Assembly (NCBI GenBank): GCA_035479015.1
Contig: DATIJC010000011.1
Location: 1-52,441 of the forward strand
DNA length: 52,441 bases
Reading direction: 5' to 3'
Origin: Patescibacteria group bacterium
GTDB taxonomy: Bacteria > Patescibacteriota > Microgenomatia > UBA1400 > UBA12028
Below the pieces are notes generated by a model. The model searched no databases. It had not been told where the DNA came from and saw only the letters and a program-made list of their open reading frames with translations. This document shows positions 1 to 52,441 of this stretch, one piece after another. Both the position numbers and the translations under genes were made by a program. Each line of letters begins with the position of its first letter. The first letter of the stretch is position 1.

Positions 1-123
1 TAGCCAATAGCACCACCCCAAAAGAAAATAGTATTCGGATTCGACTCATAGGGAAGGAAGGGATAGTCTAGCCGATCGCGTCCCAAAGGTCAACTTTTAC
101 CAAAGAGTATAATTTCTGGAATT

Positions 124-732
124 ATGCCTGGAAAATTAAAGGAGCGCCCCGTGTCTATTGAAGAACTACTTCATGAGACAACGACAAAGCCCGTGCAGGA
201 AGATGGTGAAATCTTTCAGGAAGCCACCACCATGCGGGAAATGATTTCCACGTACGGAACAAATGAATATAATGAATTTCAAGTAAAACTCTTGTTTGAA
301 TGGGCAGGTCAATACGATCGAACGAAGAATAGACGCTTTCGCATGATGCTCTTTCGAGATCATATGGCTACCTTTGCTATTACTTTTTGCTCTCTTGTTG
401 CGAGTATCTTTTCAAACGGTGCGCCGGAACCTTCGCGATCTTTTTATGTAAGTTTTCTCATAGCTGAGTTTTTCTTTTTGGTTTTCTGGAATGAGTGGGA
501 AACCGTTTTCGGACATTCTAATGAAGAATTTGCACTTGAATGTTTAATACCTGATTTTGGCTCTGAAGCAAGAAATCAGAAAAAAATGGTTATTGAACAT
601 GCTGAGTATATGGGGCTACATCATGCCGAAGACTATTCTCTACGAAATCTTATACATACTTTAAAAATCATGGATGCTGATTACCGGAAAATGACACAAG
701 AAATGGCTAAGGAGGATGAAAAACGCGATTAG
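124..732 (+). CDS. hypothetical membrane protein
   Basis: 202-aa ORF with two hydrophobic helices (MATFAITFCSLVASIF, FYVSFLIAEFFFLVFW). TATAAT at 108-113 lies 10 nt upstream of the ATG. No family recognised. Confidence 0.5.
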   Translation: MPGKLKERPVSIEELLHETTTKPVQEDGEIFQEATTMREMISTYGTNEYNEFQVKLLFEWAGQYDRTKNRRFRMMLFRDHMATFAITFCSLVASIFSNGAPEPSRSFYVSFLIAEFFFLVFWNEWETVFGHSNEEFALECLIPDFGSEARNQKKMVIEHAEYMGLHHAEDYSLRNLIHTLKIMDADYRKMTQEMAKEDEKRD

Positions 733-1379
733 CGTAACGAGGCGACAAGGATAGTCATTCCCCAGAAGGCATGAGACAAAATAATGGCGTTAATACTTTT
801 TGTACGAAGAAACAGAACTCCCTGACCAAAGGCAAAACACGCCAGAAGTAAAAGCGGCATGATAGAGGCACTCACACCCACACTAACAATCTGCAGCGGG
901 GCATGAAACAAAACAAAGAGCAGACTCATATACCCTACTGCCTGCCACTCATCTTTTAAGTGTCTAGTTAAAAAGGTCAGCACAAAACTAAAGAAAAAGA
1001 GTGACTCCCACCAAGCAGTAGCAAACGCTAATCCAAAAAGTTCCCAGAACTTTGCCGTCTGAAAAATCCCCGGCGTAAAAAAGTGTGTATGACCGGTACT
1101 GGCGACAATGAGAGCTAAGAAACCAAAACATCCACCTACGGCGAGTCCGGTAAACATCCCTGGCCAAAAAGTCTTCACATCAAAACCGAGCGTCGCATGC
1201 GATAAACGGCGCATGCGTGTCACTTTCCACACGGGCAATCCAAATACAAGAGCCTTGAAAACAACCTCATCAAACCATGTCGGGAAGTGTGTCGTGAACC
1301 GGTATAGCGTCAATGCGAAGAAGGCTACCAAAATCAGGTACCATTCGTAGTGTTTGCGGATGTGTGTAGCAAGATGCAT
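729..1379 (-). CDS. CPBP-family (CAAX/Abi-like) intramembrane protease-like protein
   Basis: 216-aa polytopic ORF with degenerate CPBP motifs: WWESLFFF (EExxxR-like), LFVLFHAP (FxxxH) and LSHAFWG (HxxxN-like). Confidence 0.55.
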   Translation of the reverse strand: MHLATHIRKHYEWYLILVAFFALTLYRFTTHFPTWFDEVVFKALVFGLPVWKVTRMRRLSHATLGFDVKTFWPGMFTGLAVGGCFGFLALIVASTGHTHFFTPGIFQTAKFWELFGLAFATAWWESLFFFSFVLTFLTRHLKDEWQAVGYMSLLFVLFHAPLQIVSVGVSASIMPLLLLACFAFGQGVLFLRTKSINAIILSHAFWGMTILVASLR

Positions 1380-1390
1380 GAGTCAACCGG

Positions 1391-2014
1391 CTACCCATTT
1401 TGTAAATGACCAAGGACTGCTTCAAAAGTTTGTTCCTTATTGGTCGAATAGGTATCGATACATACATCGTACAAATTGGGACGCCAAAAGTCGATGGGGT
1501 CGTCGGGTTTTGCCAGTCCCCTGTCCACCACCCACTCTTGCCATTGCTTTTTGTACATTCTGGTCCACTTCGCATTGTTGTCCGTGTACCGTTTGGTAAT
1601 GTTCGCCTTCACATCTTCAACGGTTGCTCCATCGCGGTTCACAATTCTATCGATGCGAATCGCGTCATCACTGCACACAACCAATATCTTTAAAACATCC
1701 GGCACGCCCTGTGCCATGAATCCTGATAACCAAGATTCGAGAATCCACTTCTCTTCATTTTGCACTTTCTCACGCATCCCCATGTCAATTTTGCGGTCGA
1801 AATCTTCTTCATAATCAGCGGCGCTGTGATGGAGGGCTCCTTTTTCGTGAAAGATACCCTTCTCCAGCGCATAGGCGCGCATAAATTCACCACCGGAAAA
1901 ACCACGCCACCCATCAAATTCCAAATGTTCACGAAGCAATTTTAAAAGAGTCGTCGATCCGCCACCAGGTAATCCGGAAATGGTGACGTTTTTGTATTTA
2001 TAGTTGCCGTCCAT
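1391..2014 (-). CDS. P-loop NMP-kinase-like protein (cytidylate-kinase-like family)
   Basis: 207-aa ORF with an N-terminal P-loop ISGLPGGGSTTLLK. Size and layout fit small nucleotide kinases. Lacks the canonical cmk YVDTGAMYR motif. Confidence 0.6.
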   Translation of the reverse strand: MDGNYKYKNVTISGLPGGGSTTLLKLLREHLEFDGWRGFSGGEFMRAYALEKGIFHEKGALHHSAADYEEDFDRKIDMGMREKVQNEEKWILESWLSGFMAQGVPDVLKILVVCSDDAIRIDRIVNRDGATVEDVKANITKRYTDNNAKWTRMYKKQWQEWVVDRGLAKPDDPIDFWRPNLYDVCIDTYSTNKEQTFEAVLGHLQNG

Positions 2015-2027
2015 AAGATACTCCCCA

Positions 2028-2519
2028 TCACTTATTTTGATTCATGCATTGTAGCGCAACTTCCATCGCGCTACACACCTGATCTATTTTTTTGCGGGCC
2101 TCGTCTAAATTCAAGAGTGTAGCCTGCCCAATGTAGTAGTGAAATACATGATTACGGCACTCAATCCACGCGTTCCAAAGTTGCCTGGCTACCGGTGTCC
2201 CACAGGAGCGCTCCAGATCATCAAACAACCACCATTCATCCTTTTGCCGCTCGCCCACATCAGGATTGAGAGCTCGCCCAATGCGGAATCTCGTATCCAC
2301 ATAATCGGGCCTGTTGAGTATCCCCATGCGCTGTAGATACAACTTGATGAACCCTTCATAGGTTTTACCGATGGGAAACACGATAAATGAATAATCAGGA
2401 AGATTGGAACCCAACCGCTCCTCACGCTCGAGAAGTACAAAGGATTCACGTGCTAATACCTTGCCATTCTCTTCCAAAAATTTATACCAATTGGTTCCCA
2501 GTATGTCAGGACTTCTCAT
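2028..2519 (-). CDS. HEPN-like protein (RNxxxHxY motif)
   Basis: 163-aa ORF that looks all-alpha. C-terminal CRNHVFHYY matches the HEPN Rx4-6H / DUF86-type RNxxxHxY signature. Lies 13 nt upstream of the kinase-like gene. Confidence 0.5.
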   Translation of the reverse strand: MRSPDILGTNWYKFLEENGKVLARESFVLLEREERLGSNLPDYSFIVFPIGKTYEGFIKLYLQRMGILNRPDYVDTRFRIGRALNPDVGERQKDEWWLFDDLERSCGTPVARQLWNAWIECRNHVFHYYIGQATLLNLDEARKKIDQVCSAMEVALQCMNQNK

Positions 2520-2521
2520 GA

Positions 2522-2530
2522 TGATAAAAT
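2522..2530 (+). promoter_or_regulatory. extended -10-like element (TGATAAAAT) 6 nt upstream of the PBP1A start
   Basis: TGnTAAAAT at 2522-2530, ATG at 2537, no Shine-Dalgarno between them. Suggests a leaderless or very short-leader mRNA. Confidence 0.35.
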
Positions 2531-2536
2531 AGTACC

Positions 2537-4849
2537 ATGAGTAAGCGGCGCAAGAACCAGCAGCGGCTCAAAGTTAATCTTTCTCGAGTGTTTCAAATAC
2601 TGCAACGTTTGTCACTGCGTGCTAAAGTCGGCATTGCTGTTGGCGCTTTTTTGTTCCTTATATTGCTTCCGATTATTTTGTTCTTTCATGACCTCCCCTC
2701 TCCAAAACGGTTAAACGATGCACAAAATTTTCCTATCAGCACGAAGATTTTGGACCGTAACGGGAAACTGCTCTATGAAGTCTATGCCGATAAAAACCGC
2801 ACACCCATCAAGCTAGCTGACTTACCTCCGTATGTCTACCAAGCTTCGATAGCCATTGAGGATCAGAATTTTTACCACCACTTTGGTTTTGATATTACCG
2901 GCATCATCCGCGCGCTCAAAAATACTATTTTCCAGCAGCGTCTCCAAGGTGGTTCTACCATCACCCAACAATTGGTAAAGACTGCCCTGCTCACCCCCAA
3001 ACGGACAGTGTCGCGTAAAATAAAAGAAGCGGTGCTCACCCTCATGACTGAGGCGCTGTATTCCAAGAACCAAATACTGGAAATGTATTTAAATAACATC
3101 CCCTATGGTGGAACGTCCTGGGGAATTGAAGCTGCCGCCCACACATACTTTGATACTGATGCGAAGAATCTGACAATTGCGCAAGCCGCGCTGATAGCCG
3201 GACTGCCCGCCTCACCGACAACTTACTCACCGTTTACACGGCCGGATCTTGCCAAACAGCGGCAAGTGGAAGTCTTGAAGCGCATGTTAGCTGAAAAATA
3301 CATTACTCCCGATCAAGAAAAAACAGCTGAGAGTGAGTCGCTCACATTTGCGACAAGCAAAATTGATATCAAGGCGCCACACTTTGTTTTCTACATCAAA
3401 GACCTCTTAAGCCAACAGTATAGCGACTATGACATTGCCCGTTCGGGATTGCGCGTCACGACCACATTAGATCTGGATATACAAAACAAAGCCCAAGCCT
3501 CTCTCTCAGCTGAAATTAACAAATTAAAAAATTACCGCGTCGGTAATGGGGCCGCAGTCATAACCAATCCCAAAACCGGTGAAATATTAGCAATGATCGG
3601 CAGCCGTGATTACTTTGATGCTACGCATGACGGTCAATTCAATGTCACCACGGGATTTAGACAGCCTGGGAGTTCTATCAAGCCATTAAATTATGTGACT
3701 GCATTTGAAAGTCAAAAGCTTACACCAGGGAGCATGCTTTTAGATATTCCGACCTGTTTCCAAGTTGCCGGTCAGCCAAATTACTGTCCCAAAAACTATG
3801 ACGGAACATTCCGTGGTCCAGTGCAGGTCCGTTTCGCGCTTGGCAATTCCCTAAACATTCCCGCAGTGAAAACTCTGGCAATCAATGGTGTAAATAGTTT
3901 CATCAATTCGGCCACCGCCATGGGCATAACTACTTGGACAGATCCCACCCGCTATGGGCTATCGCTGACATTAGGCGGCGGTGAAGTGACAATGCTGGAT
4001 ATGGCAACTGCGTACGGAACTATAGCCAATGAGGGTGTACGGGTAAATCTGCATCCAATTCTCAAAATCGAGGATTACACAGGGAAAGTATTAGAACAAT
4101 ATGATCCGCAGAATACCGTCAAAGCAGTCGATGATTTGACGGAGCAAAATGCCTCGCCATCAGGGACCCTTGATACAAATGCCCTGGCCAACCGTGTGCT
4201 GCACCGCGCCACAACATACTTAATCTCACACATACTTCTGGATAATAATGCCCGTGAAGGTGCTTTCGGTCCATCAAGCCAACTCATCATCCCAGGACAT
4301 ACAGTCTCTGTGAAGACCGGAACCACCAATGACCTACGCGATAACTGGACTATTGGATATACACCGAATCTACTGACCGCGGTCTGGGTCGGCAATAATG
4401 ATAATACGCCTATGAACCGCGCACTGGTTTCCGGCATTACCGGAGCGGCACCAATTTGGAATGACATCATGCGCTCACTTCTTAAAGGGGTCAAAGATGT
4501 GTGGCCAGACAAGCCGGACGATGTCCAGTCTGCCATCATCTGCGCTACATCGGGACTCGTGCCTGACCCAAATTCCCCTTGCCCTACCCGCACCGAATAT
4601 TTTTGGCAAGGCACACAGCCCAACCAACTTGATGCAAGTTACCGTGATATTTGGATAGTTCCGACAACAGGTCTACCACCCAAAGCCGGAGACTCAACCG
4701 ATGGCCTGCAAACGCAACATCATGAAATGTTATCCGATCCATTTACCAAAGATTACTGCGTTGACTGCACCCGACCAGTAGACGACAAGGGCCACACAGT
4801 ATTTGAACAGTACTTTGTTCCTTATTCTTCAGGAACTTTTTCACCATGA
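2537..4849 (+). CDS. class A penicillin-binding protein (PBP1A-type transglycosylase/transpeptidase)
   Basis: 770 aa with an N-terminal TM anchor. GT51 motifs EDQNFYHHFGFD and GGSTITQQL. Transpeptidase motifs SSIKP (SxxK), SLN (SxN) and KTGTT (KTG). Confidence 0.93.
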   Translation: MSKRRKNQQRLKVNLSRVFQILQRLSLRAKVGIAVGAFLFLILLPIILFFHDLPSPKRLNDAQNFPISTKILDRNGKLLYEVYADKNRTPIKLADLPPYVYQASIAIEDQNFYHHFGFDITGIIRALKNTIFQQRLQGGSTITQQLVKTALLTPKRTVSRKIKEAVLTLMTEALYSKNQILEMYLNNIPYGGTSWGIEAAAHTYFDTDAKNLTIAQAALIAGLPASPTTYSPFTRPDLAKQRQVEVLKRMLAEKYITPDQEKTAESESLTFATSKIDIKAPHFVFYIKDLLSQQYSDYDIARSGLRVTTTLDLDIQNKAQASLSAEINKLKNYRVGNGAAVITNPKTGEILAMIGSRDYFDATHDGQFNVTTGFRQPGSSIKPLNYVTAFESQKLTPGSMLLDIPTCFQVAGQPNYCPKNYDGTFRGPVQVRFALGNSLNIPAVKTLAINGVNSFINSATAMGITTWTDPTRYGLSLTLGGGEVTMLDMATAYGTIANEGVRVNLHPILKIEDYTGKVLEQYDPQNTVKAVDDLTEQNASPSGTLDTNALANRVLHRATTYLISHILLDNNAREGAFGPSSQLIIPGHTVSVKTGTTNDLRDNWTIGYTPNLLTAVWVGNNDNTPMNRALVSGITGAAPIWNDIMRSLLKGVKDVWPDKPDDVQSAIICATSGLVPDPNSPCPTRTEYFWQGTQPNQLDASYRDIWIVPTTGLPPKAGDSTDGLQTQHHEMLSDPFTKDYCVDCTRPVDDKGHTVFEQYFVPYSSGTFSP

Positions 4850-5919
4850 AGGCTATTTTATTAGGAATTTGGTTGTCACTTTTTCCACCACCCACCACAC
4901 ACATTGAAACAATCAGTCAACATAGTGCCCCCGTGCAAATTCAGTCGCAATATTCTAAACCTACTATCTATGGATATGTCCCATACTGGACATATAAAAC
5001 GGCACAGTTACCGGGAGTACTTACAGATGCTGCCTTTTTTTCTCTAACAATAGGTGGTGACGGATCACTCTCTGCTCTGCCGAAAAATGCGCTATCACAA
5101 AAACGCAGCGACGTCGTGCTGTCAATGATGGATCAAGATGCAATCCCCGTGTTTGTACGTAGTGAAAGTGCGCGACAAAATTTTATCAATCAGGTTGCTA
5201 TCCTAATACAAGATCCGCTTTTGAAAGGAATCAGTATTGATGTCGAATATAGCGGCATCGTCGACCGGGATTTGCAATCACAATTCACAATACTTATCAG
5301 AAGTCTTTCAAACCTTCTTCATCAGCAACCGCACCCGATTAGTTTGACTATCGCATCATATTCCGACGCAGCGACTGTAGAACGTCTTACAAAGCCAAAA
5401 GAACTGGCACCACTTGTGGATCATCTCGTCGCTATGACGTATGACTATCACCGCCGTTCCAGCCCCAAAGCCGGACCCGTATCCCCCCTCTATGGAAGCA
5501 GCGAAACTTTATGGGCATCAGACATCATGGCGGATTTAAAATCCTACACCGATCAGGTTCCATCAGAAAAAATATTGCTTGGCATTCCTTTTTATGGGTA
5601 CCAATGGGATGTTGTCGATACCATGCAGCACCCTTTCACGATCCCAAATACTGGAATGACTATCCAGTACAAGGATGTAGTGAAGCTACTTTACTCCGGC
5701 AAAGCAGTACGCCATTGGGATAGCAGTGCATTTTCTCCATATCTCACCTTTGATGATGAGGGCACGACAGCAATGGCCTACTATGACGATCCGCAGTCCC
5801 TTCTCTATAAATTCCAACTCGTCAAACAGGCTCACCTAGGTGGGATAGCCATTTGGGCATTGGGCTACGAAGGCACTACTAGCGACCTTTGGCAGACTAT
5901 TCAAAAAGACCTACTATAA
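4846..5919 (+). CDS. glycoside hydrolase family 18-like protein
   Basis: 357 aa. Its start overlaps the PBP stop by 4 nt (ATGA). Hydrophobic N-terminus. GH18-like catalytic strand GISIDVEY (DxE), plus MTYDYH and GGIAIWALGYE. Confidence 0.72.
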   Translation: MKAILLGIWLSLFPPPTTHIETISQHSAPVQIQSQYSKPTIYGYVPYWTYKTAQLPGVLTDAAFFSLTIGGDGSLSALPKNALSQKRSDVVLSMMDQDAIPVFVRSESARQNFINQVAILIQDPLLKGISIDVEYSGIVDRDLQSQFTILIRSLSNLLHQQPHPISLTIASYSDAATVERLTKPKELAPLVDHLVAMTYDYHRRSSPKAGPVSPLYGSSETLWASDIMADLKSYTDQVPSEKILLGIPFYGYQWDVVDTMQHPFTIPNTGMTIQYKDVVKLLYSGKAVRHWDSSAFSPYLTFDDEGTTAMAYYDDPQSLLYKFQLVKQAHLGGIAIWALGYEGTTSDLWQTIQKDLL

Positions 5920-6699
5920 CTACGTGCGATCAGTAATTGGTATAGAATTTCTAAAAAGCTCAAGTATTTTGACTTTTTTCCCCTTTGGATAACCGTCGCT
6001 TTCTCTGGAAAGAGAAACAAATATTTTTAATTTCTGTTCATCAAACTCACAATTACCGATCAAATTATAAGATTCCGATACTTTTCCCCGCGCACAACGT
6101 ATCTCATTCCTATCAATAGTGAACTTTGGATTTGATATTGAAAAAGATCCAGAAAAAACTTCACGCTTCAATGTTTCGATATCTTTCGTCGCTTCCTGAA
6201 TAAAAAGAAATCTGAGACGGATGTGGTTCCTACTATCTTCACCAGTTATTGTCGCTTCAATGGGTAAACCAAGGTCTGAATTGAAACGAACCTCATACCC
6301 ACTGGCTCTGATTGCGTTCAACTCTTCTTCATCCATGTCAACCATGTCTACCAATTGTAGACCTCCTTCAGATTCGACCGATTGAGATAAAATCAAAAGT
6401 GGAACTTTTCGTAGTGTTTTACAAGACAATGGCGCTAGTGGTAAAGAACCAAAAGTGGAAAAATCAGTAATAAGTTCATCCAAAGAATTAATCAACTGGT
6501 TCGCCACTTTTCCAAGTCTGTTCTTACTGTCTACCGCATCAGGTATTTGTTGCAAAAGTGTGTGCCAAAAAAATTCTATTTTCTTTATCCGTGCCTCATT
6601 CTCAATATCCGCACTTGTCCTTTCGTCGAAAAATGTTCTAACCGTATCGATTAAATTCATATGGGCTTGATTATACCTTTTCCCTCTTCTCGATAACAC
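5920..6699 (-). CDS. hypothetical protein
   Basis: 259-aa ORF abutting the GH18 stop in convergent orientation. An alternative start (MNLIDTV) is at 6660. No family recognised. Confidence 0.5.
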   Translation of the reverse strand: MLSRRGKRYNQAHMNLIDTVRTFFDERTSADIENEARIKKIEFFWHTLLQQIPDAVDSKNRLGKVANQLINSLDELITDFSTFGSLPLAPLSCKTLRKVPLLILSQSVESEGGLQLVDMVDMDEEELNAIRASGYEVRFNSDLGLPIEATITGEDSRNHIRLRFLFIQEATKDIETLKREVFSGSFSISNPKFTIDRNEIRCARGKVSESYNLIGNCEFDEQKLKIFVSLSRESDGYPKGKKVKILELFRNSIPITDRT

Positions 6700-6706
6700 C
6701 TCTGCC

Positions 6707-6715
6707 TGATAGTAT
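6707..6715 (+). promoter_or_regulatory. extended -10-like element (TGATAGTAT) upstream of the second PBP1A
   Basis: TGnTAGTAT lies 8 nt upstream of the ATG at 6724, with no SD. Confidence 0.3.
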
Positions 6716-6723
6716 GCGAGACA

Positions 6724-8949
6724 ATGAGGCAGAAATCGCGGAAATATCGATCAAAAAACGTATTCTTTTGGATGGGAATTCCCCTCTTTGCACTGGTGTT
6801 TTCACTGGTGTCTTTCTTTTATGGGCAAGCACAAAACTTTCAAGAAAGTTTCTATATTTGGAATCACAAAAGTTATGACGGTTTCCCGAAAGTTGCAACA
6901 TTCACACTTCGCCTCGGTGCAATCCTGCTCATCCCCGCTCTTTGGGGAATCCTGCTCTTTGGACTCTCATCAAAAATATTAGTCAATTTACCTACGCCGG
7001 ATGATCTGCGCAATCATCAATCAGCACTCACCACAAAAATTCTGGACCGCAATGGGACACTGCTCTACAGCATCTATAAAGAGAAAAACCGCACACTCAT
7101 TAAACTCTCGGATTTACCAAAGTACTTCACTGACGCAACAGTCAGCATCGAGGATAAGGATTTCTATTCGCACAAAGGCATATCCATCCCAGGAATAGCC
7201 AGATCAATATCTTTGTTTGTCGAACAAGGAAAAGTGCAAGGTGGTTCCACCATTACACAGCAACTTGTCAAAAATACAGTGCTGTCTAATGAGCGCACGC
7301 TCTCCCGTAAGGCTCGGGAGATCCTCGTTGCCTTACAAGTAGAACGGTCGTTTAGCAAAGATCAGATTTTGGAGATGTACGTCAATGAGGTGTCATACGG
7401 TGGAACGCTGTACGGGATCGAAGCAGCAGCCCAAAACTATTTTGGGGTAGATGCATCAAAGCTGGATATTGCACAAGCTACCTTTCTTGCCGGACTGCCA
7501 GCAGCACCCAGCGTGTATTCGCCATATGGATCAAATCTAGAGTTAGGGATGGCGAGGCAGCGTGAAGTCTTACGGCGCATGGTAGAAGATGGAAAAATTT
7601 CACCACTGCAAGCCGAAAGCGCAAAATCAGAAAAGCTGGTTTTTCAACCGCCGCATACGGATATCAAAGCCCCACATTTTGTCATGTATGTACAGGATTT
7701 ACTAGCTCACTCGTTTGGCGAAGAAGCACTCTCACAAGGCGGGTTAGAAGTAACGACTACACTCGATTACAGCGTCCAAGAAGCGGCAGAACAGATCGTG
7801 GAATCACAAGTCAATAGCTTGCGGCCTCTAAAAGTAGGGAATGGTGCAGCCCTCATAACTAATCCAAAAAGCGGAGAAATCCTCGCTATGGTGGGGAGCA
7901 AAAACTTCTTCGATACAAAACAGGATGGCCAAGTAAATGTGACAATCCGTCCACGACAGCCAGGCAGCTCCATCAAACCGATAATGTATGCTGCGGCATT
8001 TGAGCGCGGGCTGACACCCGCAAGTATTGTCGACGATAGCCCTATCTCTTTCTCAGCTCCAGGTCAAGTTCCCTATGCACCAAAAAATTATGACAGCCGC
8101 TTCCACGGACGGGTGACAATCCGCACAGCCCTCGCAGCCTCCTACAACGTCCCTGCGGTGAAGACCCTCGCGAGCATCGGTGTCGCCAACATGGTGGAAA
8201 TGGGACGTCAATTGGGAATTTCTACCTGGGACGATTCATCCCGTTTCGGTCTCTCACTGACTCTAGGTGGTGGCGAAGTACTGATGACAGATATGGCGAC
8301 TGCATACAGCACCTTTGCAAATATCGGGACGACTGTACCGCTACAGGCAATCTTGACTGTCAAAGATTCTCATGGAAATGTTTTGTACCAGAATCCCTGT
8401 ATTCAGACTAGAGAACCCTGTGGCGGGCACAAAACACTTGATCCACGCATCGCATATCAAATCGTCAATATTCTCTCAGATAATGAGGCACGGACTCCCG
8501 CTTTTGGCAACCATTCCGTGCTTACCATTCCCGGCCAAGAAGTCGCAGTCAAAACAGGAACTACCAATGGTTTGCGTGATAACTGGACGGTAGGTTTTAC
8601 CAATGACCGCCTAGCCATTGTCTGGGTCGGCAATAACGATAATTCACAAATGAGCCGCGTTACTTCAGGAATCACTGGAGCCAGTCCAATTTGGAATACG
8701 CTCATCCGGTTATTTTTGGATCCCAAGTCCCCAAATCACTTTCCTATCCCCAATGACCTCTCTACAGTTTCCCTTTGCCGGAATGGATCCAGTGCACAGT
8801 GCGGTGCCTGCCAGCCATATACGGAATACTTTTTACCGGGGACGGAGCCGCAAAATACGTGCAATGTGGCTGTCGCAACACCCACACCTCAGCCAATACA
8901 AAAGCGTGACAAAATCCTAAATGGAGCGAATATTGTCTCTAAACCCTAA
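6724..8949 (+). CDS. class A penicillin-binding protein (second PBP1A paralogue)
   Basis: 741 aa with a TM anchor. Motifs EDKDFYSHKGIS, GGSTITQQLVKN, SSIKP, SYN and KTGTTN. Confidence 0.93.
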   Translation: MRQKSRKYRSKNVFFWMGIPLFALVFSLVSFFYGQAQNFQESFYIWNHKSYDGFPKVATFTLRLGAILLIPALWGILLFGLSSKILVNLPTPDDLRNHQSALTTKILDRNGTLLYSIYKEKNRTLIKLSDLPKYFTDATVSIEDKDFYSHKGISIPGIARSISLFVEQGKVQGGSTITQQLVKNTVLSNERTLSRKAREILVALQVERSFSKDQILEMYVNEVSYGGTLYGIEAAAQNYFGVDASKLDIAQATFLAGLPAAPSVYSPYGSNLELGMARQREVLRRMVEDGKISPLQAESAKSEKLVFQPPHTDIKAPHFVMYVQDLLAHSFGEEALSQGGLEVTTTLDYSVQEAAEQIVESQVNSLRPLKVGNGAALITNPKSGEILAMVGSKNFFDTKQDGQVNVTIRPRQPGSSIKPIMYAAAFERGLTPASIVDDSPISFSAPGQVPYAPKNYDSRFHGRVTIRTALAASYNVPAVKTLASIGVANMVEMGRQLGISTWDDSSRFGLSLTLGGGEVLMTDMATAYSTFANIGTTVPLQAILTVKDSHGNVLYQNPCIQTREPCGGHKTLDPRIAYQIVNILSDNEARTPAFGNHSVLTIPGQEVAVKTGTTNGLRDNWTVGFTNDRLAIVWVGNNDNSQMSRVTSGITGASPIWNTLIRLFLDPKSPNHFPIPNDLSTVSLCRNGSSAQCGACQPYTEYFLPGTEPQNTCNVAVATPTPQPIQKRDKILNGANIVSKP

Positions 8950-8965
8950 TCTCTAATCTCTGTTT

Positions 8966-9136
8966 TTAGTGTTGATTCCAGAAGATAAGCGAGATCATGA
9001 GAAAGATGACAAAAAAGACGAGTGCGATCCAACGGGTAGGATCTTTGCGCTCCTCTTTCTTCACTTTCCTAGAAAGTTCTCTCTCGGAGGCTTCTACCTC
9101 TTCAAGCTTGGGCTGATTTTTCTTTTTGTTTAACAT
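8966..9136 (-). CDS. small tail-anchored membrane protein (56 aa, absent from the ORF track)
   Basis: Hand translation gives MLNKKKNQPKLEEVEASERELSRKVKKEERKDPTRWIALVFFVIFLMISLIFWNQH. ATG start, one clear TM helix. Overlaps the cmk 3' end in another frame. Confidence 0.3.
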   Translation of the reverse strand: MLNKKKNQPKLEEVEASERELSRKVKKEERKDPTRWIALVFFVIFLMISLIFWNQH

Positions 9137-9803
9137 GGGCAACAATCAAGTCTACTACCTCTTCGATCGATAATGTACTCGTATCAATAACTTGCGCCCC
9201 CTCCACAACGTGGAGTGGATCAACATCACGCTCCATATCCCGACTATCACGCTCCAATAAATCCGCATGCACTTGCTCGAAAGTCACATCCTCACCCTTT
9301 GCAAGCAGCTCTACATGACGGCGGCGTGCCCGCTCAGTATCAGTTGCCGTCAAAAAGATTTTCATATCAGCATCTGGGAGAACACGGAATGTAATGTCAC
9401 GGCCTTCCATGACGACACTCTGTGCTTTGGCAATATCTTGTTGTTGGCGGACTAATTCGATCCGCAGCGCTTTGTGCGCCGCAACAATGGGTACGCCGCG
9501 GCTCACTTCGACTGTCCGTATTTTCCAAGAAACATCTTCGTTATCTATAAGTACCGTTGTTAATCGCCCATCCTGCTCATCCGCAGTCGGAGTGTGCATA
9601 GAGATTTTATGTTGTTTGACTACTTGCACAACCGAAGTCTCATCTTCCAGAGGAATATTGGCTCTAAGTGCTAACAAACAAGCGACTCTGTACATCGCGC
9701 CAGTGTCGACATATAAAAAGCCGAGACGCTGCGCTACTAATCTAGATACTGTACCCTTACCTGCAGCCACAGGTCCGTCGATTGCTATTTGAAAATTCTT
9801 CAT
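9102..9803 (-). CDS. cmk: cytidylate kinase
   Basis: 233 aa. Motifs IAIDGPVAAGKGT (P-loop), YVDTGAMYR and ERDSRD. Confidence 0.9.
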   Translation of the reverse strand: MKNFQIAIDGPVAAGKGTVSRLVAQRLGFLYVDTGAMYRVACLLALRANIPLEDETSVVQVVKQHKISMHTPTADEQDGRLTTVLIDNEDVSWKIRTVEVSRGVPIVAAHKALRIELVRQQQDIAKAQSVVMEGRDITFRVLPDADMKIFLTATDTERARRRHVELLAKGEDVTFEQVHADLLERDSRDMERDVDPLHVVEGAQVIDTSTLSIEEVVDLIVAHVKQKEKSAQA

Positions 9804-9805
9804 AA

Positions 9806-10495
9806 CTACCGATTATACCCGACACGTTCTACTACCTGATCTACGACTTCGCCAATAGAAAGTTTTGTTGTATCCAGCAACCAGGCATTTTCAGCGGGGC
9901 GCAGTGGATCGATAGCCCTGGTCATCTCACGCGTATCTCGATCCAATATGTGTTTTCGTACTTCTTCTCGTGACAGTGGAGTTCCTAATTTTCCCAATTG
10001 GGTGAATTTGCGCTCTACACGTGTCTCAATGGCAGCATCTAAGTAAATTTTGAGTTGAGCGTTTGGTAACACCTTCGTACCGATATCGCGACCCTCCATC
10101 ACCACATCATGACTGTCAGCGATTATTCTCTGCTGATTAACAAGTTCCTCACGCAAGTTTTCGAGGATAGCAACCCTGGATGCAGCCAACCCTATCTCTT
10201 CCTTGCGGATTTCCCAGGAAACATCTTTTCCGTCCAAAAGTACAGTCGTTAATCTCCCATCTGCTTCTTTCCCTTTTGGTACACGCATAGAAATTTTATG
10301 TTTTCTTACTTCAGCGACAATTTTTTCTTCGTCACCAAGAGAAATTTTCTTTTGCAGCGCAATAAATGCACTGGCTCGATACATTGCTCCGGTGTCGACA
10401 TATAAAAAGCCAAGTTTTTTGGCAAGCAGCACCGACACACTCCCCTTGCCAGCTGCAACTGGTCCGTCTATAGCTATCTGAAAAGGCGATCGCAT
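9806..10495 (-). CDS. cmk: cytidylate kinase (tandem paralogue)
   Basis: 229 aa. Motifs IAIDGPVAAGKGS, YVDTGAMYR and DRDTRE. Roughly half its residues match the downstream copy by eye. Confidence 0.9.
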   Translation of the reverse strand: MRSPFQIAIDGPVAAGKGSVSVLLAKKLGFLYVDTGAMYRASAFIALQKKISLGDEEKIVAEVRKHKISMRVPKGKEADGRLTTVLLDGKDVSWEIRKEEIGLAASRVAILENLREELVNQQRIIADSHDVVMEGRDIGTKVLPNAQLKIYLDAAIETRVERKFTQLGKLGTPLSREEVRKHILDRDTREMTRAIDPLRPAENAWLLDTTKLSIGEVVDQVVERVGYNR

Positions 10496-10582
10496 AACTA
10501 CCTATCCTACACGTTTCTTTACATTCGAAAAGATTTGACTTTAAATCAAACAGGAAGACAATGGTCAGCGAAAGGGGTGTTT

Positions 10583-10765
10583 ATGTGTGAAATTCTCAAT
10601 ATTATGGCAGTACATCATGAAGCGCGTAACCTTATTACTTTGGTTCGAGTAGATAAATTAAGAAAAGACGAGGCAATTAATAAGTTGCGTCAAGATTTCT
10701 CGTTGGAGCCTGAAATGGCACAAACATTGTTCGCCGAAGCAGAAGACTTTAAAAATCTATCGTAG
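10583..10765 (+). CDS. small hypothetical protein (60 aa from the first ATG)
   Basis: The track ORF starts at a TTG at 10535. The ATG at 10583 is preceded by AAAGGGGTG (SD-like). Overlaps the PfkB stop by 9 nt. Confidence 0.35.
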   Translation: MCEILNIMAVHHEARNLITLVRVDKLRKDEAINKLRQDFSLEPEMAQTLFAEAEDFKNLS

Positions 10766-11659
10766 TAGACCGGTTTTGGCACCAAGACTTTGCACTACAC
10801 TGGTCGCATTATCGACAGCAAAAGCAATTGCTTCATCCAGAGATTTACCACGAAGCAAAGCCCCCACTAAGCCGCTGGCAAATGCATCACCAGCACCAAG
10901 TTCGCTGACAGCTTTGACTGGCTTTGCCTCAAAATGACGGGAAGAGCCATCCTGATAGATTTCCCCGCCGTCTTTTCCTTTGGTAATCACTAGTAATTTC
11001 CCCATTTTAAATAACCGTTCTTTTTTCGACTCAATGACAGCAAATTCTTGATCGTTGACGATAATTTGATCACAGACATATTCGAATAAATCCCCGGTAC
11101 GCAGCACTACGTCTTCCAACTCATCTTTGCTTGGATTCCATGACAACCCCACTTTGTGATCACGGCACCATAGAAACAGTTCACGGATCAAATCACTATT
11201 GCCGACCGAGGAGAGGTGGATATGTTTCGTGCCTTCCAGAGATGCATAGGGAATATCCTGGTGCGACAGTTGGTACGATGCACCGCGAAACGTCATAGCG
11301 CTACGCGACCCATCAGGAGCCACCATTATTGCAGACATACCTGTTTGCTCGTCCGGCATCTCTACTACTAGTGACGTATCTACTCCTTCACGGGCACACT
11401 CATCGATGATCACTTGTGCGGCTGGATCTTTTCCCAATTCACCCACAAATGCAGCTTTTAACCCCTGGCGGGCAAACGACACACTCGTGTTGGTAGCGGC
11501 GCCTCCTGAGGAAAGCACTGCTTGTTCTACGTTCACTTTTCCACCCGAAATCTCACACAGCATCATTTCACCTGAGACGGCCGTGGGGGTGAAACTTTTG
11601 GACACAAACAACATATCCAAAACTGCACTTCCGATAGAGACAACATCAAAATTTGTCAT
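10757..11659 (-). CDS. PfkB-family carbohydrate/nucleoside kinase (ribokinase-like)
   Basis: 300 aa. N-terminal GGAATN and C-terminal GAGDAFASG signatures of the ribokinase/PfkB family. Confidence 0.85.
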   Translation of the reverse strand: MTNFDVVSIGSAVLDMLFVSKSFTPTAVSGEMMLCEISGGKVNVEQAVLSSGGAATNTSVSFARQGLKAAFVGELGKDPAAQVIIDECAREGVDTSLVVEMPDEQTGMSAIMVAPDGSRSAMTFRGASYQLSHQDIPYASLEGTKHIHLSSVGNSDLIRELFLWCRDHKVGLSWNPSKDELEDVVLRTGDLFEYVCDQIIVNDQEFAVIESKKERLFKMGKLLVITKGKDGGEIYQDGSSRHFEAKPVKAVSELGAGDAFASGLVGALLRGKSLDEAIAFAVDNATSVVQSLGAKTGLLR

Positions 11660-12270
11660 ACGATCGTCCTTGTTTGCATTTCCTGTTCAAACTCATCAAA
11701 AATATAGAGTACTTGTTGGATATCTGTGGCAATACGGAACACTTTCATTTCCGGACCTTCGATCAAAAAATTCTTGGTGATCACCGAAATGACTTCTTTC
11801 CAAAATTCACCAAATAGTATGAAAGGTTTGTGGTGGCCATAGTACAAATGCGCTAGTAGCCACGCGGTTGCCCACTCTGAGAGTGTCCCTGTCCCGCCAT
11901 AGAAAATGACAAATGCGTCGGCGTTATCCATCAGAGTAAACATGCGTTCAATATAGTTTTTCGTGCGTATCTCTTTATCGACAATATTACTCTTGTCTCT
12001 CCCTTCAAAGTTTGGCATGTCGGTCGGATAAAAAGTCACTGCTAAAGAGTGACCGCCCACCGATCGTGCTCCCTGTGAAGCCGCCTGCATCACACCTGGT
12101 CCGCCACCGTCGACAATCAGTCGACCTTCTTTCGCCAAAAGCTGGGCAACTGAAAATGCGTCTTTATATACGGGATGATCCTCTTTTATGTCTGCGGATC
12201 CAAAGATCGCTACCCGCTTGATATATGGCGAGTATTTTGGCGACGGGATGTTTGACTGAACCTTCATCAT
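11656..12270 (-). CDS. LOG/TIGR00730-family protein (nucleotide 5'-monophosphate phosphoribohydrolase-like)
   Basis: 204 aa. Motifs GGGPGVMQAAS and YGGTGTLSEW (PGGxGTxxE-like). Overlaps the PfkB gene by 4 nt. Confidence 0.85.
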   Translation of the reverse strand: MMKVQSNIPSPKYSPYIKRVAIFGSADIKEDHPVYKDAFSVAQLLAKEGRLIVDGGGPGVMQAASQGARSVGGHSLAVTFYPTDMPNFEGRDKSNIVDKEIRTKNYIERMFTLMDNADAFVIFYGGTGTLSEWATAWLLAHLYYGHHKPFILFGEFWKEVISVITKNFLIEGPEMKVFRIATDIQQVLYIFDEFEQEMQTRTIV

Positions 12271-12273
12271 AAA

Positions 12274-12308
12274 GACAGAGATAAGAGATTAGAGATAAGA
12301 GGTAAGAG
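12274..12308. repeat. heptanucleotide tandem tract (5 units)
   Basis: GACAGAG ATAAGAG ATTAGAG ATAAGAG GTAAGAG. On the minus strand it reads as CTCTNAT-type repeats, ending 3 nt upstream of the LOG start codon. Confidence 0.8.
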
Positions 12309-12367
12309 CATAAACACAGGACGCACAAAAAATTTCGGTTGTGAGACCCGATATAAGTGTACGAAAA

Positions 12368-13057
12368 TTAAGAGAGGGCTGCAATTGCAGTCGACAAATT
12401 GGCAGAGTCCCACAAATAACTTCCAGTGACTAATTCATCGGCTCCAGCTTCGCGGCATAATTTGGCCGTCTCAGGATTGATCCCAATGTCCACAGCAATG
12501 GCAAATGGGAGTTTTTGTTCATCTTTGATTTTTTTAAGTTCTCTGATTTTGGCAAGCACTTTTTCGCCAGCAAATTCCTCTCCCTGCTCCCCTGCTTTGT
12601 TTCCCATGACTTGAACGACAGCTAGTTTTTCGAAACAATTTTCTTCAATCGAATCTACTGGGGTATGCAAATCGAGTGAGAAACCTGCTTTCAAACCAAA
12701 CTCGCCCACTCTATGGATAAAGTCATTCTGACTTTCCATCCGCTCAATCTGAGCGATGACCGTACCGATTCCAGGCACATGACTGCATTCGACCACTTCA
12801 TCGATTGGGTCATTGGTCATCAGATGAACATCAACAGTTAGGCCGTTTAAATTTACTTCGATCAAATCTACTGGATAAATCGTGAGGTTATCTGCAAATA
12901 ACGGATCGATTATGTCAACTTGCACCCGTGACAACTTTGACTCGCGCACTACTCTATCCACTTGTTCCTGGATCACATTGATTGAGTCAGAAAGGATGGC
13001 GGGAACTACTGAAATCATAGTAGATACTATATCATTGGAATATATGGAAACCTTCAC
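12368..13057 (-). CDS. rpe: ribulose-phosphate 3-epimerase-like protein
   Basis: 229 aa. VQVDIIDPLF, DVHLMTNDP, VQVMGNKAGEQGEEF, IAVDIGI and TGSYLW parallel the Rpe barrel motifs. The start may instead be MISVVPAIL at 13018. Confidence 0.7.
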   Translation of the reverse strand: MKVSIYSNDIVSTMISVVPAILSDSINVIQEQVDRVVRESKLSRVQVDIIDPLFADNLTIYPVDLIEVNLNGLTVDVHLMTNDPIDEVVECSHVPGIGTVIAQIERMESQNDFIHRVGEFGLKAGFSLDLHTPVDSIEENCFEKLAVVQVMGNKAGEQGEEFAGEKVLAKIRELKKIKDEQKLPFAIAVDIGINPETAKLCREAGADELVTGSYLWDSANLSTAIAALS

Positions 13058-13307
13058 GATTCACAGCGAAGCTGATGTCAGCGCACTTCCAGAAGAAAAT
13101 GCAAAAAAATTGGTAAAGCTCTTGGCGATGATGGATAGACCGCTTGAGACACTTCCGATAGTAGAGCAGTTGCCAGCTCTCCAAAAGAGCAAAATACTAT
13201 TTGATTCAAGAAACAACAAGTCCGCAGATACTGATTATGTCGCTTTTCGCAGAACTGTATGGCTGGCGCTGCTGGAAAAAATTGGGTTAAATACCCAAAC
13301 TGTCTAG
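13044..13307 (+). CDS. possible small protein (87 aa) in the rpe-rpiB gap
   Basis: Internal ATG of track ORF 12882-13307. Fills an otherwise empty 229-bp gap. Balanced composition, no family recognised. Confidence 0.3.
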   Translation: METFTIHSEADVSALPEENAKKLVKLLAMMDRPLETLPIVEQLPALQKSKILFDSRNNKSADTDYVAFRRTVWLALLEKIGLNTQTV

Positions 13308-13727
13308 TTTTTGAATGCGGCGGATGTGACGCTCGCCATGTGAAAACGGCGTCGACAAAAATACGTGGACGAGTTCCTTTGCTTCATTTTCACCTGTCCA
13401 GTCTCCAGAGATCCCGATGATATTTGCATCGTTGTGATGCCTGGCATGTACCGCACTTTTTTCATCGTAGACGCTGACAGCCCGCACGCCTTTTATACGG
13501 TTCGCCGCAATCACCATGCCGCCGCTTGACCTACACAAAAGTATCCCTCGATTTTGCACATCCTCCACCACTTTTTGGGCAACTGCAAATGCATAGTCTG
13601 GATAATCGTCATTCGGATCTAAGACAATAGCGCCTAGATCTTCAAATGGCATCTGCCACTCATGTAACCAACCTTTCACTTTTTCCTTTAGTTGGAACCC
13701 GCCGTGGTCACATCCTAGATATATCAT
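13287..13727 (-). CDS. rpiB: ribose-5-phosphate isomerase B
   Basis: 146 aa. Motifs GCDHGG, CRSSGGMVIAANR and ARHHNDANI. Confidence 0.9.
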   Translation of the reverse strand: MIYLGCDHGGFQLKEKVKGWLHEWQMPFEDLGAIVLDPNDDYPDYAFAVAQKVVEDVQNRGILLCRSSGGMVIAANRIKGVRAVSVYDEKSAVHARHHNDANIIGISGDWTGENEAKELVHVFLSTPFSHGERHIRRIQKLDSLGI

Positions 13728-13759
13728 ACTGGTATACTATCACCTTGAAGTGTTTAGTT

Positions 13760-13846
13760 GGAGAGGTCGCATAGTGGTCTAGTGCCTCCGCTTGGAAAGC
13801 GGCTGGAGGGTTCTCCCTCACGCAGGTTCAAATCCTGTCCTCTCCG
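13760..13846 (+). tRNA. tRNA-Ser (anticodon GGA)
   Basis: Hand-folded cloverleaf. Acceptor GGAGAGG/CCTCTCC, anticodon loop TTGGAAA, long variable arm (GAGGG-TTCT-CCCTC), T-arm GCAGG-TTCAAAT-CCTGT, discriminator G. Confidence 0.9.
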
Positions 13847-13851
13847 CCTTC

Positions 13852-13886
13852 GTCCCGCAATGCGGGACTTCGGCGGACAAGTCCGC
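13852..13886 (+). other. two GC-rich stem-loops downstream of tRNA-Ser
   Basis: GTCCCGC-AAT-GCGGGAC is a perfect 7-bp stem, followed by GCGGAC-AA-GTCCGC. An alternative pairing GGACTT/AAGTCC overlaps both. There is no T-run, so it is not a classical terminator. Confidence 0.3.
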
Positions 13887-13892
13887 TAGAAT
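13887..13892 (+). promoter_or_regulatory. -10-like hexamer TAGAAT 6 nt upstream of the aquaporin start
   Basis: TAGAAT at 13887-13892, ATG at 13899, no SD. Confidence 0.3.
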
Positions 13893-13898
13893 AGGCAT

Positions 13899-14507
13899 AT
13901 GCAAAATTCAAAATATCTTGCCGAATTTATCGGCACATTCTTTTTAGTCACAGTTGTAGCATTCACGGGTAACCCACTTGCTATTGGTGCAGTACTGATG
14001 ACGATGGTCTATGTATTTGGCCACGTCAGTGGGGCTCACTTCAATCCGGCAGTAACGTTTGCTTTTTGGTTGAAGAAAAAGATGACGGGAAAAGAATCAC
14101 TGTATTATGTTTTATCTCAATTTTTAGGCGCGCTTGTTGCCGGCATTTTTTACTCTGTAAATACACGTTCTCTTTTCCTGCCCGAACCAGCCCTTCACGT
14201 CTCTTTTCTATGGGCAGTTGTCATCGAAGCGATATTTACATTTTTACTCGTAAACACGATTCTTCACACCGCCGCGGACAAAAGAGTCAAAGGCAACCAA
14301 TATTTTGGTCTCGCAATCGGCGCAGCATTATTTATAGGAGCTACAATTGGCGGACCAATCTCAGGAGGAGTCTTTAATCCAGCCGTTGGAATCGCCCCTT
14401 GGTTACTATCTACTCAAACAATTGGAAGTAATTTATCAGTCTTATTTATCTATCTCTGCGGTCCCTTGCTTGGCGCACTTGCAGCCTCCGCAATTAACGA
14501 TAAATAA
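13899..14507 (+). CDS. MIP-family channel (aquaporin/glycerol facilitator)
   Basis: 202 aa with six hydrophobic segments and two NPA boxes (HFNPAVT, VFNPAVG). Confidence 0.9.
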   Translation: MQNSKYLAEFIGTFFLVTVVAFTGNPLAIGAVLMTMVYVFGHVSGAHFNPAVTFAFWLKKKMTGKESLYYVLSQFLGALVAGIFYSVNTRSLFLPEPALHVSFLWAVVIEAIFTFLLVNTILHTAADKRVKGNQYFGLAIGAALFIGATIGGPISGGVFNPAVGIAPWLLSTQTIGSNLSVLFIYLCGPLLGALAASAINDK

Positions 14508-14517
14508 TCGTTGAGAA

Positions 14518-14673
14518 TTAGTATCCCTCACTAGATTGACCACCGAAATGAATACCGGCGTAGGAGCGGTTATCTTCTTGAGTCATTGCCAAACGAACTG
14601 ACGTACCTATCCCTAGGATAAGGACAATCAAAAGTATAATCAGCACGAGAATTTCTAGTTTATGTTTTTTCAT
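14518..14673 (-). CDS. small membrane protein (51 aa, absent from the ORF track)
   Basis: Hand translation gives MKKHKLEILVLIILLIVLILGIGTSVRLAMTQEDNRSYAGIHFGGQSSEGY. ATG start and an N-terminal TM helix. Confidence 0.3.
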   Translation of the reverse strand: MKKHKLEILVLIILLIVLILGIGTSVRLAMTQEDNRSYAGIHFGGQSSEGY

Positions 14674-14709
14674 TAATTGCCTCGTGTAGAATGATACTAT
14701 TCATATCCT

Positions 14710-15300
14710 ATGAGTGAACAGAAAAGAAATCCATTGGAATCACTTCGAACCACAAGCATGTACTTTACACCCGGAGAGCCTGGATACATTCCGGGCAGTT
14801 TAAATAGGAAGGAAAGGAAATCTGATCATGAAGTTTTCATGTATATCCGAAACGGAGTAAAAGAACTGAAAAGTGGTAGACCTTTTGGCAAACCAATACA
14901 ATTAGACGCCAGACAGACCGAAATTGTACTGGCTCGCCTCAAGTGGGACAAAGTAGAAATTGGCCAGCCAATTGAATATTCTACCGAAACAATAGAGGAC
15001 AAACCAAAACAGGGATCAGAAACTTTTAAGTTATCTGAAGGTCTTTATTTCCGTATAACATATGGAACGCAAGATGACGGAGAGGAAGGTTTTTCACAAT
15101 CAGTGTTCCCCGAGGGAGGTTTGCTATCCGGTGAAAAACCGGATCAGGTTGCCAGTCATCATGCCTCACTTAGCAACGTAGGAGAAGCTAGTGAGATCGT
15201 GCGCAATTATCCTCGATATAATAATCGCGAGAAAGAACAGACCAAGTCACAAAGTTTTCTGGGTAAAATTTTTCAACACAAACGTGAGAAAATTTGGTAA
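14710..15300 (+). CDS. hypothetical protein
   Basis: 196-aa ORF, hydrophilic, no family recognised. Confidence 0.5.
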   Translation: MSEQKRNPLESLRTTSMYFTPGEPGYIPGSLNRKERKSDHEVFMYIRNGVKELKSGRPFGKPIQLDARQTEIVLARLKWDKVEIGQPIEYSTETIEDKPKQGSETFKLSEGLYFRITYGTQDDGEEGFSQSVFPEGGLLSGEKPDQVASHHASLSNVGEASEIVRNYPRYNNREKEQTKSQSFLGKIFQHKREKIW

Positions 15301-15301
15301 G

Positions 15302-15664
15302 TTACTGTTTTGGCGCCAACTTACGCTTTTTAATCTTTTCCAATGAATACATGAGTCGTTCGTGAAGATTTATATTTTTGATGCGGGCGATGCGCAGGAT
15401 GGTCATCATCAGATCCCCCAGCTCTTGTTCATAGGTTTCGTCACGCTGGGCAGCTAAATTCAACTTCTTTCTGCCATGCTCAGCGAGGTAGGCCCTGGCA
15501 ACCTCTCCTACTTCTTCAACCAGTGAGAGAATTAATACTGAGCCATACTCATTACTATAGCGCTGTCCCTTATCAATATCCGAGAGCATGTTGAAGTACT
15601 CACGGAAGGGTGACTTATAAAATGGCTGTTTAGTTTTGACAGTAGTTGGTGTTTTTGTATCCAT
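15302..15664 (-). CDS. MazG-like nucleotide pyrophosphohydrolase
   Basis: 120 aa. The EEVGEV ... ELGDLMM helices are typical of the all-alpha NTP-PPase (MazG) fold. Confidence 0.72.
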   Translation of the reverse strand: MDTKTPTTVKTKQPFYKSPFREYFNMLSDIDKGQRYSNEYGSVLILSLVEEVGEVARAYLAEHGRKKLNLAAQRDETYEQELGDLMMTILRIARIKNINLHERLMYSLEKIKKRKLAPKQ

Positions 15665-15666
15665 AT

Positions 15667-16089
15667 TTATCTTTTCAGCATTTCTATCGCCTTCTCTACT
15701 ATACGCTTTGCTCCCTCATACTCTACCAAATGCAGCGCTTCATCGGGTGATACCCAACGGACATCTTCCATCTCAAAGTCATGTGTGTCAATTTCCCCAC
15801 TCACGTACTCCATCAAAAAATAGTGTACGGTTTTAAAAATACGAGTGCCATTTAAAATATACACGTATTTTTCTGGTGTACCTATTGGTTCAATTATTTT
15901 GGCCTTCACTCCAGCTTCTTCTTCCACTTCACGTATAGCCGTCTCTTCTAATTTCTCGCCCTTCTCCACCAGACCTTTTGGTAACACCCATTTATGGTAG
16001 CCGCTATGTTTACACACAAGGACAAAGGTTCCTTCGTTTGTTTTTTTGAAAACTACCCCGCCGGCTGAGATTTCATTTTTACTGTCCAT
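15667..16089 (-). CDS. NUDIX hydrolase
   Basis: 140 aa with Nudix box GLVEKGEKLEETAIREVEEEAGV. Confidence 0.88.
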   Translation of the reverse strand: MDSKNEISAGGVVFKKTNEGTFVLVCKHSGYHKWVLPKGLVEKGEKLEETAIREVEEEAGVKAKIIEPIGTPEKYVYILNGTRIFKTVHYFLMEYVSGEIDTHDFEMEDVRWVSPDEALHLVEYEGAKRIVEKAIEMLKR

Positions 16090-16133
16090 GCCACGATTCT
16101 AACGCCAATGTTAGAATACGCCTAGTGTTTATT

Positions 16134-16205
16134 GCTCCCGTAGGCTAATGGATAGACCGTGGGCCTCCGAAGCCTGAGATGTGCGTTCGATTCGCACCGG
16201 GAGCA
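16134..16205 (+). tRNA. tRNA-Arg (anticodon CCG)
   Basis: Acceptor GCTCCCG/CGGGAGC, anticodon loop CTCCGAA, T-arm GTGCG-TTCGATT-CGCAC. The D-stem has one mismatch. Confidence 0.85.
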
Positions 16206-16796
16206 CTAATTTTGAGGCGGCTCGTCTTTATCGAGTGGGAATTTGGCCTGCATCCAATTGGCGGCTTTATCCAGCCAGGTGGGACGTGGCTTCTCATGTA
16301 CTGTGTACTTGAGCATTATTTTCTTCATGTTTTCTTTTTCTACCCCATCCAAAAGAACTATCAAAACTCCCGGGAAAGCCCTTGCAGTCTCTACATGCAT
16401 GAGGTCATGGCCATACTTGGTTGTAAACCAGAACCGTCCAAGTTCTTCCCAATAAAATAGTTGGTCGCCGACGTGGATACCAAATGTAGAAACCCGGTTA
16501 TGAATATGATCTGGAGCAACTGAAGCAAGGACGTAGGAAACGAACGCCAAACTAATAACGACTGCAATAAATAAGAACTGCCCTGCAAAAAAGAGAATCA
16601 GCGAGACGAGGAAAACAATCACAGCGATCGTCGTGTAATATTCCCTGTCACGCTTTTTAAATGGGCGGGCCGGCGCATCCCACTCAAGCAGAACTTTTTC
16701 TTCATTGCGCTCATGTTCATTACGCTGCTCAGTAGTCTGCCCCGCCTGAGGTTCCTGATTTGTTTCCTGCGTGTCCATGCAATGAGTGTACCGCAT
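16206..16796 (-). CDS. hypothetical membrane protein
   Basis: The track ORF (to 16889) runs into the tRNA at 16828-16910, so it is trimmed to an internal ATG (16796; another is at 16778). Two adjacent TM helices are followed by a soluble domain. Confidence 0.55.
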   Translation of the reverse strand: MRYTHCMDTQETNQEPQAGQTTEQRNEHERNEEKVLLEWDAPARPFKKRDREYYTTIAVIVFLVSLILFFAGQFLFIAVVISLAFVSYVLASVAPDHIHNRVSTFGIHVGDQLFYWEELGRFWFTTKYGHDLMHVETARAFPGVLIVLLDGVEKENMKKIMLKYTVHEKPRPTWLDKAANWMQAKFPLDKDEPPQN

Positions 16797-16827
16797 TCTG
16801 GAATTTTTTGCCAAGGATTTGCGAAGG

Positions 16828-16910
16828 CGGAGGAGGTGGGACTCGAACCCACGAAACCTTTCGGTTGACAGTTTAGTAAACTGTTGCAATAGCCGCTATG
16901 CGACTCCTCC
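16828..16910 (-). tRNA. tRNA-Ser with anticodon ACU (A34)
   Basis: Acceptor GGAGGAG/CTCCTCC, anticodon arm ACAGT-TTACTAA-ACTGT, long variable arm (AACC-GAAA-GGTT), T-arm GTGGG-TTCGAGT-CCCAC, discriminator G. The loop sequence is confirmed by the overlapping track ORFs (..CNSLLNC..). Confidence 0.8.
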
Positions 16911-16932
16911 AATCGCGCTATTATAAATCCTG

Positions 16933-17613
16933 ATGGTCATCCTGGATACCCTCCTAGACATACTCTTTCCACGCTTCTGTATCGGCTGTGGACGATTCAA
17001 TACGTACTTGTGCAAAGATTGTGCCAAAAAGATCGATTTTTACGAGTCGGCCCTGTGCCCAGTCTGCACCAAGGCAATTTTGCCAATCGGGATCCATGTG
17101 GGGTGTAAACCCCATGGGTATTTAGACGGTCTCTGGAGCGTTGCGCATTTTGATGGAAGCATTAAAAAACTGATCGTCCAGATTAAGTACTCTGGACGTT
17201 TTGCCTACATCGACACACTTATTCCCCTTTTATACCGTTTCTGTCCGAAAAGCTTCAGAGAAGCAGACCTGGTGACTTGCGTACCAATGAATCCTACGAA
17301 ATTGCGGGAGCGTGGCTATAACCAAAGTGAGCTCTTGGCTAAGAATTTTGCGGCCAAACTTGGCAAACCTTTCACTCCAGACCTGCTCAAAAAGACTAAA
17401 AAGACTCTGACGCAGGCACATTTGAAGCGTAGTGAGCGTCTAGGCAATCTCGAGGGAGCATTTACCTGTACGGTCAAAATCCGCTCCAAATTCACTATTT
17501 TGCTTATCGATGATGTAGTGACCACCGGAAGTACACTGCAAGAGTGCGCCAAGGTGCTTAAAAAGGCCGGCGCGGGCAAGGTTAATGCGCTGACCCTAGC
17601 CCACGGGAAGTAG
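16933..17613 (+). CDS. comFC: ComF-family phosphoribosyltransferase-domain protein
   Basis: 226 aa. N-terminal Cys pairs (CIGC, CKDC, CPVC) and the PRTase motif LLIDDVVTTGST. Confidence 0.85.
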   Translation: MVILDTLLDILFPRFCIGCGRFNTYLCKDCAKKIDFYESALCPVCTKAILPIGIHVGCKPHGYLDGLWSVAHFDGSIKKLIVQIKYSGRFAYIDTLIPLLYRFCPKSFREADLVTCVPMNPTKLRERGYNQSELLAKNFAAKLGKPFTPDLLKKTKKTLTQAHLKRSERLGNLEGAFTCTVKIRSKFTILLIDDVVTTGSTLQECAKVLKKAGAGKVNALTLAHGK

Positions 17614-17617
17614 ATTT

Positions 17618-18019
17618 TGGTGGAGATGCCCGGATTGAACCGGGGTCCATATAGTACCAATAACATCATCTACACACATGTTCCATTGTTGATAATCCTA
17701 GACCGAACAGTGGACAAGCAGTTTCCAGGATTCACCTATCAAAAGGCTTATGTTTCACGGATAGATAACGCGAAACTGTCACACTAACTGTGTTTCCACC
17801 CATACCCGTACGCTAGTGAAATACGAGATATAAATGCCACTTTATGCCGTGAAGGCAAATTGTGGAGCAGCGAAAGAAGCGACAAAAGAGTCGAATCTCT
17901 CAGCTACTGTTCTGACAAAAGATTTGGCAGATATTGTTTTTGGTCCTTTTTAACGTCTTCCTTGACTAAAGACGGTGTGCAGATGTTAAAGAGCAATACA
18001 TGTCGAGGCGTACATCCCC
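17618..18019 (-). ncRNA. ssrA: tmRNA (SsrA)
   Basis: The 5' end GGGGATGTACGCCTCGAC pairs with the 3' end CATCTCCACCA, including the G3-U pair and an encoded CCA. T-arm-like CCCGG-TTCAAT-CCGGG. Candidate tag ORF at 17842-17928. Lies directly downstream of smpB. Confidence 0.85.
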
Positions 18020-18024
18020 AAGAC

Positions 18025-18462
18025 CTATAGTATACCACGCTCAGACTCCCTCTGGAGGTCCTTTTTCTTGAGCTCCTCTCTATGCTCGTACTGCTTTTTC
18101 CCCTTGCCGATGCCAATCAGCACCTTGATGTAGTTACCTCCGGTACCAACCATAAGTGGGATGGCAGACAAACCCTTTACCTTCAGAAACTCTTCGATTT
18201 GGTGAATCTGCCGCTTCTTGAGCAGTAACTTGCGTGACCTCGTGGGGTCTGGCGCATCTTGAGTCACAGCTAAGTAGGGATCAATGCGGGCGTTCACCAA
18301 AAAAGCCTCACCGTTGGATACACGCACAAATGCGTCTTTGATGTTGGCACACTTCTCCCGTAGGGACTTCACTTCGCCGCCGGTAAGCACCAAACCTGCC
18401 TCCATCTCTTCCAAGATCGAGTAATCGTGGCGCGCATGGCGGTTAACGACTAGAGGCATCAT
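18025..18462 (-). CDS. smpB: SsrA-binding protein
   Basis: 145 aa with typical SmpB length, a basic C-terminal tail (GKGKKQYEHREELKKKD) and adjacency to ssrA. Confidence 0.92.
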   Translation of the reverse strand: MMPLVVNRHARHDYSILEEMEAGLVLTGGEVKSLREKCANIKDAFVRVSNGEAFLVNARIDPYLAVTQDAPDPTRSRKLLLKKRQIHQIEEFLKVKGLSAIPLMVGTGGNYIKVLIGIGKGKKQYEHREELKKKDLQRESERGIL

Positions 18463-20174
18463 AAGGGAACCGAGTATACCAGACTGCCAGAGAGCACGTA
18501 GGCGGTATGGCTGCTCTCATCTACAGTCAGCGAAGTAGCCGTCGCTAAATCATCACTGGAAACACTTCCAGCAAACGTGCCATCTTTGCCCAAGGTGACT
18601 ATCCGCTTAGCTCTTGGCTCTAAAACATAGAGATTGCTCGTACTCTGCGTCGTGTACACATAGACTGCAGATGAAAAGGCCGTAGGAAGATCTACGGGTG
18701 AAAAAGGAGCAGGACTTCCGCGCGTAAACCGCAATAGAGAACCGGTATCGGTACCTATCCAGACGTCACCGTCGACGACAAAACTGACAACTTTACTAAA
18801 ATCCAAACCCTCTTTCGAGTGAAACCAGCTGGTGGGTTTTTGATCTAGCGCTGATCCGTCATATTTAAAAATGTCGTGCGCATCCTTATCAAAAACGTAG
18901 AGATTACCTCCAAACACGCCTAAAAACGAAGGTGATACCCAATCAGTAGTCTTTACAGCCGCCAATTTTCCCACTACATCCAGGGGAAGCGAAAGCTGCA
19001 TGACACCTTCTTGCCCGAGAACGTAGGCTTTCCTGTCTTCAATAGCAATTGCGTCCGGCTTGGTCAGCGTAGCATCCACATCCAATACGGTGGTCTGCTT
19101 CTTTTCAACCGACAACGCTAAGATTCTTGCTTTCGATTCATCCAGCACCACCAATGCTTTCCCCGGTGCATCAAAATCTATACTATTTGCCAAGAAATCT
19201 TGAGCTACCAAACGGAAATCATAAAAGATATTCAGTTTCCCCTGTGGCTTATCACCACTCCTCGTGCGGATTTGTTCACTCACTTGCTTTTCAAGCAGGG
19301 TCAATTCCTTTTTCAAACTCGCATCTGTTGATTTCGACTGCTCCAAAACAGCGATGTCCTGCTCAATCGAATTGAGCGCTTCAAGTGTCTGCGTCCGGGA
19401 CCCGAGGGTTTGAGCTTGCTGCAGCCGGATTTGCAACGGACCCAATACTTTGGCATTAGCCGCTTTCCTTGAGCGGTCCGAGAAGAAACTAAACAATACC
19501 AGCAGAATAAGAAGCCCCAGCACCGCTACTATAATTGCCATCGCCTTTTTACTTTTTTGCGTCGACAGTTTGGGAAGCTTGACGGGTGATATAAAGGCTG
19601 CCCGCGGTTTCTCTATTTTTTTCTCTACTACTGGTAGTTCATTTTTCCGGTCAGAGATAATGAGAGCTGCGCTGTCCCCTGCCTGAGATGGCAAGGTGGT
19701 AGCAAGTTCATCAGCCAACTCCTGTGCAGGCAAATACGACTTCATTGGGGTATGCAGATTCTCGAAAAATTTCTTTGTCCCCACAATAAATAGGTCACCC
19801 TCACTCATTTTGCCCTGAAAGGAAACGAATTTGTGTGGATCGGATACGATAAACTCTTCCTTCTCACCTCTTGAAAGCCAAATTGCCATTGTAGGCGACC
19901 CGAAAAGCGCTAATTCTCCATTACTACTATAGATTGCGGCAAGCGAGACGGTATCAGTCGCCAAATTTTGAAAAAAGGAAGCAAGGGAACTGAAATCAAT
20001 GCTTCCCGTGTATGCGCTGATACTTTCGACAACTGCTTTTCCGCGCAAAGATGCCTCTTCCCCTCTTGATGAAATGACCACAAATACGTGACCACCCCCC
20101 AATTCTCTCGTCAGGGTAGTCGACCAAAGGCCCTCTGTGGGCACACCCACTACTTGCGCATGCGACACCTGCAT
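18459..20174 (-). CDS. hypothetical single-pass membrane protein (cytoplasmic N-domain, repeat-rich beta C-domain)
   Basis: 571 aa. Central TM helix AMAIIVAVLGLLILLVLFSFF. The C-terminal roughly 340 aa has a repetitive beta-strand pattern (propeller-like). Overlaps smpB by 4 nt. Confidence 0.6.
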   Translation of the reverse strand: MQVSHAQVVGVPTEGLWSTTLTRELGGGHVFVVISSRGEEASLRGKAVVESISAYTGSIDFSSLASFFQNLATDTVSLAAIYSSNGELALFGSPTMAIWLSRGEKEEFIVSDPHKFVSFQGKMSEGDLFIVGTKKFFENLHTPMKSYLPAQELADELATTLPSQAGDSAALIISDRKNELPVVEKKIEKPRAAFISPVKLPKLSTQKSKKAMAIIVAVLGLLILLVLFSFFSDRSRKAANAKVLGPLQIRLQQAQTLGSRTQTLEALNSIEQDIAVLEQSKSTDASLKKELTLLEKQVSEQIRTRSGDKPQGKLNIFYDFRLVAQDFLANSIDFDAPGKALVVLDESKARILALSVEKKQTTVLDVDATLTKPDAIAIEDRKAYVLGQEGVMQLSLPLDVVGKLAAVKTTDWVSPSFLGVFGGNLYVFDKDAHDIFKYDGSALDQKPTSWFHSKEGLDFSKVVSFVVDGDVWIGTDTGSLLRFTRGSPAPFSPVDLPTAFSSAVYVYTTQSTSNLYVLEPRAKRIVTLGKDGTFAGSVSSDDLATATSLTVDESSHTAYVLSGSLVYSVPL

Positions 20175-20194
20175 GACTCAATCATAGCAAATTC

Positions 20195-20455
20195 TTAAGG
20201 GAGTATGAGGAAGACAAAAAACCAGACCAAAACTGCAAACACCAAATGCGCCAAACCTAAAACCGTCATAAACAACTCAAGACCTGTTTTCAAAGTCCGG
20301 GTCATAAGCGATATCTGGCGCACCATCACCAGAGCGAACACTACATATACACCAAAGCCAACGAGTGCAAGAATTTTTAAAAGCCACAACAAAAACGTGG
20401 ATGAAAAAATAAATGCTGAGTTGGGATCGAAAACAAATTGAAACGCGGAGTTCAT
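20195..20455 (-). CDS. small membrane protein (2-3 TM)
   Basis: 86-aa hydrophobic ORF, overlapped by 4 nt by the upstream gene. Confidence 0.5.
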   Translation of the reverse strand: MNSAFQFVFDPNSAFIFSSTFLLWLLKILALVGFGVYVVFALVMVRQISLMTRTLKTGLELFMTVLGLAHLVFAVLVWFFVFLILP

Positions 20456-21120
20456 CGTACCCTCCCATCAAGTTTCTCTTGTTCTTCTTGATCCATCATT
20501 TCACTTAAAAATTTGGACACGAGATCTGGGTGTGGCACCTTCTCAAAATCTAATTGTGGAATCTCAGCGGCGGTTTGGATACGCACATCACCATAGTCAA
20601 AAAGTGATTGCGCCAGATTTGTGTTGGTAAACGTAATATCCTGGATATGTTCAATTTTTGCTTCACTAATATGTTTGAAAATCAGTGAAAAGAAATCGAT
20701 GTCGATGATACGTTCATCCGTGATCAAGTACACATTATAAAACCAGAGCACGAAATTCTGAATTGCGTACCCAAATACAAAGAGGTACCAGCCCAAAACA
20801 CTAACAAAACGGAAGTTGGCCGGCAGAAAAGATATGAATGAAAATACTGGTAACACGATTGGCAGCAGCACCAGGAAAATCGTGATGACAATCCAGGGAA
20901 CGTTTACGATCGGATGTTGCCGGAGGAGCATGAGCACCGGTTCATCCGCATGCTGAATATCAAACTCAACACTCTCCGGCATGGCACAAAATGCAGAGAG
21001 TCTGCTTCCACCCCTCTCCTGGGCATTTTGCAGCGCCTCACTGGCTGCAACAGATTTCTTCAGGTTTTGCACCCGTGAACGTTTGGGCTCTTTATCTTCT
21101 GCGTTGAAAACATCTGGCAT
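20452..21120 (-). CDS. hypothetical membrane protein
   Basis: 222 aa. A pair of TM helices is followed by a soluble domain (YGDVRIQTAAE...). Possibly bacterial-PH-like; this is a guess. Confidence 0.55.
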   Translation of the reverse strand: MPDVFNAEDKEPKRSRVQNLKKSVAASEALQNAQERGGSRLSAFCAMPESVEFDIQHADEPVLMLLRQHPIVNVPWIVITIFLVLLPIVLPVFSFISFLPANFRFVSVLGWYLFVFGYAIQNFVLWFYNVYLITDERIIDIDFFSLIFKHISEAKIEHIQDITFTNTNLAQSLFDYGDVRIQTAAEIPQLDFEKVPHPDLVSKFLSEMMDQEEQEKLDGRVR

Positions 21121-21127
21121 AATTTCC

Positions 21128-21505
21128 TCAAGTATAACAAAGAACTGCTTCTTCTACCAGCCGCCACCCCATACGTACACATTTTTCTCTAGCTGGTAGT
21201 ACATTTGGCAGTCCTACTTCCTTTGCCAAATCAGCAAAGTTTGTACCTCGCAACTCGCTAGCTGTTTTACCCAGCAGCCACTGCGAAATCATACTCATAC
21301 TTGCGCTGCTCACCGCGCAACCCTCACCCGTCCAGGTGACCGAGGTTACTTTACCATCGCTAACAATAATTTGTGCACAAAAAGTATCACCGCATCCCGG
21401 ATTAGCAAAAGTTTTTCCTTTCCCAGATAAAACACGTGTTTTATTCTTTGGATGTTTATAGTGCTCAAGAATTTGCTCTTGGTATAGTTCGTCTATATCG
21501 CTCAT
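21128..21505 (-). CDS. sufU: SufU/IscU-type Fe-S cluster scaffold/sulfur acceptor
   Basis: 125 aa with conserved Cys motifs NPGCGD, GEGCAVS and REKC. Confidence 0.88.
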   Translation of the reverse strand: MSDIDELYQEQILEHYKHPKNKTRVLSGKGKTFANPGCGDTFCAQIIVSDGKVTSVTWTGEGCAVSSASMSMISQWLLGKTASELRGTNFADLAKEVGLPNVLPAREKCVRMGWRLVEEAVLCYT

Positions 21506-22809
21506 AGAAATACCTGTTTTACCTTTGCTAAAGCTTTCACCAGCGCATCAATATCCTCTTTTGTCGTATACACATTAAAACTTGCCCTGGTACTGGCGGC
21601 CAAACCCATTTCTACGTGCAACGGCATGGTGCAGTGGTGACCCGAACGCACCGCAATGCCTTCGCTGTCCAAGATTTGGGCTACATCATGGGCATGGACT
21701 CCCTCATAAACAAAAGCCACAGAACCACACCGATTCAGTTCGTAGTCCGCAGTTCGCAGTACGTAGTTTTTTTCCGTATGTCCCTGCGCACTATTACCTG
21801 TGTACTGCGTACTGTTTATCGGTCCGATGATTTTTATCTCAGGAATTTTAGAAAGTTCTTCGAGCGCATATTTGACGAGCATCTGGTCATGTTCAAAAAC
21901 TTTCTTCATTCCAAGTTTGGTTAGATAATCACAAGCGGCTGCCCACCCGACTGCTCCTGCTACATCAGGAGTCCCTGCGGTAAATCTGTCCTCCAGGTCT
22001 TCGGACCAAGTCGCCGACTGTTTCGTCACTTCGCCAATCATTCCCCCACCAAACAGTATTGGCTTCATCGTCTGTAACAGTTCTTTTTTGATAAATAAAC
22101 CACCAATTCCCATGGGACCCAGCATCTTGTGCGCTGACACAGCCATGAAATCCACGCCAAGCAAATGGAAATCGATCGGCATGTGAGGAGCAGACTGAGC
22201 AGCATCCAAGACGGTAACTAGCGACTGGTGACTAGATACTAGAGACAGAATCTTTTCGATTGGGTTTATCGTTCCCAACGTATTAGAAACATGAGTCAAC
22301 GCGAGAATTCTGATTCTTGATTCATGATTCATGAATCTTGCTTCCAGCCAGTTTAAGTCCAGCGTCCCATCTTCCAAAACCGGGATCAGTTCTAATTTAG
22401 CTTTCTTGCGTCGTGCCAACTCTTGCCAAGGGACCAAATTGCTGTGGTGCTCTATCTCAGTCGCCAGGATTACATCTCCCTCATGTATTTTGTCTTCCAG
22501 CGAATAGGCAATCAAATTCAGTGCCTCGGTCGTGTTACGGACCATGATCAGTTCCTGCGAATCTGCGCCAAAAAATTTGCTTATCGCTGTACGGGAGTCA
22601 TGCCAAGCACGTGTCGACCGGTCACCCAAGAAATGGATACCGCGGTGTACGTTGGCATTGCTCGTTTTGTAGTAGTTGGAGATCGCATCTATAACTACCT
22701 CGGGTTTTTGGCTCGTGGCCGCGCTATCCAGGTAGACCAAAGGTTTCCCGCTCGGGTGAGGAATTGCCAGGATTGGAAAGTCCTTCTTGATTTGTTTCGG
22801 GTCAAACAT
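21502..22809 (-). CDS. sufS: cysteine desulfurase (SufS type)
   Basis: 435 aa. PLP-lysine motif SAHKMLGP and active-site loop RSGHHCTMP. Carries an extra segment of about 27 aa after IIGP. Confidence 0.93.
   Translation of the reverse strand: MFDPKQIKKDFPILAIPHPSGKPLVYLDSAATSQKPEVVIDAISNYYKTSNANVHRGIHFLGDRSTRAWHDSRTAISKFFGADSQELIMVRNTTEALNLIAYSLEDKIHEGDVILATEIEHHSNLVPWQELARRKKAKLELIPVLEDGTLDLNWLEARFMNHESRIRILALTHVSNTLGTINPIEKILSLVSSHQSLVTVLDAAQSAPHMPIDFHLLGVDFMAVSAHKMLGPMGIGGLFIKKELLQTMKPILFGGGMIGEVTKQSATWSEDLEDRFTAGTPDVAGAVGWAAACDYLTKLGMKKVFEHDQMLVKYALEELSKIPEIKIIGPINSTQYTGNSAQGHTEKNYVLRTADYELNRCGSVAFVYEGVHAHDVAQILDSEGIAVRSGHHCTMPLHVEMGLAASTRASFNVYTTKEDIDALVKALAKVKQVFL
21733..21818. repeat. 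two inverted heptanucleotide tracts forming a palindromic in-frame insertion in sufS
   Basis: Tract 21733-21767 is ATTCAGT TCGTAGT CCGCAGT TCGCAGT ACGTAGT. Tract 21784-21818 is CTGCGCA CTATTAC CTGTGTA CTGCGTA CTGTTTA. 13-nt arms at 21750-21762 and 21802-21814 are complementary at 12 of 13 positions. Confidence 0.8.
22306..22340. repeat. heptanucleotide tandem tract (5 units) inside sufS
   Basis: AATTCTG ATTCTTG ATTCATG ATTCATG AATCTTG. Contains the 12-nt palindrome GATTCATGAATC. Encodes ..ARFMNHESRIRIL.. Confidence 0.8.
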
Positions 22810-23353
22810 ATGACCTATATTGTATCAAGAAACACGAAGTCTTGCGGCAGCGACTACTCTGCGCACCTGAAGGTCAAATCTTGCCAGGACTCTAGAATCC
22901 TTAAAGAGCTCAGGATTATTATCTACATACCCCTTCGAACAGAATACATTTCCCTCAAATATTACGCTCAGCATTGCTCCACAAATAGTACGCCAGCCTG
23001 GTTCGCTGCTCATCATGCCGTGCAGAAGCTTGCCAATTTCGCACCCGTATTCTGTAGTTGAATGTAAGGGTTGCTCAATGTCTGGAAAATGTTTCCCTGC
23101 CATACAGCAGCAGTATACGCCATTGACCATCGTAGGAATTTGGAAGAAAGTAGGGTATGAATCCAATAGAAAAAATGCGCGCGTGGGAAAAAATGAGTCC
23201 AGGCATCATTGGTCTGGCAGCAGCCGTGAATCTGTCACACATGCTTGGTGATACAGCAGTCGTATACATTGACGATGGTAGATACGATGGTGTCACCTTC
23301 ACAAAAAAAGAGGTTATTGCCGCCCGCGAACTGCTGGAGCAAGAGAAAAGAAC

Positions 23354-23809
23354 TTAAAAATTTAAAAATCCCTCGACGACCATTGCCTCGGCCTTTTTGG
23401 GTGGAATTCCACGTGACTCAAGATAAAATAAATGCTCTTCAGGGATACGCGAGATGCTTGCGGCATGCGAACACTTCACATCATCGGTTTTAATCTCCAA
23501 TTCGGGAACCGCCTCAGCTTTGGCTTGATCAGATAAAAGTAAGATGCGTTCTTCTAAAAATGACTGTGTATCACCACAATTTTCTTCGATAACGATCCTG
23601 CCAAAAAAGCGGATCTTACTTCTATCCTGCGCCACCCCTTTAAGCATAGTCTTCGCCCGTGTATGTGGCGCACTGTGAACGATAGTCAAATTGATATTGA
23701 TGTCATCATCATTTTGACCGTGAAACATCCCAGTGATTTGTACCTCATCACCTGGCTTATCAATCTCAACTCTATATTCACCAGACTTAGTGATTTTAAT
23801 TTCCCGCAT
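23354..23809 (-). CDS. sufD: truncated SufD-like Fe-S assembly protein
   Basis: Has the SufB/SufD C-terminal signature (..KCSHAASISRIPEEHLFYLESRGI..). Only 151 aa from the ATG at 23809, which lies 1 nt after the sufB stop. The track start at 23842 would give 162 aa. Confidence 0.78.
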   Translation of the reverse strand: MREIKITKSGEYRVEIDKPGDEVQITGMFHGQNDDDININLTIVHSAPHTRAKTMLKGVAQDRSKIRFFGRIVIEENCGDTQSFLEERILLLSDQAKAEAVPELEIKTDDVKCSHAASISRIPEEHLFYLESRGIPPKKAEAMVVEGFLNF

Positions 23810-23810
23810 A

Positions 23811-25241
23811 TTAGCCAACCGAGCCTTCCATCTCATGATCAATAAGTCTATTCATTTCTACCGCATATTCCAGGGGAAGTTTGCGCACAAGATCATCGAT
23901 GAATCCGTTCACAATCATTTTACGAGCATTTTCTTCACTCACTCCCCTGCTCATCAAATAAAATAACTGTTCATCACCAATTTTACTTACAGTAGCCTCA
24001 TGCTGGATCTCCACTTGGTCATTTAAGATCCGGTCGTCTGGATAGGTATCCGAGCGCGATAACCCATCCAAAAGCATCGCGTCACATACCACCGTATTTT
24101 TACTGTGGTGCGCCTGTGGTCCCACTGTCACCATACCGCGGTAACTGGTCCGCCCACCATCTTTGGAAATTGATTTGGAAATGATCGTGGAACTTGTATA
24201 TGGGGCCAAATGCATGGCCTTACTACCGGTATCTTGGTGTTGCCCCGCTCCAGCGAGCGCCATAGAGAGCGTCTCTCCTTTTGCACCTTTGCCGACGAGC
24301 AAAAAGGATGGATACTTCATTGTGAGTTTTGAGCCCATGTTGAAGTCTGTCCACACCATCGTCGCCTCTTCCTCTACCCTCGCCCGCTTCGTCACTAAGT
24401 TATAGACATTTTTGTACCAATTCTGGATCGTGGTGTATTGGCAACGCGCTCCTTTTTTGACAAAGATTTCTACGACCGCACTATGCAGAGAGTTTGTCGA
24501 GAATGCGGGTGCAGTACATCCTTCTACGTAATGCACGCTTGCGCCTTCATCAACGATGATGAGGGTCCGCTCAAACTGGCCAGCATTCGGAGAATTGATG
24601 CGAAAGTATGCCTGCAGCGGCATTTTGACATTGACGCCCTTGGGCACGTAGACAAAGGAACCCCCGCTCCAGACTGCAGTATTTAGGGCTGCAAATTTGT
24701 TATCGCCACTTGGAATATTGCGGCCAAAATACTCTTTGATCAAATCAGGATATTGCTTGAGCCCTTCATCCATGGAGAGAAAGATCACTCCTTCTTTTGA
24801 CCAAATATTTTGCAGTGATCCATAGACAACTTCACTGTCATACTGGGCTTTGACACCTGCAAGCACATCTCGCTCTGCTTGCGGAATCCCAAGTTTATCA
24901 AACGTAGCTTTGACATCAGCCGGTACATCATTCCAAGAAGCCACAGCTGCATCCGTTGGTTTTAAGTAATAATGAATCTTGTCGTAATCAATTCCAGAAA
25001 GATCTCCACCCCACATTGGGGTCTTCATGCCTTCAAAAAGCTCAAGTGCTTTGAGCCGGATGTCCAACATCCAAGCGGGTTCATCTTTTATATGCGAAAG
25101 TTCTTCCACGACACGTTTAGAAAGTCCAGGTTTGGAAATGAAACTATATTTGTCCGTCGGGTATGAAAAACCCGCCGAGTAGTCATGGTCGACTACCGAC
25201 TCATCAAACTTATCTGTCTTTTTTTGTGCAAACCTGCTCAT
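23811..25241 (-). CDS. sufB: Fe-S cluster assembly protein SufB
   Basis: 476 aa. Typical SufB sequence throughout (..HYVEGCTAPAF.., ..EQLFYLMSRGV..). Confidence 0.95.
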   Translation of the reverse strand: MSRFAQKKTDKFDESVVDHDYSAGFSYPTDKYSFISKPGLSKRVVEELSHIKDEPAWMLDIRLKALELFEGMKTPMWGGDLSGIDYDKIHYYLKPTDAAVASWNDVPADVKATFDKLGIPQAERDVLAGVKAQYDSEVVYGSLQNIWSKEGVIFLSMDEGLKQYPDLIKEYFGRNIPSGDNKFAALNTAVWSGGSFVYVPKGVNVKMPLQAYFRINSPNAGQFERTLIIVDEGASVHYVEGCTAPAFSTNSLHSAVVEIFVKKGARCQYTTIQNWYKNVYNLVTKRARVEEEATMVWTDFNMGSKLTMKYPSFLLVGKGAKGETLSMALAGAGQHQDTGSKAMHLAPYTSSTIISKSISKDGGRTSYRGMVTVGPQAHHSKNTVVCDAMLLDGLSRSDTYPDDRILNDQVEIQHEATVSKIGDEQLFYLMSRGVSEENARKMIVNGFIDDLVRKLPLEYAVEMNRLIDHEMEGSVG

Positions 25242-25984
25242 TGAAGATCCTTGTATCCCTTTTTCTCCAGCTCTTCTGCCAAGTCACGGCCACCGGATTT
25301 GATGATCTTGCCATTGACCATGACGTGCACAAAATCGGGCTGGAGGAATTTGAGAATGCGCTGATAGTGTGTGATGACTAAAACACCAGTTTTATGCTTC
25401 TCCACAATCTTACGTGCACCATCTGCGACGGCACTGATAGCATCCACATCCAAACCTGAGTCGGTTTCGTCCATCAAAGCATACTTTGGTTCAAGTACGG
25501 CCATCTGCAAAATTTCCAAGCGTTTTTTCTCACCGCCAGAAAATCCTTCATTGAGTCCGCGTGACAATAAATCTTTCTTGACACCTAATTCATCAGCAAG
25601 CGATTCCAAATGCTTGCGGAATGCGAGTACTGTCGGGAACTTGCGCGCTGGTTCATTTTTGAATCGCTCTTCGTAAGCTACCCGTAAGAAATTATTTACC
25701 CGCACGCCGGCAACCTCCACAGGATATTGAAAAGCTAAAAATAGCCCCGCAGTAGAGCGTTCGTCAGGCGACATTTCATTAAGTCTTTTTCCATCCAAAC
25801 TCATTTCCCCCAAGTTAATCGTATATTGAGGGTGTCCCGCCAACGTGTATGCGAGTGTGCTTTTCCCCGAGCCATTGGGTCCCATGACTGCATGAATCTC
25901 ACCTGGTTTAATAGCCAGATCTACGCCGTGCAAGATTTCCTTGTCGGCGATCGAGACATGAAGGTTTGAAATGAGTAGTGCCAT
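25238..25984 (-). CDS. sufC: Fe-S cluster assembly ATPase SufC
   Basis: 248 aa. Walker A GPNGSGKST, ABC signature FSGGEKKR, Walker B ALMDETDSGLD. Confidence 0.95.
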   Translation of the reverse strand: MALLISNLHVSIADKEILHGVDLAIKPGEIHAVMGPNGSGKSTLAYTLAGHPQYTINLGEMSLDGKRLNEMSPDERSTAGLFLAFQYPVEVAGVRVNNFLRVAYEERFKNEPARKFPTVLAFRKHLESLADELGVKKDLLSRGLNEGFSGGEKKRLEILQMAVLEPKYALMDETDSGLDVDAISAVADGARKIVEKHKTGVLVITHYQRILKFLQPDFVHVMVNGKIIKSGGRDLAEELEKKGYKDLQ

Positions 25985-26005
25985 GAAGCCTGTATTATAC
26001 CCCCC

Positions 26006-27199
26006 CTATGAGTCGAGATTTGTGACTGTTGGCTCACCTGCCTCCGGATGAAAATCGTCTGGCAACGCCGAAGCCTGGGTCAAACGAATAACTAGCGGTG
26101 ACGAAAGAGCATACTCTCCTCTGATAGGAAAATTGCTAGCGTAACCAGCTTCTTCAAGTAACTCACCCTCTCCGTCCATAATCTCAAATTTAATATCAAG
26201 TAGTGGCTTGAGGAGATCGTTATTAAATAACTCCTCCAAACCAGTCTCCCGGACAATCTGACTCATTTGAGCCACAGCTCCGAATTCAGGATCGACCTTC
26301 CAATCATATTGATCAACAACTCTAACTGTCACCCGATCCAAGATAATCTTTCCATCATTAACCTCGCGAACAATACTGTCCGCCTCAACCGTAAATTGAC
26401 CAAGACTGTTCATTATCTCGGGATCTCGTGAGTACACTACTGAAAAAAAATGAATCTTTTGACCAGCTAAAGACTTCAGATCGTGGCCAACAAAATATTG
26501 GCTCGAGTCGTCAGCTGATCGAACATATGTGCCTTCCGTACGATGCATTTTATTCGTTAAGGCATGATCGGAAAGCGCTTCCTGGGTAAAGATGCGGAGA
26601 GCATCCTCGAGATTCATTGTTTCAGTAATGCCTAGTTTGGCTTTTGTATTATCATCCAAGCTTTGTAAAAATTTACTTAGAGCCTGTTCATAATCCACAC
26701 CAAGAGAATATTCCCGTCCATCACCAAAGAGAAAGTGAGTAACAAAATTTCCTGCCAATTGTTTTTCGGAAGCAGAAGCGTATTTTGAGGCAGCATAAAA
26801 CTTGATATACGCCTCGATTATCTGGTGCTTCCTTTCATCTAAATTAGGAAAGTCTCGAATATAGTCTTGAAGCATTTCTTCTAGTCTTGCTGTAAAAAGT
26901 AACAAGTTACCCTCCATCTCACTTCCATCTCGACGTGCTAGTTGATTAATACCTTCAATTATTCGACCAACCGGTCGGAGTGTTCCCTCAAGTGTAGCTA
27001 TCAGCGCCCCTTTAAGTACCTGCCTACGCGACACACCTTTCTTCTTAAATTTGGGTTTTCCCTCGTGCGAATTAGCAAGACGTCCAATTTGATCGGAAAT
27101 ACTTAGGTCAGACTTATCAATGGCTTGCCTGGTATGGGAAGAGATATGTTGAAAGAGCTCTCTCCTAGTCATTTTTTGCCGATCTGAAGTTTCACTCAT
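26006..27199 (-). CDS. hypothetical protein
   Basis: 397-aa ORF, no family recognised. Two RR-containing N-terminal stretches; see the rejected notes. Confidence 0.55.
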   Translation of the reverse strand: MSETSDRQKMTRRELFQHISSHTRQAIDKSDLSISDQIGRLANSHEGKPKFKKKGVSRRQVLKGALIATLEGTLRPVGRIIEGINQLARRDGSEMEGNLLLFTARLEEMLQDYIRDFPNLDERKHQIIEAYIKFYAASKYASASEKQLAGNFVTHFLFGDGREYSLGVDYEQALSKFLQSLDDNTKAKLGITETMNLEDALRIFTQEALSDHALTNKMHRTEGTYVRSADDSSQYFVGHDLKSLAGQKIHFFSVVYSRDPEIMNSLGQFTVEADSIVREVNDGKIILDRVTVRVVDQYDWKVDPEFGAVAQMSQIVRETGLEELFNNDLLKPLLDIKFEIMDGEGELLEEAGYASNFPIRGEYALSSPLVIRLTQASALPDDFHPEAGEPTVTNLDS

Positions 27200-27210
27200 A
27201 TTAATTGATT

Positions 27211-27672
27211 TTAATTTGGGAAATTCTGAAAAACAAATCTCGCCTCGTTTTTAATATCTTCACTCGTCTCAAGATCGTCTATTTCATCTGGTCCAAACCA
27301 GCCGATTCCGTCAGTTTCCTCGAGATTTTGAGCGAATCCTGATTGATCAGTGACTCGGACAAAAAATCCCCAAGAGTAGTGCTGCTCACAAAATGTGTTT
27401 CCCCTGGGCTTATTGATTTCGTGCAAATTGCAGTAAAACGGCAGTGGCAAATACTGCGAAGTCTTTCCCGCTTTTGGCGATTTGTATGCTGAAATCACCT
27501 GCCCCCTCACCCCACTCTCTTCCCAAAATTCTCGCTGCGCCGCCATATGTGGCAACTCATTTGCTTCTACGTGTCCACCTGGCGCTAACCATATTCCCAA
27601 CTTTTTATGTTTAACTAACAAGACTTTCCCGTTATGTAGGGTCCAGGCGTTGACCGTGTGACAAACTTTCAT
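27211..27672 (-). CDS. NUDIX hydrolase
   Basis: 153 aa with Nudix box GGHVEANELPHMAAQREFWEESGV. Confidence 0.85.
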   Translation of the reverse strand: MKVCHTVNAWTLHNGKVLLVKHKKLGIWLAPGGHVEANELPHMAAQREFWEESGVRGQVISAYKSPKAGKTSQYLPLPFYCNLHEINKPRGNTFCEQHYSWGFFVRVTDQSGFAQNLEETDGIGWFGPDEIDDLETSEDIKNEARFVFQNFPN

Positions 27673-28198
27673 GCGTCAATTGTACGGCAAATATGCGGAA
27701 ATGTTTGACTCGATTTCCACTTCCAGCTATAGTGTGAGTGTGCCTTCCTCTGTCACTCATGACATTTTTACCAAAACAAAAAACGATAGTGCCAAATTAC
27801 GGGACTTGGCTCAGATTGACACTGGTACGATTTTTCGCTGTCAAAGTGTTTTCCCGATAGATTTTTTCCCCGACACACTGGTAGTAAATAGTAACAAAAT
27901 CTCAGTCACCACCCGTTTTTCTTTTTTTTCCAAGCAAGTCCATAGCCTGCTCATATCGGACGTCTTAACTGCCATTGTGGAAGAGGGCATATTCTTTGCC
28001 ACCCTTCGAGTAGTCGATCGTCAATTTAATCAAGAAACTATTACAGTGGAGCATCTGTTCAAAAGCGATGCAAAACGAGCTAGACGTCTAATTGAAGGAT
28101 TGGTAATCGCGACGAAGGAAAAAATAGACTTTTCCAAAATTCCAACGGGTGAGCTCAAGACCATGTTGGAAAAAATCGGCCAAACAAAAACCAACTAA
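27671..28198 (+). CDS. hypothetical protein
   Basis: 175-aa ORF. Its ATG overlaps the divergent Nudix start codon (CATG). An alternative ATG is at 27701. Confidence 0.5.
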   Translation: MRQLYGKYAEMFDSISTSSYSVSVPSSVTHDIFTKTKNDSAKLRDLAQIDTGTIFRCQSVFPIDFFPDTLVVNSNKISVTTRFSFFSKQVHSLLISDVLTAIVEEGIFFATLRVVDRQFNQETITVEHLFKSDAKRARRLIEGLVIATKEKIDFSKIPTGELKTMLEKIGQTKTN

Positions 28199-28205
28199 AG
28201 GTGTT

Positions 28206-29687
28206 TTACAAACAAACGCCTGTTAAGGAAAAGTTTTTCGCGAGTATTGAGTAGTCCAAGAGATCAACTTTCCCGTCGAGATTTATATCACTGCGCGAAT
28301 ACGTCGGGCTTGCTTTTAGTAGGTCACTTACAAGCATTCCATCATCGGTAGAATTAACTACCCCATCTCGATTTATATCTGCTTTATTGCACGAATCAAC
28401 AGGTGCGCCAGTTGGAGTGGGTGCGGCAGTCGCTATCACGCCAGGAGGGGCCACGACGGGCGGCACGGTATTTTGATCATAGTGCGTAATATGTGTCCAA
28501 GACATGAGCGTACCTTGGCTAGAATACTGTTTAGCTTTATTTAAGATAATCGGATCCTTATAGTAGCGAGCCGATACATACAAATGGTCTTTACGATACC
28601 CATCCCAATCAATGCCAGATGCGTTCTGAGGATTATTAATGATAAAGTAAATCGCCTTTTTAATAGACCCCATACCAGTGGACGAAGTGAGATTGTACAT
28701 GCTGGTGTCTCCCCTGTGCCAGAGGAATTCCGCGAGTAAGACATCTGCATCTACATGGTGCTGTTGGTACGTCAGTGCACTATCAGCAGTCTGAATAGAT
28801 GTAGCGGTACAACCAGCAGCTCCGCGACGAAGTTCATCAGGGATACCACCGTATGATTGAATTCCCCAGATAGTACACTGCGAATCTCCTTTAAACACAC
28901 CTAAAGCTCTATCTTTAGCTTGCTGGATATGTGATTGGTAAGCCTGTGCGGATGTAAGTATTTGAGGAGTTGGTGAAACCTCTGTTAACGTAGGTACGAA
29001 GCCAGCGACATAATCTGCAAGCATTACTGACGCCGTAGAACCAAAAGCTCCCCAGTTATTTGCCCTAGTCCGCGAGGCCCACGCAACCTTGTTATAGGCA
29101 ACAGTTGCTAGCCACGTCTGAAATGTTTGTTTATTGGTTGCAGTCCAACTAGGGCTGCTTGAAAGTAAATCCGCAGCGGTAATCCACTCCGATAGAGAGA
29201 ACGCGAGACCTAAAATACACTGATTGGAGCCACTATAGTTACTCCCACCATATGAGGTTGATGTAGCAAGTTCCATAATCCTATCCCGTGCAAAATCTGC
29301 GTACGCTTGGTCACCGGTGAAGTAATACGCCAAGACTTTTTCGTAGGTTAACCGGGCACCACCGTTGTAATCCAAGTAATCATTATTGCCGCTATCTTTT
29401 GATGTGGAAGATGGACAGACTCCAGAGCTAGGAGCATTAAGAACCGGATATATGGTGCCATACGGCCAATATGTTGGTGAATTTTGTCCAAAAGACAACA
29501 TATTGCTCACACGAGATCGTAAAGAGGCATCGCCCGCGTCATATATTGATTTCAAGTGCTGCAACTCAGCTGCCGAAGTCAGATATCCACGTGAAGTACC
29601 CAACGCCATTGCTTTAGTTGGACCAAGAACACCGGAAGTCACCAGCAGAAGACAGATACAAATTATTGTTTTAGTTTTCTTCAACAC
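28206..29687 (-). CDS. secreted polysaccharide-lyase-like protein with C-terminal dockerin repeats
   Basis: 493 aa with a signal peptide (MLKKTKTIICICLLLVTSGVLG). RANNWGAFG resembles the alginate-lyase NNH/W motif (tentative). Two Ca-binding dockerin-type repeats: DINRDGVVNSTD and DINLDGKVDLLD. Confidence 0.68.
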   Translation of the reverse strand: MLKKTKTIICICLLLVTSGVLGPTKAMALGTSRGYLTSAAELQHLKSIYDAGDASLRSRVSNMLSFGQNSPTYWPYGTIYPVLNAPSSGVCPSSTSKDSGNNDYLDYNGGARLTYEKVLAYYFTGDQAYADFARDRIMELATSTSYGGSNYSGSNQCILGLAFSLSEWITAADLLSSSPSWTATNKQTFQTWLATVAYNKVAWASRTRANNWGAFGSTASVMLADYVAGFVPTLTEVSPTPQILTSAQAYQSHIQQAKDRALGVFKGDSQCTIWGIQSYGGIPDELRRGAAGCTATSIQTADSALTYQQHHVDADVLLAEFLWHRGDTSMYNLTSSTGMGSIKKAIYFIINNPQNASGIDWDGYRKDHLYVSARYYKDPIILNKAKQYSSQGTLMSWTHITHYDQNTVPPVVAPPGVIATAAPTPTGAPVDSCNKADINRDGVVNSTDDGMLVSDLLKASPTYSRSDINLDGKVDLLDYSILAKNFSLTGVCL

Positions 29688-29695
29688 ACCACTAA

Positions 29696-30286
29696 CTATA
29701 TCCCCAATAACGTCATCTGAGTACCACTCACTTTCTTAGGTTTGAAAGAGAAGTCGATTGGAGTTTCGATTAACCGGTTCCACTTATTTTTAAATTTCAC
29801 CTTCCCCTTTGTCCTCCCCCAATCATACAAATCTCTAGTGATCTCAACATCCATGAGACAGTACTTCGCCAACTCATCGAGCCTGCCTTCTTTGTAGTAC
29901 TTGATGGCATCAAGGCCATGACCGATCTTTGCCTTCCCCAAAGTTTCCTGCGCGATGCTGTCCAGCGAGATACGGTGACCCGTCGCTTCTTTGAACCGCA
30001 GCATCAAATCAAGTTGCGGAAGATCATCCACTTTGCCTGGATACAGCGGCCGCATAACTTCCATATCAAAACCAACGCTATTAAATCCAACGATGACGTC
30101 TGCAGTCTCAAAAATTCCCCATAGTTTCTGAAAGTCACTCTCCCAAATCTTGATCATCTCTCCTGGTCCTTCAAAACCCTCCCGCACACAGACACCAATG
30201 AAAGATGGTGAGAGTTTGGTGGGGAAATATCCGCCCACCTCGTCAAATGTATTCTTCGTCTCTACATCAAAAAAAACATGTTTCAT
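29696..30286 (-). CDS. DEDD-type 3'-5' exonuclease (RNase H-like fold, PolB-exo-like)
   Basis: Motifs FFDVET, GFNSVGFD and YCLMDVE. The start is moved to MKHVFF (30286) because the track ATG at 30298 is the terminal ATGACA of the repeat element. Confidence 0.72.
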   Translation of the reverse strand: MKHVFFDVETKNTFDEVGGYFPTKLSPSFIGVCVREGFEGPGEMIKIWESDFQKLWGIFETADVIVGFNSVGFDMEVMRPLYPGKVDDLPQLDLMLRFKEATGHRISLDSIAQETLGKAKIGHGLDAIKYYKEGRLDELAKYCLMDVEITRDLYDWGRTKGKVKFKNKWNRLIETPIDFSFKPKKVSGTQMTLLGI

Positions 30287-30292
30287 ATGAAC

Positions 30293-30383
30293 TGTCATTC
30301 CTGTGAAGACAGGAATCCAGACAACAAATAATACAATATGGGAATTCTGTATTGACTGGATGCCTGCCTACGCAGGCATGACA
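30293..30383. repeat. double-hairpin palindromic element, copy 1 (inverted orientation)
   Basis: TGTCAT-ATTCCTGT/GAAG/ACAGGAAT-CCAG ... CTGG-ATGCCTGC/CTAC/GCAGGCAT-GACA. Confidence 0.85.
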
Positions 30384-30436
30384 TGCTAACTTAAGCAATT
30401 ATTTAGCAATTCTCAAGAGGAAGAAATAGCGAAGAC

Positions 30437-30706
30437 TTACTCACGCGGATCACGATGTGAAAAAACAAAAACTCTTCCATCAGAAAATTCTACTCTACGA
30501 GTTGTGGAATCTGTATAAAATACCAAGCCAGAGGCTTTTCCTTTTTCTGTCACATACGACACTGAAGGTTCCTCATCCCCAGGACTAATCAATAACCTTT
30601 CCGAAGTTTTTCCACCACCATCAAAGGACATCTCTCCATATTTGTCAAAATATAAAACCTCCACTCCCTGTTTGTTTGGATGTGATATCTCAACTCTTAA
30701 TGACAT
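30437..30706 (-). CDS. hypothetical small protein
   Basis: 89-aa ORF with a beta-rich composition. No family recognised. Confidence 0.45.
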   Translation of the reverse strand: MSLRVEISHPNKQGVEVLYFDKYGEMSFDGGGKTSERLLISPGDEEPSVSYVTEKGKASGLVFYTDSTTRRVEFSDGRVFVFSHRDPRE

Positions 30707-30724
30707 ATTTTCCCTTCTCGGCGA

Positions 30725-31249
30725 TCATTGTACACCTCGACTTTGCAACACAGTCGTTGTCGACACGCCCGGAATCTCATCTAGCACCACATGCATTTCC
30801 CCACCGTATTTTTCCATCAAATTTTTCTTGTGATCGAGTGCCACTGAATTTGATGATACCGCAAAAACATTGGGGGCCAGTAGAATCACAATCTCTTCAT
30901 AGCGCAATGGGTTTTTAAACTCTGGCGGCAAAATTAACACATCATCAACAAATCCAAGTTTCATGATTTCTTCTTTACGTTTATTCTGATCCCAGACAGG
31001 TCGATCTGGCCCCTTCAATTCCTTTGTACGGATATCGGACTCCAATAAAACAATCAGATAATCCCCCTGCTCTTTTGCCTTTTGTAGATATGTTTTGTGT
31101 GCTTCGTGTAGTAAATCAAACACCCCTGAAGCAATGACAATTTTCTTGCCGGCAGTTTTGGCTGTCCACGCACGCTGTATTACTTCCTGTTGTGGCGGCA
31201 GTGAGTAGTATGGAAGCGGTTGTAAATATGCTGGATAATTAAATGCCAT
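30725..31249 (-). CDS. cytidylyltransferase-like (HxGH-type) nucleotidyltransferase
   Basis: GVFDLLHEAH motif followed by a Rossmann-like pattern. The start is set at MAFNYP (31249). The track start at 31333 would overlap the upstream gene by 95 nt. Confidence 0.65.
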   Translation of the reverse strand: MAFNYPAYLQPLPYYSLPPQQEVIQRAWTAKTAGKKIVIASGVFDLLHEAHKTYLQKAKEQGDYLIVLLESDIRTKELKGPDRPVWDQNKRKEEIMKLGFVDDVLILPPEFKNPLRYEEIVILLAPNVFAVSSNSVALDHKKNLMEKYGGEMHVVLDEIPGVSTTTVLQSRGVQ

Positions 31250-32093
31250 GGTACTCCTCAAGTATTTTTTTACGGCGCGTCCTGTATTCTCGCATAAGAT
31301 CGCTGCTCTTGTCACCAGGATGAAAAAACGCAAAGTGTTTCCCTACCCGTTCTTTCACAGAAATCTCACCCATCCAGGACCGCTGAACCTTGTAAAAGAA
31401 ATCATTGATGAAGACAAACGAAAAGTTCTGTTCTAAAGAGGTTCCCTTTGGTATTTTCACCTGCGCCAAAAATGAAGTTATCCATGCATTCGCTTGTAAA
31501 AAGTGTTTGCGTGTATTTGCCCGTTCAAAAAGCCACAGCGCCTGGGAAACTTCGCGGGCTACATACGCTGTTTGTTTTTTCATGACCAGAGCAGATTCAT
31601 CAAGCCAAAGATTTAAGCACAGCTTATTTGTTACATCCGGCACATGCCTCAAGCGTAATTTTCCCTGCAGCGCTAGCTGTGTAGATACGAGTGCCCGAGT
31701 GATCCATAGTGCATTTTTTGACGTGATAATCATCACATCGATATCTTCATCCTCATTCGCATTTTCTGCCGCCACACTGCCCGTGAGAGCGATGCCGGTG
31801 ATCCATGGAATCCAAGTAATTGAATGTATCGCGTCGCGCGCGCGGCGCACCTTTTCCCTTGCAGTTTTTCTCTTCTGTATTTGATTGACTACCACATATC
31901 GTGACAGCGAAAGAAAATCACCATCCTGAAAAATGAGTTTCCTTCTCAGAAGATGTTTGACACTCTTCTGTACATCTTTTTGACTAATTTTTGTATCTGA
32001 AATTAACCAGTCAAGGAGTCGCTGCTTGGAAATAGCACTCTTAAATAAACTCGCATACACGAGTGTAGACAGTACTGCCTCATCGGGTAACAT
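31239..32093 (-). CDS. Pol-beta-superfamily nucleotidyltransferase-domain protein
   Basis: 284 aa. GSVAAENANEDEDIDVMII matches the GS...DxD minimal NTase motif. Confidence 0.55.
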   Translation of the reverse strand: MLPDEAVLSTLVYASLFKSAISKQRLLDWLISDTKISQKDVQKSVKHLLRRKLIFQDGDFLSLSRYVVVNQIQKRKTAREKVRRARDAIHSITWIPWITGIALTGSVAAENANEDEDIDVMIITSKNALWITRALVSTQLALQGKLRLRHVPDVTNKLCLNLWLDESALVMKKQTAYVAREVSQALWLFERANTRKHFLQANAWITSFLAQVKIPKGTSLEQNFSFVFINDFFYKVQRSWMGEISVKERVGKHFAFFHPGDKSSDLMREYRTRRKKILEEYHGI

Positions 32094-32104
32094 GTGGGGC
32101 GATC

Positions 32105-33559
32105 TTACGGTGCTATTTTGTATTGAGCAAGCACCGCGGGTACACCTTTGGAGAGAGTAGGCATCACTTCTTCAAGTTGTTTCCCTGAGTTTAGTCCATT
32201 GATGGCGTCCGCGTAATACTTAATGATCTGATCATTGATCCCGTTATCATACGTATTGGATGCCATATACCAACTCACCGCATTGGGCGCCTGCGAGATG
32301 AATGCTCCCACATATGGATCGCTAGCCACTTTGGGAGCTAGATCGACGCGGGGGTACGGTTCACCGAACAGACGTACTGCTGTGGCGTCGGCATATAGCT
32401 TTTGAAGCACATCCGATGAAGACATGTAGGTGACAAACTTCCACGCCACATCCTGATCTTTGGTCGTCTTTGATACTCCTTCGGCCCAATATGAGGCCCA
32501 GGTAATCGGTTTCCCGGGTAACTGTGGGACCGGATCGACTTCAAAATCGAAATTAGGATTAATCTGTTTCATCTCAAACGCTCTCCATGACGGCGCGAAA
32601 ACCATAGCGGCTTTTTCGGTTGCGAAGGCGTATGTAGAGTTGGGCAGCGTCTCATCCCAAACTTTATCGGTCAGCATGAACTGCGTGTAAAACTGCAGCG
32701 CCGGAGGCACGAGTTGAGCTGAATCATCCGGCTTACCTGGATTTCCGCCATTTTGTAAGATGAGCAGTGCCAAAATGTCTGAAAAGTGATCAACATTTTT
32801 AGCACTACCCAGCGCTACCCCAGCGCGTGCAATCTTTCCATCAGCATCGCGCACAGTTAGGGATCTCGCCAAAACACGTAAGTCTTCCCAGGTAGTCGGG
32901 GCGGATTTCCCAGAATCGGCCAGCATCCTTTTATTGATAAAGAGTGACAGACCATCAAATTCTAAGGGGACTCCGACATATCCCGTGCCAGCTTTCAAAT
33001 CCTTGGCGGCTACAGGATAAAAGGTTTTCTCAAACGTACTATTACTCATGATATTGGCTGGTAGTGTCGAGAGTGCGCCAGTCTGAGCCAACATTGGAAC
33101 CCAAGTATTATGGAAACGGAACACATCTGGTCCCTGCCCACGGGCGAATGCACTCTGCAATCGCTCGCGATAATCTTTGATTGATTGTTGGCCATACTGA
33201 ATGTGCACCCCTGGATTCGCGCCTTCAAAATCTTTAATCACTGAGGTTAAAACATCATTTGGTTCCCACAATCCCCAGTAAACCAGATTGACCTGACGGG
33301 TAGGAGTTTTCGCTGTTTGTGACGACGTGCCTAAAAACTTGGAAGCTGCGAACACCACCGCTAAAACGATAACTAAAAGCACTGCGACAATTGCAATTAT
33401 CTTCATGGGAATCTTTGAAAAAAAGGACCCTGATGGTCTGGCTGTCTGCGCAGCGCCGCTGACAAACTCCGGCACAGCTTCAGACACGCCTGGGTTACTA
33501 GGAGCAGTCGGTGTTGCTTGTGGTACCTGACTCTGGAGACTCGGACTTTCTTGTTCCAT
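32105..33559 (-). CDS. ABC-transporter solute-binding protein (family 1-like), membrane-anchored
   Basis: 484 aa. TM anchor IIAIVAVLLVIVLAVVF, then an SBP-like domain (NLVYWGLWEP...). The real start may be MKIIAIV at 33403. Confidence 0.8.
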   Translation of the reverse strand: MEQESPSLQSQVPQATPTAPSNPGVSEAVPEFVSGAAQTARPSGSFFSKIPMKIIAIVAVLLVIVLAVVFAASKFLGTSSQTAKTPTRQVNLVYWGLWEPNDVLTSVIKDFEGANPGVHIQYGQQSIKDYRERLQSAFARGQGPDVFRFHNTWVPMLAQTGALSTLPANIMSNSTFEKTFYPVAAKDLKAGTGYVGVPLEFDGLSLFINKRMLADSGKSAPTTWEDLRVLARSLTVRDADGKIARAGVALGSAKNVDHFSDILALLILQNGGNPGKPDDSAQLVPPALQFYTQFMLTDKVWDETLPNSTYAFATEKAAMVFAPSWRAFEMKQINPNFDFEVDPVPQLPGKPITWASYWAEGVSKTTKDQDVAWKFVTYMSSSDVLQKLYADATAVRLFGEPYPRVDLAPKVASDPYVGAFISQAPNAVSWYMASNTYDNGINDQIIKYYADAINGLNSGKQLEEVMPTLSKGVPAVLAQYKIAP

Positions 33560-33561
33560 CC

Positions 33562-33571
33562 TGTTATTATA
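33562..33571. promoter_or_regulatory. overlapping divergent -10-like hexamers (TGTTATTAT / TATAAT)
   Basis: Plus strand: TGnTATTAT at 33562-33570, 18 nt before the VanW ATG. Minus strand: TATAAT at 33566-33571, 6 nt before the ATG at 33559. The second is valid only if that SBP start is real. Confidence 0.3.
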
Positions 33572-33588
33572 CGATACCTCAATACCAT

Positions 33589-35139
33589 ATGTCCAAAAGG
33601 CTTACACGGGGAGAGCGCACTCTCCATTTTTTTATTTCTAAAATCCTCCCCTTCTTGGTGAGCTTTCTATTTGGCACGACTATTTTACTGCTTTTTCTGC
33701 TTGGGAAAAATCAAACAGCAAGAACAAACAAACTCCAACCACTGCTCAAACCACTGATCTCGGAGTTTTTTATTCTCTCAGTCGATGGTGTGCGTTTTGC
33801 CACACCGAGCGCTACTCTACTTGATGCGACCACCACAAAAGCCTGGCTCCAACAAGTCGATGATCACTTCAGCGTTAATAAAAAGGATGCAACCTTGAGC
33901 GTTAAATCCGGAAAACTCGTGATAAATCCCGGCAACTTTGGGAAAGGAATCGATCAGACCCAAGCACTAGATCTGCTCATGCACATCGATCTAACTGCCT
34001 CTGCAGAAGCGAGCCTCCAATCTGTTTCGACTGGAAAAGTGCTTGATCCCGACGAGCAAACACATATCCGCGAACGGTATCAAGCGTTGGTAAATAAAAA
34101 ACTCACATTCACAGCAGGTACAGCGCACTTCACACTGACAGCACAAAACGTCGCTGCCATGATGGCTCTGCCGGATGGATTTTCGCCGGAAGGGATTACT
34201 AGCGTGATAAAAAGTTGGGCCAAGGACTTTGACCACCCTGCGGTAGAACCCCGGTTAGCGATTGTCGGGACGAGCGTAGAAGCGTTTGAGGCTCCCCGTG
34301 ATGGGGAGGTGATTACTATCGAACCATCTGTTCAAATAGTGCAGCAAGCGCTTGAAGGAGCTGACGTACATGAGCTGTCTATTAACATTACACCGCCAAA
34401 AACATCACTTTCTTCTATCAATACTCTCGGCATCACCGAGCGCTTGGGACGCGGCGATTCAACATACTTCCACTCGATACCAAACCGCATAACCAATGTT
34501 TCCCTTACCACTTCTAAAATAAATGGCGTACTTGTGATGCCTGGTGAAGAATTTTCATTTGCCAAGTACTTGGGCGAAGTCTCAGCTGCTACTGGATTTA
34601 AACAAGCATATATAATTTCGCAGGGTCAGACGATCTTGGGTGACGGTGGTGGCGTATGCCAGGTCAGCAGCACAATGTTCCGGGCAATTCTTAACGCTGG
34701 ACTTCCAGTCACGGAGCGGCGTGGTCACTCATATCGTGTTGGATACTATGAGCAAAATAGCAAACCCGGTTTTGATGCAACTGTGTATTCGCCGCATCCG
34801 GACCTACGGTTTGTCAATGACACCAGCACCCCTATCCTCATTATGGCCGTTGCTGACTCTAAAAAGTTAGCGATGTATGTAGAATTGTGGGGCAAATCAG
34901 ATGGACGTAAAGCAGAGATTCTCAACTACAAACAATGGGGGGCCACTCCCGCTCTCCCTACGGTATATCAAGACGATCCTACTCTTCCCCCCGGAAAGCT
35001 CAAGCAGATAGATTTTGCCGCACCAGGACTGAAAGTTTCATTTGACTATAAAGTTACCTATTCAGATGGACAATCAAAGACCGTAAATTTCCTTACAAAC
35101 TATGTTCCTTGGCGCGCAGTTTACCTACGCGGAGTCTAG
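33589..35139 (+). CDS. VanW-family protein
   Basis: The start is set at MSKRLTRGERTLHFF, followed by a TM anchor. VanW core GGGVCQVSSTMFRA...ERRGHSY. Confidence 0.85.
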   Translation: MSKRLTRGERTLHFFISKILPFLVSFLFGTTILLLFLLGKNQTARTNKLQPLLKPLISEFFILSVDGVRFATPSATLLDATTTKAWLQQVDDHFSVNKKDATLSVKSGKLVINPGNFGKGIDQTQALDLLMHIDLTASAEASLQSVSTGKVLDPDEQTHIRERYQALVNKKLTFTAGTAHFTLTAQNVAAMMALPDGFSPEGITSVIKSWAKDFDHPAVEPRLAIVGTSVEAFEAPRDGEVITIEPSVQIVQQALEGADVHELSINITPPKTSLSSINTLGITERLGRGDSTYFHSIPNRITNVSLTTSKINGVLVMPGEEFSFAKYLGEVSAATGFKQAYIISQGQTILGDGGGVCQVSSTMFRAILNAGLPVTERRGHSYRVGYYEQNSKPGFDATVYSPHPDLRFVNDTSTPILIMAVADSKKLAMYVELWGKSDGRKAEILNYKQWGATPALPTVYQDDPTLPPGKLKQIDFAAPGLKVSFDYKVTYSDGQSKTVNFLTNYVPWRAVYLRGV

Positions 35140-35375
35140 TTGCCACCCCAAAAAGCCTGTGACAGAACAAGTGCGGTCCGGGGAAACTTTTCGTGCGTAA
35201 ACGCTTCAACATATTCAATCATTCTATCTGGAGAATCATCAGCTGTATGATTGTCGTCCACAATACCGTTTGCCAAATCAAGCGCCATAAGCAACGCTCT
35301 CCACAAAACAGCATTTTTTTGTATTCGCTCCAGCTCACCACTATCAAAATCAGTAAGCGCTAATTCCTTGGCCAT
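35136..35375 (-). CDS. hypothetical small protein
   Basis: 79 aa from the first ATG (the track start at 35381 is a GTG). Overlaps the VanW stop by 4 nt. Confidence 0.4.
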   Translation of the reverse strand: MAKELALTDFDSGELERIQKNAVLWRALLMALDLANGIVDDNHTADDSPDRMIEYVEAFTHEKFPRTALVLSQAFWGGN

Positions 35376-35447
35376 ACACACCGCATTTTATACCCAGTCC
35401 TAGGCTTTTCCCACCTCTCGATGTAAAATATCTTACAAGGAGAACTT

Positions 35448-35702
35448 ATGGCTGTGTCTGAAGTAAATAATCCCACAAGAGTTCGACAAATTGCAGAAAT
35501 TGTTGCCCTAGCGTTTAAGCCAGAAAAACAACGCGAGTTGGCGGAAAAGTATGGACTACTGGATCAGCTACCAGAACTGACAAGGGCTTCAGTTAAACTG
35601 ACAATGTCCCCTCAAGATCGAAAAATAATGGAAGAAAATGAAAGAAAAACTCGTGAATTTAAACTGCAAGAGGAACTTAGAAATAAGAGAAGAAATAGAT
35701 AA
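35448..35702 (+). CDS. hypothetical small protein
   Basis: 84 aa. Strong SD (AAGGAG) 6 nt upstream. Its stop overlaps the valS start (TAATG). Confidence 0.55.
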   Translation: MAVSEVNNPTRVRQIAEIVALAFKPEKQRELAEKYGLLDQLPELTRASVKLTMSPQDRKIMEENERKTREFKLQEELRNKRRNR

Positions 35703-37993
35703 TGGATTCTACCTACTCTCACAAAGACCACGAAGACAAGATATACAAACTCTGGGAAGAATCAGGAGCGCTAAATCCTGATACGCAAAAAAACGCGGAC
35801 AAAAGCAAACCTCCCTACACCATCCTCCTCCCTCCCCCAAATGCCAACGCTTCACTTCATGCAGGTCACGGGATGTTTGTGGTCGAAGATATATTAGTTC
35901 GCTACCATCGCATGTTGGGTCAACCTACAGAGTGGCTTCCCGGCACAGATCACGCTGGTTTTGAAACCCAGTATGTGTATGAAAAACACCTGGCGAAACA
36001 AGGTACTTCCCGCTTTCAATTTGACCGCCAAACCCTGTTCGACGATATCTACCAATTTGTGCAAGACAACTCGGGGACAATTTTTGCGCAGCTCAAGAAA
36101 CTCGGATTCTCCTGTGATTGGTCACGAGCAACGTTCATGCTCGATGACAAGGTGGTAAAGATTGTGTACGACACGTTTGCCCAGATGGTCGAGGATGGCA
36201 TGGTCTACAGGGACAATTACATTGTCAACTACTCACCAAAGCAGGGGACGACCTTTTCAGACCTAGAGGTGACATATGCAACTCGCCAGGATCCTTTTTA
36301 CTACATCCGTTATTCGAGCGATCCAGAAATCATTATTAGCACAGTCAGGCCGGAAACAAAATTCCGTGATACTGCCCTCGCCTGTAACCCAAATGATCCG
36401 CGCTATAAAGATTTGATTGGAAAAACCATTACTTTCAATGGACTACTTGGGCCCGTGGAAATGCAGATTATCGCCGACGATGAAGTGGACATGGAATTTG
36501 GCACGGGCATTATGAAAGTGACTCCTGCTCATGATGCGCACGACTTTGCTTTAGGAAAAAAATATGATTTACCTGTTTTACCACTTATCGACTTCATGGG
36601 GAAAATGGATTTCTCCTGGTACATCGATTCGCACCAGTCACCAGCCACCAGTCACGAGTCACTATACCTTGAGCGCGCTCGAAAATATCATGGAAAGAAA
36701 GTAGCTGAAGCCAGAAAACTGATCGTCGAAGACATGATGGCCGAGGGCATGATCGTCAAGGTCGATGAAAAATATACTCACAATGTCGCCGTGGATTATA
36801 AAACCGGCTCGGATATTGAACCAATGGTGATGCCCAACTGGTTTGTAGCCACCAAGAAACTTGCAGCTCCTGCCATAGCAGCCGCCCGAAATAAAAAAGT
36901 GCAATTTGTACCCGCCCGTTTTGAGAAAACCTACTACGACTGGATGGAGAACATCCGTGACTGGCCAATCTCCCGCCAGATCGTCTGGGGCATCCGCATT
37001 CCTATCTGGTACTCTGTTAAAGACAATCCCAATCTCTCCGTGACATTTCTAGATAAAGACAAAAATCGCGTAACAGGAATAGTTGGCGAACTTTTAGGCG
37101 ATATACGATATACGACATACGATATACTTTCAGGTTTGCAGTCTCTTCGTGCCCCAATGGGTGCAAAATATGTCGTCAGTGTCGACTCGCCGGGCGAAGA
37201 CTTTTTACCAGAGACAGATACCTTTGACACGTGGTTTTCTTCGGGTCAGTGGCCACTGACAACCTTAAACTACCCGAACGGAGATGACTTTAATCGCTTT
37301 TTCCCCACACAGGTACTCGATACCATGTGGGACATCTTGTTCTTCTGGGTCGCACGCATGATCATGTTCTCGCTGTATAAAACAGGTGAAGTTCCCTTCT
37401 CTACTGTGTACCTACACTCGATGGTGACGGATGAAAAAGGCGCCAAGATGAGTAAGAGCAAGGGCAATGTAGTTAATCCGATCGAACTCGTAGATAAATA
37501 TGGCGCCGATGCATTGCGCATGGCGCTCATTGCCGGCTCCGCACCAGGCAACCCAATAGCCCTCTCAGAAAACAAAGTGAGAGGCTACCGGAATTTCTCG
37601 AATAAGCTTTGGAATATAGGAAGATACATCACTTTGCTTACAGAGCAAAGTGAATTTTCAAGTTCCAAGGTTCAAGTTTCAAGTCAATCTGAAGATAAAA
37701 AACTCATCGACGAACTAAATGACTTAGTTAAAAAAACTACCGAAAATCTTGATAATTATCGCTTCTCAGATGCTGCATTATCTGCGTATGACTTTGTCTG
37801 GAACAGACTCGCTAGTGACTACTTGGAAAAAACAAAATCAAGAGAGGATAAAGAAGCAGTTTTCGCAACGCTCTATACTGTATTCTCCACTTGCTTGAAG
37901 TTACTTCACCCCTTCATGCCCTTTGTGACGGAGGCAATCTGGCAAGAATTTGGCGGAGAACTTCTTATTACCTCTCCATGGCCTGTATACTAA
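35702..37993 (+). CDS. valS: valyl-tRNA synthetase (short form)
   Basis: 763 aa. Motifs PPPNANASLHAGH (HIGH) and KMSKS. No long C-terminal coiled coil. Confidence 0.92.
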   Translation: MDSTYSHKDHEDKIYKLWEESGALNPDTQKNADKSKPPYTILLPPPNANASLHAGHGMFVVEDILVRYHRMLGQPTEWLPGTDHAGFETQYVYEKHLAKQGTSRFQFDRQTLFDDIYQFVQDNSGTIFAQLKKLGFSCDWSRATFMLDDKVVKIVYDTFAQMVEDGMVYRDNYIVNYSPKQGTTFSDLEVTYATRQDPFYYIRYSSDPEIIISTVRPETKFRDTALACNPNDPRYKDLIGKTITFNGLLGPVEMQIIADDEVDMEFGTGIMKVTPAHDAHDFALGKKYDLPVLPLIDFMGKMDFSWYIDSHQSPATSHESLYLERARKYHGKKVAEARKLIVEDMMAEGMIVKVDEKYTHNVAVDYKTGSDIEPMVMPNWFVATKKLAAPAIAAARNKKVQFVPARFEKTYYDWMENIRDWPISRQIVWGIRIPIWYSVKDNPNLSVTFLDKDKNRVTGIVGELLGDIRYTTYDILSGLQSLRAPMGAKYVVSVDSPGEDFLPETDTFDTWFSSGQWPLTTLNYPNGDDFNRFFPTQVLDTMWDILFFWVARMIMFSLYKTGEVPFSTVYLHSMVTDEKGAKMSKSKGNVVNPIELVDKYGADALRMALIAGSAPGNPIALSENKVRGYRNFSNKLWNIGRYITLLTEQSEFSSSKVQVSSQSEDKKLIDELNDLVKKTTENLDNYRFSDAALSAYDFVWNRLASDYLEKTKSREDKEAVFATLYTVFSTCLKLLHPFMPFVTEAIWQEFGGELLITSPWPVY
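36632..36666. repeat. heptanucleotide tandem tract in valS (5 units)
   Basis: CACCAGT CACCAGC CACCAGT CACGAGT CACTATA. Encodes HQSPATSHESLY. Confidence 0.8.
37100..37127. repeat. heptanucleotide tandem tract in valS (4 units)
   Basis: GATATAC GATATAC GACATAC GATATAC. Encodes DIRYTTYDI. Confidence 0.85.
37657..37684. repeat. heptanucleotide tandem tract in valS (4 units)
   Basis: TTCAAGT TCCAAGG TTCAAGT TTCAAGT. Encodes FSSSKVQVSS. Confidence 0.85.
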
Positions 37994-37997
37994 TCAC

Positions 37998-38393
37998 ATG
38001 CATTTGATAAAATTCTATTTTCTCTGGCTTATTGCAGTCTTTGCCAACGTCTTTCGACCATTCGTTTTTATAATTCGTTGGTCTATTCGTTTGTTATTCG
38101 TTGTTTTCCTTATATGGTTCATTGGAGGAATTGGTGTCTGGTCATATAGATACATACAATCTCTGCCCACCAGAGAACAAGCAAGGCGTGAAACAAATGC
38201 GCTGCTTATGCAAAAAGCCCAATTGGAGTCTCTTCTTAAAAATCACCAGAACTCTAGAGATGTTTCGCTCGACCTCGCAATAATTTCACTAAAGCTTGGA
38301 GATGACACACTAGGACAGTATTATTGGGAAAACCTGCAAAAAATTGACCCAAACAATACTCGAGTAGAATTACTCAGTAGCTTTTTCCGTTGA
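37998..38393 (+). CDS. hypothetical membrane protein
   Basis: 131 aa from the ATG at 37998. Two TM helices, then a helical (TPR-like) tail. Contains a 12-nt x4 tandem repeat at 38060-38107. Confidence 0.5.
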   Translation: MHLIKFYFLWLIAVFANVFRPFVFIIRWSIRLLFVVFLIWFIGGIGVWSYRYIQSLPTREQARRETNALLMQKAQLESLLKNHQNSRDVSLDLAIISLKLGDDTLGQYYWENLQKIDPNNTRVELLSSFFR

Positions 38394-39053
38394 AGTTGAT
38401 TCAGGAGCTACTTCTTCTTTGGTTGCACCTTGTTTGGTCAACTCAACCTCTGCTGGCTCAGCAGGAGCAACCTCTACCACAACTTCCGCTTCTTGTTCTT
38501 GAATAGTTGCGAGCACTTCATCAGCTTCAATTTTTAAAGTAACTTTCTCTCGGTCGAAATCGACGTCAGCCAGCGTAACTGTGTCACCAACCTTGAGAAG
38601 TTTTGAGATATCGAGAACAAATTTCTCTGGCAAATTGGTTGGCAGCGCCTCGACTTCGATTTCATTATAGACGGTCACCAACACTCCGCCCGCTTTTACG
38701 GCTTCTGACTCACCTATTACCTCGACAGGAATCATTGCTGTCACTTCCTGAGTCAAGTCGACTTGGTGAAAGTCAGCGTGCAAAAAAGCTCCTGTTACAG
38801 GATGGCGTGACGCAGAAACGATGAGTACGGGACGCTGGGTTTTTTCTCCCTCGACTTCGAGGTTTACCAGTGCTGTTTCACCAGCTGCTTTGTAAATACT
38901 GGTAAAAACTTTCACGTCGACTTGAACTGGTACGGATGCCGTCTTGGTGCCAAAAATGTTACCAGGGACCAGGTTTTTCGCTCTCAAGCTCTTCACCTTG
39001 CGGCCAAGCAGGATGCGTCTTTGTACGGAAAGGTGGTGTCGCTCTTGTGTCAT
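38370..39053 (-). CDS. rplY: 50S ribosomal protein L25/Ctc
   Basis: 227 aa. N-terminal L25/Ctc pattern (RKVKSLRAKNLVPGNIFG ... ALVNLEVEG) with an acidic C-terminal extension. Confidence 0.88.
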   Translation of the reverse strand: MTQERHHLSVQRRILLGRKVKSLRAKNLVPGNIFGTKTASVPVQVDVKVFTSIYKAAGETALVNLEVEGEKTQRPVLIVSASRHPVTGAFLHADFHQVDLTQEVTAMIPVEVIGESEAVKAGGVLVTVYNEIEVEALPTNLPEKFVLDISKLLKVGDTVTLADVDFDREKVTLKIEADEVLATIQEQEAEVVVEVAPAEPAEVELTKQGATKEEVAPESTSTEKATE

Positions 39054-39086
39054 AGGAGGTGATAGTATACCACAAGGCGGCCAGGT

Positions 39087-41660
39087 TTAGAGGCCGATAG
39101 CAAACAACTTTATCCGGTCGACAGTTGCACTAAATTGAGCCCCACGATTGGTTGAGCTTGGCCGGGGTGCCACTTTCGAAATTGGCAAAGAGTCTGGTGT
39201 CTGTATATCTAGATGAAATTCATACGGCCCCACTGAAAGTTGGTTTTGTTCCGCATACACTACGCCTTGGTTTTTCACTACTCCCAATGGTAATGAATAC
39301 TGCAGTGCCACCACACTTTCGGCGTTCGCCGGTACACGAATTAGTACCCCCACCAGAGCTCTATTGCCGATTTGCATCCGTAACATCTCTTTGGGGGTTT
39401 TGAGCACCCCATCTATTTGGACTGAGGTTAAAACTGAATTGGGTTCCAGTAAGAAGGTAAGCAGGGCCGTGTATGTTCCAGATGGCCACACAGCAGAAGT
39501 GGATAGGTTTTTAAAAGTAACTGTACGCCCTACAAGCGCTTGATCCGAAGAGAGCACTATTTTTTGTTCTACTTTCCGCTGGATCGAATTTCCAACCAAG
39601 ACTCCATCAAATGCGTTTTCTGTCTGCCTGGTCGAGAAAACCACACATCCTCCACTGGATCGAAATTGAGCTGGACAGAGTGGCAATTCTACCCCAGGCA
39701 TTTGAATCACTTGAGCCAGATCGTCTGTAACTTCCCTGTTTGATGTAAAGAAATACATGTTTCTCTTTTGGACTTCTAGCGAAAATATTTCAAAGAGGCC
39801 CGAGTTCTTTTCACCCAGCGAAGACAGCAGTGCTGTAACAAATTGCTTCCAAAAGAGATCAGTTGTCCCGCCATCCCTACCCTGCTCTTGCAATATGTGT
39901 AGATCATGCAGTTTTGAATCAACATTTAAAGAGGTAAAAACAGTTGACCCTATGGTTATTGGTCCGGTTTCCTCTAGAACTTGGGAGACAACCTGTGTAT
40001 TTATCCCTACCACTCCATCCAGTGACCGGTGTGTTTGCGCCTCAAGCAGTCTTTGTAGATGAGCACTCATTGACGCCTCAGACACTTCAAAGGAAGTGTT
40101 TTTAGAAACTTTTTGAGCTGTATAAAAGTTGGTCTCTTGGGTGGTTAACTCGAGAATCCCCGAGTTTGAAGCCATTTGGGCCGTCTCCACTTCCGACAAC
40201 TTCCCCTTTTCAAATGAAACAAGTGCTATCGAGCGTACTTTACCCCCAGCAGTCCTGGGTAATTCTGGGTCATTTAAAATGATGGCATACGTAGTCGACT
40301 TGGAAAAGCCAAAAAGCGTGGGAACTTCACGCAGTAGCGTGGTGATCACCGGCATCGTCTGTCCCAGACTCTCAAATTGATTTTGTAGGCCTGTTTTCAC
40401 GCTCTCAACTTGTGGTATAGCCAAGCGCAAACGTCCTACATTTTCACGCGCCGTTACCAATTGGTTATTTATCTTTTCAGTATCCTGCTGTGTAAATGTT
40501 CCATGTCCTAAAAACACAAATCCTAAAAGTTTTTGAATCTGGTTTTCATTCTCTTCCAGAGGTTGTACAAAATCTACATACGATAAGTAGAAACGGGTAG
40601 CATCGTCGCTGCTAAATAGAAATGGAAAACGCAGTAGTAAAAACTGGATCAACTCTGTTTCACGGCGCAGTCGCGTGGGAACAACAGCTCCCTGCCCTGA
40701 TAGCAGAAATGCTGACAATTGCATTGGGATATCGTGTTGGATGTATTGAAAAGCGCCGTAGACAACCAGCACACTAAGAAGAAAAATCACACACAAGCTA
40801 AAAATTATCCCCTGCAACCTTCTAAAAGTGGTCTTTTTCTTTCTTTTACCTTCGATAGCGATAACGGTAGTGCTTTTGGTCCTTTTCTCCTTTTCAACCG
40901 AGTGTAATTGACCGACCACTTCATTTTTTTTCTTTCGTAATGTTTGAAAAAAATGCACGCCTTCTAGTAACTCGATCATCGTACTAAGATCCCTACCTTC
41001 TACTCCATTCTTCTCAGCTTTTCCAAGCGCCACCAACTTATGTGAGAGCGGTGCTCCCAGTATTCCAGACTCTATAGCCCCGGAAAAATCTTGGACACGG
41101 TATGCGAGTGCTCCCGAGTACTCTTGATTTTTCTTCACTTGAAAAAGAATTGAAAGACAATGTCTCGCACAGTCTTCATACCAGAGAGGATTAAAAACTC
41201 CGTCCGTCTCAGTTGCCTTGCCCACTAGCGCGTTGTGAACGATTTTGTCTTGAGTTATCGAGAGTGACGGCAGCGATGGCTCGATAACATTTGCATAACT
41301 TATGACATGATCAAATTGTGCGATATTTGTAATCTCGTCACTGTGACAATCAAGCAGGACCAACACCGTGGTGCATTTTTTCTGCTCTGAATGAATTTTA
41401 TCCAACCAGTTACCCAAGAATCCCTCCATCCGTTTTGAATTATTCTTTGAAAAGACGCAGATAAAAACATCGAGAGGTTGTGCTAACTGAATAAAAGAAG
41501 CAAAACCTGAAGAAATGACTTCCATGTCTAGTGTGGCTAGACCAGACAGAAGTGAACGGAAAAATGGCCTGTCGTCCCCTACTACAAGCACCACAGGTTT
41601 ACCCTCAATGGATGAAAAAAAACTCTTGCCGGAATTCATGTACTCTAAGCGTACAAACAA
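39087..41660 (-). CDS. large hypothetical single-pass membrane protein (possibly DUF4012-like)
   Basis: 857 aa with a TTG start (first ATG at 41639). Cytoplasmic Rossmann-like N-domain of about 280 aa, TM helix IIFSLCVIFLLSVLVVYGAF, and a large extracytoplasmic domain. The DUF4012 guess is unverified. Confidence 0.6.
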   Translation of the reverse strand: MFVRLEYMNSGKSFFSSIEGKPVVLVVGDDRPFFRSLLSGLATLDMEVISSGFASFIQLAQPLDVFICVFSKNNSKRMEGFLGNWLDKIHSEQKKCTTVLVLLDCHSDEITNIAQFDHVISYANVIEPSLPSLSITQDKIVHNALVGKATETDGVFNPLWYEDCARHCLSILFQVKKNQEYSGALAYRVQDFSGAIESGILGAPLSHKLVALGKAEKNGVEGRDLSTMIELLEGVHFFQTLRKKKNEVVGQLHSVEKEKRTKSTTVIAIEGKRKKKTTFRRLQGIIFSLCVIFLLSVLVVYGAFQYIQHDIPMQLSAFLLSGQGAVVPTRLRRETELIQFLLLRFPFLFSSDDATRFYLSYVDFVQPLEENENQIQKLLGFVFLGHGTFTQQDTEKINNQLVTARENVGRLRLAIPQVESVKTGLQNQFESLGQTMPVITTLLREVPTLFGFSKSTTYAIILNDPELPRTAGGKVRSIALVSFEKGKLSEVETAQMASNSGILELTTQETNFYTAQKVSKNTSFEVSEASMSAHLQRLLEAQTHRSLDGVVGINTQVVSQVLEETGPITIGSTVFTSLNVDSKLHDLHILQEQGRDGGTTDLFWKQFVTALLSSLGEKNSGLFEIFSLEVQKRNMYFFTSNREVTDDLAQVIQMPGVELPLCPAQFRSSGGCVVFSTRQTENAFDGVLVGNSIQRKVEQKIVLSSDQALVGRTVTFKNLSTSAVWPSGTYTALLTFLLEPNSVLTSVQIDGVLKTPKEMLRMQIGNRALVGVLIRVPANAESVVALQYSLPLGVVKNQGVVYAEQNQLSVGPYEFHLDIQTPDSLPISKVAPRPSSTNRGAQFSATVDRIKLFAIGL

Positions 41661-41734
41661 CGAGTTATAAACACAAGACAGATGAAAAATCTGACAGACC
41701 TATAAAACAAAAAACAATGTATCCTTTTGATACA

Positions 41735-42151
41735 CTATTTTTGAGAATCCAGGCAGACATTCACAAGCTGATCAGCGCGGAAATTTTTTCCGCGAGGGAT
41801 ATAATAAAATGATATAGGATATTTTAGAGATCGTTTTATGCGCTCTATTTTTGCCTTCTTTTGCATGAGATTTTCGTTCCTCACTTTATAGTGACCATTC
41901 AGCTGTTCCACCATTAGTTGTGAATCAGCAAAAAATTGAACACTCTCGATGAGAGAGGGAAGAGGGCAGTCTTTTAGCCACTCCATCGCCATCTCTACCG
42001 CTGTATATTCAGCATCATTGTTTGTGGTAATTCCGAGGTATCGACTAGTTTCAAAAACTATTTCTTCGCCATCTTTAACCACCACTCCGGAAGCTGCTGG
42101 ACCTGGGTTACCCCGAGATCCTCCATCAGTGAAAATTGATAATTTTGACAT
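41735..42151 (-). CDS. rnhA: ribonuclease HI
   Basis: 138 aa. Motifs IFTDGGSRGNPGPAA, NNDAEYTAV and ADSQLMV (DEDD catalytic set). Confidence 0.9.
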   Translation of the reverse strand: MSKLSIFTDGGSRGNPGPAASGVVVKDGEEIVFETSRYLGITTNNDAEYTAVEMAMEWLKDCPLPSLIESVQFFADSQLMVEQLNGHYKVRNENLMQKKAKIERIKRSLKYPISFYYIPRGKNFRADQLVNVCLDSQK

Positions 42152-42156
42152 GTATG

Positions 42157-42247
42157 TGTCATTCCTGCGAAGGCAGGAATCCAGTCAATAAATAAATTCC
42201 TTATTGTGTTACTTGTTGTCTGGATACTTGCCTTCGCAAGTATGACA
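42157..42247. repeat. double-hairpin palindromic element, copy 2
   Basis: TGTCAT-ATTCCTGC/GAAG/GCAGGAAT-CCAG ... CTGG-ATACTTGC/CTTC/GCAAGTAT-GACA. Begins 6 nt upstream of the rnhA start. Confidence 0.88.
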
Positions 42248-42257
42248 GATAAAAACT

Positions 42258-42698
42258 TTAATTCTGCTTTATCATCACTTTCAATACGCGGTAGTCGCCT
42301 TCACCCTCAGACTCAGTCATAACTGACTCGTGCTGCGAAAGTGCCATATGTACCAGACGACGCTCAGATGGACTCAGACGAAGCGTATATGTCTCACCAC
42401 TGTCCATAACCTTTTGCGCCACATTCTGTGCCAAGTCTTTTAAGTACTCCTCCCGACGCTGCCGGAAATCATTCACATTCACCACAATTAGTAGGGAAGT
42501 GTTGGCTTGGAAAATAACCCGCACGATATGTTGGATGGCCTCGAGTGTCTCTGCGCGCCTACCAATCACTATTCCCGACTCTTCTTCTGAAACGATGATT
42601 GAGATACGGAACTCTTCTGCGAGTTCCTCGACGGTTACCGTTGCACTCTCGATCTCCATGTGGGAGAGAAGTTGTTGAACAAATTCATCAATTTTCAT
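42258..42698 (-). CDS. jag: Jag/SpoIIIJ-associated KH-R3H RNA-binding protein
   Basis: 146 aa with an R3H motif (LSPSERRLVHMAL). Overlaps yidC by 4 nt. Confidence 0.85.
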   Translation of the reverse strand: MKIDEFVQQLLSHMEIESATVTVEELAEEFRISIIVSEEESGIVIGRRAETLEAIQHIVRVIFQANTSLLIVVNVNDFRQRREEYLKDLAQNVAQKVMDSGETYTLRLSPSERRLVHMALSQHESVMTESEGEGDYRVLKVMIKQN

Positions 42699-43468
42699 AC
42701 AGCCTTTCTTGTACGTAAAACAAAGTTTTTGGCCCAGATGGCCGAATCAATTAGTCCGCCTGGACCAGTGATTACCCATTGTTGAACCACACTAAAAACT
42801 GTCGTAACTACCCAGTAGAGCCCGAGTCCGGAAGGGAAGCGGTACGCAAACCAGCCGGTGATAAACGGCATCATAAATACCATTTGCCGTTGCATGCTCT
42901 CGGCCATATCTTGAGACTGTGTCTCCTTTTTATTTAAGTCTTTTGTCTTTTTATCTTTTGCATTATCCGGAACCAGATCGTGCTTCTCTTTCCCAGGAAG
43001 CAGCATGAGTGAGAGAACCAGTTGGGAGACGCCTGCCAAAATGGGTATCACTAGTGTGTTATCTGGTTTTGAGAGGTTTAACCACAGAAACTGTACTGAG
43101 TTCTGTGCAATCTCTCCAGTAACGAAAGTCGAGAGAACTCGATACAGCGCTAGGAAAATAATCAACTGTGCCACCATCGGCAAGCATCCTGAGAGAGGAT
43201 TAATGTTATTAGCTTTCAATAGTTCTTGTTGCGCTTTTTGCAGCTCACCAGCCACTTTGTGTTTTTTCTTGAGTTTATTCATCTCCGGCTGCAGGGATTG
43301 TAGTTTCTTTTGCGATTTAATACTTGAGACAGTTATGGGCAGAAGGAGGAAGCGGATGAGTAGAGTCAAACTAATGATCGCTAACCCAAGGTTTCCAGTC
43401 CAGGTGAGCAGTAACTGCAAGAGAAAATGGAACGGGCTAAGCAGCAAAAGTTGAAAGATGTTTCCCAT
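42695..43468 (-). CDS. yidC: membrane protein insertase YidC (short form)
   Basis: 257 aa. Motifs GLAIISLTLLIRFLLLPI and NPLSGCLPMVAQLIIF. Confidence 0.92.
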   Translation of the reverse strand: MGNIFQLLLLSPFHFLLQLLLTWTGNLGLAIISLTLLIRFLLLPITVSSIKSQKKLQSLQPEMNKLKKKHKVAGELQKAQQELLKANNINPLSGCLPMVAQLIIFLALYRVLSTFVTGEIAQNSVQFLWLNLSKPDNTLVIPILAGVSQLVLSLMLLPGKEKHDLVPDNAKDKKTKDLNKKETQSQDMAESMQRQMVFMMPFITGWFAYRFPSGLGLYWVVTTVFSVVQQWVITGPGGLIDSAIWAKNFVLRTRKAV

Positions 43469-43471
43469 AAT

Positions 43472-43729
43472 TTATATTCCTCTACACGAGAGAATTCGTT
43501 TTATCCCGAGTAAGCTACCGCGTATTGTACCATTCTTCTCGATCGCTGTCCGGGTATATTGACTACATGTTGGCTGGTGTCTGCACCCACTCTGCCAACC
43601 AAACACAGAAATAAGTAACATCTGTAGTGCTGGCTTACAGAGGGAGTAAGCGTACAAGAGCAGAAGTGAGCTCTTCTGTGGTAGCGAGTTTGCTTTGTTT
43701 TTTAGCATAGAGCACGATAGTAAAGTCAT
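43472..43729 (-). CDS. yidD: membrane protein insertion efficiency factor YidD
   Basis: Motif [10 protein letters not shown]...[12 protein letters not shown]. The start is uncertain because the track start overlaps rnpA by 95 nt. Confidence 0.75.
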
Positions 43730-43952
43730 CCCTCGTTAAAAATACTTTTACAAGAATGTTTCTGAGCTTGCGTTTAAGAGCATTGCGGTCAGTAGCTTTG
43801 GGAAACAGGTTTTTCCCCACCACCACTGCTCCATGTGGACCAGTATCGCTTTTTTCAATCACTGCTACAAAATGGGGTGAAAACTTTCGCTGCCAACCCA
43901 CTCCACTAGTATTGGTGGTGCGCAGGGGGAGTCGATAGTTTTTTGGTAACAT
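43635..43952 (-). CDS. rnpA: ribonuclease P protein component
   Basis: 105 aa. Motifs MLPKNYRL and NALKRKLRN, in the conserved position after rpmH. Confidence 0.88.
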
Positions 43953-43957
43953 TTAAA

Positions 43958-44101
43958 TTAAACGGTTAGCTTTTTACGGCCCTTTGCTCGGCGCAGAGAA
44001 AGTACTTTGCGACCCGTAGCTGTTTCCATGCGGGCACGGAAACCATGTGTGCGGACGCGTTTTTTAGAACTTGGTTGCCATGTGCGTTTTGTCTTTGCCA
44101 T
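43958..44101 (-). CDS. rpmH: 50S ribosomal protein L34
   Basis: [47 protein letters not shown] (47 aa). These are the last 47 codons of the 99-aa track ORF. Confidence 0.93.
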
Positions 44102-44110
44102 AGAAACGAA

Positions 44111-44119
44111 ATTATACCA
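44111..44119 (-). promoter_or_regulatory. extended -10 (TGGTATAAT) for rpmH
   Basis: The minus strand reads CTGTGGTATAATTTCGTTTCTATG. The hexamer ends 9 nt before the rpmH ATG, with no SD. Confidence 0.4.
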
Positions 44120-44146
44120 CAGAGTTTTCTCCATCTTTTCCCCACC

Positions 44147-44198
44147 TTTTCCACAAGGATACATCGAGAAGGTTTGTCTACTTGTCAATTGTGGAAAA
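44147..44198. promoter_or_regulatory. inverted pair of DnaA-box-like 9-mers upstream of dnaA
   Basis: TTTTCCACA at 44147-44155 and its complement TGTGGAAAA at 44190-44198 (consensus TTWTNCACA). Confidence 0.5.
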
Positions 44199-44226
44199 CT
44201 ATGTTTAAAAGTAGTGAGAGATTTAT

Positions 44227-45618
44227 ATGAACCCTGAGTGTGAAAAAATTTGGGCATCTACCCTGGCCGACCTACAAGTAAGTATGTCTCCCCAGCATTT
44301 CCATATGTGGATCGAAAAAACCGCTTTGGTGGAACTGCGGCCCGTGGGTGACACCCACGCTATAGCAATTATTGCCTCGCCCTCTGCCATGCATACACAA
44401 ATGGTGGAAAGCCGCTTCTATGCCACTATTAAAGAATCACTCGACAGGATTACACAAAAAGGGGTAGATCTCCAATTTAAGGTGCAATCTTTATCCACTC
44501 ACGAACCTGAGCTAAAATCAGTAAATCAGTCTGCTCCAAGTCTGTTTACCAGTGTCCCTACGGTCAGTGCTTTCAAAATTGCGCTACAAAAGGCAAAACT
44601 GCGTCCGGACTTTACCTTTGAGAACTTTGCCGTCTCGACTACAAATGAGATGGCCTACGCTGCAGCTCAGGCAGTTTCAAAGACTCCTGGAACTGCATAT
44701 AACCCACTTTTCCTCTATGGCGGCGTCGGAGTAGGGAAGACCCACCTCATGCAAGCGGTCGGGCAGAACGTCTTAAAAAATAATCCAGAGGTTACGCTTT
44801 TATACTGCGCGGGTGAAGAGTTTACTAATGAAATTGTAGCTGCCATCCAAACTAAGAAAACCATCCAGTTTAAGGAGCGCTACCGCAAAGTAAACATTCT
44901 CCTCATCGACGATATCCAGTTTATTGCAGGGAAAGAGGCGGTCCAGCAGGAGTTCTTTCATACATTTAATGCCGTCACTCAGGCGGGCGGACAGGTAATT
45001 ATCACTTCAGATAGACCGCCACACGAGATCACACTTCTTGAGGATAGGTTGCGCTCGCGCTTTGAAGCTGGACTTATCATTGATATCCAACAGCCCACCT
45101 TTGAACTGAGAACTGCGATTGTTTTGATCAAGTCAGAGGCCAGAGGGCTCGAGATGCCAATGGATTGTGCACAACAGATCGCCTCCATCGTAGACAACGC
45201 CCGGCGCATTGAGGGGGTTCTCTCACAAATCCACAGCCAACACACCCTCATGCAAAAATCTATTACCCTCGAGTTGGTAAACCAAATTCTCTCCAAGGAG
45301 GAATCTCCTAACATCACCAAGTTAAATATTAAACCGAAAGAGGTTATCCGCACCGTTGCTAATCATTTCAAGGTAAGTACTGCACAACTTATCGGGGATA
45401 AGCGCACTCGACCCCTGGTAGATTACCGTCACGTCACCATGTTTCTCCTCTATAAAGATTTGGGTATACCTCTAGTACAGATAGGGGTAGAGTTCTCCGG
45501 GCGTGACCACACAAGCGTCATGCACGCCGTCGAGAAGATCGAGAAACTCTCTCAAGAGTCCTCCGAGATGCAGACGTCTTTATCGGCAATCAGAGCAAGT
45601 CTCTCGGGAAATCACTAA
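44227..45618 (+). CDS. dnaA: chromosomal replication initiator DnaA
   Basis: 463 aa. Walker [11 protein letters not shown], Walker [10 protein letters not shown]-terminal DNA-binding region ([10 protein letters not shown]). Confidence 0.95.
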
Positions 45619-45875
45619 ACTTTTACACACTTTGTGGAAAAGTCGGTGGATAAGTGGGGAAAAGGTGTGGAGAAATTTTATAAATTGTCTAAAACTTTTG
45701 TTTTCCACTTAGTTTTACCTTGTTTTGCCCATTCTTATATACATAAACTGATACATATATTAGGCGAAAAACACTTGAGTCTGCGAACACTTTCCCACTA
45801 ATCCACCCTACTACAACTACTACTGCTATTTTCTATTAACAGTTAAAACACAATTGTGATAGTCTACTGGCAGTT
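45619..45875. promoter_or_regulatory. putative oriC (DnaA-box cluster plus AT-rich tract) between dnaA and dnaN
   Basis: Boxes TGTGGAAAA 45633-45641, GGTGGATAA 45645-45653, TGTGGAGAA 45666-45674, TTTTCCACT 45701-45709 and TAATCCACC 45799-45807. AT-rich stretch at about 45731-45765. Confidence 0.6.
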
Positions 45876-46991
45876 ATGAAAATCACCGTTCTGACAGAAA
45901 ACTTACTTCCAATAATCCAGGAAGCACAGCGATTTATTTCAACAAGACCTCAGTTGCCAATCTTCTCAGGGATTTCTTTACAAACCACCAGTGAGGGGCT
46001 GTATATACGTACTACAGACATGAAAACTGGTTATCAATCAAGAGTAGGGGGAAAGGTAGAGAGAAAGGGGGAGACTGTAGTAGTAGGTAAGCCGTTTGTA
46101 GATTTTCTCTCCACACTGACTGTCGGTCCAGCCGAGATAACTCTATTAGACACACAAATGTTGGAAGTAAAACAGAAACGCAGCACTGCGAAGTTTCAAA
46201 CATTTCCTTTTGATGACTTTCCACCGTTTGCAAACATTCCGGAAAAACAAACAGAGATAGAGAAAGAAACATTTTTACAACTCGTTCAAAAAACTTCATA
46301 CGCCGCAGGTATTGATGAAGCCCGACCAGTATTGACAGCATTGCATCTTGAATTTAGCGAAGGCTCGATAATCGGAGTTTGTACCGACGGATATAGACTA
46401 GCTATCCAAGAGCGGCAGGTAAAGAATCAGGAAGGAAAACTAGAGAAAATATTAGTACAAGCAAAAACACTCACAGAGTTTGCACGCGGTCTATCACGCT
46501 CAAAGGAGAAAAAAGTTCTTTTAGGAACATCAAGCGAGCTTCAGGAGGCCTTCTTTAGCGTGGGGGAGACTACATTATTCTTGCGGCTCATTGAAGGGAA
46601 GTTCCCGGACTACAACGCAATAATTCCAGAAAACTTTGCGTTTAAGATCCAATTACAATGTGGCGAACTACTCTCTGCAATTAAGACAGCCACGATCTTC
46701 GCCCGGGAATCATCATCAATTGTGACGCTACGGTTTGTAAAAGGAGAGTGCTTTGTGGAAGCTGCAAGCTCAGGATTGGGAGAGAACAGCACAAGCTTGG
46801 AGTGTGATTATGAAGGCAGTGAAGAGATGAAAATTTCATTCAACTCAAGATTTTTATCCGACGCACTCTCGCATATTGATGGTGAGGTAGCACTTTTATC
46901 AGTAAACGATTCACTCAAACCAATGATTATTCGCGAAGCCGGAAAAGAAGATCTCCACAGTCTCCATGTAGTGATGCCGTTTAAGAAATAG
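45876..46991 (+). CDS. dnaN: DNA polymerase III beta sliding clamp
   Basis: 371 aa, in the conserved position after dnaA, with the three-domain clamp length. Confidence 0.9.
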   Translation: MKITVLTENLLPIIQEAQRFISTRPQLPIFSGISLQTTSEGLYIRTTDMKTGYQSRVGGKVERKGETVVVGKPFVDFLSTLTVGPAEITLLDTQMLEVKQKRSTAKFQTFPFDDFPPFANIPEKQTEIEKETFLQLVQKTSYAAGIDEARPVLTALHLEFSEGSIIGVCTDGYRLAIQERQVKNQEGKLEKILVQAKTLTEFARGLSRSKEKKVLLGTSSELQEAFFSVGETTLFLRLIEGKFPDYNAIIPENFAFKIQLQCGELLSAIKTATIFARESSSIVTLRFVKGECFVEAASSGLGENSTSLECDYEGSEEMKISFNSRFLSDALSHIDGEVALLSVNDSLKPMIIREAGKEDLHSLHVVMPFKK

Positions 46992-48867
46992 CAGGAGGTG
47001 TAGGAGTTGGTAATGCACTACTTTGTCTTGTGGGTGTGATGCTGGCTGCAGCAGCCTCAGCTTGTTGTTTAGCAATTATTTCTTGTGGATTAGTAGTGAT
47101 AACTGCATGTTCTTTATCACTAGCAATTACGCGTATAGCGATGTGGTTCTGTCCAGCAAAGAAGAGTCCCTCTCCTACATCTGCTGCTAAAAGTAACCGC
47201 CGCTCACCCTCAGAGAGGAAAAACACTTCTGAAAGTTTCGGCACCGCTGCTGAAGACTGCTTCATAAGCAACTGAATTGAGGAGTTAGTAACGATCGCTT
47301 TACCATATTCATTGCCTAAAAAGTCTTCTACGTCCTGAGTGATGGTAGTGATGCCTAAGTAATACTTGCGGGCACGCTTGGCGAGCGAGTGTAAGAATGA
47401 TGCACTATCTCCGTGTTTCATGAAGTACCATGCTTCATCAATGACAAGTACGCGCTTCTTTAACTCTTTTTTCACACGCGTCCAGACGAAATCAAGAATG
47501 ATGAACATGGCGATGGGCCGAAGAGCCTCTTCAAGTTCTTTGACAGAAAAGACTGTGAAGTGATTGGTAATGGAAAAATTGGATTTTTGATCAAAGATGC
47601 CACGAAATGATCCACGGACAAATTTTTCCAAACGCGCTGCTAGGTTTTGCGCCTCGTTGGTTTCCATACCAATCAACACTTTATAGAGATCTTCAAGTAG
47701 TGGCGGCTCGTTTGATTGTGTCGCGGGCTCCGGAGTAATGCCTTTTGATTTATAAGCGCCGACAATAGCCCGGTCAAGGATAGCATCTTCTTGCGGAGTC
47801 ATTTCCCCCATCATGATGCGCAGTAGGGTGTGGAGGGAAAGAATTTTTTGTCCGAGCTCGTTTTGACCCTCTTCAAAAACCGCAGAGAGATCAAAGGGAT
47901 TGATTTTAATCGGTGAGTCAAACGTAAAATTGACATATTCGCCACTCACAGTTTTACACAAGTCCTCATACTCGTGCTCTGGATCAAGGACAATGACATC
48001 GGTATCAAACATCATTTGCCTATAGGCCTCAAGTTTAATAGCATAGGACTTTCCCGCACCAGATTTAGCAAACACCACCATGTTGGCATTTTCCATACTG
48101 AAACGGTCAAAGATGACGAGCGAATCATTATGCTCATTAATTCCATACACAATTCCTTCCTCCATGGTTAGTTCTGAGGAGGTGAAAGGGAATGTGGTGG
48201 CAAGAGACGTAGTGTCCATGTTACGAACAAATGATAATTTATCGACACCTGTGGGAAGTGTGGTTTTAAAACCCTCTTCCATCTGTAAAGTAGCCTTCTT
48301 ACTAATGATCAAGAGTGAACCAAGAGTGGATTGGACTTGTTTGGTAGTGCGGTCTAGATCTTCGAGAGAATCAGACGTGATGGTGATGTAGAGACCGAAC
48401 TGGAAAAAACGCTCTGCGCCTTTTGCTAGCTGCTCCTGAATGGTACGGGCATCTTCAAGTTTGATTTCTGTATCAATATTGCCAATCTTGCCATTTTTTA
48501 AATCACTGGAGAGTTCGGCTTCCATTTCTGTGATCTTTCGGCGCAAGTCTTGTAAAATCTTGGCGCTATCTACAGGAAAGATATACATTGAGATGTCCAT
48601 GGCATGCGGAAAAGTAATGAGGGGTGATAGCCAGTTAGCGGGCACGGAGCGTGGATAGCCAGAGATAAACAATGTTCGGGTGAACGTTGAATTAATGTGT
48701 TGATAAGTAAAATCAACCTCGATCGCTTCTGGGGCAATGATATCAAGAATACTCACAAGTCCAGACGAAAATTGCGTTATCTCAGGAGCGATCGCTGGCT
48801 CCTTTACTGCAGGAGCAGCTGCATCATTTTTTTTAGATGGCAGGTTTTTAAATAAGTTAAGGGCCAT
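46981..48867 (-). CDS. virB4: VirB4-like type IV secretion ATPase (Gram-positive TraE/PrgJ type)
   Basis: 628 aa. Walker A FAKSGAGKSY, Walker B VLVIDEAWYF. The N-domain pattern LDIIAPEAIEV..RTLFISGYPRSV..WL is typical of VirB4-like proteins of Gram-positive conjugation systems. Confidence 0.85.
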   Translation of the reverse strand: MALNLFKNLPSKKNDAAAPAVKEPAIAPEITQFSSGLVSILDIIAPEAIEVDFTYQHINSTFTRTLFISGYPRSVPANWLSPLITFPHAMDISMYIFPVDSAKILQDLRRKITEMEAELSSDLKNGKIGNIDTEIKLEDARTIQEQLAKGAERFFQFGLYITITSDSLEDLDRTTKQVQSTLGSLLIISKKATLQMEEGFKTTLPTGVDKLSFVRNMDTTSLATTFPFTSSELTMEEGIVYGINEHNDSLVIFDRFSMENANMVVFAKSGAGKSYAIKLEAYRQMMFDTDVIVLDPEHEYEDLCKTVSGEYVNFTFDSPIKINPFDLSAVFEEGQNELGQKILSLHTLLRIMMGEMTPQEDAILDRAIVGAYKSKGITPEPATQSNEPPLLEDLYKVLIGMETNEAQNLAARLEKFVRGSFRGIFDQKSNFSITNHFTVFSVKELEEALRPIAMFIILDFVWTRVKKELKKRVLVIDEAWYFMKHGDSASFLHSLAKRARKYYLGITTITQDVEDFLGNEYGKAIVTNSSIQLLMKQSSAAVPKLSEVFFLSEGERRLLLAADVGEGLFFAGQNHIAIRVIASDKEHAVITTNPQEIIAKQQAEAAAASITPTRQSSALPTPTPPAIS

Positions 48868-49705
48868 ATTGTCCTTGGGTTGGTGGTGGAGTAGGGGCTG
48901 GTAAGTTGGTTATATTCTGTGGAACCGTTTCTTGAATACTTTGAGTGGGACTGTCCGCCTTGGGTAGAGGCTCAGGAATAGCTAGTGCTGGAGTAGGAGG
49001 TCTTTCGCTAGGCGCATAACGAAGGCTCGATCCGACAAGCGGTGAGACATACTCTTTTTGATCTACCATCTTGACGCCCTTTACCGCCTCTGGGTTATAA
49101 ATCATATAAAAAAGCTGAATGAGTTCTTGGGTATTTAGCTGCGAGGCAAATAATCCAATGCGGGCAAATTGATGGACTAGGTGATCACGGCGTGGCTCTA
49201 GGTTGGTGAGGGCCTTTTCAATGATCGCGTGTTTGTCTAATGTTGGTAATTCTTTTTTCTGTATGCCTGGTATAAGTGATGAACCGACGTTTATTCCGGC
49301 CTCCAGGGCGGTATATGTGACGATAATATAGAACTTCTTCTCCAAGACATTTCGCTCTTGGACTAGTTGTTCCACAAACTCACGGTACTCTTTAATATTG
49401 TTTTTGCGCACAGGGTTATAGGCGTGAATTTCCTGATCTTTTAAGAGGTCTAGATAGGAAGTGACGTCTTTTTTTGATGATCGAATCAGGATCTCAATGG
49501 GAAACGAGAGGGAATTTAGTAAAGCTGCATACGCATAGATGGTGGCGTCTTGTTCCTCCTCTGAGTAGAGATCAAAATTGATGGCTGTGCAGCGCATAAC
49601 TAATGAACATGCGCCGTCCTGCATAATCACTAGATTATTGGATATGTCAAAAATCTCGAGATATTTTTGCGTCGTTGACTGAAGAGTGGAACCTTGGCTG
49701 ACCAT
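48857..49705 (-). CDS. T4SS-associated protein resembling an ATPase-less VirB4 N-terminal domain
   Basis: 282 aa with no P-loop. DISNNLVIMQDGACSLVMRCTAINFDLYSEEEQDATIYAYAALLNSLSFPIEILI resembles the N-terminus of Orf16-type VirB4 ATPases. Overlaps virB4 by 11 nt. Confidence 0.55.
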   Translation of the reverse strand: MVSQGSTLQSTTQKYLEIFDISNNLVIMQDGACSLVMRCTAINFDLYSEEEQDATIYAYAALLNSLSFPIEILIRSSKKDVTSYLDLLKDQEIHAYNPVRKNNIKEYREFVEQLVQERNVLEKKFYIIVTYTALEAGINVGSSLIPGIQKKELPTLDKHAIIEKALTNLEPRRDHLVHQFARIGLFASQLNTQELIQLFYMIYNPEAVKGVKMVDQKEYVSPLVGSSLRYAPSERPPTPALAIPEPLPKADSPTQSIQETVPQNITNLPAPTPPPTQGQYGP

Positions 49706-49725
49706 AAATTCATTATAGCGGTATC

Positions 49726-49823
49726 TGTCATTCCTGCGAAGGCAGGAATCCAGTCAATAAGATATTCCGCTCGTTTCTGGATCCTGGATAAGGCTCCTAA
49801 TCGCCGCCTTTACCGGGATGACA
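49726..49823. repeat. double-hairpin palindromic element, copy 3 (degenerate right arm)
   Basis: The left 35 nt are identical to copy 2 (TGTCATTCCTGCGAAGGCAGGAATCCAGTCAATAA). The right end CTGGAT...ATGACA is retained but its hairpin is diverged. Confidence 0.8.
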
Positions 49824-49824
49824 A

Positions 49825-50844
49825 TTAATTAGCCTTTATAAATAAAGGGTTTATTATGCTGTTTTTCAGTCCTAATATACTTTTCTCGAAACTAAAGCCG
49901 TCTTTCTCAACACTTACTACGTATTCTCCATCTTCAAGCGGTGTGGCGACCTCAAATTGACCTAACGCATTGGTTTTGAGGGCCCGCACGGGTAGACCAT
50001 CGAACTTGCGCGATACCGTAACGATGGCATTATCAAGTATCTTTTCATCTTTTGTCACTACCATCCCCACGATTAAGTTTGGAGTTTTAGGGACAGAAGG
50101 AAAAGGAAGCGTAGTACTTGTTTTAACTTTCTCGGATACATCACTCGGCGTGGCAGAAAATAAGGTATGCATTTCGGTCAACTTAGTGTCTAGTGGCTGG
50201 CCAACGGTCCCGAGCTTGTCGAGGGGTTTTGGAATTTCTTTACTAACATCTAATTTCCCATCTTTAGTCTCTATAGGTGCTGGCTGTGTCGGCATCTGCA
50301 TAGTCGGGCGCTCAGGCTGCTGGCCAACGGTCCCGAGCTTGTCGAGGGATGGGGTTACTGTTTGTGTAAAGAGTGCCATGACGGTCCGAATCTTTTCATC
50401 TTCCTCATCGGTTGGCTTATCACTAGGCTTTACTGTCGTAACAGTCTGCATAAATTCACCATAGCGGGTCTTGCGGTATGGCCGTAGCTCCTCTGCTCCA
50501 AAAGTAACCTGTTGGACGACGGTCGATGGGACAAACTCAAAAGCTTGGGGAACAGATTGCGTTTTTTTCCAAAAAAACATTGTTGGCTGATAGATAGAAC
50601 GGATGAAAGCGATAATCCAGCGATCAAGTGGGCGGCCCTCAAAAGGTAAGAAGGCCATACCGGCGCCGATGGCGACCGAAAGTATGGCAATAGGAATTTT
50701 AATTATCCCTGGTAAATTTGTACTATTGGCGATGACAGCAAACAACACACCACCAGCCAACTCCATGAATTGCTTGAGTGTCATGGAGCCAATGAGGTGA
50801 AACTCGTACCCCGTCACGTTTTGGGGAACCGGATGCTCTTGCAT
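49825..50844 (-). CDS. PrgI/VirB3-like membrane protein fused to a repeat linker and a carboxypeptidase-regulatory-like beta domain
   Basis: 339 aa. The N-terminus VPQNVTGYEFHLIGSMTLKQF plus two TM helices fits the PrgI family pattern. Contains an internal LDKLGTVGQ duplication. The C-terminal IVGMVVTKDEKILDNAIVTV...GEYVVSVEKDGF fits a CarboxypepD_reg-like fold. Confidence 0.65.
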   Translation of the reverse strand: MQEHPVPQNVTGYEFHLIGSMTLKQFMELAGGVLFAVIANSTNLPGIIKIPIAILSVAIGAGMAFLPFEGRPLDRWIIAFIRSIYQPTMFFWKKTQSVPQAFEFVPSTVVQQVTFGAEELRPYRKTRYGEFMQTVTTVKPSDKPTDEEDEKIRTVMALFTQTVTPSLDKLGTVGQQPERPTMQMPTQPAPIETKDGKLDVSKEIPKPLDKLGTVGQPLDTKLTEMHTLFSATPSDVSEKVKTSTTLPFPSVPKTPNLIVGMVVTKDEKILDNAIVTVSRKFDGLPVRALKTNALGQFEVATPLEDGEYVVSVEKDGFSFEKSILGLKNSIINPLFIKAN

Positions 50845-50859
50845 ACGATCAAGTATAGC

Positions 50860-51813
50860 CTATTGTGTCTTCAGAGGTATCGCGGGAACACCGATATTAA
50901 CGTCAGCTCGTGTGTTATCTACTAATAGTGCATTGCCTAGTAATCGATAAAACGGAAGAAGTAAACGCTGCCCTTCATCGAAACGGTATTCAAGCGTGGC
51001 TTTGGAAATAGTTAATTGCTGAATTGAACTAGCTGGAAATTGAAATGCTGAAATTTTTCCTTGTCTAAATAATGAGATAAGATCATCCTTATTGTAGAGC
51101 GGAGTTGATACGCCTTTTGTGGTGGTGAAGTATAACGACGGAATGACCGCTTTCCCAATTCCTTGAGAAGTTACATAGAAAACAAACTCACTAGAGAAAA
51201 CATTCGAATTTTGCACAGGAATCCCATCGACAGTGAGTGCATATGCTAATTGGATAACCACGGCTTGCTCGGGAGGTACTTCAGTTTCTTCCTCAGATTC
51301 GGAGGTATATGTCACGTGTGATGGAGTATTTGGATCAAGTGAGTAGGGGAGAGAAAGCTTGGAGAAAAAATCGGTAGCAAAACGTTCAGCCCGGGTTAGC
51401 GTGACAACTTTATCGAATGTTGCATTTGAGTTGGAATAATTGACCTGTGCTTGTCCTTTTATCTGTGACAAAGAAATTGTTTTATCAGCATTTGTGTAAA
51501 TATTAGGTGATTGTGGCAGGGGAGTAAGTTGGAGATTATTTGCTAGTGTGGGTAGTAATTGCGTCGACGAGGTTACTTCGCTCACGCTATATACATTTGC
51601 GCTTGTTGGTAGCGAAACATTGGTCGCAAACGACATGCTTGGGATCATTACTTTTTTTTCGGGGAGAAACGATGGTTCGGGGTAGACAGCCACCAGAGGG
51701 GCTCGGGTTGGAGCCTTTGGTGTGAGAAAGCGAAAAGCCAATGCTCCGACAAGCAATAAAACTAAAAATATAATGAGAACGGGTATATAGTTTCTCTTTT
51801 TCTTAGGTTTCAT
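50860..51813 (-). CDS. hypothetical membrane-anchored protein (T4SS-like locus)
   Basis: 317 aa with N-terminal anchor YIPVLIIFLVLLLVGALAF. No family recognised. Confidence 0.5.
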   Translation of the reverse strand: MKPKKKRNYIPVLIIFLVLLLVGALAFRFLTPKAPTRAPLVAVYPEPSFLPEKKVMIPSMSFATNVSLPTSANVYSVSEVTSSTQLLPTLANNLQLTPLPQSPNIYTNADKTISLSQIKGQAQVNYSNSNATFDKVVTLTRAERFATDFFSKLSLPYSLDPNTPSHVTYTSESEEETEVPPEQAVVIQLAYALTVDGIPVQNSNVFSSEFVFYVTSQGIGKAVIPSLYFTTTKGVSTPLYNKDDLISLFRQGKISAFQFPASSIQQLTISKATLEYRFDEGQRLLLPFYRLLGNALLVDNTRADVNIGVPAIPLKTQ

Positions 51814-51819
51814 AGTTTT

Positions 51820-52431
51820 TTAATTCCCACAAGTCGTTGTGAATACTTTCAAGCCTAGTGCAGGTACAGGATTCTTTGGCACGAGGTCAGTTAATAAAAA
51901 TGGGACTGAGAGCGCCTCATAATGGAGGTGATTTGCCATGTTTCCGCCTCCGGTACTGCCAGTATAACCGATAATATCTCCGGCTTTGAACTGTTTTGTT
52001 GTCTGATGTTCAACGCTTGAGTCCCAGAACTGACTTAAGTGTGCAAACATAATGCTACCAAATTGAGCATTCGCTAACACAACATGATTTCCATAAGGTG
52101 TTAGTGTTCCTCGTAAAGTGTCACCAGGAGGATTGTTATAACAAGCGACTTGTGGATCATCTTGACCATCTGTACAGGCGATAGCCGTACCATCATATGG
52201 GGTAATCACTGGGGTGCCCAGAGCATTGCCTATGTCAGCCGCGGTGCTCAGTCTACCATTCCACGTGGCATGTGGTGAGCCATCACCATAATATGCGAGT
52301 ACGGAGACTGTACCATTGGTTGGCCAACAACCCGCACCCGGAGGATTGCCAAAAGTTACTGATGCGGCTGTCGTGACTGTCTGACCTGTTGCCCCCACCT
52401 GGGCATCTGATCCTTGTACATCAAATTTCAT
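51820..52431 (-). CDS. M23-family peptidoglycan metallopeptidase (possibly 5'-truncated by the window edge)
   Basis: AADIGNALGTPVITPYDGTA, YGNHVVLAN..FAHLS and GYTGSTGGGNMANHLHYE match LytM/M23 motifs (HxH present). No in-frame stop lies upstream before the window ends. Confidence 0.78.
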   Translation of the reverse strand: MKFDVQGSDAQVGATGQTVTTAASVTFGNPPGAGCWPTNGTVSVLAYYGDGSPHATWNGRLSTAADIGNALGTPVITPYDGTAIACTDGQDDPQVACYNNPPGDTLRGTLTPYGNHVVLANAQFGSIMFAHLSQFWDSSVEHQTTKQFKAGDIIGYTGSTGGGNMANHLHYEALSVPFLLTDLVPKNPVPALGLKVFTTTCGN

Positions 52432-52441
52432 TAAGAAAACA

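Follow-up and report, generated by a model that had tools for sequence, protein, structure and literature searches.

[quoted passage not shown] The system is already published; it occurs throughout the phylum of these ultra-small bacteria (Patescibacteria, CPR) and normally stands beside the replication origin. The Patescibacteria T4SS clade with its TrsD, PrgI and M23-containing VirB1-like proteins was described by Quinonero-Coronel et al. 2025 (PMC12102498). Scarcity of relaxases, absence of the coupling protein and proximity to dnaA/dnaN were reported for these systems, and the dnaA/dnaN/rpmH/rnpA neighbourhood is their chromosomal site in Paceibacteria and Microgenomatia (PMC12102498). Both the TrsD and PrgI/VirB3 genes beside virB4 and the dnaA/dnaN/rpmH/rnpA site fit membership of this clade. 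In the window annotation, rpmH, rnpA and yidC adjoin the dnaA/dnaN neighbourhood of virB4. The additions made here to the published picture are a predicted YycH/YycI-like fold for the 317-aa protein (pLDDT 92), a dnaA-dnaN cassette that is inverted in place relative to the majority, and an origin-facing operon in both layouts.

Five minus-strand genes, all co-directional, were found directly past dnaN in the ORF list of the window (Table 1). Inside the block, virB4 and the TrsD-like gene overlap by 11 nt and the remaining genes are separated by gaps of 119, 15 and 6 nt. The 3' ends of dnaN and virB4 show a convergent overlap of 11 nt. The gene directions, the spacings and this overlap agree exactly with an earlier sequence-only reading of the window.

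Table 1. Features of the T4SS block and of the adjoining origin region, in window positions.
Feature	Position	Strand	Description
virB4 (628 aa)	46981-48867	-	VirB4-type T4SS ATPase, Patescibacteria clade
TrsD-like gene (282 aa)	48857-49705	-	Stand-alone homologue of the VirB4 N-terminal domain
PrgI/VirB3-like fusion gene (339 aa)	49825-50844	-	Membrane anchor, linker and C-terminal CarboxypepD_reg-like beta-sandwich
p317 gene (317 aa)	50860-51813	-	Conserved bitopic membrane protein
M23 ORF, 203 aa as listed	51820-52431	-	From the ORF list of the window
M23 part of the 950-aa gene	51820-52441	-	C-terminal peptidase part; remainder past the window edge
dnaN	45876-46991	+	Three DNA_pol3_beta domains
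dnaA-dnaN intergenic region, probable oriC	45619-45875	.	DnaA-box-like 9-mers, GC skew
dnaA	44227-45618	+	Bac_DnaA match

The 628-aa protein passed the cut-off of the NCBIfam conju_CD1110 family (381 bits, cut-off 325) over model positions 184-733. Among the Pfam models, it matched P-loop_TraG (about 102 bits), CagE_TrbE_VirB (about 25 bits, cut-off 21), AAA_10 and DUF87, the HerA central domain (33.6 bits). Both Walker motifs noticed earlier are visible in its translation, A as AKSGAGKS and B as RVLVIDEAW. A PDB sequence search gave 4AG5, the VirB4 C-domain, as the sole match (E=2.5e-44). The protein is without the extreme N-domain of full-length VirB4, and CD1110 model positions 15-123 are matched instead by the separate 282-aa TrsD-like protein (E=6e-5). 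Such a split of the N-domain is usual for both the Patescibacteria clade and the pGO1 subclass (PMC12102498). The 282-aa protein also matched the NCBIfam models VirB4_plasma (positions 112-236, E=7e-9) and TrsD/TraD (E=2e-4), and its precomputed Pfam annotation is PF26593 TraC-like. Its earlier description as a VirB4 N-domain lookalike is supported by these matches to the N-terminal parts of VirB4 models and to the TrsD/TraD family. More than 8000 VirB4 homologues were retrieved, the best of which are 69-82% identical and named Woesebacteria, Cerribacteria or Patescibacteria; nearly all source-named ones among the best 120, at the same identity, are CPR taxa. Identity was 67-84% across the 80 related genomes fetched, while the best plasmid-borne VirB4 showed just 31-37%. 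Judged by percent identity, the protein appears to group with Patescibacteria VirB4 proteins and not with plasmid or ICE copies. For 99.3% of these Patescibacteria VirB4 proteins the nearest relative was found within the same class (PMC12102498).

The 339-aa protein matched Pfam PrgI at residues 5-87 (29.3 bits, cut-off 27) and has a hydrophobic segment at 47-65. Its residues 258-318 matched CarboxypepD_reg with 25.8 bits, under the cut-off of 32.3. In related loci, the TrsD-like gene is immediately upstream of virB4 in 73 of 80 (tblastn) and the position of the PrgI-fusion gene is kept in 67. The family matches to VirB4, TrsD, PrgI and M23 bear out the proposed Gram-positive-type (monoderm) T4SS-like module.

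The M23 domain of the last gene, which the earlier reading had taken for a hydrolase, was confirmed in the window ORF (Peptidase_M23, 33.7 bits, cut-off 28.7), but this ORF covers only the C-terminal end of a membrane protein of 950 aa, whose gene extends about 2.2 kb past the window edge (full ORF L001, 4196-7048 in the source contig). In the full protein, Peptidase_M23 lies at residues 810-920; the M23 scores range from 31.8 to 33.7 bits against the same cut-off. A crude hydropathy scan marked 4-5 hydrophobic, glycine-zipper-rich segments in the conserved region of residues 430-625. Of 35 positional homologues, 24 matched the M23 model, 22-25 keep the residues H801, D813, H878, H915 and H917, and none matched Pfam TrbL. 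The peptidase activity is taken as putative because the first zinc-ligand motif is spaced in a non-canonical way (H-x11-D, presumably LasA-like). The 950-aa protein is proposed as a cell-wall hydrolase in the VirB1 role and possibly as a channel component.

The sequence of the 317-aa protein gave zero matches in Pfam, NCBIfam or the PDB. An iterated HMM placed its family at the same position in related loci (57 ORFs), and the family holds 130 representative clusters at E<=1e-3. A hydrophobic segment at 12-30, with a model helix at 10-30, forms an N-terminal TM anchor of a bitopic protein. The AlphaFold2 model (pLDDT 92.1, pTM 0.84) predicted an extracytoplasmic part composed of three subdomains with a YycH/YycI-like fold. 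With this model, Foldseek against the PDB retrieved 5COZ, YycH (9a5d_B, 2fgt) and YycI (2o3o_B) at E 2e-7 to 1e-4 and a probability of 1.00. A VirB8 (NTF2-fold) identity was considered and rejected; the bitopic topology fits it, but the predicted fold is YycH/YycI-like instead. No VirB8/NTF2, PrgL, TraM or TcpC entry was present among the 50 Foldseek PDB matches listed for the model. The Bacillus subtilis WalK regulators YycH and YycI (2FGT, 2O3O, 9A5D) and the uncharacterised EUBREC_2869 (5COZ) share with it the N-terminal TM helix and alpha+beta extracytoplasmic domains. Sequence similarity to YycH/YycI is undetectable, and the global TM-scores (0.32-0.45) are low because the relative domain orientation differs. 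YycH and YycI act on the WalK sensor kinase, whereas p317 has no WalK-type kinase nearby and adjoins the T4SS/M23-hydrolase block. From its conserved adjacency, the protein is proposed as a T4SS scaffold or regulator. A YycH/YycI-fold protein is unmentioned in the main texts of PMC12102498 and PMC10633639 and in the supplementary files of Wang et al.

The dnaA-dnaN intergenic region is the probable oriC. It contains DnaA-box-like 9-mers at 45633, 45645 and 45666, and the cumulative GC-skew minimum falls at about 45-46 kb of the window. In 52 related loci, the density of boxes in this spacer is 9.3 per kb (background 0.48), and it is here that GC skew switches sign. The T4SS block is transcribed toward the origin (head-on), as the earlier reading held. 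Conservation was analysed in 80 related CPR loci, and block order was judged where the upstream flank sufficed. In nearly every related locus whose flank sufficed, the genes come in the order of the giant hydrolase protein, the p317 family, the PrgI fusion, TrsD and VirB4, and dnaA and dnaN stand beside the block in 57 of the 64 informative loci with enough downstream flank. Relatives thus keep this block. Synteny showed that the dnaA-dnaN cassette is inverted in place in the source lineage compared with the commoner layout of related loci, and in either layout the T4SS operon points at the origin. In S. epibionticum, dnaA+, dnaN+ and recF+ are followed by SEML1_0004-0013 on the minus strand, again facing the origin. 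The conserved oriC-side position and the origin-facing orientation are features of the lineage and give no sign of recent acquisition.

The composition of the block is native and matches the rest of the window (GC 0.443 against 0.450; tetranucleotide distance ranking 22 of 47 tiles). The block had been called the only multi-gene block near the origin running head-on to replication. Further multi-gene head-on runs occur in the window (2537-5919, 13899-15300 and 33511-38393), and the T4SS block, with 5 genes, is the longest. The suggestion that its orientation marks an acquired module is not supported either, as the composition is native, the block and its dnaA/dnaN site are conserved and the orientation is common to relatives. 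Relaxase, coupling protein, VirB6, integrase and pilin families were matched neither among the annotated window ORFs (which include most ORFs of 120 aa or longer) nor in the 6.4 kb that follow the window, and within this range the absence of relaxase, VirD4, VirB6, integrase and pilin claimed earlier is supported. Searches of small ORFs next to the block, here and in four close relatives, gave no T4SS_pilin match. A complete channel stays putative because VirB6/TrbL, VirB8/NTF2, VirB2-like pilin and VirD4-type proteins were not found in the 52-kb window and the next 6.4 kb. With native composition, a conserved site and integrase families unmatched among the annotated ORFs, the block is not carried on a mobile element.

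By homology, VirB4 (628 aa) and the separate TrsD-like protein (282 aa) would form a membrane-associated assembly/translocation ATPase, which the PrgI/VirB3-like protein would anchor at the membrane. The extracytoplasmic M23 domain of the 950-aa polytopic protein would open peptidoglycan locally (VirB1 role), and the same protein may also line the channel. The 317-aa YycH/YycI-fold protein, judging from its conserved adjacency, may scaffold or regulate the complex or the hydrolase from outside the cytoplasm. The block is no conjugation apparatus. The favoured function is that of a host-contact channel or pilus-assembly machine moving macromolecules between epibiont and host cell. T4SS genes of the Saccharibacteria member S. 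epibionticum were found essential by Tn-seq (Wang et al. 2023, PMC10633639), and a recognisable coupling protein and relaxase are absent from that system as well (PMC10633639). Work on T4SS essentiality and function is so far confined to Saccharimonadia, and the role has been termed 'completely unknown' (PMC11665869). A more far-reaching proposal, which we consider improbable, is that the five genes are a self-sufficient minimal T4SS in Microgenomates/Paceibacteria-type genomes, with the YycH/YycI-fold protein acting as VirB8, the giant glycine-zipper M23 protein as VirB6 and VirB1 together, and a strictly conserved, always head-on placement about 0.4-1.3 kb or less from oriC linking expression to the cell cycle or to the initiation of replication.

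Among the alternatives, the same T4SS could be mainly an importer of host nucleic acids or nucleotides (ComB/Ced-like), feeding an organism unable to make nucleotides. This is possible, though we lean against it. Relaxase and coupling protein are absent nearby, VirB4 weakly matches the archaeal DNA importers CedB and CedD, the T4SS has been proposed as a candidate nucleotide-acquisition route (PMC11665869), and host-RNA feeding, tubular host-interface structures and a monophyletic VirB4 are described in a preprint of 2026; the two tandem cytidylate kinase genes in the window are suggestive only. However, the CedB score of 57.6 bits falls short of the cut-off of 700, and the 628-aa VirB4 is therefore no Ced orthologue; a ComEC-like or nuclease partner is absent from the block, and import by any Patescibacteria T4SS is so far a proposal.

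Two further readings concern the identity of the block rather than its cargo. A remnant or working part of a horizontally acquired integrated conjugative element would accord with a VirB4 of the CD1110 family, typical of Firmicutes conjugative elements, and with genes running opposite to replication, but it is very unlikely given the native composition, the conserved dnaA/dnaN site, the much higher VirB4 identity to relatives than to plasmid copies and the within-class inheritance of the published phylogeny (PMC12102498); integrase, relaxase and coupling protein were also not found among the annotated ORFs of about 59 kb. That the ATPase is a HerA/FtsK-type non-secretion enzyme with unrelated envelope-gene neighbours, as the DUF87 match might hint, has a negligible chance, since HerA reached 11.5 bits (E=0.07) and the VirB4-type model conju_CD1110 381 bits, FtsK families (NCBIfam) were unmatched, the only PDB sequence match is a VirB4 structure and the neighbours match PrgI and TrsD / VirB4 N-domain models. 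All three checks suggested with the sequence-only reading, for HerA/FtsK clustering, for neighbours outside T4SS families and for a different linkage of the block in relatives, left the T4SS core standing.

Compared with known systems, the archaeal Ced import system (CedB) and the Helicobacter pylori ComB uptake T4SS are likewise T4SS-derived and relaxase-free, but apart from the weak VirB4-CedB match their CedA/ComB partners are absent from the source block. The MPF-FATA conjugative T4SSs (pGO1/pSK41 Trs, pIP501 Tra, pCF10 Prg, CTn2 CD1110 family) are the monoderm comparison class. They share the collinear VirB3-like (PrgI/TrsC), TrsD and VirB4 (TrsE/TraE) proteins and a cell-wall hydrolase, are without outer-membrane components, and include the CD1110 family whose cut-off the source VirB4 passes. 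In a Pontibacillus megaplasmid locus, PrgI-like, TrsD-like and VirB4 proteins are accompanied by a 1050-aa DD-metalloendopeptidase, and the TrsD-like gene there also overlaps virB4 by 11 nt. Unlike these systems, the source block is chromosomal and non-mobile and lacks relaxase, coupling protein and adhesin; VirB8-like and VirB6-like proteins are unrecognisable in it, its VirB4 has the low identity to plasmid copies given above, and neither of the two plasmid loci examined has a p317-family member. The S. epibionticum T4SS (SEML1_0004/0006-0019) is likewise convergent with replication genes and origin-facing. Its order is VirB6-like, NTF2-like, SEML1_0011, PrgI, TrsD-like, VirB4, peptidase and lysozyme with a divergent pilin array, whereas the source genome has hydrolase, p317, PrgI, TrsD and VirB4, and the VirB6-like, NTF2-like and pilin genes of that cluster were not seen near the block in the source contig. 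The earlier term 'stripped-down' is apt against the Saccharibacteria locus of about 14 genes but not within this part of the phylum, where the five-gene form is standard. That reading also missed that the system had been published. The closest likeness is to the Patescibacteria-clade T4SS, which is without a nearby relaxase or coupling protein and with which the block shares a CPR-clade VirB4, TrsD immediately upstream of it, PrgI upstream of TrsD, a very large peptidase-bearing protein and a place adjoining dnaA/dnaN.

The five co-directional minus-strand genes beyond dnaN, which end with a VirB4 ATPase gene, are an ordinary member of the published phylum-wide T4SS of Patescibacteria in its usual chromosomal position, and not a new kind of system. 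The ORF list gave the same spacing that had been described from the sequence alone, an 11-nt overlap followed by gaps of 119, 15 and 6 nt, and the ORF coordinates also gave a convergent overlap of 11 nt between the 3' ends of dnaN and the 628-aa gene. The earlier assignment to a monoderm-type T4SS-like module was found to be correct. The mechanism proposed for the block is based on homology of VirB4, TrsD, PrgI and M23, on a high-confidence fold prediction for the 317-aa protein (p317) and on conserved gene order.

Features of the window with their positions and strands
Feature	Position	Strand	Source
Penicillin-binding protein, class A	2537-4849	+	
GH18 glycosyl hydrolase	4846-5919	+	
Penicillin-binding protein, class A	6724-8949	+	
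Cytidylate kinase (Cmk)	9102-9803	-	
Cytidylate kinase (Cmk)	9806-10495	-	
tRNA-Ser (GGA)	13760-13848	+	Rfam scan
MIP/aquaporin-family channel	13899-14507	+	
tRNA-Arg (CCG)	16134-16206	+	Rfam scan
tRNA-Ser (ACT)	16826-16910	-	Rfam scan
tmRNA	17618-18019	-	Rfam scan
dnaN	45876-46991	+	ORF list
VirB4 ATPase ORF, 628 aa	46981-48867	-	ORF list
TrsD-like ORF, 282 aa	48857-49705	-	ORF list
PrgI-fusion/TrsD-like gap, 119 nt	49706-49824		
PrgI-fusion ORF, 339 aa	49825-50844	-	ORF list
p317 ORF, 317 aa	50860-51813	-	ORF list
M23 ORF, 203 aa as listed (C-terminal part)	51820-52431	-	ORF list

In the translation of the 628-aa gene, Walker A reads AKSGAGKS and Walker B reads RVLVIDEAW, in agreement with the sequence-only reading. 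The protein scored 381 bits against a cut-off of 325 with the NCBIfam model 'VirB4-like conjugal transfer ATPase, CD1110 family' and matched the Pfam families P-loop_TraG, AAA_10, DUF87 and CagE_TrbE_VirB. Among PDB sequences it is related only to 4AG5 (E=2.5e-44), a structure of the VirB4 C-domain. The alternative that it is a HerA/FtsK-type ATPase was also tested; the HerA model gave 11.5 bits and FtsK no match, and the T4SS reading was not refuted. The 282-aa protein matches N-terminal parts of VirB4 (positions 15-123 of the CD1110 model and 112-236 of a Mycoplasma ICE model) and also the TrsD/TraD family of NCBIfam. The CD1110 match of the 628-aa protein covers model positions 184-733, so that between them the two genes span a full-length VirB4. 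The 339-aa protein is composed of an N-terminal PrgI (VirB3-like) domain, slightly over the Pfam threshold, and a C-terminal carboxypeptidase-regulatory-like beta-sandwich domain with a score under the family threshold. In its translation, the motif LDKLGTVGQ occurs twice in the linker between the two domains. The gap between the PrgI-fusion and TrsD-like genes (9044-9162 in L001, the source-contig locus holding the block) is the only sizeable intergenic region of the block and carries a promoter-like TTCGCA-17-TATAAT. In the promoter and terminator scan, site counts were not above those of shuffled sequence. The Rfam scan gave no RNA match inside the block; the three tRNAs and the tmRNA were its only matches in the window.

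The M23 hydrolase read at the window edge does contain an M23 domain but is not a standalone ORF; it forms the C-terminal fifth of a larger protein of 950 aa. The gene (L001 4196-7048) extends about 2.2 kb beyond the window edge in contig CAZNEY010000001.1 (434,716 bp, GCA_964572785.1). The protein is composed of a soluble N-terminal part of 420 residues, a glycine-zipper-rich hydrophobic region of 4-5 segments, a beta-rich segment and the M23 domain, and H801, D813, H878, H915 and H917 are kept in its M23-bearing homologues. In relatives, giant proteins of 950-1680 aa occupy this position, with M23 in 24 of 35, CHAP in one and NAGPA in one. A cysteine at residue 782, in a GCWPT motif just N-terminal of the hydrolase domain, was observed in 33 of the 35, including those which do not carry M23. 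In their transmembrane region G473, G485, G489 and G496 are almost invariant in a glycine-zipper pattern. The upstream neighbours of the giant-protein gene in relatives (about 550-700 aa) are heterogeneous and belong to no T4SS family. Here, the neighbouring 270-aa and 984-aa proteins gave no significant matches, and the 984-aa protein has no transmembrane segment.

The p317 protein, which has a strong N-terminal transmembrane segment, matched no Pfam or NCBIfam family. Its family is fast-evolving, with 18-30% identity, yet length and position are conserved and the C-terminal motif LEYR...P.YRF.G...ITPA is almost invariant. Word-indexed searches with the single protein or with a 30-sequence profile recovered only p317 itself and one other, and an exhaustive search was required to detect the homologues. 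AlphaFold2 gave a pLDDT of 44.7 with a 2-sequence alignment; with the 80-sequence alignment used instead, the mean pLDDT was 92.1 and the pTM 0.84. Foldseek against the PDB gave four significant matches to this model, namely EUBREC_2869 (5COZ, E=1.8e-7), chain B of the WalK-YycH model 9A5D (3.3e-6), YycI (2O3O, 1.3e-5) and YycH (2FGT, 1e-4). The predicted structure thus assigns, with confidence, a YycH/YycI-like fold to this conserved and unannotated subunit. VirB8 shares the topology of p317, as both are bitopic with extracytoplasmic alpha+beta domains. None of VirB8, PrgL, TraM and TcpC was present among the 50 Foldseek matches listed, so p317 is not a VirB8 homologue, a candidate which the fold search ruled out in favour of YycH, YycI and 5COZ. 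The p317-family profile gave only chance-level matches with PDB sequences and Pfam. Conserved adjacency suggests that p317 may be a scaffold or regulator of the T4SS, or of the M23 hydrolase encoded beside it. Neither YycH nor YycI is named in the main texts of PMC12102498 and PMC10633639 or in the supplementary files of Wang et al., and a literature search for YycH/YycI or 5COZ tied to conjugation or T4SS gave nothing relevant.

Homologues of the VirB4 numbered more than 8000 at E<1e-10, the best being 69-82% identical. Those named by source were nearly all from Candidatus Woesebacteria, Cerribacteria, Saccharimonadia or 'Patescibacteria group'. The closest DnaA proteins (74-76% identical) were found in two loci, one of them in a genome of Cerribacteria, a member of the Microgenomates group. 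Synteny was surveyed in 80 genome loci with a VirB4 relative of 67-84% identity (L002-L081), the neighbours being located by tblastn and ORF position. Many GTDB genome records among these loci are titled 'uncultured Pseudomonadales bacterium'. Their gene content, with this VirB4 identity and a shared dnaA/rpmH/yidC/DUF4012 synteny, is clearly that of Patescibacteria, and the titles look like placeholders or mistaken taxonomic labels. The order giant membrane protein, p317 family, PrgI fusion, TrsD-like, VirB4 was observed in nearly all sufficiently flanked loci. The survey, which had been proposed for the dnaN-VirB4 junction, showed that dnaA and dnaN adjoin virB4 in 57 of 64 loci having 4 kb or more of downstream sequence. 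In 50 of these 57 all genes are co-directional, in the order T4SS, dnaA, dnaN, rpmH, (rnpA), yidC, jag, rnhA, DUF4012, L25. The dnaA-dnaN cassette alone (44227-46991 in the window, with dnaA at 44227-45618) is inverted in place in the window and five other loci (L002, L009-L012), which results in the convergent virB4/dnaN junction spotted in the sequence-only reading. In a division of the CPR genomes into two groups by this inversion, L010-L012 and L073 stand with the window against about 50 other loci. This inversion is centred symmetrically on the DnaA-box-rich dnaA-dnaN spacer, and on either side the orientation of the T4SS block and of the rpmH-rnpA-yidC-jag-rnhA-DUF4012-L25 run is unchanged. 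In three of the closest relatives (L005, L006, L008) neither dnaA nor dnaN lies within 10 kb, and in L006 the block adjoins genes for RNase J, an Rce1-like protease, a PBP and GH18. The block thus moves as a unit.

The cumulative GC-skew minimum of the window lies at about 45-46 kb, and two spacers hold clusters of DnaA-box-like 9-mers, rpmH-dnaA (44147, 44190) and dnaA-dnaN (45633, 45645, 45666). The block therefore belongs to the right replichore, and its transcription runs toward the origin, as had been proposed. It is the longest head-on run of the window with five genes, but not the only one; the sequence-only reading had called it the only head-on multi-gene block near the origin. On the left replichore about 65% of coding bases are co-directional. 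In 52 loci of the other layout GC skew is negative over the T4SS genes and dnaA and positive from dnaN on, local skew at 1-kb resolution being partly confounded by gene-specific composition. DnaA boxes in these loci reached 9.3 per kb in the dnaA-dnaN spacer, against 3.2 between virB4 and dnaA and an overall density of 0.48. The dnaA-dnaN spacer is the probable oriC. The operon is origin-facing in both layouts and in the model organism, and an inversion symmetric about the probable oriC leaves this unchanged. The terms 'head-on' and 'orientation' are absent from the main text of PMC12102498.

The head-on orientation had been taken to fit an acquired or specialised module. Acquisition is not borne out, as composition is native, the annotated ORFs of the window contain no integrase, relaxase or coupling protein, as had been noticed, and no plasmid-borne VirB4 exceeds 37% identity to that of the window. 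The GC content of the block is 0.443 against 0.450 for the window, and its tetranucleotide composition ranks 22 of 47 tiles, like the rest of the window. The absence of VirB6, pilin and coupling protein holds for about 59 kb, comprising the window and the flank beyond its edge. A VirB2-like pilin was also sought among the small ORFs that precede the block in four close relatives and in a 130-aa membrane protein here, and no pilin family was matched. Over the same genome pairs the median identity was 72% for VirB4, 48% for DnaA and 32% for DnaN, a contrast somewhat inflated as the loci were picked by VirB4 similarity. This higher sequence conservation of VirB4 argues for a very strong constraint on the machine. 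The correlation between VirB4 and DnaA identities was too weak to be informative on co-divergence (Spearman 0.18, p=0.17). If there was a transfer from monoderms, it would be an ancient one, as argued in PMC12102498.

In that study (Quinonero-Coronel et al. 2025), 2,425 VirB4 proteins made up a Patescibacteria clade that is monophyletic and lies within MPF-FATA, a monoderm class. PrgI/VirB3 homologues and M23-containing VirB1-like proteins occur, while relaxases are uncommon and a coupling protein is seldom encoded close to virB4. In Paceibacteria and Microgenomatia the neighbourhood of virB4 is rich in dnaA, dnaN, rnpA and rpmH, which the authors explain by gene dosage. Microgenomatia have few VirB6 and VirB8 homologues, and the p317 fold assignment may help in classes where these are reported scarce or absent. 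Tn-seq in Southlakia epibionticum showed that T4SS genes are essential for epibiotic growth (PMC10633639; Wang et al. 2023), and a 2025 review describes the system as the first T4SS essential for its carrier bacterium (PMC12857230). The role of the Patescibacteria T4SS is called 'completely unknown' in PMC11665869, and a 2026 preprint links host-interface tubular structures and a VirB4 of monophyletic origin to parasitism by feeding on host RNA. The system is thus important as a whole, being among the few machines shown essential for the epibiotic lifestyle. The locus is a textbook case of it and adds three modest points: the p317 fold, the origin-facing operon and the conservation of VirB4.

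The 2026 preprint on host-RNA feeding examined major intrinsic proteins alongside VirB4, and the window encodes a MIP/aquaporin-family channel (E=4e-35). It also possesses two adjacent full-length cytidylate kinase genes (Pfam Cytidylate_kin, E near 1e-67 each), a nucleotide-salvage enzyme thus duplicated in tandem, and the genome probably depends on scavenged nucleotides. Two class-A penicillin-binding protein genes are situated around a GH18 gene, the first overlapping it by 4 nt; this first gene and the GH18 gene are head-on to replication. The same Rce1-like, PBP and GH18 genes are found a few kb downstream of virB4 in L006.

The layout of the window is the same as in S. epibionticum, where the plus strand carries dnaA, dnaN and recF and the minus strand SEML1_0004-0013, with a 4-nt overlap between the last gene on the T4SS side and the recF 3' end. 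The best plasmid match to the window VirB4 (36.8% identity) is on a Pontibacillus megaplasmid (locus L083), which belongs to Bacillota, is typed non-mobilizable and has no relaxase or coupling protein. Its genes encode, in order, a pilin-like protein, a 779-aa protein, PrgI-like, TrsD-like (E=3e-27), VirB4 and a 1050-aa DD-metalloendopeptidase (M23-type), and its TrsD-like and virB4 genes (L083 8109-8933 and 8923-10788) overlap by 11 nt as in the window. This locus may represent a relative, outside CPR, of the Patescibacteria-type system. An actinobacterial Embleya plasmid encodes a PrgI+TrsD fusion, VirB4, coupling protein, relaxase-like protein and NlpC/P60. A p317-family member is absent from both plasmid loci. 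Together, the two loci indicate that the core of PrgI, TrsD and VirB4 is common to monoderm phyla.
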